From contig CM106586.1 of NCBI GenBank assembly GCA_048013815.1, positions 3,410,001 to 3,474,000 of the forward strand: a stretch of 64,000 nucleotides of DNA, given 5' to 3'. A program made the translations under genes and the position numbers. Numbering within the stretch: the first letter of the stretch is position 1; every line of letters begins with the position of its first letter. The stretch comes from Setoptus koraiensis. Taxonomy: Eukaryota; Animalia; Arthropoda. A model generated the notes under the pieces. That model did no database searches. It saw nothing but the letters and a program-made list of their open reading frames with translations, and had not been told where the DNA came from. Below are positions 1 through 64,000 of this stretch, piece by piece.

Positions 1-1183
1 TTCAAGTGAGACAAAATGTGACAAATGTGCTACCGATGAGGAACGCTCAAATGACTACGGCCAGGTAATGACTGTCATTGATCCTTTCTTGAATCTCTGC
101 TGAATCTCTGACGAATCTCTGGCGAATCTCTGGTGTGTTTCTCAGCGAAAATAAATTAAATGCTCGGAAGAGAGCGTCACAAATCGATACTGATTGTCAC
201 ATGCCGATACCATTACGACTGCCACCGACAATTGTGTTGCCGACTCTCATCTGATGCAATAATCGTCATATAGTGTAATCGTTCTTTTTTTATATCAGTT
301 GAGTTGTCAGTCTGAGAAGGAACTGCACTGCCAACTGTCCACATTTTTCGCTCACCATTTGCCGGCTGGTTGCAGACACATCTTTGGTGGTTGGTTGGTT
401 GCATCGCATGCGAAAAACTCTTTTCTCACACGACACTCAATCGATAATTGAGATCATTGTGGTGCCCCAATCTGGTTGATCCGACAGAACGCTCAGAATG
501 GCAGCGTATCTTATTTTTAGTTGGCTAAACATCATCACGCATCTCGCATGGCTCCAATCAGAGAAATAATGCCTCAAGTATAAGTACTTTCGTCACAAAG
601 GTGACAATAACTATGACTGGTCGCGCCAACAACTTATCGGCCGGCATCACTTTGCACGATGATCATCCACACAAATCAGGCAATGATCAGACAAATGCCG
701 AGGGAAAGAAAACGTCGAAAACCTTGATTGCTGATGAAAATATTGGAAACAAGGATATAGGCAGGCACCAAAGTTTCACGGTTAAATTTAAATTACCGCA
801 TATTTTAATCATTAGCCGGTACTGGAATGGCGTTGTTGGCAGACCGATGAACATATGTCTCTATTTTTAGGATGACATTTCTGCATGACAGGGTCCTATT
901 TTTTAACAGAGTCTCAGATAGCTTTCTGATGCATTGAATGGCGACAGCGAGCCGCAGACGACTGCGGTCTTGCGATCTATAATTAGAACATCCACGGATA
1001 GATTCTTCGATTCTTCCATCAGGGAGCCATACAAATCTTTCGACACTGTATTTTTGACTAAATTGCCGGTTCGTTGTGGAGCCATCATAATTTTTCAATC
1101 GGAAAATTATCTTATACATCGAAGATCGTACATCGAAGATCGTTCCAGAATTCAATTTAAATCGCATATTTTTTATTGCTAAG

Positions 1184-1984
1184 ATGCAAAGATTGACTCT
1201 ATCAGTTTTGCTGGCCATCTCGGTCTCCGGGCTACTGATTGCTGTGTGTGAAGCCGGCATATTCTCAAGAAACAAGAGTAAACAAGTCCAGATAGACCCA
1301 GAAGTAGCAGAGATGGAGTGGAAAGCAAGGCGCAAAGAGAGAATTTTGGAAAGGTACGCCGAATACGAGCAATTGAACAGTCAAACTCCCGAAGATGGTG
1401 AAAATGACGACAAAGTTGAGACTGTTGAGCAAAAATCCGATCCGAACAGAGAGTTCTTCAAGGATATCGAATTAAGCCAAGAACAGAATGACATCATAAA
1501 TGATTACAAAGTTCATGTCAAATCGTTGGTTATGGATTCATTGTTTCCTAGTGAAACTCTGACAAACCTTGTAAGTTACATTGGATCTAAGACAAGACTT
1601 TCGTTGGCCCTAGACGAAGGATTGAGTTTCGATAGGCCCTCTATCTATACTTATGTAGCCATAAGTAGATTGGATGAGGCAAAGTTGAAAGATTATGTAA
1701 GATTGGCAGGTATGCAAGAATCTGATTTGGTAGACAGTTGTAAAGACTTTTTTCAACAGAGATCCAAATATGCCTACAGCAAGCCGGATCCATCAGCCTT
1801 GGTGAAAGCCGAGATACCCGTTGAACAATTCATAGTTTTGGCTAAGGCAAATATTCCAGTTCATCTTCTTGCATATGAGGCATTATTGGCCAATTCGGAC
1901 GTATTTATTTTGGAATCATATTCGAAAGTGTGCATGTTAACTGAGGCCAAAGATCAAATCGGACCTCTAGGAACTCTATTCTAA
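1184..1984 (+). CDS. Orphan, probably secreted protein (266 aa, intronless)
   Basis: ATG-started ORF with a hydrophobic N-terminus (MQRLTLSVLLAISVSGLLIAVCEA) resembling a signal peptide and protein-like composition. No family motif recognised. Confidence 0.65.
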   Translation: MQRLTLSVLLAISVSGLLIAVCEAGIFSRNKSKQVQIDPEVAEMEWKARRKERILERYAEYEQLNSQTPEDGENDDKVETVEQKSDPNREFFKDIELSQEQNDIINDYKVHVKSLVMDSLFPSETLTNLVSYIGSKTRLSLALDEGLSFDRPSIYTYVAISRLDEAKLKDYVRLAGMQESDLVDSCKDFFQQRSKYAYSKPDPSALVKAEIPVEQFIVLAKANIPVHLLAYEALLANSDVFILESYSKVCMLTEAKDQIGPLGTLF

Positions 1985-2214
1985 CCAAACACGAAATCAT
2001 ATGATTAGCGAATATGATAATACTGGCGCACGCCACACTTCATGACCGTTAGCTCGATCATGAAATATGACGGGTGCCAATCAAATATTATATCTTCCGA
2101 ACTAATACATGTTGTCAGTTTATGTTGAATTAATGTTAATGTCAATGAGATTACTATTAAAAGCCATGAACGTGACCGTCAATTTTGAGTCTACAGATAC
2201 TCAGATAAATACAA

Positions 2215-2538
2215 CTAGTTGTTGGCTGATCTCTTGGTCGACCTTGATGGCATTCTCCCCATGCCCATACATTTCTCGAGGTGTGGCGCTAGCCTGGCAG
2301 CGGCCAAATTACGATCACAATTGGGACAGATACAATTGTACTGCTTCTTCGTCTTGGTCAATGGCTGACCAAACACATCTAAACCGGCCTCGTCCTTAAT
2401 TTTGCATGACTCATCGCCGGCGTCCGTAAATATTAATCCCATCTTAGCCGCTCGATGAATTTGTAGGCACTCACTGAATATCACATCGTCGATCAAATTA
2501 GCTAATATGTCATCTGGACTCGGGCCTGCGCTGGACAT
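2215..2538 (-). CDS. Sgf11: SAGA deubiquitination-module subunit Sgf11/ATXN7L3
   Basis: N-terminal helix LIDDVIFSECLQIHRAAKMG, the DVFGQ motif, and the zinc finger CICPNCDRNLAAARLAPHLEKCMGMGR are typical of Sgf11. Confidence 0.92.
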   Translation of the reverse strand: MSSAGPSPDDILANLIDDVIFSECLQIHRAAKMGLIFTDAGDESCKIKDEAGLDVFGQPLTKTKKQYNCICPNCDRNLAAARLAPHLEKCMGMGRMPSRSTKRSANN

Positions 2539-2924
2539 CCTGGTTCCTGTCCGAGCGATATATTCTGACGATGCCGTAAATTGAGTTTAATAATATATCC
2601 ACTGATACAATCACATTATTATGCAATATCGAAAAATGTATGATGAAATGATAGACAAAATGGTATCAGCCGACCTTTTTTCATCGGCATGCGGCTTCTG
2701 TACTGTCAGTACGCGCGTGCGTTTGTTTGTGTTTGTGTTTGCAAAAAGAAAACACGTGACTCGCTCAATCTTCTGAAATCTGATCCATTTTCATGTTCTT
2801 TTTGAAGGGGAAAATAAACAACTTTGGTGACAATTATACAAAACTAACATTAATTATTACGAATATAATTGATTTCCAGCTATCACCATCAAAGTAACCG
2901 ATCGACCAAATTATTCCATCCAAC

Positions 2925-3521
2925 ATGGCTGCTATTCATGAAAGCTGTTGCTCGAGGCGTACCACAACACCAACCTATCTATTCGATCCAGATGAACTGA
3001 CAAAATTAAAATCCTGGCCCACAATCAAGCAAGAACTTGGCAAGAACAATCTTGTCGCTCGGCCTCTTTGCTCGGACGATTGGCAAAATGGTTACGTACA
3101 ATTGTTAATTGAAGAGATGGGAGTCTTTCTTAAGATTGACTCGGACAAATTCGACTATTCGACAGATTCGAAACTATTCGACGATATGAAACAAATCAAC
3201 ATGAATGCCAGCCAGGATTGTCATGTAAGGCTTGTGATCGAGGATCCCGTTGCCAGGAAGATAGTCGGGGCATCAACATTGTTTCTCGAGTGGATCTTCG
3301 ATAGATGGGCCTTCAGAGGAACTCTTGAAGATGTTGCCGTTTTGGACAGTTACAAAAGCAAAGGAATTGGTCAAACTCTAGTTAAAATAATGGTAGATTT
3401 GACCACTGAGGTGTATCATTGCCTCAAGTTGGATTGTAGCAACAATTTATTGAACTTAGTGCCAGATGGTTGGCAAAAGACACCAGCCGGAGACGACGAG
3501 TATTCAGGTTTATTCATATGA
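2925..3521 (+). CDS. GNPNAT1: Glucosamine-6-phosphate N-acetyltransferase-like GNAT (divergent)
   Basis: LVARPLCSDDWQNGYVQLL, VIED...KIVGASTL, RGTLEDVAV, KSKGIGQTLV and LKLDC follow the GNA1 motif order. Several conserved residues differ. Confidence 0.72.
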   Translation: MAAIHESCCSRRTTTPTYLFDPDELTKLKSWPTIKQELGKNNLVARPLCSDDWQNGYVQLLIEEMGVFLKIDSDKFDYSTDSKLFDDMKQINMNASQDCHVRLVIEDPVARKIVGASTLFLEWIFDRWAFRGTLEDVAVLDSYKSKGIGQTLVKIMVDLTTEVYHCLKLDCSNNLLNLVPDGWQKTPAGDDEYSGLFI

Positions 3522-3536
3522 CGCTCAGCCCATTGA

Positions 3537-3977
3537 TTATGATTTTTCTAAATAGTTATTATATTGTGTCTCATTCATGAGTTTATCTAGCTCTTTCTCG
3601 TCGTCTAGCTTTATTTTGAAGAGCCAGCCTTGGCCATAACAATCGGTATTGACTAGAGACGGTTTCGATTCCAATTCTTCGTTCACCTCCACTATGGATC
3701 CCGACACTGGAGTTAACAACTCTGAGGCCGCTTTGACGCTCTCAATGGAGCCAACTTCGTCGAATTGCTTGTAAGATGATCCGATATCGGGGTTCTGTAC
3801 ATAAACAACATCGCCAAGGGTATCTTGAGCATGATGCGATATGCCGACGCGACCAATTTTATTTTCGTCCAACGTGATCCATTCGTGCTTCTCACTAAAA
3901 AATTTTCCACTTGACTTGAATCTTCGTTGGAACACTGAATTCCTGATGTGTGGCGTTATTAGTAACCTAATAAACAT
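3537..3977 (-). CDS. GCSH: Glycine cleavage system H protein, mitochondrial
   Basis: FSEKHEWI, VGISHHAQDTLGDVVYV, lipoyl-lysine motif IESVKAASEL, LVNTDCYGQGWLFKI, and an Arg-rich transit-peptide-like N-terminus. Confidence 0.96.
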   Translation of the reverse strand: MFIRLLITPHIRNSVFQRRFKSSGKFFSEKHEWITLDENKIGRVGISHHAQDTLGDVVYVQNPDIGSSYKQFDEVGSIESVKAASELLTPVSGSIVEVNEELESKPSLVNTDCYGQGWLFKIKLDDEKELDKLMNETQYNNYLEKS

Positions 3978-4052
3978 GTTGAAGGCTAATTTGGAGGAGA
4001 TATTGTCGAATTGGCTCGATAGTTATTTTTTCCAAGAAAATCATTTGAAATA

Positions 4053-4320
4053 GCTGTGAGCGGCGCTTTACGGGACAAACGCGCACCGCACGGTGTGCGT
4101 TTTTCAGCGGGTTTCTGCCGGGCGGCGAGCGGGTATTTGATACTGTATTAGCTCCTATACTCACAGCCGCATGATTGGCGGCTAGACATCGGATGGACAA
4201 AAATCCATTGTGAGGCACTGGGGCCCCTTTGAATTGTTGTCGCTTGAGCTGATGGCAGGGGCGTAGCCCCATACCCGGGGCGCCAATCAGGCCCGGCGGG
4301 GTACGGTAGCCGGCAACAGC
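4053..4320. other. GC-rich, hairpin-dense island; candidate unidentified ncRNA or structured 5' leader
   Basis: GCTGTGAG (4053-4060) pairs with CTCACAGC (4160-4167), and at least five local hairpins lie in an AT-richer context. No RNA family could be assigned. Confidence 0.3.
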
Positions 4321-5794
4321 AAATTAGACGCTGTAGGCTCGAACGAGTCAGCCAATGAAATTAAATCAAGATGAATGAAATCAAGATATCGATCACTCTG
4401 CCGGCTCATTTATCCAGTTGATATCATTTTATCGCCATTGTGTATCGTATGTTATTTGATCTTGATATCCCACGATGATACACATACAATGTGTATAAAT
4501 AGCTGGCGCTGACTGACAATTAGAGTCGGTTAGATTTTTGGCCAGCCCATATTGAATTCGTCACAATTACACCGATAAGATAATACAATCACGCCTCACT
4601 CATCGACACACCCGCCGACGAAAAGAGCCTCTGAAACTTTCAGAGTCTGAAACTTTCGATGAAAGTCGATCGGCAGATACGCACACGGTTGCTCATTTCT
4701 CCGCCAGGGGCGTATAAAGCCAACTGCAGAGTGAGCTAATAAATGTTGCAGCGCCGGCAGATCGGGCTAATAAGTCAATAAGTTTGAAGGGTGACGTGAA
4801 ACTTCAACTGTTTCACCCAAAGAATCACCATTGCCTGATAGACGATCTCTGGTGACCAACAAACAAAACAACCAACCAACCTCGATTGCAACAAAATTCT
4901 GAATCTAATCGAGCCGAGCAAGAAAAAATCAATGAAAAATCCGATGCAAAACGAACACTTTCCGCAATAATTTGCCAGCCCTACGCAAATATCGCCAGAG
5001 CATGTCCAGGTCCAGGAAAATACACGTCATCTTAAAGATTCCGAAACGGAAACGCGTGCATGCCGAATGGAAGGAATCAGCTCACAAGTACCTTGGCTTC
5101 TGATGGTGACTCTGATGAGATATGTAATGAGTTTTTGGTTCGTTAGACAATGCTGATCCATTGCTCGAAACGCTCGAGTAGAATCTGATCGCTAGATGAG
5201 TTGTGGTGAGATAGCTCACGCAATTTTGAGAGCGGTTTTTGCCGATCTACCGAACCGGTATCTCCCATTGGAAGATACTAGTTTGGGAGACTCCTAAACT
5301 GACGGTTCTTGGACCCTCTGACAAAATTCTCACTACTTCCGAATGACCGCCTCTTCCCGACAAATGAAGTGCAAGAGGTGGCTATTGTGGGGGTCGACTA
5401 GTGTATCGAAGACGGTTTCGCGATGTTCGAGCACTACTTCATTGTGTCCTCTTTCTCTCACGCTTACATTCATTTAGCACGCACTTAATTTCATGCATGA
5501 TGTAATATCATGGTCATGGTCATTCAGTTTATACGATCGATAGGGTTAAAGCCACCACTAATATATCACCCGCGGCGAGGAGCACGAGCTGATTAGATTG
5601 AAAATTCTCAGACGAACAGTCACGTTCTTTGTAGCTGCTAGCTGGTAACTGGGTGCTACTGTAGTAACTCAACAGCTCCAAGTGATAAATTGCCCCTAGA
5701 TCGTGGGGACAGTACGAACGTAGATCTTTATTTTGGATGCGTCTTTGAACCTGTGAATTCAGCGACAAGAATTCAGCCGCCCTATGGGGTTGCT

Positions 5795-7529
5795 CTATTC
5801 GGAGCACTTGGCACCGAGCGTCACGTGTTCCCTATCGTATTCATACACGCACAATTTGGTGGACAGAGCAAGTCGGTTTTGCAGGGATTGATCACTTCTG
5901 TATTGCACTTGCATCTTAATGTCTAACTTTGCATTTGAGCTTTGATCCTCGGAGCTATTGTAAATAGGATTGGCCGTATATGTTGCACTAGTGACTGGAT
6001 AAAATGGGCCCCTCACCTCCAACAGTCCTGTGTAATGGTAGTACGTCTTGCCAGTGTACCGGTCGCAAACGATTGGCTGTCTAATTGAGCGCTTGATTGT
6101 GATAAGCTCAGACCATTCTCTGGCGTTGTTTTCCAATGTTATTGTCCCGACATCGGGTAAACGCCAGTTGGATTTGATGTCTATTTGGGCTATGTTCTGA
6201 CAGTATGGCTCACTATCGGATGTTGATGTAAAATATGACCGATAGTTGGTTGGCTCTCTCATCCACGGGTTTCCAGGGTTCGTGAGATTGCGCTCGTTTG
6301 GTTGATCGTAGTGGGGCCACTGTTTGTATTGGATACAATTTTGTTGGTTTTGCTGGTTGTCGCAAGCTGGACAATCACCCTGCATATATTGCTCATAGTT
6401 GTCGCATTTGTAGGCTAAATATTGGCAATTGTAATCATGGGTAGAAAACAATCTTAGCATTGATATCGCGTGCGACATTATGGCGTTTCTGGCGCCCGGC
6501 TGATTGATGCCGTTGTTGAGTTGAACATCAATGTGTCCCACGGGCCTCGCTATGCCAAATCCTCCCTTGTTCGAGTGAATGGCGTCCACTCTGATGGCGT
6601 CGCCCACATCCAATCTCCCATCGGCGTCGTTGTCTTCGAAACAGGGGCCCGCGGGATCTGCATTGTGGCCAGGCAAAATAGGTCACGGACAATGGCGCAA
6701 AAATCAGATTAATTATGCTTATGTGTGTGTTTTTTTGCAAGTTTCTGCTCACAGCCAATAGCTTACCCAATCCCGTTATGTAACCCAGCTTGTATTTGCC
6801 GTTGGAGTGCTTTTTCAAGCTTTTGCCCGCCATTCCAGCAAGATGAGCGCCTAGTGGAACAGACAGGTACAGAGAGGAGAGAAATTTGTTTCAACGATAT
6901 AAGCGGCAGTGAGTCGCAACTGGAAAAAACCCACTTTTGGGGCTTTCGGGGGCCCCAAACTCACCCAGGCTGTGACCGATGAGATGAAAATGGGCGAAAT
7001 TGACGCCTGGAATAGTTTCGGCCAGTCTGTACAGGAATTGGCCCAAAAAGGCGCCCAGGGCCGGAATGGTGTAGGCTAATCTCGCGTAGCTTCTCACCAG
7101 ATTCGAGTCCTCTCGCTTGGTTATGTGCTCGTGATCGTAAGAAAACACAAACAGGTTGTAGCCCTTGTTTTTGTTTGTTACTGTTGCAATGGGCAGCTCG
7201 TACATTATGTGATCCTGCCAGGCGAGCCGTTTGTTGGGCCATTTGTTTTGAAAGCCGTGCACGAGAATTTTAGTTGGCCAGTCCGGCTTGAAATTGGCCA
7301 ACTTTTTCAGTATGTCCGCCCTCGTGTCCCCATAGTACAATTTCTCGTGATCCTCTCTAAAGTCCCTGGCGTGTTCGCCGGCCTCAATTTGCATAAAATG
7401 CACTATGGGCTCCAGATCCACGGACAGGTCCAGAGGGCCCTCCTCGAAGTGTTCACAAATGCCTGTTCCGTCGGCGCTGCCAACTTGGGCGGTGGTTCGG
7501 TGATTGAGACGATGTGCGACGATATTCAA
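5795..7529 (-). CDS. Pancreatic-lipase-family triacylglycerol lipase/phospholipase, spliced
   Basis: Exons ~7529-6965 (ILVHGF...HLIGHSLG), 6850-6767 (AHLAGMAG...YITGL) and 6657-5795 (DPAGPCF...VDAIHSN...GHIDV...NQPG...SHAIS). GT-AG junctions are in phase 1. The Ser/Asp/His triad candidates are all present. The 5' boundary is uncertain. Confidence 0.88.
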
Positions 7530-7547
7530 AATTCACTGGTTAGTAAA

Positions 7548-7925
7548 TTATAATGTTTGTTGAACCATTAGTGATAAATAACTTGCAAAATAATTTCTAT
7601 CATGCTTACTTAGGGCAATGGAGAACATCACGGGCAGAACTTTGGCTATGTTTACAGCCTCTTTTGCGGCGCCCACGCTATTTTTGAGCACATCATCCCT
7701 GGGAAGCTGGACATCTGGGAAATTGGGAATGTTGGACAATTGAATATTGGGAAACTGGACGTTGGGCAATTGAATATTGGGAAACTGGACGCTGGGCAAC
7801 TGAATGTCGAGCACGTTGAAATTGGGCGCGTTGAAATTGGGCGCATTGAAATTGGGCAATTCGAAGCGGGGCAACTCGAAGTTGGGCAAATTGAAATTGG
7901 GAAAGTTGAAATTGGGGGCCCCCAT
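7548..7925 (-). CDS. Pentapeptide-repeat (PNFxx/PNVQF) ORF, probable 5' exon of the lipase
   Basis: MGAPNFNFPNFNLPNFELPRFELPNFNAPNFNAPNF...QFPNIQLPNVQFPNIQL, with a GTAAGC donor near 7610 directly upstream of the lipase exon. In-frame joining was not fully resolved. Confidence 0.45.
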   Translation of the reverse strand: MGAPNFNFPNFNLPNFELPRFELPNFNAPNFNAPNFNVLDIQLPSVQFPNIQLPNVQFPNIQLSNIPNFPDVQLPRDDVLKNSVGAAKEAVNIAKVLPVMFSIALSKHDRNYFASYLSLMVQQTL

Positions 7926-9740
7926 CTTGGCTCATCAAGACTGGTATCCGAGCGTGAGCCCCAATGATCGACGAATGACAGCAGTGTCAAAGTATGCAGT
8001 GTTGTCAATGTGACTCAATTATCTTATTCGGTGGACCAGACAATTTACCGGGTGCACTGGAACTCGAAACATCACCGAAATATTGTCTGAATGAAGCCGC
8101 ACAGTGACAGATTGGCACGCTAGTGCTATATTTAGAGCTTTTGTTGCAAGATATACACTTCGAATGAGACATTCGTAGTGTAGTTGTGCAAATATGATGA
8201 AAATATGATTTCATGTTTAGGCATGTTTTTAGCCGGTACAGACCATGCAAAACTGAAGTGTTTAGCCGAAAATGGCACCCAAAATAGCTGCAGATGTTGA
8301 AGTCACGCACTGTGATAGTCATTAGATAGCCGCGTGAATCTCACTCGCAGTTTGCCCAGTCTCCACAAAGACAACCGAAGAAAAGACAATCACGAAATAC
8401 CCCAGAACAGGCTGCCCCCGAAACAACTCTCCAATTGTTGCCACAATTCAATGACTTTCTTTTTTGTCTTTTCAAGCTGTGGGCTGCAATTTGAAATTGG
8501 TTCAACTGTCTCGAATCTGGCCCCACTTTGGACTTGTCGCACTTCTCGTATCGCAGCAACGTGATATTGTGTGAAACTGTGTGTTTGGATATCGTATTGG
8601 CCGTTTCATCTCAGCACAGTCATCTAATTGATAGATAGCAGACGGAAGCAGAATTGGCGAGCCGATCTCTAGTTGCGAACAGTACGTTGGGCGAAGCATT
8701 GTATTTTTTGCTGGCTGCCGGCTCGCTAAGGTGCATCTGAATCACTTGTTGCGTCGATCGGTGAGGCCCCCCTTTTTTGTGCTCATCATATGAGCCAAAT
8801 CAATCGAAACATCGTCTATGGGGCGCTGGGGGTACGATCTGGAGATTCGACAGATTCCGAAGCGGCTATAAGAAGAGCCACATGCCACTGACAAAATCAG
8901 CATGTTTGCAGAGAATATCAGTTTATCGGACGTGCATATTTCACAAGTCTCGCGACGACTATCGTTCTGGGGTCGCTTCTTGGATTATTCAGGTGAATGT
9001 GAGAAAGAGAAAAAAGATTTCGATCATGAGATTGTCTCATCCTTAGCGCCTCGTTGTTATGAGCGTAGCTGGCTTGAATAGAGAGATGCGATGCAGTGTA
9101 GAGATTTTTTTAGAGCGGCTTCAGAGCCTTGAATGAAAAAGAATTCTGAAAATTCCATTGTTGAAGTGAGATGAAAATACATCGGAGTGATGGTATTTCG
9201 GGATTCTGTATCTGTATCAGCGCTAGCTGTTTGACGATAAGTGATGTCACCACAACAACTTGCTAGCACAGTGCATTCAACTATTCGTGCATTCATATTT
9301 TTTCTCAAACCAGATCAATATATCACCAGCCATCGACTGTACATATACAGCGGTTTATAAGTGTTTAGAAAGCGGAGAAATATCGCCTATATCACACATA
9401 TCATGGGCAACAGTATATATATTTTTTTAATACACAAATAGGTACAGATGTTTTGTGTTGTTGCTCGCAGTTCTAGATTTATGAATGCTTTGATTCGGGC
9501 CTGAGCTAAATCAGTCGAAACGGCTAAATCCATATAGGGCACACCGATAAGTGACAAACTAAACCACTGTGTGGGCAAATGTCAAATATTCTCATAGCAT
9601 CCAGATAATATCCAGATAAAACTTTCCAGTTAAATAGCATACACACACGACAGAAAGCACAAGTTAATATTTTATTTGGACCGAACAGAAACACAAATAG
9701 AGTGGTCAGATAATAAATTTTTGGTGTTTATGAACAAAAC

Positions 9741-11642
9741 ATGGCACCCTGGGCCCATTTAATCGCAGGTGCCTGCCTGTTGGCTGCGCTGGTCACAAAT
9801 CTGGCCGTGGCCTTGGACGAACAGCAAGAGATGGCGAGACGGGCCAAAATAGAGAGAATAAACACGATAAGGGGCGAGACGGAGGACTTCAGCAAAATCA
9901 TCAACGATCAGGTGAACAAGGACGTTGATCTTGTTTTGGCGCAAGTGTCCAAACAAAATCTGTCCGACGAGGACAAGCTCGCGGAGCTGGGCAGGTTTGG
10001 CTCGGTGCTAGACACGCTGGCGGCGCCCGCCGATGCAGCGCAAAATGCAGCAACGACGGGCCAGTATAGGGATCCCGTTTATCAGAGTCGCATGGACAGA
10101 TTCAAGAGTGTGTTTCGTATGATGAGGGACAAATTGGTCAGTTTGAGCGGGTACATGAGTAGAAAATTTAATCAGCTCAAAGAGTCGACGCTCAAAACAA
10201 AGTTTGGCCGCAGGCTCAGGCATGGCGCTAAAACGATAAAGCTTCAGCTGGCGAAATGGCCCGATTTTGCCACATTTAAGGCGAAATTTCACAAGGTTTA
10301 CAAATCGCCGCGCGAGGAATTGTTCCGTCAGATGGTGTATCTGAGGACACAATCAATTGTGCTGGTGCAACATGTTAGGTGCTTGTTGAGGCTCGACAGG
10401 CACTCGCTGAAGGCCACACGATTCTCCGATTGGACAGAGGAGGAATTCGAGCGCAAATTCGACAACAAAAAGCACGCCCTGCACGAACGCGACGACGTGG
10501 AGCCGTTTCCGGCCGACGAAATGGAGCTTTTGAGACAATTGGCCAAACAAAAGTCGCTGGACCGGCAAAAACACGTCGCGGACAATAGGAGCGAGATACA
10601 TCCAAGAATGAAGCGAAGCACCCACGACGACAGTGACGACGAGAGCGACGACGACGGCAGCGGCGAGTCCGACGACGACGATTACGATCCCATGGAGATA
10701 TATGACAACGAAGATATGGAGGGCGACGAGAAAATGCTCGACGACGACGTGTTGCAATCGTTGCGCGCAAAGGCCATGGAGGAAGAAGACGAGTCGTCGG
10801 TGCATTTCGATCCCGACGCCATGATGACCGACATAGACGAGCTAGACGAAGAACTGGACTCACTGGTGAACGCGGACAACTTTGAGCCAGTGGATCTCAG
10901 ATCGACCGGTTGCGTGGGCCCCATAAAAGATCAGGGCAACTGTGGGGCGTGTTTTGCTTTTGCGGCCACCTTGGGCGCCGAATATCATCAATGTATGGCC
11001 GACAATGGCGAACTGACAATTTTCAATCCGATGTTTGTGTCGGATTGCGGAAACTATTACGATTATTTCTTGAACGGTTGCGAGGGCGGCATCGTGTCGA
11101 AGGCGCTCAGATTTATAGCGCACGCCGGCCACTACGAGCAACTGGTGTATGAGATATTTAAATCTAGCTCAGGTAACTATGACCAAAATACGTGCCCCTT
11201 TCCCGATCCACCCGGCGAAACAAGGGCCCAGAAACGGGTCAATCTCAAGAACTGGGCCCGTACGCAAGTCACCGAGTTTGCTGATGCAATTTTCTATGCG
11301 TTAGAGTTTGCTGATTGGCACACATATCTGTCCACTGTCGGGCCCATATACATCAATTTGGCCAATCCGAGAAATTTCAAAGATTGGGGCTACGGCATAT
11401 ACGATGGAACGGCCAACGAAAACGACGTTGCCGGCATACACACCATGCTGCTGGTGGGCCATCTAAAAGACGAAAATGGCAAAGGCTATTGGCTCATTGG
11501 CAATTCACACGGTGCCCTGTGGGGCGACAATGGTTATCTGAGATTGTCGGACTTGGGAGTGGAGCGTCACGTGAAGCTGGCAATTGGCATGTCGAAACCT
11601 GGAACTTCCAGGGAAAAAGTTAAGAGCTTGTACAGAAAATAA
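9741..11642 (+). CDS. Papain-family (C1A, cathepsin L-like) cysteine protease with extended pro-region, intronless
   Basis: Signal peptide; I29-like RFSDWTEEEF; mature domain VDLRSTGCVGPIKDQGNCGACFAF (catalytic Cys), GCEGG, GIHTMLLVG (His) and YWLIGNSHGALWGDNGY (Asn). Confidence 0.92.
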   Translation: MAPWAHLIAGACLLAALVTNLAVALDEQQEMARRAKIERINTIRGETEDFSKIINDQVNKDVDLVLAQVSKQNLSDEDKLAELGRFGSVLDTLAAPADAAQNAATTGQYRDPVYQSRMDRFKSVFRMMRDKLVSLSGYMSRKFNQLKESTLKTKFGRRLRHGAKTIKLQLAKWPDFATFKAKFHKVYKSPREELFRQMVYLRTQSIVLVQHVRCLLRLDRHSLKATRFSDWTEEEFERKFDNKKHALHERDDVEPFPADEMELLRQLAKQKSLDRQKHVADNRSEIHPRMKRSTHDDSDDESDDDGSGESDDDDYDPMEIYDNEDMEGDEKMLDDDVLQSLRAKAMEEEDESSVHFDPDAMMTDIDELDEELDSLVNADNFEPVDLRSTGCVGPIKDQGNCGACFAFAATLGAEYHQCMADNGELTIFNPMFVSDCGNYYDYFLNGCEGGIVSKALRFIAHAGHYEQLVYEIFKSSSGNYDQNTCPFPDPPGETRAQKRVNLKNWARTQVTEFADAIFYALEFADWHTYLSTVGPIYINLANPRNFKDWGYGIYDGTANENDVAGIHTMLLVGHLKDENGKGYWLIGNSHGALWGDNGYLRLSDLGVERHVKLAIGMSKPGTSREKVKSLYRK

Positions 11643-12583
11643 TAGCAGTAGCAGTAGTAGTAGTAGTAGTAGGAATAACAAAAACATGATACGTTTCGAC
11701 AAATCTATTGTACCACCGATCTGCAATTCACAACCCAACGACGAAATCTATATTCAATCGTGTTGCATGTCGCGCTTTATCATGAGTTTTTGTTCAAACC
11801 GTGCGTGTCAAAAAAATATTTGTCCACTGGAAAATTTGTCAACTAGACAATTTGTCGTTTCCCAGTTTGTATATTGTTTCCACACGGACTATTCACAAGC
11901 TAGGCAAGCTGTGATATCCAATTAGCAGCATTGTCTTGTCACCATCAATCACCATGTTGCTTGACACAAGGCGAAAGACTGCTGGTCATGGTGATATCGA
12001 GCCGAGCAATCTAATCAGCAATGTCATCGATGGGTCGTAGCTCCTGAGTTCAACATCACGTTGGTGTTGTTGTGTCGGAGCTGTCGTTCAATTCAATTCA
12101 GCAAATGACTGAAAAACCGATAGTCGAAGCGAAATTTATATTTTCCCGGTATCTCCGACGAGAATGTGTGCGAGGAAAAGTGCAAACTAGCTCATAGGGC
12201 TTCTTCACTACTGAAGGAAAATAATTTCTGAAATTTTCTACCAGTTTGACTTTGAGAGTCTAACCGGTGGAAAAAATCAATGTTAGAGAGGGCGCCCCTC
12301 TCTGATAAGAAAAGACAGGTCAGTTGACATGAGGATTCATTTTATGAATAGGAATGATTCTCTTGGTTTTGTTGTCTTGTTTTTTGATTTAACTCATTCA
12401 TCAGTTGTAAATATCAATAGTTATTTGTAAAAAGATTTACAAGTTAAAACAATGTATAGATGTGTATGTGTATGTGTGTAAAGTATAGGTTTCATCAGTA
12501 GTTCTTGTTGAATAAATTAGACAAAAGCAACAACTAACTGACCGGCCTCGTGTTGCACAATATCTATATGTTTATTAATTCGT

Positions 12584-12790
12584 TCACTTGGATCCCTTGC
12601 CGGCCTTGGTTTGCTTTGAAGCGGCCGCTCGGGCGCTCTTCTTGCTCTTCCTAACCTTGGCATCTTTTTTAGCTAGAATAGTCTTCAATCCAAATGTATA
12701 AATCAATGCAACAATGCAAATAACTCCAAACAATGATATAAATAAATATAGCGGATTGTAGAATTGACCGAAATCGATTGGTTGCACCAT
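12584..12790 (-). CDS. Small single-pass membrane protein with a basic C-tail (68 aa)
   Basis: ATG ORF with one hydrophobic span (LYLFISLFGVICIVALIYTFGL) followed by a Lys-rich tail. No family recognised. Confidence 0.5.
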   Translation of the reverse strand: MVQPIDFGQFYNPLYLFISLFGVICIVALIYTFGLKTILAKKDAKVRKSKKSARAAASKQTKAGKGSK

Positions 12791-13931
12791 TTTGGTTTTC
12801 TTGTTGTTGTTTTTGTGTTAATCTAACAAGCTAATGAAGAATGAGAGAGCGTGGTTGTTGCCTCTAAATGGTTAGGTAAATAAATGAGGTAATAAAAAGA
12901 AATAATTGTAATTGCGATGATTGAATTATATTAATACAAAAACTTGTGTCGATATTATTTGCAGCTATTTAGATGTTAACGATTGTTATACTGACATGAT
13001 ATATATGTATATATATATATATATATATATTTTATGATGTATATGCGGTGGCTCGAAGTGCTGATGATATATATAATTCAAGTGATGATGTGGCTCTCTT
13101 TCAAAGAGAGAGAAGTTGCCGTGAGCACTGTGCCCTATGCTGTGGATCAGCCAAAATATCTATCTATCTGTCTATTTGGCGAGTGTCAAGTTTTTGTCGT
13201 GTTTCTCTCTCGCTTTGCGTTTGATATTAGTTGGCCTTAAATGATTGGCTGCTGGCTGGCAAATGGCTAAAACTCGATCAATTAAAACTGTGGAAAGCAA
13301 TTATATTTGTTTAAAAATTAGATATTAGTATGCAAAGTAGATGGTGAATAGCAGAAATATTGTTGTTTTTGCTGTGGTTGTTGTATATTTGCGATGGCCA
13401 GACTGCACAGCAAGCAATGCAGATCATATGTGCGTCAACCGTGTTTGAGTGACTGTGTGTGTGTGTGAGTGAGTGTGGTCAAGTGAGTGCCCGGCCAGAG
13501 ATGCTGCTGCTGGCCAGCAAAATATCTGGCAAAATACTCATCACCAATTATCCGATCGTTGCAATCAGGATACTATCGTGTTGTGACGCAATAGAAGATT
13601 TTTCAATCGTTTTCGGGGGCTCGATGCAATTTGTAATTATCCGCCTGACAAGAGTTTGCGTGCTGGTGATGCGGAGACGCGACAGTTGTGGCAACAGTTT
13701 CGCCCACGCTACCTGTTCAAAGCCGCGATTCTTCATTCACATTTATCTTTCACTGGCAGTGCTGACAGCAGCATCAGTAAAATGGACGACAGTTGTGTAA
13801 AACAATACCGTGTAGATGCCGAACAGGCAAGTGTCGAAGGCGCCAAACAACGGCAGCAGCATCCATTTATCCTCTTGTTCGCGTCCATGGCGGCGGGTGT
13901 AGAGATCGTGCAGTGGGAATCGTTGTACTAG

Positions 13932-14375
13932 ATACTGATAGAAGATCACTTCTTCCAACAGGATGGAGCTCCACATCATACAACATTAGAAAACCTTCAA
14001 TTACTGCGAGATAATTATCAGGACAGGGTAATTGCCAGAAGCTATCCGGATAAATTCGAAGATGGGATAGTCTGGCCACCTTACAGTCCTGACCTATCCC
14101 CATTGGATTTCTTTCTCTGGGGATACGTCAAGGACAAGGTTTACAAAGACAACCTGAGAAATTTGGAGGACCTTAAGAAGAAGGACCCATAGAACTCAAA
14201 TTGAGTAACTCAAATTGAGTTACTCAATGTATTTTTTCTTTTTCGCGCCATTTTTTTCAAACTAGTCGAGGTAGGATGATGAAACCTTTTAGTACAAAAA
14301 ATTTGAACGCCCCCTGGCTTCTAGTTCCCGAATTATTACAACTTGAGGATAGGGAGTTGAGTTTGAAACACCCTG
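13932..14375 (+). mobile_element. 3' remnant of a Tc1/mariner (rosa/DD41D-like) DNA transposon
   Basis: Frame 13932-14192 reads FFQQDGAPHH...WPPYSPDLSPLDFFLWGYVKDKVY. A right TIR-like GTTTGAAACACCCTG (14361-14375) is followed by TA. No left TIR or N-terminal transposase was found. Confidence 0.9.
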
Positions 14376-14736
14376 TATATTAATGAGATAGCTGGCACCA
14401 GTCCGAAGATTACAACTGACAAGATAAAGAGTAATTTAACAGAATTTACCTCGTCTCGCACGAGTTAGTAGATACTAGATTCCCGACGCCTACGATGAGA
14501 CCACTTTAACCTTGAATTGGACGACATAATCAAAGTGACCGGAAGTAAAATTATTGGCCAACGGGAGGGACACATCAACGGCAAAAAAAGGTTGTTTTCC
14601 CTTCACACATGTTGAATTTATTGAAGGACCCAAAGTTCAACCTGGTGTGTCCTAAATACTATCAAAAATCTTCAAAGGTACAATTGGAGACAAAACTATG
14701 ACTATTCTGTCGATTTCACGTATTTTACGCAATTAG

Positions 14737-16396
14737 CTAGGGACATTTCGGATGTGCCTTATGACTTGGGTAGATCTTCGGACAATTTCTGTACGGTTCT
14801 GGTTTTGGGAGTTGAGACACTGGCTTAAATAATGATTCGAACTGTGAAGAAAACTTCAATCCAACGTTTGCCTTCGCAAGATTTACGGTGTTGTTAGCCA
14901 CTAGAGTATTTTTCAGAAGTAAGGAGGAGTAGATCGTTCATAACAGGTTGCGCTTTCGATAAGTAAAAATTATCTATTATTGTGCGAGATTTGAATTTGG
15001 AATTACCATTAAATGTATACTCACTTTTAGATATGGACGAGTTCCGAGTTGGAGGCACTGGAGGAATAGAAGGCACTGGCGGAGGAGGGGGTCCAACACT
15101 TGGCCTCACACACGATTGAGTTCTGGGTGGGGGCATTGGTGCGGCTGTTTTGATTGTAGAGCTTGATTTCAAGCTAACTGCTTCACTTCTATTCTTATTT
15201 ATATTGACTGGGGTGACAACTTGATTCAGAGATATATTTGGTAGCGCAAGTTTAATACTTCCCATATTAACATCCGATCCGATATGATTAAGAGAGGAAG
15301 TTGAAGAGGTTGACACTGAATGAATGGAGTCTCTCCTAGCTTTAGCTAAGAGAAGTTGATTTGTAGTTACTGTTGTGGTCGACGCCTTAATGATTTGGTA
15401 AGAGTCACTGTTATTCACTTTGATATTGCTCGCACTATCTGAAGCCTTTTTATTTGTTGATTTTGTGCAAGATAAACCATTAACTTGAGTGATTGCTGGT
15501 GAAGTCTGAAGGTTGGCATCGGAATTACCATTCAAATTCTCAAAGTTGCTCGTAGATTGATTCTTTGCAAGATTTGCCGGATAGGCTAGAGTGGCGTGTT
15601 TCGGCGGGGTTGGCGGCTTAGTTGGCGAGCTACTTGAAATTGCATCACAATAAGTGTTAACGGTAATATTATTTCCCTTTGGGTTGGTCTCAGTTATAGA
15701 GGGACTGACGTTCTTCTGTTGTTGATCCCTCTGTAGTTTGATATTCTTTGCTGTGTTCATGGAATTGAACTTGTTCTTCAATTGGCTTGCGAGGTCACTT
15801 CCCGGTGTCATCATAACGCCATTTGAGTTTGGTATTTTTCTTGTGGAATGATCTTGTGATGCCTCATTAGCAGCGGGTGCAACCTTGCCTGTTACCAATG
15901 GTCGGCTGGCATCTCTTGTTATGCTAGTTTTGCGCAACGTTTTTCCTTGTTGTATCTGACTGAGTAGAGCACCTATGTCTGGGGCCGCTTTTCCGACAGC
16001 ATTGACTTTCTGATTTTGAGGTGTCAATTTAGTTGTCTTATTAATGGCTGGAGAAGGATCACAGTTCATATTTATTGCGTTATGTGATCCCTTATTATTA
16101 TAATCAGTAATATTGTTTATCATTGTTGCGCCAAAAGGACCTTTTGGTGGAGGAGGGGGCGGAGGTGGTGCTGGGTTGCCGGCACTTGTCACAATAACTT
16201 GTTTCAAGTCTCTAGCTTGTGATGATGGCGGAGGTTGCGAAGGAGGTGGCGGCGGTGGTGGCAGGGGCGCTTGACTTGGCATCTTGCTGGTAGTCCTACA
16301 ATTTTTATTGACGATATGTGATTTAATGTGTTGATGATTCGTCAGCCTACTACTGTCCTGGAGTTGCCTCATCATAGAAGCCTGTTGAGTTGGCAT
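14737..16396 (-). CDS. Vrp1: WASP-interacting protein / verprolin (two exons: 16396-15025, 14900-14737; about 511 aa)
   Basis: Polyproline tracts and WH2 motif ALLSQIQQGKTLRKTSITRDASRP. A GTGAGT donor at 15024 splices in phase to an AG acceptor at 14901, adding the WASP-binding motif FESLFKPVSQLPKPEPY...KIYPS that is missing from the ORF track. Confidence 0.9.
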
Positions 16397-17214
16397 AGAT
16401 GCCGCTTATTTGAATGTCTGTAGATAGTCACCACAGTGTTATTATTGTAATAATAGTGCCCCGACCACGATAAGTATTAAGATACAAGACAGCTGTTTGG
16501 ATGGCCGGCGGGCTATAATTATGCCGCTTATTGTTTTAGGGGACCTCTCCAGTGTGTCTATCAAATATAGAATTATAGTGGGTCGATACGAAGAAATGCG
16601 TTCTCGGATAAAGTAAATAAATAAATAACGATGAACGAAGATAATAATGATATTGCGAATGAGTAATAAACCGCAGGCAAGTATAGGGTGGTTGAAATCT
16701 CTTGTTTCGTGTGCAAGAACTCAAATGAATTGCGCACAGAAGTTGTATCTGATTGATTCAAAGGCACAGAACCAGCGAGTTGTTGATGGGCCTCGATAAG
16801 AGCATGTGCATGAATGGTACATCCTGCGCCCGCTATGGAATTAACAATTCATTTTAGCATTCATGAGCTGGACGCAATAGATCGCGAGCACTGAGTACAG
16901 TACCTACATATTCCACTCCCCATTGAAACAACAAGTTTAGCTGGCGTTCGTTGTATCTTACCATGTTGAACCTGCAGTTCTATCGTATACTACGTAAAAT
17001 CAATGAGCGCACTCGCGTGCACCACGCCCTCTTTATATTGGTGCCATCTAGTGAGTATGACTGCAAACGACCTATATTAATTTTAGTGTGGCAAGATGGA
17101 TATGCAAACTTCTCAGAATCCTCTATAATAATGCTATCTTCAAGTTTGCTCCTCAAACAGATCACCTGAAATAAGGGTAAATACTTAAATATGTCGCTCA
17201 CGGTTCTTAGTACC

Positions 17215-17260
17215 TACTAGAGTCGTCTTAGTACTAGAGTCGTCTTAGTACTAGAGTCGT
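17215..17260. repeat. 17-bp tandem repeat (TACTAGAGTCGTCTTAG, about 2.7 copies)
   Basis: Direct reading of the sequence. Confidence 0.9.
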
Positions 17261-19317
17261 TTTGAAGCGATAACTAATATTCTTCATTCAATGATGTAAC
17301 TCAATAGTTTAAATAAAACTAAACTTGTACTTGAGTTTGCTGCTTGTTTTGACTCGCTGCAAACAACATCATCGATCAAGGGTTCGAAATGTTCTGTGCA
17401 AATCCTATTAGTCACTTCATACACTAATAGCACAGTTGCAGTACTTTTGCAATTCAAACAACCACTGCAACTGCAATTGCAACACCGACAACCTGCACCA
17501 TTCTCATCCATGTCGTCTTATAATCTGGACTAGTGGACAAGACTATATTATTATGTTTGTATATCAGTAGGTTCTATGCCGTCATCGACTCAACTGTAGA
17601 AGTATCTCATCAACTTATTTATGTAACTCCTGACCGCTTATCACCGTGCTTAACGCTGCTTGCCGGTAAATTTATTCAACAAACCCGTTTTGTCTGTCCG
17701 TTTTATGATCAGATCATTTAGGGTGAACACTTAAAACACTCGCAACGCCAATCTACGTTCACTGACAAAATTATGTTTAAATAGGTAGGACCTTCGTAAT
17801 AGAGTGATCAGTTTTCGTGTATAAAACCTTGTTAATATAGCGGGACATCCATCACTCTATCGCATTGTGTCGCACAAGTTTTTCAAATTTCAAGCGATTT
17901 CAGGCGAGTGAGTCTTTTGTTGTTTTAATTTTTCAAATAATAAAAGTCTATCAGCGTTAAGAAACAGCACAACTAGTGCGAATCATAATATTTATATTGG
18001 TCGCGTGTTCTAATGCTTAAAGCTATTGTACCTTTTATGGTATCTTGCTAATAGAGTAGAGAATTAATCACTGACCATCAGAAAATTATAACGCATAACT
18101 TGTTAACATACAAAGAACATTGAATTTCGACTTCGTGTACTGTTACTTAGAAGCTTGTTGCATATCAACCAGATCAACGAGAACGAGTTGCGAACGATTA
18201 GAGATCTCGAGAGAAAAGTAGTTGGACATGGGGGTGCAATAATAGACGATTAGCGATCGCCCCTTTGAAACATTAGATGTGATGGCCAAGAGTTGGCGAA
18301 CATTGAGCACTAACAATGGTGATTGTTTTTCTCAAAAAGCCTTTTATCCAGTTGCTCTATGATACATTAGTGTCGATAGTTTTTCGGTTTATCAAGATAG
18401 GTAAGAGTAAGGAGAAAACACACACACACTCATACACTGTATGAAACTGCTCTCATGATTATTTGATTAGTGGGTGAGTTCAATTAGTGGCAAACTGGTG
18501 GTTGCAAATTAATCTACTTGGTCAAACATAGAGGTAAGCTGCCAGATAATACTTATATGGACATTCGGATATCTAATTTGTTGATGTTAGTTTGTGTCTG
18601 ATCCACATGTTTAAGTCTTTCGAACATGAAATGATTCGCTTTTATCACCGTTTCCATCTAGCCAGGAGATGATTTAGCAGCAGTAGCAGCAGCCGAGCGA
18701 TTTAACAAACAGCGGCAGCAGTTGTCTTAAGTAATCAAGAGAAACGTCTATCTATCTAGCAATCACTGAAAGATTGTCTTAGAATATCTTTACTAGGTAA
18801 CCATGTTTAATATTGATGAATTATGAGTGTGTGTGTGTGTGCATACTTATGATGCGCAATATAAATGTAAACTTTGATTAGTGCATGCAACTTGGTTGTA
18901 AATCTGGCACCCATCAAGTATATCATTATGTAATATATATGGTACATGTGTGATCTATTTCGTACCGTGCAACTCTAAAGCCGATGTGTTGTCGTTGTTG
19001 CTTGTGAGTGAGAAAGAGAGATATTATCGATGATGATAACAGTTGATGAATGGTACAAGTGTTACGTAATAATGTGTATGTATAAAAGGGGACAGTGAGT
19101 GGTAGTGAGTAGCGAATAAAGTGAGAAGAAGCAGAATAAGAATAAGAAATGAAAGAGAATACAACTAGTTTTCAGTGCGACAACTATAGGCACGATGATA
19201 TAATGGTGTTGAGGCATCGTAGAACTTTCGTAATTCGAATCTTTTTGTATTTATGTGTGCACCATAACTTGCAATATATACTAAATTCTACGTTTTCTCT
19301 ATAGTGAACTTGTACAT

Positions 19318-19321
<4 letters not shown>

Positions 19322-19355
<34 letters not shown>
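19322..19355. repeat. (CA)n microsatellite; other (TG)n/(CA)n/(AT)n tracts near 13008, 19700-19750, 27865, 33630, 34110-34158, 34790 and 53505
   Basis: Direct reading of the sequence. Confidence 0.95.
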
Positions 19356-19356
<1 letters not shown>

Positions 19357-20834
19357 GTCTAGCGTACAGTTGCCGCCTTGTTTGGCCCGTACATAAACAT
19401 TGTGAGTGTGCTGATGCCAAACGAACAGACACACGGACACAGGGGAACTGCTGAGGAAGCTGGACAGTCGAGCAGACGAACATGCACGCCTTAAACTAGC
19501 GCACACAGTGTAAATGTGTGAGTGTAGAACAAATGTTCCTTTGGCGAGAGTTTGTTCACTTCTGGCGATAGAACTTCTAAATTCATCCGCTCACACAGCG
19601 AACACAGCGAATGCGCTGTGAGTCGCTGATTTGATGATGTCCATCAATGAAGGTATACAAACTGTGTGTCTGTTTGTGTGTCTGTCTGTTTGTGTCTGAG
19701 TCTGTGTGAGTGTGACTGTGTGTGTGTGTGTGCGTGTGTGTGTGTGTGTGTTGCTGCCAGCGAAATAATAAGACACAGCAAGAAGAAAGCTGCATTTGTG
19801 GGCGAACGTATATTTTGCTGTGTGTTGCCTGTGTGCATGTCTGTGTGTGTGCGCCTTTTACATTGGTACTTCTGTGTGCTATTTGGCTGTTGCTGGCTAT
19901 TGGATGGCCGCGATATTATATGCGATATCAACAGAGAATGTCAAGCAATTAAAGGTATCGACAGAGCTATTATTCTCATTTATTATCATACTACACACTG
20001 CATCACTATTCTTGCTAATCAATGCTTTCAGTCTGCTGTAACTGTTAACATAATATTATTTACACAACACTCAATACTTGACTACTACTGCCAGAAGCAT
20101 CCTTATTAGTATAATCATTATTTAGGCAAAGCTTTTTGTGGGCGCCTATCCTCAAGGAGCCCATGTATATATTAGCAGCTTTATGAAAAAAATTTCAGCC
20201 AGCAATTACATCCGTATTGTTAATTTAAGCAAAGGACACAGCCACTATTGTCACAGGCAGCGACGGACTATACAACGAAGTTGTTGCGCTCGACAACAAA
20301 CCAATTGTACTTATCGCTTCTAGCCAACGAGATTTCCATATCAGGCAACAATGCACGGATTAGTCTTCCAGAGCGACCGCATCAAACGTTAGCCCAGATG
20401 AGATGATTACCATACCATCTTGATTATTTAATCTATTACGAGTGCAAGCCACATAGCAGCAATATTAGCGCTATCATCATCTATTTATTTATTATTATTA
20501 TTATCATCATTGCAACAACGACACTAGTACATAGTATTGAATTACAACAAAAACCAGTACAGTTAATAATTTATTTGCATGCAGACATCATTGCACAACA
20601 ATAACACTTTATGCTTGTATCTCCCACTTGAAGGAGATCATGCATCAGCAAGCTTAAGCTAATCACTTGGGTGCTCCCAACAATAATGCTAAACACTGGT
20701 CATAGTCTCACTAACGAGACTACTGCCTCTTATCAATATTTTCAACCTCACACAAAACGAACAGCTTTATTATTTATCGTCACACCTGAAAGAGGAGGGC
20801 GCCGCCCCAGAGGTGCCTATTATTAGGCCCGCAT

Positions 20835-23800
20835 TTGTTATTAATCAGACACTCGCCTATGAGCATCATGGCATCACCTATCAGTCATCTGATAGAGTTA
20901 CTAGTCGAGGACGTCAAGCAGGTCATAGATTGGATTGATACGCACGGTGAGGGCTTCCTCAACAAGCATGTTGGCGTCGGTAGGAATCTCCAAAAAGCTA
21001 AAGCCCTGCAGAGGTCATACGAGCATTTTGATTCGGTTGCCCAAAACACTTACACAAATGCAGAGAAACTATTGGCTGCCGCACACGAACTAGCACAAAC
21101 GGGATCTTGTAATGCTCAGGAAATGTGTCAATTGGCCAATGATCTAGATGTCAGAATCCAACAATTTGCGCGCAAAGTCGATCAACGAAAAAATTTGCTC
21201 AACCTAGTTGTTACATTCTATAGCGAAGAGGCACGTATTTCTCATCGTCTCGATCACTTTAAGCAATTATTAACAGTGATTGAAGCCTCTAGTCTGCAAT
21301 GTCCAGATTCCGTAGAGTCTGCAAAAGATGCCATTGCGCAGCTAGACAAAAAGCGTACTGTTGTCGAACTGGTGAAAAAGATGATCAGTCAAGGCGAGAC
21401 CATTCTGAATCAGTTGAGAAATAGATATTCAGAACTAGTCCCCGTTAATAGATCAATAACATCAATCAACAGCCAGCAATCACAATATTCCAATCTAAGT
21501 TATAAGCAGACGAGTGCTTCGGTTAACGGTGTTGTTTCAGTCAATAACCAAACATCACAAATTCCCTGTAGTCAATCTATGAGAACACCTTCACAAACCC
21601 GCCTGACGCAACCAGGTCATGCTTCAAACTCTAATATTTCTCCTCTATGTAGTCCACAACCGGCACACTCATCATCATCATCATCATCACCATCAGCGTC
21701 CCCTTTGACTTCGCTCGTTGTATCAATAACAGCCATTGAAAATATTGTCACTAGATTGACCAATGATCTCAGCAAGGTCGAAGAACTTTATGATAGCCAC
21801 AAGAAAGGCTTGGATCTTTGCTTACAATTTAAAAAGTATGAGCGAGATGTCTTGAATGCGTCAAAAAATTTAGATCTTAACATAGGAGATATGCAGAACA
21901 CTCCTCAAAAACTGCCAGATATACAAAATGTTGAATCTGGAGAAAGATTACTTAGATTGCACAACACGACAAGTCGAAAACTGAGAGAGTTAGTTTTTGA
22001 AATAATCAAAAATGGTCATGAACTCTTGGAATCTATCAAAACCGAATCATGCGGTATCGTCATCGATAATAATCATAGCGCACTCAGTCAAGTGAGTATG
22101 CTTGTTGATTATATGAATGCTAAAGCCTTGGAAGCGGAAGAACTTTCCGAAGCCAGACGATTGCACATAGAGCATTCGATAAAATTTAGACGTTTTGAAA
22201 AGGACGCCCAGCAAGTTCAATCTTGGATAAGAAATGGGGAGTCCATGTTGGCTGCTTCAATACAAATTCCCATGTCACTAAAAGAGGCGGAGGAGCTACA
22301 ATCTACTCATGATAGATTTAAGCAAGCGTTTGAAAAATCACTTGCAAGCACTAGTCAGTTCAAAAATCGAGCCCAGTCCCTAATAGAGGCAGATTATTTT
22401 GAAGAGGACAGCATCAATGAGATTACCTCGGAGGTTGATTTAATGTGGCAGCAACTAATGACTCATGCTGAGGATCGCCACAAACTAATAAAAGCTTCGA
22501 TAAACTTTTACCGAACCTCAGAACAAGTAAGAAGTGTTTTGGAGAGTTTAGAAAGAGATTATCAAAGGGAGGAGGATTATTGTGGAATATCAAGGTATAA
22601 CTCTCGATCAGTTGCAGAATGCTTAACTATGCCAGTCGACGTACCTACAGGTAGTGAATCTATCAATTGCCAAACTTCCTCCAATGGTAACTTTTCGAAT
22701 CTAGTGGATAAAAAACATCTTTTAATCCAGCAGCATCAATTAAAACATCGTGAGCAAAAAGAAGCTTTCCTCAAAGCGTGCACATTGGTAAGACGAAATT
22801 CTGAAACTTTTCTCAAGTATTCAGTCAGATGTGCTAATAGATCTCATACATCAAATGCATTAGAATCTGCAAATAATTTAGTTAGAAATGCCGAATCTAG
22901 AGTAAAAAATGAGTTGGAACAAATATTGAAGCAAGAGAACCGTGTTCTCGGTTATTGGTCTCAACGTAAAACTCAATTAGATCACTGTCAACAGTTTACT
23001 TTGGTTGAAAATTGTGCGCGTCACGCTCTAGAATGGTTGAGAGATATCGGCGACGAGTTTCTATCTAGACCCGAAACGCCAAGCTATGAACAATATAAAG
23101 AATTTGAGCAATCATACATTGGGACAGAAGATAAAGTCAAGAAACTGATTCATGAGAGTATCAATCTCACAGAGAGAGGTCATTCTCATGCTAATCTATT
23201 GCGTGAATGTATCAAATATCTCGACAATCAGTTCAATGAATTTTCTGGTAGGTTGACTAACTACAAAAACGTTATATTTTCCAGTCAATCAGTGAGAAGT
23301 TTGCCCAGCATCACAAAGAATTACATGAACACACGACAAACTGAGTCCGATATTGTATGCAACCATAAAGAGGATTCAGGTTTCAGTACTCAAGAGAACT
23401 CAAGCGTTCATCCGAAGGAATGCAATGCTGTTGTAACCGATAGACTCTCTTACTCCGAAGTAGAGAGTCACAGCACCTCTAAAGAGACTGGATATTCTTC
23501 AGCATCGTCTTCTATATCATGGAACGCGGATAGAACTGTCAGTAGAACATCGTTTGTTTCTCCAGGTTCGTCTGTAGTAGATGGGTGTACGGTGGAAAAT
23601 TTGGCATCGACAAATTCAAAAGCCCATTTACCGAGTTTAATCGATCAGCAGAAGAGAAAGAGTTTAAAGAAGAAAGAATTTATCATGGCGGAGTTGTTAA
23701 GTACTGAAAGAGCATATGTAAAAGATCTGGAATCCTGCATAAATGTCTATTTGAAAGAGTACAGGGACAACCAATCTCTTCCCGAAGGTATACGAGGGAA

Positions 23801-25256
23801 AGAAAAAATCATTTTTGGAAATATAGAAGAGATCTTCAAATTTCACCAAAACACTTTCTTGAAAGAACTAGAGAAGTATGAGACTATGCCCGAAGATGTC
23901 GGACATTGTTTTGTAACTTGGGCTAAGAGTTTTGACGTTTACGTTGAATATTGTAAAAATAAGCCTGAATCCAATCAAGTCATCGTTCAACATAGTGGAA
24001 ATTTCTTCGAGTCTATTCAACAGCAATATAAAATACTTCATCCAACATCCACCCTATCCAATATCCAATCCTATTTGATCAAGCCAGTACAAAGAGTAAC
24101 CAAGTATCGGCTCCTTTTGGATGATCTTCTTCAATCGTGTAGCGAATCAGGTCAAAATGAGATCAAAGACGGTTTAGAAGTAATGATGTCAGTACCCAAA
24201 AAGGCCAATGACGCAATGCATCTGAGCATGTTGGTCGATTGTGATGTTCCAATATCATCTTTGGGCGAAGTTGTTCTTCAAGATAGCTTTCAAGTAACCG
24301 ACTCGAAGTCTCTACTAAGAAAGATTAGAGAACGACGCATATTCCTTTTCGAATTTTATTTAGTTTTCGCCAAAGAAGTCAAGGTCGAATCTTCCCAGCA
24401 AAAAGGAAAATACCAATTTAGGAACAAAGTGATTCTTTCAGACATAGTCAACATCTTAGATAATAACAATTGTGATGGTGGTAACGATGGTACAAAATTT
24501 GCTATTGTTCACTGCAACAGATCTCCAACTTCACGTGATACGACCAGCAAGATAGTCTTAAAAGCAAATAACATAGATACAAAGAATTTATGGGTCAAAA
24601 CGCATAGGGAATTGATTGATGACGCTTACATTTCTACAATAAATCTACGCAAAAAAGATATCAGCACCAACGAGACAACGATAGATGAAAACTTGGGCTC
24701 ACGTCAGACTATATCATCTACTACTTCTAGCGACTATAACGGAAGCAACGAAACCAGTAATGGCTCAATGATATCTAATCAGAGTATACCAGAAAAACGC
24801 CGTGGTACCTTCACAAAGTGGTTGACAAATCCAATGCGAAAGCTAAGCAGTATAACACATGATCAAGTAAAAGATGCTAGCAAGGATATGTATAGATTGA
24901 GGCTAAGGGATGAAGCCCAGCTATCAACAGTGAAAGGTGGCCAGTACCAAAGACACATCACAGAAAGTCACATCAGTGGTAACAGAAGTTCTATCAAAAA
25001 CAATAACAACAACAGTATCAAGTATAGTTGCAGTGCTGGCAATCACAATGGAGATAAATCGGAAACAGGTCCCGATGAGTTAATTAAGACTCATGACCCA
25101 CCGCATGACTCAGGTTCCGGCTGTGGGGTCAGCTTAGCAAGTACAGAGGAGGATGCTGATACAGAGTCAACTGACGTCGAACTACCTCCAGCAATGGCTA
25201 TCCAGCATAGAAATATTTCTATCCAAGATGCCTCTTTATGTTTGTACGCCGATTAA
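20835..25256 (+). CDS. trio: Trio/Kalirin-family RhoGEF, shortened: spectrin repeats plus one DH-PH tandem
   Basis: [23 protein letters not shown]...[11 protein letters not shown] (Trio spectrin repeat), [20 protein letters not shown] (DH), [16 protein letters not shown], a PH domain, and Trio motifs [11 protein letters not shown] and LPPAMAIQ. The true start codon is uncertain. Confidence 0.92.
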
Positions 25257-25892
25257 TTGTTTGTAACTAGAAAAAAAAGAACTACAAGATTGAATACAAA
25301 CTTACGATTTTGCGTGACTCTCACGAAGGACAAATTTTTCGCCCTTAAATAATGAATGCTCTACTATTAATCGGGTTACTTCGTTTGCAAAAGCCAGAGG
25401 TTTTGTCATGTTTCTTCATTCCCAAGCCCGTTTTTTGTCAACTTTTTGCAGTATCTAGAGAATCTAAGAGATCTCTCTTGACTATTTAGAGAATAGTATC
25501 TAGTACAGTATAGTCTTTCTGACAGAATTTTCGGCAAATGATTGGCATAGTTGAGGCTTCCTCAACACATCAAAGAGAACAATTCTAGTCTATTACCATG
25601 CTTACCATACTCTGGTGATAATGTCAACGAGAGGGAGCCCAAAAAATCACATGGCCCAATGGTGGCGCACTAACAAGCGCAACAGTGCACACATGTTGTT
25701 CTGGCAGAGGACAATGGGCTACGTTCAGCGCCAAAATGTTTTGTGTTTTGTTTAGTTTTGTTTTGAATCTCTACTTGCGTTGTTCGCGTCCACCGTGGAT
25801 ACTTTGATATAATCAAAATATTTTTTTAAAATCACCATTTTTACTTTATTCTATCGTCTTGATTTTTAATTTATTTCTGAGTTATCAACAAC

Positions 25893-27404
25893 ATGGCCAA
25901 CAAACAAATGGACGGACGACAACGATTGTCAAAGATGTTACAGATTCACGGTTACAGTGCCTGTCGCGAAGCTCTTATATTGTTGGACGATCACTATACG
26001 AGCTCCAGAGGTTACGAATCAATGGAGGATTTTATAACTCAACTCAATTCAATCATCACATTCGAAACCGAAGCTGACTCTTCAGTGATAGACCCAGAGC
26101 TAGCTTATCTAGTTATACAGAAACTATGCAAAATAAAAGCTGAGGATGAGGAAGCAACAGCAGGAGTGGTGCCTGCTATCACTACTAGTAAAATTATCGA
26201 AGTGAAAAATGTGCAATATAACCAGACAATACAAATCCTCGGCGAGCCAGTCAATGAGTTCAATATACATTATAATTTTCTACACAAAAAATTGAGCGCC
26301 TTGCCAATATTTCAGGGTGAATTTCAATTGACCAGTGTATATTCGCTAACAGCCTCATCACAGCCATCCACACGTTGCATTTGTTTTGGTCTGCTCACTA
26401 GGGATTTATCAAAAATTGATGGCTACACTCTAGTTGATAGCTCCGGCCGGGTGCCTCTCAGAATGACCGCTGACACGACATTCAGAAATAATTTAGTCTA
26501 TCTTAATTGTATAGTTCTCATAGAGGGTGTCTACATCAACCAAGATGATGTTCTGTACGCAGCAAAGATAGGCTATCCACCAGTGTTATTAGATCCAATC
26601 AAAAACAAAGCACTCTCTTTTGGTGACGATCAACTCGTCATAATATTACACGAAGTATTCTTAGACGACGAGGATGTCTGTCAAGCCTTGGGCACACTAT
26701 TCAATGGCTACAATAGTATGGATGAACCGCCTGCCATATTCGTTCTAATTGGGAACTTTACCAGAGAACCTTGCACAGATAAAGTTAAATTCAAAGACTA
26801 CATGAAGAAATTGATTAAAATTTGGCGGGAATGTGGCAATCTCAGTAAATCGCACATGGTATTAATACCAGGACCTCATGACTGCAATTCTTTGCCTCTA
26901 CCAAAACCGCCATTAACTCGCGATCACTTCCCCACCAATCTCGCCAAAATGATAAAGTTCAAGAGTGTTCATTTGGCCACTAATCCTGTCGATATTTATT
27001 TCGGAGATAGAAAGTTCACTGTCATAAGTCAATCGTATATCAAGGAATTGAACAAGAACATTCTTCATGATATGACGGATCGACGTGAGGAACTGTTTGA
27101 GACAATCAGGCAAGTGATGCTCTCCAACGCTCACCTATCCGCTGGCACCACCAGATCTTACTCAAGTTCACTCAAACTATGGCACAAACCAGATCTTCTG
27201 ATTCTCGCTGATCCCGAGGCATTTGGACGAAAATATGATTATTGTAGCTCCAAGGCCGACGACACTTCATTTGCCACTATGCCGTCATTCTCGAGACAGT
27301 ATTTCCAATTCAGAGTTTATTATCCCAGAACTGGTGAGATAGAAGATTCGCAGATAAGCACCGAGGAATTTGAAGGTGAAGAGGAAGACATGGAGACGAA
27401 ATAG
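25893..27404 (+). CDS. POLE2: DNA polymerase epsilon subunit 2 (DPB2), intronless
   Basis: VILHEVFLDD, PPAIFVLIGNF, MVLIPGPHD, LPKPPL, LATNP and KPDLLILAD follow the motif order of the B-subunit phosphoesterase-like domain. Confidence 0.88.
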   Translation: MANKQMDGRQRLSKMLQIHGYSACREALILLDDHYTSSRGYESMEDFITQLNSIITFETEADSSVIDPELAYLVIQKLCKIKAEDEEATAGVVPAITTSKIIEVKNVQYNQTIQILGEPVNEFNIHYNFLHKKLSALPIFQGEFQLTSVYSLTASSQPSTRCICFGLLTRDLSKIDGYTLVDSSGRVPLRMTADTTFRNNLVYLNCIVLIEGVYINQDDVLYAAKIGYPPVLLDPIKNKALSFGDDQLVIILHEVFLDDEDVCQALGTLFNGYNSMDEPPAIFVLIGNFTREPCTDKVKFKDYMKKLIKIWRECGNLSKSHMVLIPGPHDCNSLPLPKPPLTRDHFPTNLAKMIKFKSVHLATNPVDIYFGDRKFTVISQSYIKELNKNILHDMTDRREELFETIRQVMLSNAHLSAGTTRSYSSSLKLWHKPDLLILADPEAFGRKYDYCSSKADDTSFATMPSFSRQYFQFRVYYPRTGEIEDSQISTEEFEGEEEDMETK

Positions 27405-29411
27405 AATGAATTTCCCTTGTTATACGGACACCCAATCTGGTTATCGTTCCTATCCTACGAAATCATAGGCTAATGATGAGAATCTTAGATTAAACAGTGC
27501 CATGTGGGCACAGGAATCTCCGGTGAAGATATGGACTCTTTGAAGTCATCTACGATGGCAGTTTTTCAGTATTTTCTGACCTAGTTCTTGAATGGGTAAC
27601 CTCATGCTTGTCGAGATTGTTCAAGTTTACCCATGTGTGAAATACTTGCAGAAGTTTACTTCAAAATTTCTCTCGCATCTATCGTCTCCATGAGCACATG
27701 TGCTTTTGAGGACATGATTGATAATACTTGATGTCATTCGAATGAATGAACGTGAGAATCCTACCATCCTCAAACACATTACTATAGCAGAGTGAAACGC
27801 TGAGAAGAAAACTATACAATAAATGGGGGAGAATTCCACCTATTACTCATCGTTTAAAACATTTATATATATATATATATATATATCCGTTGATCGTTAA
27901 GTGATATATGCTACGTTAGTTAGTTAAGCTCGGGCATGAATGTGGACGGGTGGAATTCATTCATTCATTCATTCATTTTTGTAACCATTGAGCGTGCATT
28001 ATGAATGAGATAATTCACGATTGTTGTTTATGTTGTCTCATGCTTGAGACATGTATCAAATACTAATGTTTCCAATGTATGTGTTCTATTGAATAGAATC
28101 CATTCCATATAATTGGTGAAGCTGTGTATAATAGATAGTGCGGAGTGAGGGTACAGGGGGCGTCAAGTTGAGACCAATAATGGCGCGCTGCACTGTTTCT
28201 CATCATGCCGCAAATAACGAGCAATGATAATAAGTGTGTCTCAACTGTCATCAGACGCCTCAGAGTTTACGTAAGAGTGCCACGATGGGACAGTTCCGAC
28301 GGGCTGGCGGGTGCCACTGAGGCGCAGTCTGAGGGTTAAGTTTGCCTCTATTTGTGTAGAGTGATATATATTATAAAATAAACAAACTACAGTAGTTTTA
28401 TAATCACACTTGAAAGAGTTCTTTTTGATAGACCACACTATACATATAATAGAGCCCATAAAGTTTACACATGAAACTGTTACACTTGCCGATTGTTTGC
28501 CTCGGCGCTCCTCAAGGTTTGCTTCGAAAGTTCTGTATCATTCGAATGGTTTGAAACAATTCGAAGCTTGCAAGTTGCGACTGGCTAAGTAATGGCTGCC
28601 GCCATAATCTCACGTGATCCATGGTGTCCGCTGATGTTGTGCAACTGTTGTCGGCGTGATACATAGTTTATCTTGGCATTATTCACGATAGAGTGTACGC
28701 GCCAATTTAGAGTTGACACGGTGCATTTACGACATGGCGCAGGAACGCGACGTCTGTGCTATCTTACTATTTGTAGAATTGCACCATCGTGGCACACGAG
28801 TGATGCACATTGCCCATATTGTTGTGGCGCTTGCAGCGCAAAACTCTAGACAGGGTTTTTTAGCATTTCTGGAGCACTCCAGCTTGGAACTGCTGGATGC
28901 GAGCACTCAAACCCTGACTTCATCAGTGGTGTGTTTGGCAGTGGCGCAATTCGGTGATTAGCACTGCAGATGTGCAAAAAAAGAACAATTCTCCCTGCCG
29001 CGGGGCACAGAAGCACTAGCACACTTGTATTGGCACACGATGGTGGAATTGATGCCACCACACACTCACACACACACACAGAGACAAACATCACGCATTA
29101 CATCGGCACCTTCCACGCCACAACTCTTCTTGACCACCAGATGATCTCTTCGTATTTATATTATTTATATTAATAGAAACCGGTGGCTTTTTACCTGTAT
29201 TTGAGGACCACAGTTACATTCGCAATCATCTTTAGTCACCAATCATTGGGATCAACAGCTAACTTTCGAGAGAATCTTACAATCCGACCTGGACCAAACT
29301 ATCCATAATATTCATCATAAACATTGGCAATCCTCAGTTGAACCATTGTGCGTTTTATTGCATATTAATCACGCGGCTTGAGCCCCAACATCTGACACAG
29401 GGATAGCAAGG

Positions 29412-31987
29412 ATGCCACATAACGATAGGAGAAAAATGGACGAGGCCACATTTATAGATCTCTTGTACAGACGGGTGCACGCCGAGAGACAAAAGTCTGA
29501 AAACTTTCATCACTTTCCACGTTTATTTGTCAAAACAGATCCAAATAGTGAGTCAAGCGAGCCATTTGTGCTGCAACCTAGCTTGTTCAGCCATCTGCCT
29601 CCAACAATTTACTTTGAATCTAAACTAAACGACAACTGTCGACCGCCAATAGCGCTACCGAAGAATTTAAAATCGCATTTCAGATGGAAAATATCCACCA
29701 TAACGCCCAACTCAATACGAAACTGTATATTATTTATGGGTTTTGACACAATAAAACCCATGAACAACACTGACGACAACTGGCTGGGCGCCTGGTGCCG
29801 ACACATGCTAACAACGGATTTTGCCAAGCTACACAATTGGCAAAAAGTCAACCATTACCCGGGAAGCTTTCATTTGGGCAGAAAGGACAAGCTGTGGCAC
29901 AAGATCAACGCTATGCTTTTGAAACACGGCCAAGATACAATTGGAGAATTCCATCCTAGAACTTTTGTTTTGCCACGCGATTATTCATCATTGGAGGACT
30001 ACTGGACCAAGTCACCGTCTAAATTGTTCATTATAAAACCGCCCGCATCGGCAAGAGGAAACGGCATAACAGTCATCAATTCAATTGACCAAATACCTCC
30101 ATCAGCGCTAGAACCACCCGTTATAGATGGACAACCAAGCAAAAAGTCCACCCTTATAGTGCAACAATACATATCTAATCCGTGCTTGTTGGCTAACCGA
30201 CAAAAATTCGATTTAAGAATATATGTTCTATTGACGTCGATTGACCCCCTTAGACTATATGTTTTCGAAGATGGTCTCGTTAGATTTGCAACGGTACAAT
30301 ACTCACACCAAGAGGATGGATTGATAGATCAATACATGCACTTGACCAATTATTCTGTAAACAAAAAGAGTGAAAGTTACATGATCAATAACGACAGTAA
30401 CTCTTTAGACGGATGTAAGTGGACTCTAAAAACATTTTGGAGGTACCTACGCGAGAAACACCCACATATAAAAGTGGACCAACTGTGGAAATCTATGATT
30501 GATATTGTTATCAAGACTGTTATCAGCTGTGAAGGACCAATATTTAGATTAGCTTCGCAACATTGTAAAAATGATTATACAGCTTATGAATTATTCGGAT
30601 TTGATATAATTCTGGACCAAAATTTTAAACCTTGGATACTGGAAGTCAACATCACACCCAGTTTGAAATCAGAGTCTGCACTTGACACTAGTGTTAAAAG
30701 TTGTGTTATTAGAGGTAAGTTTCTTAATTCAAACTATACGATAGTGTGCGTTGTTAACACTTGTATGTGCCTGAGATGATTAAACAAATACAAGTCAGGA
30801 AAAGAAAAGAGAGAGAGAGTAAACTTGAATTTAGTAAAAGCTATCAAGAGTTAAAAAAGCTGGATAACATGAATCAACACAGAACAACAACAAAAATAAT
30901 CAAGGCTATCCGCCTTATCAAAACTGGCGGGTCAAGGTTACACAACTCGTAATTATTATTATAATAATAGCAGAAGTGAATTAACACCGCAACAACAACA
31001 ACAACAACAATCACTAACACCACAGTACAGCGAGCACAATCATTATGATATCAACTACCCACTTCCCGTACTCTAGATATCTTCAATAATCACATGAATG
31101 TCTTTCTTTGATCTTGATTTTTACACTAGATGCTAATTTTCAAGAGTAACTAAAACGATTTGTGGGGGAAGTAGGCCTGTGTGCTTGAAATCGTTGCTCG
31201 TCTTACTAGTTGTGATGGTTGTATTAATCAACCAAATTGTTTACCTTTACATGAAGAACCAGAAATGAGCTCTCAAGACTAACCGACTATATATCTATTC
31301 TATTCTCTCCTTTTCTTTGTTGATTCGCATCAAACGTACATACTGTGTATATTCGTGCCGAAAAAAACACACGAATTCTAGACATGTTCAATATTGTTGG
31401 ATATAACCTGCCTCCACAAGCTGCCAACCACTCAAAACTCGATCCTTCCCTTGCTGGTTCCGTTGCTTCTGGGCATAATGCTAATAATAGTTCACATCTT
31501 AGCTTCGATGAGCGAATCTATCAAAGTAATCTCAACAAAGATGACAAGATTAAACATATCCGTTATCTTAGACAGGCTAGAAGCCTTAACACACATTTCA
31601 ATAGTTCCCCTGTGGTAGTAGCAAATGGTACGGGAATCAATCCAAGTTACAGTGATGGCTGCAGATGTAAACTGCCATCTCAAGCCACGGTAGCGACAAC
31701 TCTAGTGCAACAGGTTCCATCTGCTAATTCCATGGTGGCATCATCTTATAACGATGTTGATGTTGATAAACATGACGGCCATCATTTTTCTATTCTAGAG
31801 AACTTAACTCCTAATGATGTGCGCATCCTCATGCTAAGCGAAGATGAACTTTCACGTTGCGGCCAATTCATTAGGGTGTTTCCAAGTCAAACTAGCCATA
31901 AATACTTGAGCTTGTTTTACAAGCCCCGTTATTCAAATCTATTATTGGACTCATGGGAGAGAAAGTATCACCAAAATCGATGCGAAG
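29412..31987 (+). CDS. TTLL4: Tubulin glutamylase TTLL4-like (exons 29412-30714 and 31382-31987; last exon not resolved)
   Basis: LPPTIYF, QKVNHYPGSFHLGRKD, IIKPPASARGNGI, KFDLRIYV, MHLTNYSVNK and ELFGFDIILD...LEVNITPSL. In-phase GTAAGT/AG junction to DMFNIVGY...EDELSRCGQFIRVFPS. Confidence 0.92.
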
Positions 31988-33626
31988 GTAAGTGCAACAA
32001 CAGCTATCCATTTACTCTATTTTTCTATGTCTCATTGCCGCGTTGATTCGGTAGTCGTTTGACTGCTCTAGTACACATGTGTGATGAAAGAGGAAGATAC
32101 TGATGTAATGGGTACAATTCGTATTCAAAAGTTGCGCAAGGTATAAAATAATCTGAGCCTCGCGGATACTGAGTCACGCGTACGGTCATACAGAGATATA
32201 GATGCAGGATTAGTCAGAAGGCTACTGACAGCATTGACATCATTGTATAGTAGAATGTAATAGTCCACAAGTTCTTCCCGTTATACAATCGCTATAACGG
32301 TCCCGTCATCAACTTGTCTAGTTGTTTCAGCGAAATTCCATTCTCAGTATGAGTGTCATGGGCACATTCTGTGAAAGTGAAGGCTAAATGTGGAAGTAAG
32401 CAAATGCTACAGTTGAGCTACTTATATTAATATTATTCTGACTGCAATCATAGCTTTCTGATCTCCAGTTTGAGAGAATCTTCACCCTATTTTTCGACCT
32501 TACTGCCAGACTAGACTTTACAACTACCGCTAATACGCAAGCAAGCTTCTTGGAAGCACAATTGCTTGAAAATCAACAACCAGAGCTATTATTGACAGAT
32601 GGTATTCTCGCTTCATGTTGACTCAGTTTCAAAAAGTCACTCACATGAAGATGCGTGTTGGAGGTGGGGTGCTGTTAGTTTGGACTTTAGTACTGCTACT
32701 CAGCAAGTAGCTTTAGTTGAGTTTGTATGTTGCAGCCACAGAGTAGAGTTATATCAGTTGTATCACGATCAACAATTAAGCTAACGCCGTTGAATGACTA
32801 AATATAACTAGCTCTCCTGATCTCTGTTGGTATTGACTGTTTAATTGTTAAGCTAAACTCAAGTTGAAACACAAACACAACAACTCTACCACCAACACAG
32901 CCACTAAGCCAAATAAACCGTTAGCAGCCATTCTGTGATCCTTGATTGTTGGGCTTGGTGACCCTGATTCTAGTGACAAGCTCATGATTCTAGGCCATCA
33001 ACCTTGAGTAGTTGTTACTTCAACTAACGACTGTATATGCATACATATATACTGTACTTGCTTGCTCGTTCATTCAGGCCCACCACGACAAAGTTTTGTC
33101 AGTTGTTTGTGTTTGTGTCTATGTCACTTGTTGTTATGGAATTCTCTTTCCTCTATCTTGTTGTTATTTTTGTTTTTCACTACCGATCATGATGATAACT
33201 CATAATGATGTATACTTGATGCAACAATAAATAGTGAAAGAACAACGCGGAGAAAGTGGACCCGTTATAACTATACAGCAAGCACTTTCACTTGTTGTAT
33301 TTATGCACAAAAAAAGCAAGATATGATTCTCGAGATTCACATTGCAGTAAATTGTTGTGCCCGCTGAACAGGTAGTAGTCCTCATAGACACGGCCTCTTG
33401 CGCCTGTTGTTATTTTCAAGTTACCTTTGGACAATTCCGCCATGACTACCATCGCTGTTAAATCTGTGTATGTGTGTTTATCTATCAACATTCCGGGACC
33501 CAATGTCATATGTAATTGAGTCCGGGAATGGCCTACAAACAATAACTGTGCAACGGTTTACGAGGTACGTCCGACAGCAAGCAGTTGGCCAGTTTTTATT
33601 ATTACTGCGGTGACAATTTTTGCCGT

Positions 33627-33657
<31 letters not shown>

Positions 33658-34120
33658 ATTTCCTAGCAATTAGGTCAGCCAGGAAAGGGTTCCGCTCACC
33701 TTACTTGTCTGTTTACTGTCGTGTAGTCGTTGCCGACGTTACTACTGCCTACTGTATTATAGTCTAGTCAAGCTGGATCGTGTTTACAGTTGCGACCATG
33801 CTCTAATAGATGACGGTAACCTTGACTTGGTCGTCGAAAGTGATGTATCGAGACAGTTGAATAGAGTTAGAGAAGGCGATGTAGGCGAACCAGGCAGTTA
33901 GCCTAATAAACAGGCTGCGTGCTGCCTAGATTGCCAGCTCGGGCTAGCGATAAGTGTGTAAGTGATGAACAGCGACACACAAAAACAGCACAACAACAAA
34001 TTTAAGGCGACTGAATATTATTAAATATATAATCATAGTAATAATAATAGAATAAGAATTTTAGTTGTTGTCATTATTGCTATTATTCAACCTTCACTTT
34101 CGTAACTTGCCGCTACACAC

Positions 34121-34160
<40 letters not shown>

Positions 34161-35029
34161 TGGACTATCTGAGTTAGACAGCCGTGAGCAGTGCCAAACA
34201 AGAGAGAGCGAGAGAGAGAACTGATAAATATAGCAACAGCAGTGAGAGTTGTTGTATTAGTGGAAAAGTTACTGTACATGTTGTTGTTGTTGTTGTTCTA
34301 ATGCAACTACTACTGTTGCCTATATGTAGCTACATAGCGATCGAGTTAGACACTGACATTGGCTCTGCTCGCTGCTGTAAGGTTGCAGTGATGGTATTAT
34401 TATTACATTATGTTTGTGTATAACTGTTTCTTCGCGCGCACTGTTCTCTTTAGCACTGCTACTACCACCTCCAACAGTACAGCTACACACACCACGGTTG
34501 CCTTGATAAAGAATGAGCTGTTGTAGTTGTGGTTGTTGTTTTTGTGTGTGCGTTTCAATGCTATTGACAGACACACAAACTGGCAAGGCCCCACAATGAG
34601 ACGCACACAACAAACTGCCGTTACCTTCAAATCTCTTCCTATATAATAATAACATATAGCTACTTATCCAACTGTTGCTCGCTATCTAGCCTGTCTGTCT
34701 GCCAGCCAGCCAGTCAGTGAGTCAGTCAGTCGGTCGGCTCGCTAGCTGGCTTTCTGTGTACAGTTAAGTACAGTTAGCTTTCGCTGGCTGTGTGTGTGTG
34801 TGTGTGTGTGCGTGTCTAGTTTAGGGTGCGCTATTTTTAGAATAAGGAACAAGAAGTGTGACGAACTTTTTTAACAATATGATTGTCGAACTGAAAATCA
34901 AGTTCACTACACTTACATATGCAAGCAAGGGCACGCTCGCAAGCTAGGTACTCCCCTCTGTGTATGCGCGAGTGTGTGTGTGTGTGTAGCACGTTAACTT
35001 TTATTTTGTGTGCCACTCGCGGACGAGCA

Positions 35030-35170
35030 AGCGAGCGAGCTAACGAACGAACGAACAAACGAACGAACGAACGAACGAGCGAACGAACAAACGAACGAAC
35101 GAGCAAACTGGCGAATTTGCGAACGAGCGAACCAACCAGCAAACCAACTGTCGAGCTAGCGAACGAACAA
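35030..35170. repeat. (AACG/AGCG)n tetranucleotide tract upstream of vrille
   Basis: Direct reading of the sequence. Confidence 0.9.
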
Positions 35171-35337
35171 TCGAGCGAATTAATTTAACTAACTGCGGAA
35201 AAACATTACCTCCCCTACCTTTCTCTCGATATATTCAACACAGGGGTGGCCTTGTTGCAGCAACTAGCCAAAGAGTGCTACCATTTGCAGTCTTCATCAT
35301 CGCCGTTGACGACGACCAACTCCACCACTAGTTAGTC

Positions 35338-36696
35338 ATGATTAGACCAGCGAGCAAACTAATTGATAACCAGCAGCACTTAAATCATTTGCAACAATTG
35401 CAACAACATTTCCAGCAACAGCATCGAATGCACCAACAACAACCCCGAATGCTCCAGCAACAGCACCATCATCAAATGCATCAACAACATTTGGCCGACG
35501 ATCGGCAACAATCGTTTCATGATTTACAGTCACACCATCATAATTCGTTAAGCGAACATTATAACGACAATATGATCAATTTGTCAAATGGTCTACAATC
35601 GGCCAATAATCAGGTGTTGTGCGCTAGAAAACAGCGAGAATTCATTCCAGAATCTAGAAAAGATGACACTTATTGGGATAGGCGACGCAAAAACAATGAA
35701 GCTGCCAAAAGGTCTAGGGAAAAGAGGCGCATATCAGATCTATTATTGGAAACAAGAGTTATGGAATTAACACGCGAAAATGCCTTGTTGCACGCAGAAC
35801 TTTACGCTATTAAAGAAGAGTTTGGTTTACCCCCGGGACATCATTTTATCAATCCAGATAGTATTAGTGTACAAATACCCGATCTTACTTGCCGTACAAG
35901 GCGTGCCTCAGTAAGAAGTTTGATTGGCGGCGAGACTACTAGTGAAGCTGGCTCTACAACATCATCGTTATCATCTTCCACATCATCTAGTTTGAATAAT
36001 TCACTTAATGCTACTTCCGGTTCATCATCCCAAACAAATCAGGCCACTCAATTGATCACCACCACTACCAACAGCAGCAACAACAACAATAATAATAGTA
36101 ATAATAATAGTAATAGTAATAATAATAACAACCGATCAGGTCAATCGCCCCCATCACAACAATCAAACACTGCTTCGAATAATACTGGTATTTCACTCAA
36201 AAGAAGCTCGCCCTCTACACCGACCAACAATCATCAGCAAGCAGCAGCAGCAGCGGCCGCGGCGGCAGCAGCTGCTGCAGCGGCAGTAGTCACAACGAAT
36301 AACAGCCACCTGAGCCACCTTCATCTTCCTTCGAGTGATCATTTGAGCCTTCATCATCATTCTCTCCAGCAAGCTCAACAATTGCAGCAACACATACAAC
36401 AACATCTACAACAACATCAACAACAGCAACTACAACAACAACAACATAAACATCAGCGCCACCATCAGCATAATCTCCATGATCATCATTTGCTTAGGCA
36501 TAACTCACACCAAGATCCCGACGACGATGATCATGATGATGATGAACACGGAGATGAACCAGATGTAGAAAATGATCATGAACCAGAAGTTGAACATGAA
36601 CAACAATCGTCAACAACATCGAGCTGTCTGCCATTAAAATTACGACACAAATACAGAAATTCCACTATTGATAATTTTATTGTCATCAAATATTAA
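35338..36696 (+). CDS. vri: Vrille/NFIL3 (E4BP4) bZIP repressor
   Basis: bZIP RKQREFIPESRKDDTYWDRRRKNNEAAKRSREKRR...RVMELTRENALLHAEL, C-terminal CLPLKLRHK motif, and poly-Q/H/N/A tracts. An upstream exon is possible (TTGCAG acceptor near 35290). Confidence 0.93.
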   Translation: MIRPASKLIDNQQHLNHLQQLQQHFQQQHRMHQQQPRMLQQQHHHQMHQQHLADDRQQSFHDLQSHHHNSLSEHYNDNMINLSNGLQSANNQVLCARKQREFIPESRKDDTYWDRRRKNNEAAKRSREKRRISDLLLETRVMELTRENALLHAELYAIKEEFGLPPGHHFINPDSISVQIPDLTCRTRRASVRSLIGGETTSEAGSTTSSLSSSTSSSLNNSLNATSGSSSQTNQATQLITTTTNSSNNNNNNSNNNSNSNNNNNRSGQSPPSQQSNTASNNTGISLKRSSPSTPTNNHQQAAAAAAAAAAAAAAAVVTTNNSHLSHLHLPSSDHLSLHHHSLQQAQQLQQHIQQHLQQHQQQQLQQQQHKHQRHHQHNLHDHHLLRHNSHQDPDDDDHDDDEHGDEPDVENDHEPEVEHEQQSSTTSSCLPLKLRHKYRNSTIDNFIVIKY

Positions 36697-37162
36697 TGGT
36701 AAATTGCTGAATATGATACAATCCAGGAAACTAGAAATGTGGCAAGAGTGGCCATAAATCCTTCTTTAATGCTCGCAAAGGAATCGTCGGTTTCAAATTC
36801 GAACCCGGTGGAATTAGAGTAAGCATATACGGCCAATGAATTCAGTATAACGAATAGTCCTATGGCTACGATACCTTTCAAACCTAGAAAACCCCATAGA
36901 ATGCCCATGAATACAGCCAAAACCTGCCTTGACCAGTAAATAACATCCAATAATTGGTCCTGAAATGTATTTTTTCCGTTTTATTGATAAATAAATAAGT
37001 AAATAGATTCTGCTTAATATAAGTGATTGTTTTATTCTTTGTGAATCAATAAATATTATAATTTACCTTATCTTTATATATGTGATTTTTATCAAAAAAA
37101 CAAGACCAAAGACTCTTCTCATTGGCATTAGATTTAATATTTTTACTAGGAGATTTCTTCAT
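36693..37162 (-). CDS. RAB5IF: RAB5IF/OPTI (C20orf24) small multipass protein (exons 37162-37067 and 36959-36693; 120 aa)
   Basis: MKKSPSK...SLWSCFFDKNHIYKDK|DQLLDVIYWSRQVLAVFMGILWG...KEGFMATLATFLVSWIVSYS, with a phase-0 GTAAAT/TCAG intron. Confidence 0.9.
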
Positions 37163-37659
37163 CGTAATAGTTTACTATATTGTAGACTCCAAAAGATATG
37201 ACGAAATTGTGTATGTTTGTATCACAAAAGTGACGTTTAATAGGAATAATTTTAATAAGAAAAAATATGTCTAGTTTCCATTGTTTTTCCAAAACATGTG
37301 TTCAAACTGACCTATGAAACCGGTCGAGAACATGTGTTCATCTCAGATTCTACTATTTTTAGAGTCATGTTCATTCTACAATTATTCAGGACGCAGCGTC
37401 TTATTTTATGAAATACTGTCATACGAATGAACGCGGAACCAAACCATACTTCGCAAATCCAATAAAATGATTCAATTAGAGTCCGCTAGGGCGGCGTCCC
37501 CTAGCTCTCTATAAGGAGTGCCAGTGAGCCACAGTAAGAGGTGTAGTTGAGAGCGCCCCTCGTAGACACACTGTGAACTAAGCTTGAGTCTATCAAAGAG
37601 ACGCACGAAGCGCATGTGCTAGCCAAATCAACATGTTCCCTCATTGAAAAACCTCGTTG

Positions 37660-38676
37660 TTAACTCTGATGACCAAAATTATACCCATCCACGCTGGCTT
37701 TATTCTTTGATTTGCAAGAAAGATAATAGTTTCTTCTTATTGGATCTATTTGTATAAGCTTGTCGTATAGGCTGGCATCATCTGTTGGTTTGATCTTATT
37801 CTGAGCTGCATAAATTGCGTTTGCCCAACTCAAAGACAATATCACCCATTTATTGTTGGGTTCCAGCTTAAGAAGATCCTTCAAGTTCTCTATATGAGAC
37901 AAATCTAGGTGTCCAAAGTTATTTATTATCAACCAGCGATGATAGAGCCAAGGCGACTGATCATTTGGATCAGTGAAGAGGGCGTTAAGAACCATCTGGT
38001 ATTCATTTTTCCATTGAGCTATTATATTGCATGACTCATCATGAGATCCCTCTGATTTGTCTACTCCATCCAGCCTAGGATTTTTGACATCATTCAACGC
38101 CTGACAAAATATTTTATTCCTAAGGTGCCACGCACTGAAGTTAGAAAAATTACTCTTTATCTTGTCAGTTGTAAATGTTAAGTCACTCTTCGGACTGGTG
38201 CCAGCTATCTCACTAATATATTTTCTGTAGTCCCAACAGTGGAAGTTTCTCTCGTCCAAGCTGAGTAAATGGTCGCATAGCTTCAATTCATTTTCATATT
38301 CTGTCTTCGGCATCTGGGCGAGTATCCATATTCTGTGTTGCCAAACACTATATGATTTTTCGTTTTTCCGAAGACAATCCTTCGTGAAAGTTAGCTCATC
38401 TTTGTAAATGATCTCGCTATCGTCCTCGTGAACCATCACATAGGCAATCAAAGCCTCGCGCCTGATGTTCCATATTGTATAAAAATCAGGATTTACTAGA
38501 AGGAGCTCAGTGGTACTTTTGATTGCCTCATCAAGTTTTTGACCGTTTCCAATATCTTTTCTTAAAGCGAATATTTCCTTGGTTAGTTGCTGGAATTTTG
38601 CGGCTTTTTCTTTCTCTTTTTGTTTTCTTTCTTCTTCTTTCTCCTTTGATGTTTTGACTTTAACTCTCCCATGCAT
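37660..38676 (-). CDS. RABGGTA: Rab geranylgeranyltransferase alpha subunit, intronless
   Basis: MHGRVKVK start, NPDFYTIWNIRR, KSYSVWQHR, DERNFHCWDYR, NFSNFSAWHLR, DPNDQSPWLYHRWL and IDPIRRNYY. Confidence 0.96.
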   Translation of the reverse strand: MHGRVKVKTSKEKEEERKQKEKEKAAKFQQLTKEIFALRKDIGNGQKLDEAIKSTTELLLVNPDFYTIWNIRREALIAYVMVHEDDSEIIYKDELTFTKDCLRKNEKSYSVWQHRIWILAQMPKTEYENELKLCDHLLSLDERNFHCWDYRKYISEIAGTSPKSDLTFTTDKIKSNFSNFSAWHLRNKIFCQALNDVKNPRLDGVDKSEGSHDESCNIIAQWKNEYQMVLNALFTDPNDQSPWLYHRWLIINNFGHLDLSHIENLKDLLKLEPNNKWVILSLSWANAIYAAQNKIKPTDDASLYDKLIQIDPIRRNYYLSCKSKNKASVDGYNFGHQS

Positions 38677-39064
38677 CTCTGTGATAATTGCTATGCTATC
38701 GAATGTGTTGAAATTGATTGTAAATTATAAGATGATACAATATAATATTGTCAGTAAGACCTCACCAAAAGCAAAAATTGTTCAGGTTTAGCTATTTTCG
38801 CTTGATTCTCTCGTGGTACTCTCATAATGCTACTCACCCAATTCGTGATGCAGCGGTAAATTCAAAATCAAGCCGGAATTCAATTTTACCGCGCTAAAAT
38901 GAAGTGGACATAGCGAAAACGTGAGCATCTTTCGCATGTGGATGTATTTACAATTTGTTAACTGAACCATTTCTCTTTGTCCGCTACGTGTTGACATTCA
39001 CTTAGATATTTACATTTGTAAGATATATATTATCAGGACAACATAACAACAATAGACTACAACT

Positions 39065-39481
39065 ATGCTGCCCCAGAGACTGTTATTGAAGAACTTCAGA
39101 GGCCTGTTCCAGGTCAACAGAAAAGCGTTTCTGACGTCGACTGAACGCTGCGAGAACGAAGTGAGGCTAATTGGCAGGGCTGGAAACGACGCAACATCTA
39201 GAGGATCCCTCGAGCATCCAGTGGTTCAATTTACACTTGCCACCCACTCCAATTACAAGCTCGCAGACGGAGAGACCAAACAAAAGACTCAATGGCATAA
39301 GGTGGCCATATTCAAGCCAGGATTACGGCAACTGGCAGAGGAATACGTGAAAAAAGGCATCAGAATGAGTGTCAAGGGTAAAATAGAATATGGTGAGGTT
39401 ATTGATCATCTCGGCCAATCGAAGCCTACTGCAACAATTATTGCCGATGACATTATATTCTTGACGAAGCCCAACCAGTAG
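39065..39481 (+). CDS. SSBP1: Mitochondrial single-stranded DNA-binding protein
   Basis: Transit-peptide-like N-terminus, NEVRLIGRAGND, FTLATH, QKTQWHKVAIFKPGLR, VKGKIEYGE and TIIADDIIFL. Divergent from RABGGTA across about 390 bp. Confidence 0.96.
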   Translation: MLPQRLLLKNFRGLFQVNRKAFLTSTERCENEVRLIGRAGNDATSRGSLEHPVVQFTLATHSNYKLADGETKQKTQWHKVAIFKPGLRQLAEEYVKKGIRMSVKGKIEYGEVIDHLGQSKPTATIIADDIIFLTKPNQ

Positions 39482-39645
39482 CTCCGTTCAATTTGCCCGA
39501 ACCTAGATTGTGATTGTTCCCCGAAGAGCTAAATCTGAGATTTTCCCAAGCTTGTTGATAATTTCTGTACAATCCATTGTGTTCGCCGCTGGAATCAAAT
39601 GTTGATATGGTTTGCGCATCTATGGAAGACCTGTTGCTTTTGCGT
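39453..39645 (-). CDS. Duplicated cytoplasmic exon of the lectin/sushi receptor (putative alternative or additional terminal exon)
   Basis: Intact CAACAG acceptor and an open frame (R)RKSNRSSIDAQTISTFDSSGEHNGLYRNYQQAWENLRFSSSGNNHNLGSGKLNGATGWASSRI*, paralogous to the exon starting at 42639. Confidence 0.5.
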
Positions 39646-40382
39646 CTGTTGTATAGCGATGTAATGTGATGATGAGGTTGACAATCGACAATAGAGTGAC
39701 AATTCGCATTAGATTACTCCTTTGATAATCTTTGAATATTTGGTTGTTGGTGGTAGATTGATTATTGAGATTATGAGATTTTTGTGTGTTTGTTTGCCAA
39801 TTTGTTGCCAATTGCCGACACACGACGCTAAATCTGAGACGTCAAATCATGTCAATTTAAAACGCTAGATACAGGAAAAAACTCTCCGGAGCCAGATCAC
39901 AAACTATGGTCAGGGATTTGCCAACTATACCCACTCGCCGAACTCGAACAATAAACAAAGTGTATTGCCCACTTCTTCAGTCTCAAAACTCGACTTCACG
40001 CCATAATTTACACTCTAATTAATTGACTCTGCAGTAGTTTTTTTTTAATTTCATATTATTATTGTTATTGTTGATTTATTTATTATTGTGTCATTGGGAG
40101 CACTGTCTAGGGACGGCAGTAGTAGGGGACATCATTTCATCAATTTAAGTTTGCGCGTTCTGAAGATTCACATTTAATTCTCATTCTTTCTCATCAATGT
40201 TTTTAGCTTATTTACATAATAATATCACCTAGTAGCACCAGCAGCGCCAAAACAAACAAACAAACAACAACTAGACAAACTAGAATATTTGCCTCAGGTT
40301 AGGATAATGATGACGACGACTGAAAAATTATTATCATCCAATTTAATAGCTTGGTATGTCGGTGATGAGCTACAACGTGACA
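39466..40382. repeat. Segmental duplication A, copy 1 (direct copy of 42460-43379)
   Basis: Near-identical over most of its length, with an offset of about 2994-2997 bp. Substitutions cluster at the left end. Confidence 0.97.
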
Positions 40383-41709
40383 AACCGACAACAAACCGAC
40401 AGCAAGCATGTGACCACTTTGCACCGACAGTGCGCCGTTTAGTCAGCAAACATTTACACATACTCCGGCCGCTATAGTCCGGTGAGATTTGGCCGGGGTC
40501 TCGCACAAAGTCAGTGCAAGACTTGACTGTCGCTGATGGCTGACGATGGCCGAGTGACCGACACTGTTTGCTGCTGGCCGAAATGGTGCTCTAAACACCG
40601 ATTCTTCGGCTGCTGCATCACTCGCTATACTACAATTGGCACCGTTGGTCTCGATTATGATGCAATTATTTGAGGTTATCGCTACATTATTCATTAAACA
40701 TTATGACAACATTAATCAAACATTGCGCTGTTTGAGCGCACTGGCGTCTGCACCGGGCCCGCGCAATCAAATGAGCCACTGACTGTCAGTGACTGACATG
40801 TCATGTAATGATGTAATGATTCATTTGGTGCGATGGCACCGCAACGTGAGCCCACCAACTGACCGGCCAATACGACACAAGCCAAACAAAGGCAACCTTT
40901 CGACACTGTGAGCGCGTCAGTGTTGCTCGACTCGAACGGCTCGCCACTGCAGTGGACGCACAATTGGCAACAAGCTGCCACCCGACAGACGCTTGACCCA
41001 ATAAGTTGTGTTGCGTAACAAGTTATGCAAATGTGAGCCGGCGTGCGCAGCATCACAACGCATTGGCATTGCTTGAGATTGGCTGGCAGAGAATTGAGAC
41101 AAGTGCAACTTGCGCAATCAAACAAGCGAGTGTAAACAAGTGTAAACAAAATGGTCGTTCGTGCCACTCGACTGCGTGCAAACAATTCCGCTATTGTGAC
41201 CATACATTCACAAGTACGTAATGGCGCCGCTCACCTGGCGGCTCATCAGCTCATCGATGAGCAACACTTGTAACTTGCAAGTTGTGAGACTGGACTACAT
41301 ATTAATATATAATAGTATGACTCATGCACTGTCATGGCATGGTAAACATCGATCAGCTGCTTGTGACAGCGACGACAGCATATGACGATGACACCACTTG
41401 TGCCGGCAAGCTTGTGACGGCAAGCTTGTGACGTTGAGTTGTGACGGTGAGTTGTGAGTGGCCAATTTGGGCTGTATTAATGATGGTGTATATAATGGTA
41501 TATGTAATGGTTTATATAATGGTTTATATAATATATTATTAATTATTGCTATTTACATTTGTTATTTACACATTGTTGGCAGTGACAACAACAAGTGCCT
41601 AAAGGCAGTTTTAGCTTTGCATAACCTTTCAAAAGTTTCGACATGCCCGCTAATAGTTTGTTGATGCGGCCAGTGTATTTGTGGCACAACATTTTGTGCA
41701 GTTGTGTTG
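40383..41709. repeat. Duplicated segment B, copy 1 (diverged direct copy of about 58591-59959)
   Basis: Shared blocks such as TGACCACTTTGCACCGACAGTGCGCCGT and ATGTCATGTAATGATGTAATGATTCATTTGGTGCGATGGCACCGCAA...GGCAACCTTTCGACACTGTGAGCGCGTCAG, with multiple indels. Confidence 0.95.
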
Positions 41710-41834
41710 TTGTACTGATGGGCCCCTAGTGCCGAACATGATAAGTGTGTTGTTGTTTGGTGTGACATGCCCGTATTTGTTTCCGTTTGTCCGGGTCGCT
41801 CGCCATCAATCGCCAAAACAATACGTGTCAATTA

Positions 41835-42639
41835 TCAATTATACCTGTTTGCTCTGTTTCTCGGAGATGAAGAATGTTGATTGAGCGCTGTCGGTGACCA
41901 TTGTGATGTGTAAGGAACGTGATCCAACGAATGATCGCTCGGTGGCGAAGCACGCGACGATTGTGTAGTGGACGATGGCGTTGAAGCCGACGACTGATTG
42001 TGATGATTGCTCATTAGGCCCACCGATCTACCAATAGAGTTTGTAGAATATATGCGCTTGTTTGCCAGATTCATCACCTGTCCGGCGGCTCTGTCCTCGT
42101 TGGAACGTGAATATAGCGCTGCAACGTCCGCATTTAGTGTCAGCTCATTTGAATCTCTGAAGCCCTCATTAACGCCGTGATGTTGACCATTGTAGCCAGC
42201 TCCTCCTGTATAACTGTATTTTGTGCCACCGCCGGCATTACCGTTTGCGCCATTGTGATGCAAATGGTGCTCGCTGCCACTTGTTTGCGACGATGCACTG
42301 CCTGGGCTACCATTAGAAGAATTCGACGAATGCTGATGATGTAACAATGATTCTGTTCCGTTATGATGATGATTGAGATGATGATGGTGATGGTGAAGCA
42401 GTGTCGATGGCGTTGTAAAGTGATGTCCGGTATTATTTGAACCGTCGTTCATTGTGCCGGGAGCGCAACCAATGGCCCCGTTCAATTTGCCCGGACCCAG
42501 GTTGTGATTGTTGCCCGACGAGCTAAATCTGAGATTTTCCCAAGCTTGTTGATAATTTCTGTACAATCCATTGTGTTCGCCGCTGGAATCAAATGTTGAT
42601 ATGGTTTGCGCATCTATGGAAGACCTGTTGCTTTTGCGT
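41835..42639 (-). CDS. Lectin/sushi receptor: main cytoplasmic exon (His/Ser/Asn-rich tail)
   Basis: Phase-2 CAACAG acceptor matches the TM exon donor. Reads RKSNRSS...YQQAWENL... and ends at RYN* (41835) or at a weak AG|GTATAA donor (41845). Confidence 0.8.
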
Positions 42640-43379
42640 CTGTTGTATAGCGATGCAATATGTGATGATGAGGTTGACAATCGACAATAGAGTGACAATT
42701 CGCATTAGATTACTCCTTTGATAATCTTTGAATATTTGGTTGTTGGTGGTAGATTGATTATTGAGATTATGAGATTTTTGTGTGTTTGTTTGCCAATTTG
42801 TTGCCAATTGCCGACACACGACGCTAAATCTGAGACGTCAAATCATGTCAATTTAAAACGCTAGATACAGGAAAAAACTCTCCGGAGCCAGATCACAAAC
42901 TATGGTCAGGGATTTGCCAACTATACCCTTTCGCCAAACTCGAAACAATAAACAAAGTGTATTGCCCACTTCTTCAGTCTCAAAACTCGACTTCACGCCA
43001 TAATTTACACTCTAATTAATTGACTCTGCAGTAGTTTTTTTTTAATTTCATATTATTATTGTTATTGTTGATTTATTTATTATTGTGTCATTGGGAGCAC
43101 TGTCTAGGGACGGCAGTAGTAGGGGACATCATTTCATCAATTTAAGTTTGCGCGTTCTGAAGATTCACATTTAATTCTCATTCTTTCTTATCAATGTTTT
43201 TAGCTTATTTACATAATATTATCACCTAGTAGCACCAGCAGCGCCAAAACAAACAAACAAACAACAACTAGACAAACTAGAATATTTGCCTCAGGTTAGG
43301 ATAATGATGACGACGACTGAAAAATTATTATCATCCAATTTAATAGCTTGGTATGTCGGTGATGGGCCACAACGTGACA
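42460..43379. repeat. Segmental duplication A, copy 2
   Basis: Direct copy of 39466-40382. Confidence 0.97.
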
Positions 43380-44461
43380 CCTACTCTGCTACTTCGTCTA
43401 TTTCGTGTAACACTAATAATTGTAGCCAATAAATAATGTACATAGACAAGGGCGATGATAATAACGGTGTTGTCGACGTGATAAACGTGATAATGACACA
43501 AGGTGATGGTAGAGGAAAAGAAGCAATAGATGATGATGTTAATTGTTGTGTACAGAGATAGACAGAGACAGACAGAAACAGAACGCTGATTCTTAGCTGG
43601 AAGTGGAAGAGAGTGTCAACGTTATAGGCTACAGAGACAGGTCTGATGAGAGTTTCGACAGCTAACTGAGTTGAGGGACCCACGGGCAGATGCTGAGAGA
43701 GCGAGGCAGATTCAGAGAGCCGGAAGTTGAGTTTGAAGCTTGGAGAGCATGCCACGGAAAGCCCACATGCAGCCATGGTGATATATGGGGGCGTGCAGGA
43801 GAGAGGTTCGTAGAGTTGGCTGTGAGTTTCAAAGTCCAACACCGGATGTATACGCTTGCATACATCCGGTGTTGCGTAACTCAAGTTAGTGTGAGTGTTA
43901 TACAAGAGTAGTTGTTATATCTGGTCTGAATTGTAGCGTGCTCGCCCGTTGATTGTCTAACTATTGTATATTGTAATATAAATATATATTTATATATAAA
44001 TATTCATATATATATATCGATCTCTATGCTACTGCTGTCTCTGAGATTAAATTATTAAATTCACCGTTATACGCACTGAATAGAACGCTCATTTACATCT
44101 CACTTGTAATGAATAATTTGTAATAATAAAAAAAATAATAGACCCATAGAGATGATAAAAGCCACTCGTCACAGAATAGATACCCCAATCATACAAATTG
44201 TGCGTGTATATTTATAACCTGATCAACATGCTTCATTGTTATTGTTATTGTCAGACCCAAATCAAGGCTCCGAGAGAGTTTTTGCTGAGCGATCGTCTGG
44301 CTCATCACAGATACAGCAGACGGCAACTGAAAAAATCGCAAAGGTGCGAGGGAACGGGTTGGGCAATATCGGGTTGGGACCGGCGTGTCAGCAGCATCAT
44401 ATTGCATTGATATTACATTCGTTGATCGTATTTATTGGAATTATCCCTTGCGATTGCTTAC

Positions 44462-45779
44462 CTTTTGATTATGATCACTATTATGGTTATTATTGCACCT
44501 AAGAAAATAAATCCACCGAATATGGCCACGGCAAATATGCCCTCCAAACTGAATCTGGCCGAGGCCATATTCAGTCTGTTGTTGATTGTTTGTTGGGGTC
44601 CCGGCAAACTGTTGCTGCTCGACTGCATGTGATGGTGATGATGGTGATCTTGAACGGCGGACACGTTCAAATTGTTGTTGTTGTTGTTGTTGTTGACATC
44701 GTGATGCTGCCTGTCGCTATTGTGATGACTGTTCAACGGATTATATTGTGACTTTACTATAACGGGCTGACTCGGGCTGGCCAGTGAGGCCGACGAAGAA
44801 GCGGCCGACGACAAAATGTGCAGCGGAGTGTATTTGTTGTTGTTGTTGTTACTTTGCGCCGTTGAGCCGAACGGGGCGACAACTCTGTTATTGTTGTTGT
44901 TTGCTTGTTGTTGCAGCTGGTGCGAGCTTGGCGAATTGGTTGTTGTCGGTTGTTGCGGCAGCCTGTATCTTTGGGTGCTGGTATCGATTTGCGCATTTGA
45001 GTTGTCTTGTGCTTGTGTTGTGGTTGTCGTGGTTGTAGTTGGCATAAGTTGGGCATTGTTGCCAGTGTTGTAACCATTTATGAATAGACCTGGCTGCTGA
45101 TTGATTTGATTTGATGCGGGCTGTTGGGTGCTCGCCGACGATATGCTGCCAACATTTGATGACGCGCCCGTTGTTACGTGATGCTGCTGCTGAGGTGTGC
45201 TAGTAGTGTGAATATTGTTGTTGTTGTTGTTGTTGCTGTTACCTGTTGTTGTGCCAAAATTAGCCACACTGCCAACAGGTGAGGGGGGCATGTAGCTGGA
45301 CACACTGGTCGATTGTGAGGCTTTCCTGTTTTGCTGTTCGTCCTGTTGCTGCTGATTTGTTGCTGTTGTTGTTTGTACATTTGATGGCATGACTGGTCCG
45401 TTTATGGAGGCTGCCAGAATGGAATTAATTTGTTTCAAATCCAACGGTGTCAGCGTGTTGTGGCCCGTCGGTGGTTTATGGTGATTTGTTGCCGGTGAAT
45501 TGTTAATAGCAAACGCATTGGTGTTATTTGTTGTTGTTGTTGTTGTTTGTGATTGTGTGTTGGTAGCCATCATAGCAGCAGCCGACGGCGACAACACATT
45601 CAAGATATAGTGACGCAACATGGATGAGAGATTTATTAGATTAGATAAGGATAATTGCGATGGCTGCAAATTGGCCTCATTAGGGCCCATGCTGGACATG
45701 GCTGCTGCTGCTGCAAAATGGCTGCTCGTCGATGGCGCTCTCGATGACGACTGCTGTGTCGTCATCGAGAGCCTCCATA
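44462..45779 (-). CDS. Lectin/sushi receptor: low-complexity stalk plus transmembrane exon
   Basis: Long Thr/Asn/Gln/Ser-rich ORF ending ARFSLEGIFAVAIFGGFIFLGAIITIIVIIIK, then an AG|GTAAGC donor at 44461. The acceptor position (45779) is inferred from phase. Confidence 0.8.
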
Positions 45780-46482
45780 CTATGCACTCCATACTATGCA
45801 CTCCATACTGTAGAGTGACAGCCATAAAAACTGAAAAACATAACGGATCACATTGCATCACATGCGAATATTACATAATAATACAATATTCCAATGCGTG
45901 TGTGCGCTATGCTATTATCATAATAGTATTATGTGTGCTGGACGGCATTGTTACAATTGATCGGGCGCGTCAGTTACGTCATCGAGTTGCCAGCGTCCAG
46001 GCGACGGCGTTGCCAGTTGATGGGGGCAACCGTCAACAGTGTCAACTGTCAACAGCGTCAACTGTCAACAGCGTCAGCTGGAATTGCGGCCCGCCAAAAC
46101 AAACAGCGACAAACGAAACGATTGGTGTTTGTTTTTGTGGCCACTTTGGCTTTGGGGCCATTTAACTTTTCAAAAGTAAACCACTAATTGATGCCAATCA
46201 ATGGTGCGGCGCTGTCAACTCTCTGTTTCCATGGCGCCCGACCCAGTATAATGTGTCCCTGTGGCTGGGTGCGCATGACTTATGCTTATGCGATCACTTT
46301 GCGGATATTATCCGTCAGGTAATCGCATCCGATCGCTTATCGGGGTCATACAGCGGCACACAGTGCAGTGTTGGTTCATGCAAAACAGGCAGGCGATTAC
46401 CTGATAACATCAACATTGCATCATGCATGCTGTTGTGATGCTGTTGTTGCCGATATCACAGTCGTATTGTGCGTTTGGGTGC

Positions 46483-46560
46483 ATGCAACAGGTGAGATGC
46501 AACAGGCGAGATGCAACAGGCGAGATGCAACAGGTGAGATGCAACAGGTGAGATGCAACG
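46483..46560 (+). promoter_or_regulatory. 14-bp tandem array ATGCAACAGGYGAG x5 (Scratch/Snail-type site in three units)
   Basis: The repeat is seen directly. GCAACAGGTG matches the Scratch-family SELEX consensus. Function is inferred. Confidence 0.4.
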
Positions 46561-46743
46561 GTGCCCAAAAATACAATGCAACAGGCGCTCATTGACAGCA
46601 GCAGCAGGGCAAAAGGTATTGCCAATTGCAGCCAGTAGGTGACCTAGAATTAGCGCTGTTGTGTTAAATTAGATTATTATTTGCGATAATGCTAATCATG
46701 GTGGCAATTAATGACGACATGAGCAGCACCAACGGACGCCTAC

Positions 46744-47136
46744 CTATGGAATGGATTGATGACTGATGATTGTTGGCATTATGCGGGCTTGTTGCGCCAG
46801 CCTGAGCTAGAGCCACTCTGTTGGTGCCCGGCAACCTGTTATTACTGTTTACTATTGCGTCATTATTGGCATGGTTGTTGTTGTTGTTGTTGTTGTTGTT
46901 TGTATTTGGCGAGTGTGCGGTTTGTGTGTTTGCCAATGGATGCGGATGATCCGCCGTTATGGACGACACAGCATGCTGATGTTGCTCATGGTGGTGACCG
47001 TTGCCGCTACTGACCGCGGGAAACAAAACCGCGCCCGCTCGCGGCATGCTCGAGCTGACGGGCCGGGCGGTGGTGCTGGTGGTGGTGGTGCTAGTTGTGC
47101 TTGTGGTGCTGGTTGTTGTGGGCGCGCGCGGTCTCT
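46744..47136 (-). CDS. Lectin/sushi receptor: mucin-like stalk exon
   Basis: TTGCAG acceptor in phase with the preceding exon, ERPRAPTTTSTTST..., and a G|GTAGGC donor. Confidence 0.7.
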
Positions 47137-47497
47137 CTGCAATTACATAACATTGTATATATAAATATGACGTGCATTCATGCCAGGCGATCAACAATTA
47201 ATTAATGAATAAAATAATTAATTAATTGATGCGACGCGCGCGTTTGTTTCATTCGGGCCGACGGGTAACGGGTTTGGGCAGGTAGCGGACAGACGAGAAC
47301 AGACAACGGTTAGTTTATCGGCGGCTCTATGAACATGCTGAGCGGCACGTGATGCGAGTGACTTGTGGTCACCATGGGAGATCGGGCGACACGATGGGAG
47401 TTGGGGGACACGGTGAGAGATCGGGGCACGATGGTCGGGGTGACCATGGGAGATATCAAATAACAACATGGGAGATATCAAATAACTAGTAACTTAC

Positions 47498-48457
47498 CCT
47501 TGCAGTAGGGCGACTGGTTGTCCCAGAAGCCGTTGAAGGAGCACACGAGCAGGCGCTCGCCCACCAACTCGTAGCCGGGCCGGCAGTCGAAGGTGGCCTG
47601 GGTGCCCGTTATAGTGACATTGGACGACACAGTGACGTAACCGTTCATGGGAGGCGACAGGCCCGGGCAAAGGCGCGGCTCGCAGCGGGGCGGCGGCCCG
47701 TTCCAGCGTTCGTCGTGGTCGCACATAAGCGACGATTTTCCATACAATATGTAACCATCGTTGCAAGCATAATTAACATAACTCTGATATATGGTTGTGC
47801 CATTAATAAGCTTATAATCGCCATTGGCTATCATGGCCGGATAAGCGCAATCGACATAGCGACATTTGGGCGCATATTCCGAAAAGAAACCCGAAGCGAG
47901 ACAAGTGCGCACTTGGGGCCCAATTAAATGATTGCCTGGGGCGCATTTGTATTCAATCACTGTGCCTATTTCAACGTTGCGCGTTATTAGCGTAGAATTG
48001 GTGGGCTTCTCTGGCTTGCCACAACTGAGGGGCCTGTATTGACAGATAAAATTGAGATTGAGATTGCAGTCTGTGTCGGACCACAGCCAGCCCTTGCTAC
48101 CATCGAAACGCGAACAATTGTGCTGACTGGCGGGCGTGTTCCAAAAGGATATTTGCACATCTTTGCCACTTATCCATTTCCAGTTTTGGCCGTTGCGTTG
48201 ATCGCGCACCGCGCCCAACCAATACTGGCCAGACAATTGATCCTGTCTGTGTCGCCGGTACAATTCCCAGCTTAGGAAACCCTGCAGAGCGGGCGATGTC
48301 TCGTCGACGAGGGTGCCGCCGCGCACCTCGCAATACCGCCGGGCACTGTCAAAGTTTAAATTTTGATTGTTGTGGAATAGGTAACATTTTCCGTTGTAGG
48401 TGGCCGTGGACCCGAGCGGCTGGTCCCGGAACGAGGGGCACTGCTCGATGGAGAGCG
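47498..48457 (-). CDS. Lectin/sushi receptor (furrowed/CG9095-type): C-type lectin domain plus three sushi/CCP domains
   Basis: CYLFH...FDSARRYCEVRGGTL...YWLGA...WKW...WSDTDCNLNLNFICQY (CTLD), then CGKPEKP...YKC..G...RTC...PKC, CAYP...YAC..GY...WNGPPPRC and CPGL...FDC..GYELVG...WDNQSPYC. GTAAGT donor. Confidence 0.92.
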
Positions 48458-48602
48458 CTGCGCGCGACGGGGGCGTCGTCAAGTTTGATAAGATTCGGAT
48501 TGTATTCAGATCAGATTCAGATTGGATTCAGGTTAGTTTGGGCTGGTTGCGTCATCGGTTTTGTATGAGGTGTGGGCCTCTAGTGGAGGCTCAATCGCTT
48601 AC

Positions 48603-48824
48603 CGTGGTCGGTGAATATGAACGTCTCGCAAATGCTCAGCGGCACCCCGTGCGGGTCCTCCAGGTGTATGGAGACGAAGGCGCCCGGCGCGGGCCGGGTG
48701 CAGGGCAGGAAGAGCGGCTTGCCCTCCTCGATGAATCCGTGGTACCTGTTGCACACGGTGTTTGAGCCGATGTCGGGCCGGTTGTTGCCGACGCGCACCG
48801 TTATGGTGGCCTTCTTCTTGTTGG
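48603..48824 (-). CDS. Lectin/sushi receptor: F-type lectin (FTP) domain, C-terminal half
   Basis: ATITVRVGNNRPDIGSNTVCN...LFLPC...GAFVSIHL...LSICETFIFTD, with phase-1 junctions on both sides. Confidence 0.85.
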
Positions 48825-48849
48825 CTGTTTGTTGTTATTCATTATGTTC

Positions 48850-48959
48850 ATTGCGCAATCAGATTCATTGTTGCGCCATCAGATTGATTATTGCGCCATC
48901 AGTTTCAGTATTGCGCAACCAGTTTCATTATTATGCAATCAATTTCATCATTGTGCAGC
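48850..48959. promoter_or_regulatory. 20-bp-period array of C/EBP-type sites
   Basis: ATTGCGCAAT, GTTGCGCCAT, ATTGCGCCAT, ATTGCGCAAC and ATTATGCAAT at 48850, 48870, 48890, 48910 and 48930. Confidence 0.45.
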
Positions 48960-49908
48960 GCAATTGGCAGCGGACAGTTTGTTGCGGCGGGCAGTTTGTT
49001 GCGGTTGGCCGCGTTTGTGGGCCGATCAGACCAAAACGATATCGTTATGATGAAAGAAAGAGGGCGATTAATTAGCATTTGCATAAACATTTGCCATGGG
49101 CTGCTTGTGGCGGCCGGAACCAGCCTAATGCTACGATCAGTATTAATAATAATAAATTTGCGACTCTCTCATCATTGTTACGTGACCGAACTAGGGCTAA
49201 TTGATTGCGCACAGTGCGATATTGTGATCATATTATGTTGTTGATTATAATAATCATTGTTACAGTATCATTGTTATATCATGCACTTAGCGGCGGACGT
49301 TGTTCAGTTATGCAACCATAGCGCAAACCATTATAACGTTTATTACGGTGCAATCATTATGCAATCATTGCCGGCTATCTGCGCGATCTGTGAGCAGTTG
49401 TTGTTGCATAAATCATTGGGCATTTTCGCAACTGCACATACGGACGACCGGATGACACACGCTAATTAATCATCACAATGCACCGATTTATAAATTAAAA
49501 TTGCCAGATATTTAGCCGCATCGCCATTGAATTGATCTGGCTAAATATGTAATGATAACGAGGCCATATATCACCCCAAACAAGCGCCATATATTGCCAT
49601 ATATATGTGTGATGTGTAACAAGATAAGCCGGATATGCGATGATTGCGATCTGGCGCTGGACAGAAGGCGCGCCTCGCGGATCGGTCACAATGCTCGCGG
49701 TTATGAGCGCCTATCGGCGCAGCCGCACTGCAAATTACTCCAATTTCGTCCGGCGGTGCAAGTTATCGGCGCGTCGGACACATGGGCGTGTCATCGTCGC
49801 AATTATCGGCGGTCGAAATCTTGCCGCGAGCGCCCGACAACGAGATACATCGGCGGCCACATACCCGAGCGGGTGATTACCCAGTCGGGATAACAAGTTG
49901 TTACTTAC

Positions 49909-50121
49909 CGCAACATCCGGTTCCAAAGTCAATGCGCACTATCTGCACCAGGTAGGGCTCCAACAGGTTGACGTACCACCACGGGCTGGCTTCGGCGTCG
50001 GTCATGGTGCATGTGGAGCTGGCGAAGTATTGCGACGTCTGGCCGTCGACGGCCTTCTGAGCGCTGCCCATGCCCGCCGTGGACGATTGCATGGCCGCCT
50101 TGCCGAGGCCCACATTGAGCA
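49909..50121 (-). CDS. Lectin/sushi receptor: F-type lectin (FTP) domain, N-terminal half
   Basis: LNVGLGKAAMQSST...AQKAVDG...CTMTDAEASPWWYVNL...VQIVRI, the typical FTP start, with a TAATCAG acceptor and GTAAGT donor. Upstream exons were not found in the window. Confidence 0.87.
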
Positions 50122-53100
50122 CTGATTAGGTTGTACGGTGCGGTGCGGTTTCATGGTGCGGTCCCGTTGTGTTGTTGCGGTCCGGTTGTGTTGTTGCGGT
50201 CCGGTTGCGGGCATCGGGTTCGGTGAATCCGTCGGCGGTGGGGTGCGCGGGGCATCGCGTCAGGTGAGGCAAAACAAACAATTGTGATTGTGATTAGTGG
50301 GCTGCAGTTGGGGCACAAAGTGAGTGAGTTGTGAGTCGGGCGACTGACCAGTCTGCTGTTCGTTCGTTAGCTGTTTATTTATCTATTTACTTGCGTGTCG
50401 CTCATTCGTTATCAGAGAATCGCCGACAATCCACGAATCTGCGACGATTCGCGGCTCGCCGACATACCGCGGGTCGCCTCGATTCCAGCAAGTGCAAGTC
50501 CGATGACGCAACCATCGGCAATTAGCTCGGCATCGCTCTCATTATCTGTCCGAATCGGTCGGCCAGTCACTCGGAGGAGTGTCGCGAGAGAGTGATTTGC
50601 GCCGCACCACAACAAATGCAAATCGCCAAATCGCCAAGCTCCCAGACTGCCGAACCATGTTCAATGCGGCCCGCCGTCCGTCGGCGGCCGACGGGATTGT
50701 GTGCGGCCGTCGCGTCGCGGAATTCGTACGACAACACGGCCGTTCGGGGGCGATTGTTTGCGCTGTCATGTTTGCATGTTTGCGTTGTTTAATTGCGCAT
50801 TTGGCAGCGCTTGTTTTGGCAGCTCTCAGGCGAACTTTGCAAACAACACACCGGCGTTACATAACTGCCTTTGTTGTTGTTGTCGTTGTTGCTGTCGTTG
50901 TTGCTGTCGTTGTTGCTGTTGTTGTTGTGCACCGTTATCAAGCCAGCGTTACGTAATCGCGTCACTCGAGCAGCAAGACAGGCCAAAACAAGAAAACAAG
51001 GGCTTGTTGAGAGAGTGCCACTTGACCAGTGGCGAGTGCTGCCAGCTCGCAAGCTGCACCGTCCCGGCCGGCGCCGACTGTGACCGCCGCAACAGGCTGG
51101 CCGGGCGACTATTTTGCGAGCATCTCGCGGGCATTTCGCCAGCGTTCTGCATGCGTTTTCCGAGCGTTTTCCGAGCGTTTTCCGAACATTTTTTCCAAAC
51201 ATTTTCCGACTATTTAGCGGACGGCAGGCAAGCATGCAAATCGAAGCCCGTCCCGCGACCGGCGCCACAGTTGCAGCGCGGCCAGTTCGCGACCGACAGA
51301 CTCCAAGTGCCGCAAACAAGCGCAACGACGACACCGACAACAAATCATCTAATCATGCCAGCTAAAATAATTATACCTACACACGGCCGAGTGACACAGG
51401 CACGGCCAGCGGTCAAGCCCGCCGCGGTGACCGCTGCAACCGGCGGCCGCAGCCGGTCTCCGCACACAAGCCCGTCTCCGCGCACAAGCCCGTCTCCGCG
51501 CACAAGCCCGTCTCCGCAGTGTGGCCAGCTGGCCAGCCTGAGAGTTGCGCCGAGACTCGCCACTCGAGGGGAGATGTTCGCACAAGATACTCGCAGCAGC
51601 GTCTCAGCGAGCGGTCGGTGCCGGCCAACGAGGCCACAGGCGACACACACTGGCCAGCGACGTCCGAGTGGCGCGTCTTCCGGGCATCGGGACGCTCGGG
51701 CGGGCGGACGCTCCGACGGCGGGACGTTCGGATATCGCCAATTTGGCATCGCAAATGCCGATCGGTCGGCAGCTGCGCGAGCCTGAATTGGTCGGGCCGG
51801 CCCGAGTAACGGCACTGGAGCTGCAAACACTGGCCGCACAATCGGCGCCTGTCGTCGGCGCGATAACGGCCAGTGGCGCAAGCGACCATAACGGCGGTGA
51901 CGGCCATGACGGCCATGACGGGACGGGCGCGTAATTGCGGGTTGCCGTCGGGTGTCACCCTGTCAATATGCATTGTGCGTTGGCATGTTTGCGCGGCTGT
52001 CCGCTGGGCGCTCTTGCCCGCGCTCGCTGCGTCGGGCGAGCTTGCGGCTCGCACACAAATCGCTTACCAATCGCAGCACTCGCCGGCATCGATCGCCGCC
52101 GTTACGTAATTCATCTTGGCCGGACGCAAGCTGTCAGGCGGCGCGCAATCACACATGATACGATGACGGTCGGTGTGCGATCAGCGCGGCGCGATCGTCG
52201 GCTCGCCGACCGGCAATCAGACAAGTCAGACATTTATCAAATATACAAAATGTTCGGGCTGCCAACGGGCGCCGACCGGCCACAGTTAGCGGTCGGCGAG
52301 CGCCGTCGCAGCGGCCGTCCGACAGCGTCCGGCACTGTCCGGCACTGTCCGGCAATGTCCGAGAATGTCCGAGCAAGCTGCGCCAGCGAAAACGGTGCCG
52401 ACGAGACCCGGCGACGGGAAGGCGCACGGCGAGGCCGGCAGCCGTTCGGTGACGGGCCAATTACACAAATATAATTATATAAATAAACTGAGCAAAGGTA
52501 AATAAAAGTATATATTGCCGCTGTCCCATATTCGCTGGCCGGCTCGGCACGGCTGCTGGATTGCGGACGCAAGTGGCCGCAAATTGGAACGCTTTTGCTT
52601 GCGTCGAATTCGCTTCGAATTCGCTTCGAATTTGCTTCGAATTCGCTTCGAATTTGCTTCGAATTCGCCTCGAATTTGGCAGAGTTTGCTTCGAGTTCGG
52701 CAGTTTGCTGCCGATTGCGATCGCTCCGGCGCCGATCGAACGCCGATCGATGGCCGCCCGAGGCGGCCCGTAGCTGACCCGTAGCATATGCTGCACGGCG
52801 CGGCGAGCCGCGCCGGTGCTTGCGAGCGAGGCGACCATTCACTCGCAATTGGCTATGCTGGCAAGCAGTCGCAAACTGGCGCCAACATCGAGTTTGAAGG
52901 TTCGACTCCTCTGGGCGCTGCCGCCGACCGGCCTGCTGTCGAGCGACCGGCCGACCGGCCGAGGGCGCCCGAGCGGGCTGTCCGCTGGGCCGCCGATTCA
53001 GGGTCAGCCGTGGGCGCCGCGCACAAGTGGCCCGGCGTGCCGTACCGTGGGCTGGCCGCTCCGTTATTCGGCCATCGTCACTCGTCACCGTCGTCCGCTC

Positions 53101-56100
53101 GTTGGCTCGTTGGCTCACACCGACCGACTGACCGCGCCAGGCGACGGGCCGAAGCGACCCACTGATTGCGCAAACAATATCTCGTATTACGCAATGGTTA
53201 TCAGCGCAAGCAAGCTTCGCGCTGGCCACTATGACGCCAGTATTGGGCAAGCGTTGCGCTGGCTAGTATGTGTTGGGCAAGTATTACGCAAGTGTCAGTT
53301 TCAGATTGCTCTGGCACAAGCGCCGTGTGATACAGGGACGAGCAGAGTTGCGCAATTATAATTAGAACACACACTAATAACAATAATAAAGATAATGTAT
53401 TACGTAACCGGCGTAACAGGTGAACATTGTTGTGCGATTGTGTGCGTGCGTTGCAAAAAATTGCAACACTCTTCTTGTTGCATCACTGACACTGACTGTC
53501 AGTGATGTGTGTGTGTGTGTGTGTGTGTGTGTGCCTTGTGGGGCGCACCCATTTGAAAGTTTCCCGCCGGAATGAACAAAACGCAACAACATGTTACATA
53601 ATGACGCCGTTATGTGCGCCGTTTGGTTGGGGGTGCGCCGGCGCGCATCCACTGTCGACTGATGCAATGCAAAACTGAACAATTGCGCTTGTTGCTCGAA
53701 TTTCGACGTTGGACTTTGTTGGAATTCTGGCGAATTCGAGCCAAGCGGTCACTTCGTCGAATGTTCGCTTGTCCGACGCACACTAAAAGGGCCAATGCGA
53801 GCAAACGAGACAGCGTCACAGACCCAGATTTTCTCAATGTGGCCTTTATCGGCCGGCCAGCATCTTATCTGCGCCCGTTCATCTCATCATCGTTTGGCCA
53901 AGACTTTGTGCGAATTGTAGACTCTCCAGACTGCGCACAATGCTTTTGCGCTGGCTTCCTGCCGCAAACATGCGCCACAACATTGCTGACATGAGTCGCG
54001 TTGCGTAACACGAATCCCGTTGCGCAACGCATGGCTGCTGTTACGTAACGGCAACTGGCCGCCGTAGCCGCTCAAAACGCTGAATGATTTGGCGAGCGCC
54101 CGAACTGCGATCAATATCCGCCGGGCACATCCGCCGGGCAGCGTGTCGGCCGGCCCGATAGTGAGCGAGGGCACTCTCACCACTGTGCTGTTGTTGTGCG
54201 CGCCGCGCGCGCTGACCACTGACAGGCGGCACAGACAGGTAACACAACAGGTAAATCTGAGTGATTGGCGCTCGATTATAAAGCGGATTATGCAACTGGA
54301 GTGGCTGCCAGTGATTTGTGTGGCGATCAACGGTGTGTGCGTCACTGTGCGAGTTGTGCGAATGTTTGTGTTGGACACAAGCGCACAAACATGAATGAAT
54401 GGACGCTCGACGAGCCTGGCTGCACATGGCGCGAAGGCTGCACATGGCGCGAAGGCTGCACAGAGCGCACAGCCTGCGCACAGGTGAGATAAGCCGTTCA
54501 TGGCGAGCTATATATAAACAGTATATATATAAACAGTATATGTATATAAACAGTAGCGGTCGGCCGGGCTCACGACTGGCGATAATGAGCCCGGCCGAGC
54601 GTTGGCAGTGTGCGAATCACAGTTACCTGTCAAGGTGAGCGCCAGGGATGAATCTTTTAATCAGCGAGCTACCTGTCGCTGGCGCCGCTGGTGTCGCTGG
54701 TGTGAGTCGTGCCCGACACTGTTCACAACAACAGTGACCGCTGAACAGCGACCGTTGAACAGCGACTCCATGATGTAATGTTCAACGGCGACTGTCGAGC
54801 AAATTCGAAGCTCACGACCGCTCCGAGCGAACGCAACACCGACAGTGGCCAGTGGCCAGTGGCAGCCGATGAGCTGCACAGCGGCAAGGTCAGCATTAAT
54901 TAGGCTACCATCGGCGCCAGTTGAGAATTGGCCGGCCAGATTAGAATTAGATAATGGTCGATAATTTGTTTTGTTTGCCCATGTTTGCCATACAATATTT
55001 GCCATTACAGTCTGGCAAACATTTGCAGCATTTGCCGATTTTATATGCTGCCAGTTATCTCTGCGTGTTGCATTTTTGCATTTTTGTATCTGGCAACGGG
55101 CCGGCCCGTCGCGACGGGCCGGCCGAGCCCGATCAGATAATGCTCGCTCGCTGCATAACACTGGCAGCAGCCACGCGGCTCGGCACACAAGCTCGCCAGT
55201 CACGACTTTGGCCGCTTCGTTGGCGTCTCCGTGTCAGCGCCACACCTGTTCGCCTGTTGCCGCCACTCACCTGGCGAGTTAGCTGGCTGGTTGGCCGGTC
55301 GGTTGGCCGGTCAGTTTGCCAGTTTGTCGAGCCGAGAGTCTCGTCGCCGGTCGGCCGGCCAGTTGACTGGCCGGTGCCGCCGATGCGCTGCAAGCAACAG
55401 GTCGCTATCCAATCAATAATTGGCGATTGAGGTGAGCACAACACGACCCATCGATGTGTCGATCAATTAACGCTTCGCTCAATGTCTCTCGCCTCGGAAT
55501 CGCCGGCCGCCAAATCTCGGGCCGGTCGCGGCACCTCCAACAATCGGCTCTGTTTGCGGCCGCTGGCTTGATGAATCTGGGCGCTCACATCATGATGGGC
55601 TCATGTGATTCATATGATACGAATGGAATTCACGCGATATCAATGAATTGGCATTCAATGAATTGGCCCATTCAAATTCAAGTTTATTTATTTGGCCATG
55701 CAAATCATGATCACGATGACGGCCACTGACGAGATGTTATCGCTATCTGTCGAGTTGAAACTTTCAGCAGGCCCAAAGCGCAAACTTCGGGCCGTCTCCG
55801 GGCCGCACACTTTCGAGCGGACGGTCCTGAACTTGGCAGCGACTCGATGCCGTCCACTGGCGGTCCCCTATTTATATCCGTTCATCTGGCCACATAAGTA
55901 GCGCTGCGAATGCAACCGATCTACTGGCTCGCCACTGGTGAGTGACCAGTGGCCAGCGGTGGCTCGATGCTGGATAGCGCAATTAGTTGTGTCCACTAAT
56001 GAGCGATCGGAGATCAGTTTCTCTCACAACTTTGTGCGCCTTTTTCCACTTGAGCATTGCGCAATCTGCAGCTCGCTTAACGGTCGTTTTAACGGGCTTT

Positions 56101-58590
56101 GCGAATGCAAGTGTCTCATTAAAATTTATTTTTTATTTTTATCCACGCCAGCACGCCGACATATACAAGTGTATAAGGCCAAAATAAGGCAGCTTGCGAT
56201 GGGCCACCCTTTGGCTCAATGCGCTCCGGCTGGCACTGTAATTAACTGCAATCAACTGTAATCAACTGTTGGCCGCGTCAATTAATTATTGCCAATTGTT
56301 GCTCGATTGTGTGCGCTCGATTCGAAGGAGTCACAAGTGCACAATCGAGCTAGAACTTGGGGCGTTCGCGAAATTGAAAATAACTTGCAAATAACTGTCT
56401 CGATACTTGATTGGACTGCCAGCAAGAGTGCGTTAGTTTGACGCTGGCAGCGCCATTAATCGGCATCAAGCGCCAACGGTGAGCTTGTGTTCGGAGCGAT
56501 CGTTCGAGTGGAGTCAACAAGTGGCTCAAATTGGGAATGAGAATGCCAATCAATTAACTCATGCGACACGCCGCGCTGCCGTGCTGCCGTGTGAGAATCA
56601 ATATGAGCTAACGGCTAACGGCGTGGATACTTTACTGGACTGTGGCCACTGTGTTATTTATCTGGTTCGCGAAGCCACCGATCGACGCGAAGCCACCGAT
56701 CGGCGAAACTCATCAGCGACAAGCAATTAAATGTGTGACTTTTATCAGGCGACAGATCAAACAAACCAGCCAGCGAGCTATTTTTGGATCGCGCTCGCCC
56801 TGTCAGCTCGCCCTGTCAGCTCGCCCTGTCAGCTCGCCTCGTCAGCTCGCCTCGTCAGCTCGCCTTGTCAGCTCGCCTGCCCCGTGAGCTCGCCGGGCCA
56901 ATCGGCCCTGATTGGCCGCACAACCCGGCCGTGCAACCCGGCCGCATGAGCTAGGTCGCCGAGTCGCGGTCGCCGAGTCGCGGTCGCCAAGTCGCGGAGT
57001 CTGCAAGCGCCGATGCGTCCGCGGGTCTGTGTGGCCCGTTGGCCGCTTCGTCGGTTCGTCGGTTCGACCGAGTCCGCCCGAGAGTCCGCTCGAGACTCTC
57101 GAGTTGAGAGTGTGTGTGAGCTGGACAGTGTGACCGAGTGTGCGCCAGCGGGACCGTTTACTGCCGGTGGCGAGCATTGATTGACCATGTTTAATTAAAC
57201 ATTTCGAGCGCTGCTCATTGTCCCCGTTGCCGTCGCCACAACACAGCAACGACATCAGCAACAGCAACATCATCAACATCAACATTGGCAACAACATCAA
57301 CGACAGCAACAGCAGCGACAACAGCAGCAACGGCAACCACAGCAACCTGTCCGACGCCGGCCCGATCGAGTGGCTGGCAGCGGCGCGCAGCCAATCAGCG
57401 AGCTGCCAGCAGACGGGAGGGGGGCAAAGTTTTTTTTTGTAATCCGTTGCGTAAATGCTGCTTGTTGTGTGCTCATCATTATCATTGACAGACCGACTGA
57501 TTTCTTCGCTCTCTCTCTAACAATCTCTGACGGTTCGAACGGCCAACGGCGGAGAATCTGGCAGTTCGAACGGCCAACGGCGAAGAATCTTGCGTCGCGA
57601 ACGGCGAGCGATGCCGAGCGATCTCGACCAGTCAGAGCGTGAGCGATGCGCAAGAAGAAAAAGTGGTCAGTTGGCAAGCGAGTGTGTTACATTGTTGTTG
57701 TCGCCCGGCCATGAGCTCAACGGTGTTCAAACACATAGATGCCATAGATCCATGAGCAGGCCACTGTGGCGCCGCATGCTCGCCCGACCGTTCGCCAGGT
57801 GAGCGGCCTACCTGTTTAGGTGCCCGTTAGTGCGCCACTCGCCCGGCCGACAGGTAAGCGTGGCGAGCGGCGAGCGGTGATCGCAAGTGCTGATGGCAGC
57901 GCCAGCGCCAAGCGTGGACCAGGCGATAACAATAATGAGCCAGCTAATAAAATGGCAACAACAATGGCGCCGCCAACTGACCCACTTGCCCGGCTCGCAC
58001 ACTCATGAGCGACATGAGCGAGTTTGCATTGCAACTGACCTATGGTCAGTTTGAGTGGCGTCGCAATGAGCGGCCGTCAATAGTGGCCACATTGACACTG
58101 ATTATTGGCGCTGCTGGCCGCTGCTGGCCATCACTCGATGAGCTGGCCATCACTCGTCGAGCTGGCCAAGCTCGCCGAGCTGGCCAACACTGGCAAACAA
58201 GTCGCAAACAAGTCGCCCATCATCACACTCAATCCACTCATAAGCTACACAGCTCACCTGTGCTGCCTAGCTCACCTGTGCTGTGTCTGGCAACGGGCAC
58301 AACAGTTTGCGAGCTGTCGTGCCCGCCGCTAACGGGCGATGCGATCGCCGGCGTGATTGCATCGGCGCCAATTTACAGTTAGTCAAACACTGGCAAGCTC
58401 ATTGCGCTGTTTGCCGACTGTTTGATTTGAGTGCTGCTTGGCCAACGGTGATGCCACCATTGTGATGGCACAATGGCACAAAATGGCACTTGCTCGGCAC
58501 CAAAACGCAGCAACATTTTGGAGAGTCGCTCCTTTTTGAGTGTCGCTGCTAATTAACTCTCGCTCCGTTGCAGTCCATCGGCCGGCCGGC

Positions 58591-59959
58591 CAAACCGACA
58601 ACAAACCGACAACAAACCGACAACAAACCGACAACAAACCGACAACAGACCGACGACAGACCGACGACAGACCGACAACGGCGAGCATTTGACCACTTTG
58701 CACCGACAGTGCGCCGTCTAACCGTTTAGTTTAGTAACCGACACACTCTCTCGCCGGAGTCTCGCACAAAGTCGCTGTCGATGATGACCGACGATGGCCG
58801 AATGACCCAACGACCGACACCGTTTGCTGCTGGCCGAAATGGTGCTCGAAAGGCTGCTGCTGCTGTTGCCGCTGCATCAGTGAATGTAATCAGTGATGCA
58901 ATATCACTCACTATACTATAACTATGCCGCAATTGCCACCGTTGGTCTCCATGATGATGATGCAATTATTTGCGGTTATCGCGCGCATTATTCATTATAC
59001 GTTACAACGTTGTCGTAATATGACTGTCATATTATGACCGGCAGTCATAATATGACAACATTATTCAAACATTGCGCCGTTTTGGCACACTCGCTTCATC
59101 GGGCCCCCGCAATCAGATGACTCAATCACTCATCAACTGACTGTCAGTGTTACTGACATGTCATGTAATGATGTAATGATTCATTTGGTGCGATGGCACC
59201 GCAATGTGAGCCCACCAACTGACCGGCCAATACGACACAAGCCAAACAAAGGCAACCTTTCGACACTGTGAGCGCGTCAGTGTTGCTCGGCTCTAGCGTC
59301 TTGCCACTGCAGTGGACACACAATTGGCAACAAGCTGCCACCCGACAGACGCTTGACCCAATAAGTTGTGTTGCGTAACAAATGTTATGCAAATGTGAGC
59401 CGGCGTGCGCAGCATCACAACGCATTGGCATTGCTTGAGATTGGCTGGCAGAGAATTGAGACAAGTGCAACTTGCGCAATCAAACAAGCGAGTGTAAACA
59501 AGTGTAAACAAAATGGTCGTTTGTGCCACTCGACTGCGTGCAAACAATGCCGCTACAATGACCATACATCCACAAGTGCGTAATGGCGCGGCTCACCTGG
59601 TGGCTCATCAGCTCATTGATGAGCATCGATCAGCTGCTTGTGACAGCGACGATAACATGCGACCATGGCACCACTTGAGCCGGCAAGCTTGCGACGGTGA
59701 GTTGTGAGTGGCCAATTTGGGCCGTATTAATAATCGCGTATTACATAATATATTATTATTAATTGTTGTTGTTTACATTCGATATTTACACATTGTTGGC
59801 AGTGGCAACAACAAGTGCCCACTGGGCAATTTCAGCTTTGGGCTATAATAATAAGTTATTATTAATAACATTTCGAAAGCTTCCACATGCCCACTAATAG
59901 TTAAAAGCTAACTAATAGCGGCCAGTGTGTTTGTGGCGCAACATTTTGTTGTTGTGTTG
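58591..59959. repeat. Duplicated segment B, copy 2, beginning in an (AAACCGACAAC)n minisatellite
   Basis: Homologous to 40383-41709 in the same orientation. Confidence 0.95.
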
Positions 59960-61850
59960 CATAAATTGCAGCGTGCTTTAACTGGCTGATGGTGGCCGGC
60001 GGTGGCCAGTTGTCGCCAGTTACAATTAACTCGATTATGGCCACTCGGCTCACTCGGTCGGTTGAGGTCAAGCGGTTGCGCCCCCGCACCAGACAATAAT
60101 AATAACACAGCGCACAGTTAATTACACGTAAACAACATTGTAAACAGCAGCATGCCAAGCATGTGAATGCGTTTATGCAAAGCAGTCGAGTGGCTCACCT
60201 GAGTGCCAGCAGTGATAGCATTTGTTGTTGTTGTTTATTTGTTTGTTGGACATGTCTCGAGATGTATCTTGCCAGATGAGAGGCAGTGCAATATGGCGAC
60301 ACGGCTATGCGGCAATGAGCCAATGACGCAACAGTTGACTGTTAGGTGGCGCCAGCATTGTTTTGTCAGCATGCATGAGGCATGAGAGTGACTGTAGAGC
60401 GGTTGTTGCTGGCAACATTGCGCAACGCACCATGCGGGAGTAAACATTGTTGTCGCTAATTGAACAACAACAACAACCTGTAACAATAGTGACGCCGGCC
60501 ATTAAACGGGCATCGGATGGGACCACCAGCAACGAGTTGATAATGTAATAATAGCCGGCCGGGCCGGATTAGGCATGAACGTCGGGATGAACATTGGAAC
60601 GAGCATTGAAACGAACATTCGAATGAACATTGAAACGAACAGTGAAACGGCCATTCGAATGAACATTCAGACTTTGCAATAACTGTTACTGCAAACGATT
60701 ATTTATAAACTGTGTGCGCAACTATAAATACAGTTTATTAGCTCATTATCCGCGGCTAAGCTGTGCGTGGGCGACCGCACTTGTGGGCCGCGCTGAAACT
60801 GATGAAATTAATTATGTAACTCTACTCACTCATGGCAACATGACTAACAGCGCAACTGATAACATCGCACAAGCGGGCCAGCGATGCAACTTGAGCCGAT
60901 CAGATGGCGCTGCACGTTGGTTGCAATTTGTTAGCGATTTGCCGGAAATTTGGCAAGCTCGGTAAGCTCGGCAAGCTTGCCAAGTTTGCCAAGTTTGCCA
61001 AGTTTGCCTGATTTGCCGTCCAACGGCCGACGGGCAACGGGCACACAGCTTGCGATACAAGTGGCCAGCCTTGTGTCGTTACTAATGGATACACGGCTGA
61101 AAATGTCGCCGAAAATATTTTCAACTATCACACATTTTCAACATTTACATAACAAATTAAATGTTGTCAAATATTCAGGTCGAGCAGAAGAGCCAAGCCA
61201 GAGATTTGGCGACAAGTTTCAACAGTGTAATTGTGACATGTTCGGACAGTGTAATTGCGACGGGCGGTGTAGGTGGCGTGACCGTCATCAATCATGATCG
61301 GCTATGCTAATTTATTTGTTGGTTTTCCATTATTATCAATGCCAATTTGTCGCCAACTGTTGACACGGCCGCTGCAAATTGATACGGCTGCCTCGAATTG
61401 ACACCAGAAACCGTTTACAAACTGACCATTTGTTTGGCGCTTCAGCTGATTTGTGGTGGCCGGCGCATCCGCTTTGCGCCACATTGATGCGGGTGCGGGT
61501 GTGCGGGCCGTCGACGGGCCGTCGACGAGCAACCTGGAAACAGGAAGTGGACGCGTCGTGTGATGCGGGCAACTGCCACCGCAACCGATACTAGCGAGTC
61601 GTCGGGCATCGCCGAGTCAGCGGCGGGTATTGCCCAATGGTGGCCACTTGTGGCTCCGAATTGAATTAATTCGAACTTCGAAGGAATTATTCGCTGAAAT
61701 TATTTGCTTATCAACGATGAGTCACCATCAACAGCCAGTTGCCAGCTTTGCTGACCCAGACCCAGCTGAGCTGACCTTGCCCAAAACCGTCACGCTGCAA
61801 CGTGATCTCACGTGACCGCTGCGCTGGCAGCTATTTCGTATTCGTATGCT

Positions 61851-61900
61851 GGTTGCGTCATTTGGCGTCATTTGGCGTCATATTGCGTCATGTTGCGTCA
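61851..61900. promoter_or_regulatory. 10-bp-period array of GCGTCA (TGACGC) half-sites, three as TTGCGTCA
   Basis: ggttgcgtca tttggcgtca tttggcgtca tattgcgtca tgttgcgtca, read directly. Confidence 0.4.
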
Positions 61901-63680
61901 TGTTGCTTCGCTTGGCTCCCTGTTGCCGCTGTCAAACAATTTGGCGAGTTAGCCGAATTGACATTGAATGTATATATTATTATATGTCATATTATGTAAC
62001 GCTGTAAATGTTGTGCCAAGTATGACACTGCTGCCTGCCATATGATGCAATATTGTTGCAAACAATTATCAGCTGAGCAGATCAGCAGCACGGTTGCATC
62101 ATGCAGCGACGACAGCGCACTGTCGGACAGTGCGCTGTCAGCTGATGCAGCCGGTGCACCACCAAATGTGTTGTGGTTGTTGTTGCACTTGCTCGCTCGC
62201 CAGGCCAGTGTCAATGGCCTGGCGAGCGAGCTTGCGGCGCCAAGATGCGCCAACACTGCATGGTTGCGTCATTGCGCCAGTGCGACATTGCGACATTTGT
62301 GGCAGTCGGAAACAGGCTCTTCCGACTGACTTCACTTGCTGCCAGCAGCGCCAACAAGTAAAGCCAAACGAAGCCAGCGAAATTGCGAACAGCCCAAGGA
62401 GCGGAAAAGATTGGCTCGTCGGGCGGCTCGGTCAAGCCGCCGACCAGCCACAGCCGAGTCGTATGCGAGTGGCCGACAAGTGCGAGGGCGCTCGCAAAAA
62501 CTGAGCTCGGCACGACTGGCCGCAGCTCGAAATTGTGGCTAATCTAATCTGAGCAGTTCGGTGATTTATGATCCATGTCACTGTTGCGCCGGTTGTCATG
62601 GCGACGCAGCCTCGGCACCATCGCACCATCGCAACAGCGGCACCAACAGCAACAGGTGAGCCGGTCGCAAGCGCCGCTGCTGTGAGAAGAAGCGTTGCCA
62701 AAGAAATTGGCCGAGTTGCGGCTCGTTGCCGGCGGCTTGCGGTGCCCGTATGGGCACCGCGGTGACGGGTGCCGCCATGGAAACGAGCGCAAATGAAAAC
62801 AAAACAAGCGCCTCGTGACGACAACATTGTGACATTGTGCAATGATGACGCAATTGTTGCCCGTTCCCTCTTTTTGCCGGCCCGTTTCTCTTTTTTGCCG
62901 GCCCGCTCCCTGTTGGCGAGCTCACGAGTCGTTGCGTTAGCTGCGCAGCCTGGCGGCCTCACCTGTCGCCTGTTCTAATGGAGTCGCCTGTTCCAATGGA
63001 GAGTCGTGGTCAACAGGCGACAGGAGAAGCCAATGAGTGGCCGCACTGGCAACGCGCGCCGCCACTGTCGACACGACAACATGTTGGCAGCATGGGTACA
63101 AGTGCACGACAGGTGAACGGGGTTTTTTGCAAGTTGGTGCAACAAGTTGGCCGAGAAGAAGTTTTTCAACTTGTCAACTGGTTCAATTTCTGCGCACTGT
63201 TGTTGTCGCCGTCAATGGGCACAAGATGCACTCTTGCAGCAAGACTCTCGCAGCAACAGGCAGTCATTTTTGGTGGCGCCAGCGTTCACGGCTTAACGGC
63301 TTTACGGCACCATCGAGCGTATCATCAATTAGAATTAGCCACTTCCGGCTGACCAGTTGTTGCACTGGCGCTCACTGTCCTGCCGCTAATGTGTTTAGAC
63401 CTATATGCTGTCACGGTGTTACTATCATAGTATTGCTATGTGATTCACATAATGTGAACGAGTGTGTGCGTGTGTGTGTGTGTGTATTAATGGCGCCAGT
63501 TAATTAACAATTGACAAGCCAGTCGAGTTTATTGAACTCAAACTGGCTAATGAGCCAACCAACTGGCCAGTGACCAATGAGCCGGCTAACGAGCGAGCGC
63601 ATTCACAATGGATGGCGCGCACAATTTCGGCTGCAGTCAGCTGAGTCGCCGCTTGCCGGCTACATTGTGCCGCAACAGTA

Positions 63681-63762
63681 TGCAACATTATGTAACAATG
63701 TGCAATGTTATGTAACAGTGTGCGACGTTATGTAACAGTGTGCAGCATTATGTAACAGTGTG
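63681..63762. promoter_or_regulatory. 20-bp tandem repeat carrying four PAR/E4BP4 D-boxes (RTTATGTAAC)
   Basis: Exact matches to RTTAYGTAAY at 63687, 63707, 63727 and 63747. Confidence 0.5.
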
Positions 63763-64000
63763 GAACATTCTGTGCATTATGTGCGGTATCAACAGTATTT
63801 ACAGTGCGCACAGCGTGCAGGATACATTTGTGCGGACCTCCGAGTGCGCTATGGAATCCATAGTCGATTGTCGCCAGCACAGGTGAGCCTCTGGCCGGAC
63901 AATTGACAGCAATTGCCTATTGACCTGCTCACAAGTTGTCAGTTGTTGTGCCACACAACTTGTGTGTGTGTGTGCAAAGAACAATTGCATCGGCACGGAA

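Follow-up and report, generated by a model that had tools for sequence, protein, structure and literature searches.

We found that the introns of a C-type lectin/sushi receptor gene carry perfect copies of the decamer RTTAYGTAAY at approximately 60-100 times the frequency expected by chance in the window (the whole stretch of 64,000 nucleotides analysed here). All 15 exact matches listed in the initial annotation are present, at positions 45870, 47142, 50856, 50948, 52101, 53399, 53593, 54040, 59740, 60811, 61991, 63687, 63707, 63727 and 63747, and the field that they form looks like real regulatory DNA. We assign a probability of about one half to the reading that this is a lineage-specific field of bZIP sites kept by selection as intronic enhancers or silencers of the receptor gene and read in trans, with the vrille (vri) gene, 9 kb away, being an accidental neighbour. 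Selection on the sites, their occupancy by protein, the bZIP that binds them and the host gene as their target are what we infer from this pattern. The main message is a correction, in that the proximity of vrille should not be taken as a cis link. The receptor introns had been proposed to form a bZIP-controlled regulatory domain; the excess underlying that proposal proved real, family-specific and intronic, while the significance in cis attached to the nearness of vrille found no support.

Although described as a non-coding domain, the stretch also contains receptor-gene exons, every one of them on the minus strand; all 15 sites are intronic, and the excess thus sits, as had been suggested, in the introns of the lectin/sushi gene. 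Specifically, an exon at 47478..48482 encodes a C-type lectin domain (Pfam Lectin_C 1.6e-13) together with three sushi repeats (Pfam Sushi 1.9e-28) of a furrowed/selectin-like protein, its named relatives being P-selectin-like, CTLSE2 and SVEP1-like; of the FTP / F5_F8_type_C_2 exons, the first that the window shows lies at 49908 to ~50140 and the second at 48598..48830; and the 3' exons occupy 44458-45861 and 46664 to ~47135. The main intron, a large upstream one, takes up the remaining 14 kb of the window, from ~50150 to its last position, 64000.

Since the domain spanned by the sites is GC-rich (50-60%), the expectation was recomputed by Markov simulation of the domain alone, giving 0.13 (order 1) or 0.28 (order 3) perfect decamers against the 15 observed, and the earlier hand estimate of 0.2 was therefore right. 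Dinucleotide shuffles of the whole window, a type of control that the initial annotation had called for, predicted 1.16 strand matches where 23 were found, and none of the shuffles exceeded 6. One 20-bp tandem array contributes four of the 15 sites, so that the number of independent origins is 12, which is still about 50-fold over expectation. The first 45.8 kb, in which about three matches had been noticed, indeed contain three distinct ones (6775, 18925 and 19061) and are near chance, with three perfect and 24 one-mismatch sites versus 1.05 and 19.4 expected. An enrichment of perfect decamers by 60-100-fold far exceeds what is known of ordinary enhancers, and therefore a process other than conventional enhancer selection may be operating.

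The sites are also unusually exact. In the domain, 15 perfect and 18 one-mismatch decamers were found versus 0.17 and 3.7 expected, a ratio of about 1:1 compared with about 1:22 by chance. A purine at -1 and a pyrimidine at +1 flank 15 of the 16 TTAYGTAA cores in the domain (p = 1e-8), or 12 of 13 when the array is collapsed (p = 6e-7); the sites have the full sequence of a D-box or PAR-bZIP-NFIL3 response element, R/Y flanks included.

We found that the sites group in sub-kilobase clusters. At the 3' end of the gene, D-box ATTATGTAAT (45870..45879) is located in the intron separating the two 3' exons, and D-box GTTATGTAAT (47142..47151) lies directly upstream of a 3' splice acceptor (ttgcag). 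The intron between the FTP exons contains a 20-bp tandem array of 5.4 copies carrying ATTGCGCAAT-type C/EBP palindromes (48850..48957), followed by a TTATGCAA site at 49357..49364. In the main intron, a pair of D-boxes (50856 and 50948) surrounds a TTG microsatellite (50856..50957), and D-box GTTACGTAAT follows at 52101..52110. The densest mixed cluster, at 53160..54050, holds nine PAR- or C/EBP-type octamers in 0.9 kb, namely TTGCGCAA at 53166, 53348 and 54020, TTACGCAA at 53187 and 53284, TTGCGTAA at 54001, and the D-boxes at 53399, 53593 and 54040, with two CARE-like TGATGCAA words interspersed (53478 and 53660); successive distances among the last three octamers are 19 and 21 bp, and their spacers are unrelated. 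Three dispersed D-boxes (59740, 60811 and 61991), a near-site at 61144 and several TTATGCAA or TTGCGCAA words occupy 59740..62000, and this segment includes a 10-bp tandem array (61852..61906) in which GTTGCGTCAT recurs 5.5 times; read as TGACGCAAC, it is a composite word of ATF/C-EBP type. Finally, the 20-bp array at 63674..63773 contains RTTATGTAAC D-boxes, four of them intact and a fifth degenerate; its spacers have accumulated six changes in 50 positions and its site cores none in 36 (Fisher p = 0.03). A spacing of about 20 bp is found in two of the arrays and, outside arrays, in three pairs of neighbouring sites whose spacers are unrelated.

Such an arrangement would be explained if the receptor introns offered high-affinity sites to dimeric bZIPs of the PAR/NFIL3 class (RTTAYGTAAY and TTATGCAA) and the C/EBP class (TTGCGCAA and TTACGCAA), with selection holding the sites at the exact consensus, so that homotypic and heterotypic clusters could enhance or silence the host gene from within its introns. 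In trans, the probable readers would be the NFIL3/Vri protein and/or any PAR-domain, Giant or C/EBP partners that the genome encodes. New sites may be born partly by tandem microduplication of 10-20 bp, which would place them at intervals of about two helical turns, facing the same side of the DNA. Local duplication is documented as a route to binding-site clusters in flies (PMC3188502). The homotypic clusters of developmental enhancers share with the present field the sub-kilobase grouping of sites of one family, tandem microduplication and a spacing of about 20 bp. However, such clusters show a few-fold excess in modules of 0.5-1 kb, whereas here the excess is 60-100-fold over 18 kb with about as many perfect as one-mismatch sites.

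Whether the excess could be a compositional or repeat-family effect was addressed by the simulations and by comparison of flanks, which showed it to be neither. Over 30 bp to each side, the flanking sequences are unrelated for all sites but those in one tandem array, and degenerate copies beside the dispersed sites are no more frequent than expected (4 observed, 4.6 expected). No Rfam or tRNA matches were found, nor any Pfam matches in the intron ORFs. A dispersed repeat or transposable-element family was therefore rejected, since outside the one array the copies share nothing beyond the core word.

Another origin would be that the long non-coding domains of this species grew lately by short tandem duplication and other biased mutation, multiplying or creating the palindromes as non-functional by-products without selection for binding. 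Tandem arrays with units of 8-22 bp abound in the domain, three of them multiplying words of bZIP type, and comparison with relatives adds to this case. In the closest relative, L005 (92% protein identity), the D-boxes at 45870 and 47142 are absent, as is the 20-bp array at 48850..48957; most of the sites that could be checked are not conserved, and arrays present here are either missing or single-copy there. For example, the unit of a CAGGTG array is present once in L005, and therefore duplication in the lineage of the window multiplied a pre-existing conserved word. On the side of a regulatory role, one bZIP-type site, the only one found to be positionally conserved in L005, is TTGCATAA (the gene-strand form of the TTATGCAA site at 49357..49364), in an intron otherwise unalignable; a 24-nt block is conserved there as well. 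This comparison reaches 0.3-1.5 kb upstream of the FTP exons, where the contigs of the close relatives all end, and a search with a translated ORF from the main intron returned no matches. Relatives with short upstream regions are without the field, and the more distant L003, L006, L008 and L014 have no D-box or C/EBP octamer in 2.4-10 kb upstream of the receptor gene. However, the introns here are near saturation relative to the closest relative, and neutral sites should therefore have decayed, which is difficult to reconcile with a ratio of about 1:1 between perfect and one-mismatch decamers. In addition, eleven perfect decamers are dispersed, with unrelated flanks and no degenerate copies nearby, and the enriched words are exactly those read by a bZIP dimer, R/Y flanks included. 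We therefore regard a non-functional origin as possible but unlikely. A strain variant at 49360 (T>C) converts the TTATGCAA site into TTACGCAA, swapping one bZIP word for another.

The spectrum of words in the domain bears on the identity of the reader. When the 136 TTNNNNAA classes were ranked, the five commonest words in the domain were exactly the PAR/NFIL3 and C/EBP set, TTATGTAA (12 copies), TTATGCAA (9), TTGCGCAA (8), TTACGCAA (5) and TTACGTAA (4), the last of these being tied with TTGCCCAA and TTAATTAA. An unbiased scan of 48.5-64 kb likewise returned TTATGTAA as the top 8-mer, barring a (CA)n microsatellite and CAGGTGAG. Related decamers are frequent as well, as had been remarked (RTTGCGYAAY, 9 versus 2 expected; the octamer TTATGCAA, 9 versus 4 expected), while one-off control words are not enriched in the domain, and the excess is thus specific to the PAR/NFIL3 and C/EBP half-site family. 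The most enriched variants, TTATGTAA, TTACGTAA, TTATGCAA and TTACGCAA, fit a PAR/NFIL3 preference. It is conceivable, but improbable, that the readers are instead C/EBP or ATF-C/EBP heterodimers and that the D-boxes are merely tolerated variants. The domain does contain TTGCGCAA (8), TTACGCAA (5), TGACGCAA (9) and TGATGCAA (8), and C/EBP and C/EBP-ATF composites (ATTGCGCAAT, TGATGCAAT/TGACGCAA) are multiplied by two tandem arrays, the 20-bp array at 48850..48957 amplifying ATTGCGCAAT and the 10-bp array TGACGCAAC. Their enrichment is nevertheless lower than that of the GTAA-type D-boxes, the relative excess being about 67-fold for TTACGTAA and about 23-fold for TTATGTAA but 3.6-fold for TTGCGCAA, and GTAA half-sites are a preference of PAR/NFIL3 proteins and not of C/EBP.

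The closest known counterpart is the circadian D-box (V/P-box), bound by DBP/HLF/TEF, Pdp1 and NFIL3/E4BP4/Vrille, the decamer of which is identical to that found here. In mouse liver ChIP-seq, TTATGCAA and TTATGTAA, the two commonest octamers of the domain, rank first and second in vivo for DBP/E4BP4 (PMC6687812), and variants #3 to #6 in the same ranking, which are weaker, are not enriched in the domain. A cognate factor is encoded in the same window: the ORF at 35338..36696 (plus strand; Pfam bZIP_2 6e-17), with NFIL3/vrille as its nearest named relatives, has a conserved DNA-contacting basic region, YWDRRRKNNEAAKRSREKRR, which can be aligned (E = 7e-20) with human NFIL3 as solved in complex (PDB 8k86). 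The gene is thus a genuine NFIL3/Vrille orthologue, in line with the name that the initial annotation gave it, and its predicted product is a candidate trans-acting reader of the sites. Known D-boxes, however, are solitary or few and lie close to the promoters of clock and output genes, whereas here 15 perfect sites and more than 20 related words extend over at least 18 kb of introns; nothing here indicates rhythmic control. We also considered the NRG element RTTAYRTAAY of insect nuclear OXPHOS genes (PMC2241641), also known as the 'OxPhos motif' TTAcgTAA (PMC6086935), which shares this palindromic decamer, likewise occurs in arthropods and mostly lies in introns. NRG elements usually number one to few and are conserved in position over long times, whereas the present sites are numerous and lie a long way from any known start; TTATATAA, although permitted by the NRG consensus, is not enriched in the domain. 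This assignment was rejected on account of the lectin/sushi host, a cell-surface receptor, the 18-kb spread and the absence of conservation at the sites checked (45870 and 47142).

The very large, domain-wide excess, not limited to a few modules, might also suggest that in this genome the palindrome labels long stretches poor in genes for a function other than enhancement, such as insulation, silencing, replication or the organisation of chromosomes, with either a bZIP or an unrelated protein as reader. We consider such an architectural role quite improbable, since we know of no architectural protein that uses RTTAYGTAAY, the sites fall in sub-kilobase groups, and the co-enriched C/EBP-type and hybrid words together with the regulatory-looking CAGGTGAG more closely resemble ordinary combinatorial enhancers.

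If the sites function as selected bZIP sites of the receptor gene, the domain would be an unusually clean natural regulatory domain, consisting almost wholly of exact-consensus sites of one transcription-factor family, in which site birth via tandem microduplication is visible, in a genome that has purged nearly all its other non-coding DNA. The mite would then be suited to two questions, the reason why certain loci resist genome streamlining and the way in which a single bZIP class acquired such wide use. We tentatively raise the possibility, itself unlikely, that in this streamlined lineage the PAR/NFIL3 D-box, exact in consensus and microduplicated, is the dominant cis-word of the few surviving long non-coding domains around neural and developmental genes, perhaps read mainly by Vri/NFIL3. 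In a published eriophyoid genome, vrille is kept while Pdp1, period, timeless and cryptochrome are absent (PMC7738191); should the present genome resemble it, one repressor-type bZIP would, on this reading, gate a large share of developmental and neuronal genes.

Finally, the field could be imagined to belong to the regulatory landscape of nearby vrille, e.g. with Vri autoregulating through distal D-boxes in the receptor introns. The vri ORF is 9-27 kb from the sites, its product is predicted to bind exactly RTTAYGTAAY, and feedback via D-boxes is common in clock circuits. However, vri is separated from the field by a prenyltransferase gene, a further ORF and about 9 kb with exons of the receptor, the sequence upstream of vri is free of D-boxes for 3.3 kb, and the adjacency of vri and receptor was found in no relative in which it could be checked, so that we consider this cis link, suggested in the initial annotation, very improbable. 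For example, neither vri nor a prenyltransferase gene is located downstream of the L001 receptor gene, and in relatives L009-L013 the neighbours of vri differ, being DUF747, RpL36e, a zinc-finger gene and glutamate synthase, or Ge1 and teneurin.

A pattern search for the D-box, the PAR/NFIL3-type bZIP decamer RTTAYGTAAY, on either strand of the window located 15 sites within the domain spanning 45870 to 63756 (at 45870, 47142, 50856, 50948, 52101, 53399, 53593, 54040, 59740, 60811, 61991, 63687, 63707, 63727 and 63747) and only three distinct sites in the first 45.8 kb (6775, 18925 and 19061), reproducing both counts of the initial annotation. The last two, 136 bp apart, fall in a 3.3-kb non-coding block upstream of a Trio-like spectrin-repeat/RhoGEF/PH gene (20835-25256). 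When counted within the window against dinucleotide-preserving shuffles, the 23 strand matches observed far exceeded the 1.16 expected, and no shuffle contained more than 6. Since the domain is GC-rich (50-60%, versus about 40% elsewhere in the window), an AT-rich word should occur less often in it; simulations under Markov models trained solely on domain sequence predicted 0.13 (order 1) to 0.28 (order 3) sites against the 15 observed, in line with the earlier hand estimate of about 0.2, and similar simulations of the first 45.8 kb predicted 0.5-0.9 against the observed 3. Four of the domain sites are copies within one 20-bp tandem array (63674-63773), but collapsing this array still leaves 12 independent origins, about 50-fold over expectation.

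The initial annotation had raised a compositional or repeat-family effect as a possible cause of such motif density. For the domain, such an effect was ruled out: the simulations of both orders, confined to domain sequence, exclude a compositional artefact, and the unrelated flanks exclude a repeat. The 30 bp on each side of the D-boxes showed no mutual similarity, one array excepted, and degenerate copies within 45 bp of the dispersed sites numbered 4 versus 4.6 expected, indicating that the sites are neither a transposable-element family nor the recognizable remains of old arrays. Nothing was found in the large intron by searches against Rfam and Pfam or for tRNAs, which also argues against a repeat origin. 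The possibility that the GC-rich part at 50-58 kb hides coding sequence was rejected as well: the long ORFs there had no Pfam match, and a protein search with the translated 361-codon intron ORF (50701-51786) found no relative.

Our preferred reading, to which we assign a probability of about 0.5, is that the domain is a lineage-specific field of bZIP-responsive elements, in which candidate intronic enhancers or silencers would act on the host receptor gene, would be recognized in trans by dimers of the Vri/PAR and C/EBP types, would multiply by microduplication, and would be one instance of a genome-wide habit. Alternatively, recent expansion of non-coding DNA may have produced the sites as a by-product without function, which we consider unlikely, because both a bias toward the exact consensus and a constraint on the flanking positions speak against it. 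Specifically, the excess in the domain is concentrated in the exact consensus, with 15 perfect and 18 one-mismatch sites versus 0.17 and 3.7 predicted by composition, whereas the first 45.8 kb is near chance (3 perfect and 24 one-mismatch sites versus 1.05 and 19.4). The full decamer is the unit of this excess: of 16 TTAYGTAA octamers within the domain, 15 are preceded by a purine and followed by a pyrimidine, compared with 3 of the 8 elsewhere in the window (binomial p = 1e-8 for the domain, or 6e-7 with the array counted as one site). Ten of the 18 one-mismatch sites differ by one of three substitutions: T>C at position 7, T>G at position 3 and A>G at position 4. The first and third of these (7 sites) convert a GTAA half-site into a GCAA half-site.

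Related words are enriched along with the D-box. As the initial annotation had noted, such words are frequent: RTTGCGYAAY occurs 9 times in the domain and twice in the first 45.8 kb, and the corresponding counts for TTATGCAA are 9 and 4. When all 136 TTNNNNAA octamer classes were counted in the domain, the commonest were TTATGTAA (12), TTATGCAA (9), TTGCGCAA (8), TTACGCAA (5) and TTACGTAA (4, tied with two further words), which is the GTAA/GCAA half-site set read by PAR/NFIL3 and C/EBP dimers. Relative to the order-3 model, the excess was about 67-fold for TTACGTAA, about 23-fold for TTATGTAA, about 7-fold for TTATGCAA and TTACGCAA, and 3.6-fold for TTGCGCAA; under the same model the one-step-off control words TTATATAA, TTAGCTAA, TAATGTAA and TTATGTAT were not enriched in the domain. 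The two commonest octamers are also the two most preferred in vivo by DBP/E4BP4 (PMC6687812). That the readers are of the C/EBP type instead of the Vri/PAR type is rather improbable. An unbiased 8-mer scan of 48.5-64 kb placed TTATGTAA directly below a (CA)n microsatellite and CAGGTGAG. The latter, a Snail/ZEB-type E-box that also resembles a 5' splice site, occurs 14 times in the domain (46489-63887) versus 2 in the first 45.8 kb, and 11 times in 48.5-64 kb versus 0.46 expected, on both strands and with unrelated flanks (for example, at 50261, 54481, 55266, 57796, 58253, 58271, 59592, 60194, 62653, 62958 and 63880).

Within the domain, PAR/C-EBP-type octamers group at a sub-kilobase scale, with seven words at 48.85-49.40 kb, nine octamers in 0.9 kb together with two CARE-like TGATGCAA words at 53.16-54.05 kb, seven words at 59.37-60.42 kb, and an array at 63.69-63.76 kb. 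A bZIP-type word is multiplied in each of three tandem arrays, namely ATTGCGCAAT (20 bp x 5.4; 48850-48957), GTTGCGTCAT, i.e. TGACGCAAC (10 bp x 5.5; 61852-61906), and RTTATGTAAC (20 bp x 5; 63674-63773). Neighbours outside the arrays (53166/53187 and 54001/54020/54041) are likewise 19-21 bp apart with unrelated spacers, and dimers spaced in this way, at about two helical turns, would share one face of the DNA. That the D-box has an architectural or chromatin role, in place of the enhancers or silencers that we favour, appears quite improbable. In the 63.7-kb array, the spacers show 6 changes in 50 positions versus none in the 36 formed by nine non-degenerate positions in four sites (Fisher p = 0.03), a contrast that is weak evidence of constraint or recent origin. 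The ATTGCGCAAT array is absent from L005, the contig of the closest relative, and the unit of a 14-bp x 5.9 array, ATGCAACAGGTGAG (46483-46563), is single and conserved there (TCACCTGTTGCAT, about 3840-3870), indicating that the arrays of the window arose by recent duplication of pre-existing words. Binding-site clusters formed by local duplication are documented in flies (PMC3188502). In addition, several sequencing runs' contigs join differing flanks to an 11-bp array, TCGAATTCGCT (6.6 copies; 52604-52676), implying that this short array is present elsewhere in the genome.

The host gene, on the minus strand, comprises an exon with a C-type lectin domain and three sushi repeats (47478-48482), two FTP/F5_F8_type_C_2 exons (48598-48830 and 49908 to about 50140), both conserved in relatives' contigs and bounded by canonical splice sites, and two low-complexity 3' exons (46664 to about 47135 and 44458-45861). 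Among named proteins, the lectin/sushi exon is related to P-selectin-like, CTLSE2 and SVEP1-like proteins, and the domains follow one another as in Drosophila furrowed. Every one of the 15 D-boxes is intronic, with 13 in the large intron that precedes the FTP exons, bearing out their placement in introns of a lectin/sushi receptor; the description of the stretch as a non-coding domain holds for the sites themselves, but receptor exons lie inside it.

L005 shares 92% identity with the window at the protein level and about 85% across exon DNA, and two segments of the window (39469-39775 and 41831-42771) both match one exon-like stretch of it (7178-8146). The D-boxes at 45870 and 47142 have no conserved counterpart in L005, whereas a TTGCATAA site at 49357 is retained in the otherwise barely alignable intron between the FTP exons. 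The same intron holds a 24-nt block, TGATGATTAATTAGCGTGTGTCAT (49452-49475, minus strand), that is perfectly conserved in L005 and includes a homeodomain-type core, TAATTA. At 49360, a strain variant converts the conserved TTGCATAA site from one bZIP word, TTATGCAA, into another, TTACGCAA. The only divergent run (X5, equal to X6) covers just 48800-50734, a range without D-boxes, and differs there by 15 substitutions and two indels. The contigs of the close relatives (L001, L005 and L015-L017) all stop 0.3-1.5 kb upstream of the FTP exons, and the upstream intron seems hard to assemble in these species too. In four more distant relatives (L003, L006, L008 and L014), no D-box or C/EBP octamers were found in the 2.4-10 kb upstream of the receptor gene, and about 200 kb of partly redundant relatives' DNA held only three distinct RTTAYGTAAY sites, one in a coding exon. 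Given the D-boxes not kept in L005 and the lack of a field upstream of the receptor in the distant relatives, the field appears lineage-specific at the depth sampled, the main intron lying outside the close relatives' contigs.

The nearby vrille gene that had been proposed was confirmed. The ORF at 35338-36696 has a Pfam bZIP_2 domain (6e-17), its named relatives are NFIL3 and vrille of mites, ticks, spiders and insects (the nearest being those of astigmatid mites), and its basic region, YWDRRRKNNEAAKRSREKRR, aligns with human NFIL3 (PDB 8k86; E = 7e-20). Judged from these matches, it is a real NFIL3/Vrille orthologue, so its product is a plausible trans reader of the sites. The cis action on vrille proposed in the initial annotation is very improbable and nothing supports it, since relatives have other vrille neighbours, other genes intervene, and D-boxes are lacking upstream of vrille. 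Specifically, vrille has DUF747, RpL36e, a zinc-finger gene and glutamate synthase on its two sides in four relatives' contigs (L009-L012) and adjoins Ge1 and a teneurin in another (L013); neither vrille nor a prenyltransferase gene was found downstream of the receptor gene in L001; and in the window the interval from vrille to the field is occupied by a prenyltransferase alpha gene, a further ORF and receptor exons over about 9 kb. The 3.3 kb upstream of the ORF (32047-35337) contains no D-box and no canonical CACGTG E-box; Drosophila vri is a direct CLK/CYC E-box target.

The genes in the window and in the relatives' contigs, one of which is from a plant metagenome, are nearly intron-free and tightly packed, and the source may thus be a streamlined mite of eriophyoid-like type. 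The published eriophyoid genome, that of Aculops lycopersici, is 84% intronless; vrille, Clock and cycle are retained in it, and no Pdp1, period, timeless or cryptochrome was found (PMC7738191). If this gene set holds here too, the sites would be read mainly by Vri. An ATG followed 32 nt on by CAG|GTGAG lies at 63851-63890 (plus strand), some 95 bp downstream of the array that carries four D-boxes; this segment might represent the first exon of a transcript from the plus strand, for which the array would serve as a proximal promoter element. Among arthropods, the nearest precedent for the decamer is the NRG element, RTTAYRTAAY, which in insect OXPHOS genes lies about 200 bp downstream of the start (PMC2241641; PMC6086935), but the domain sites have another host gene and are unlike it in number, position and conservation.
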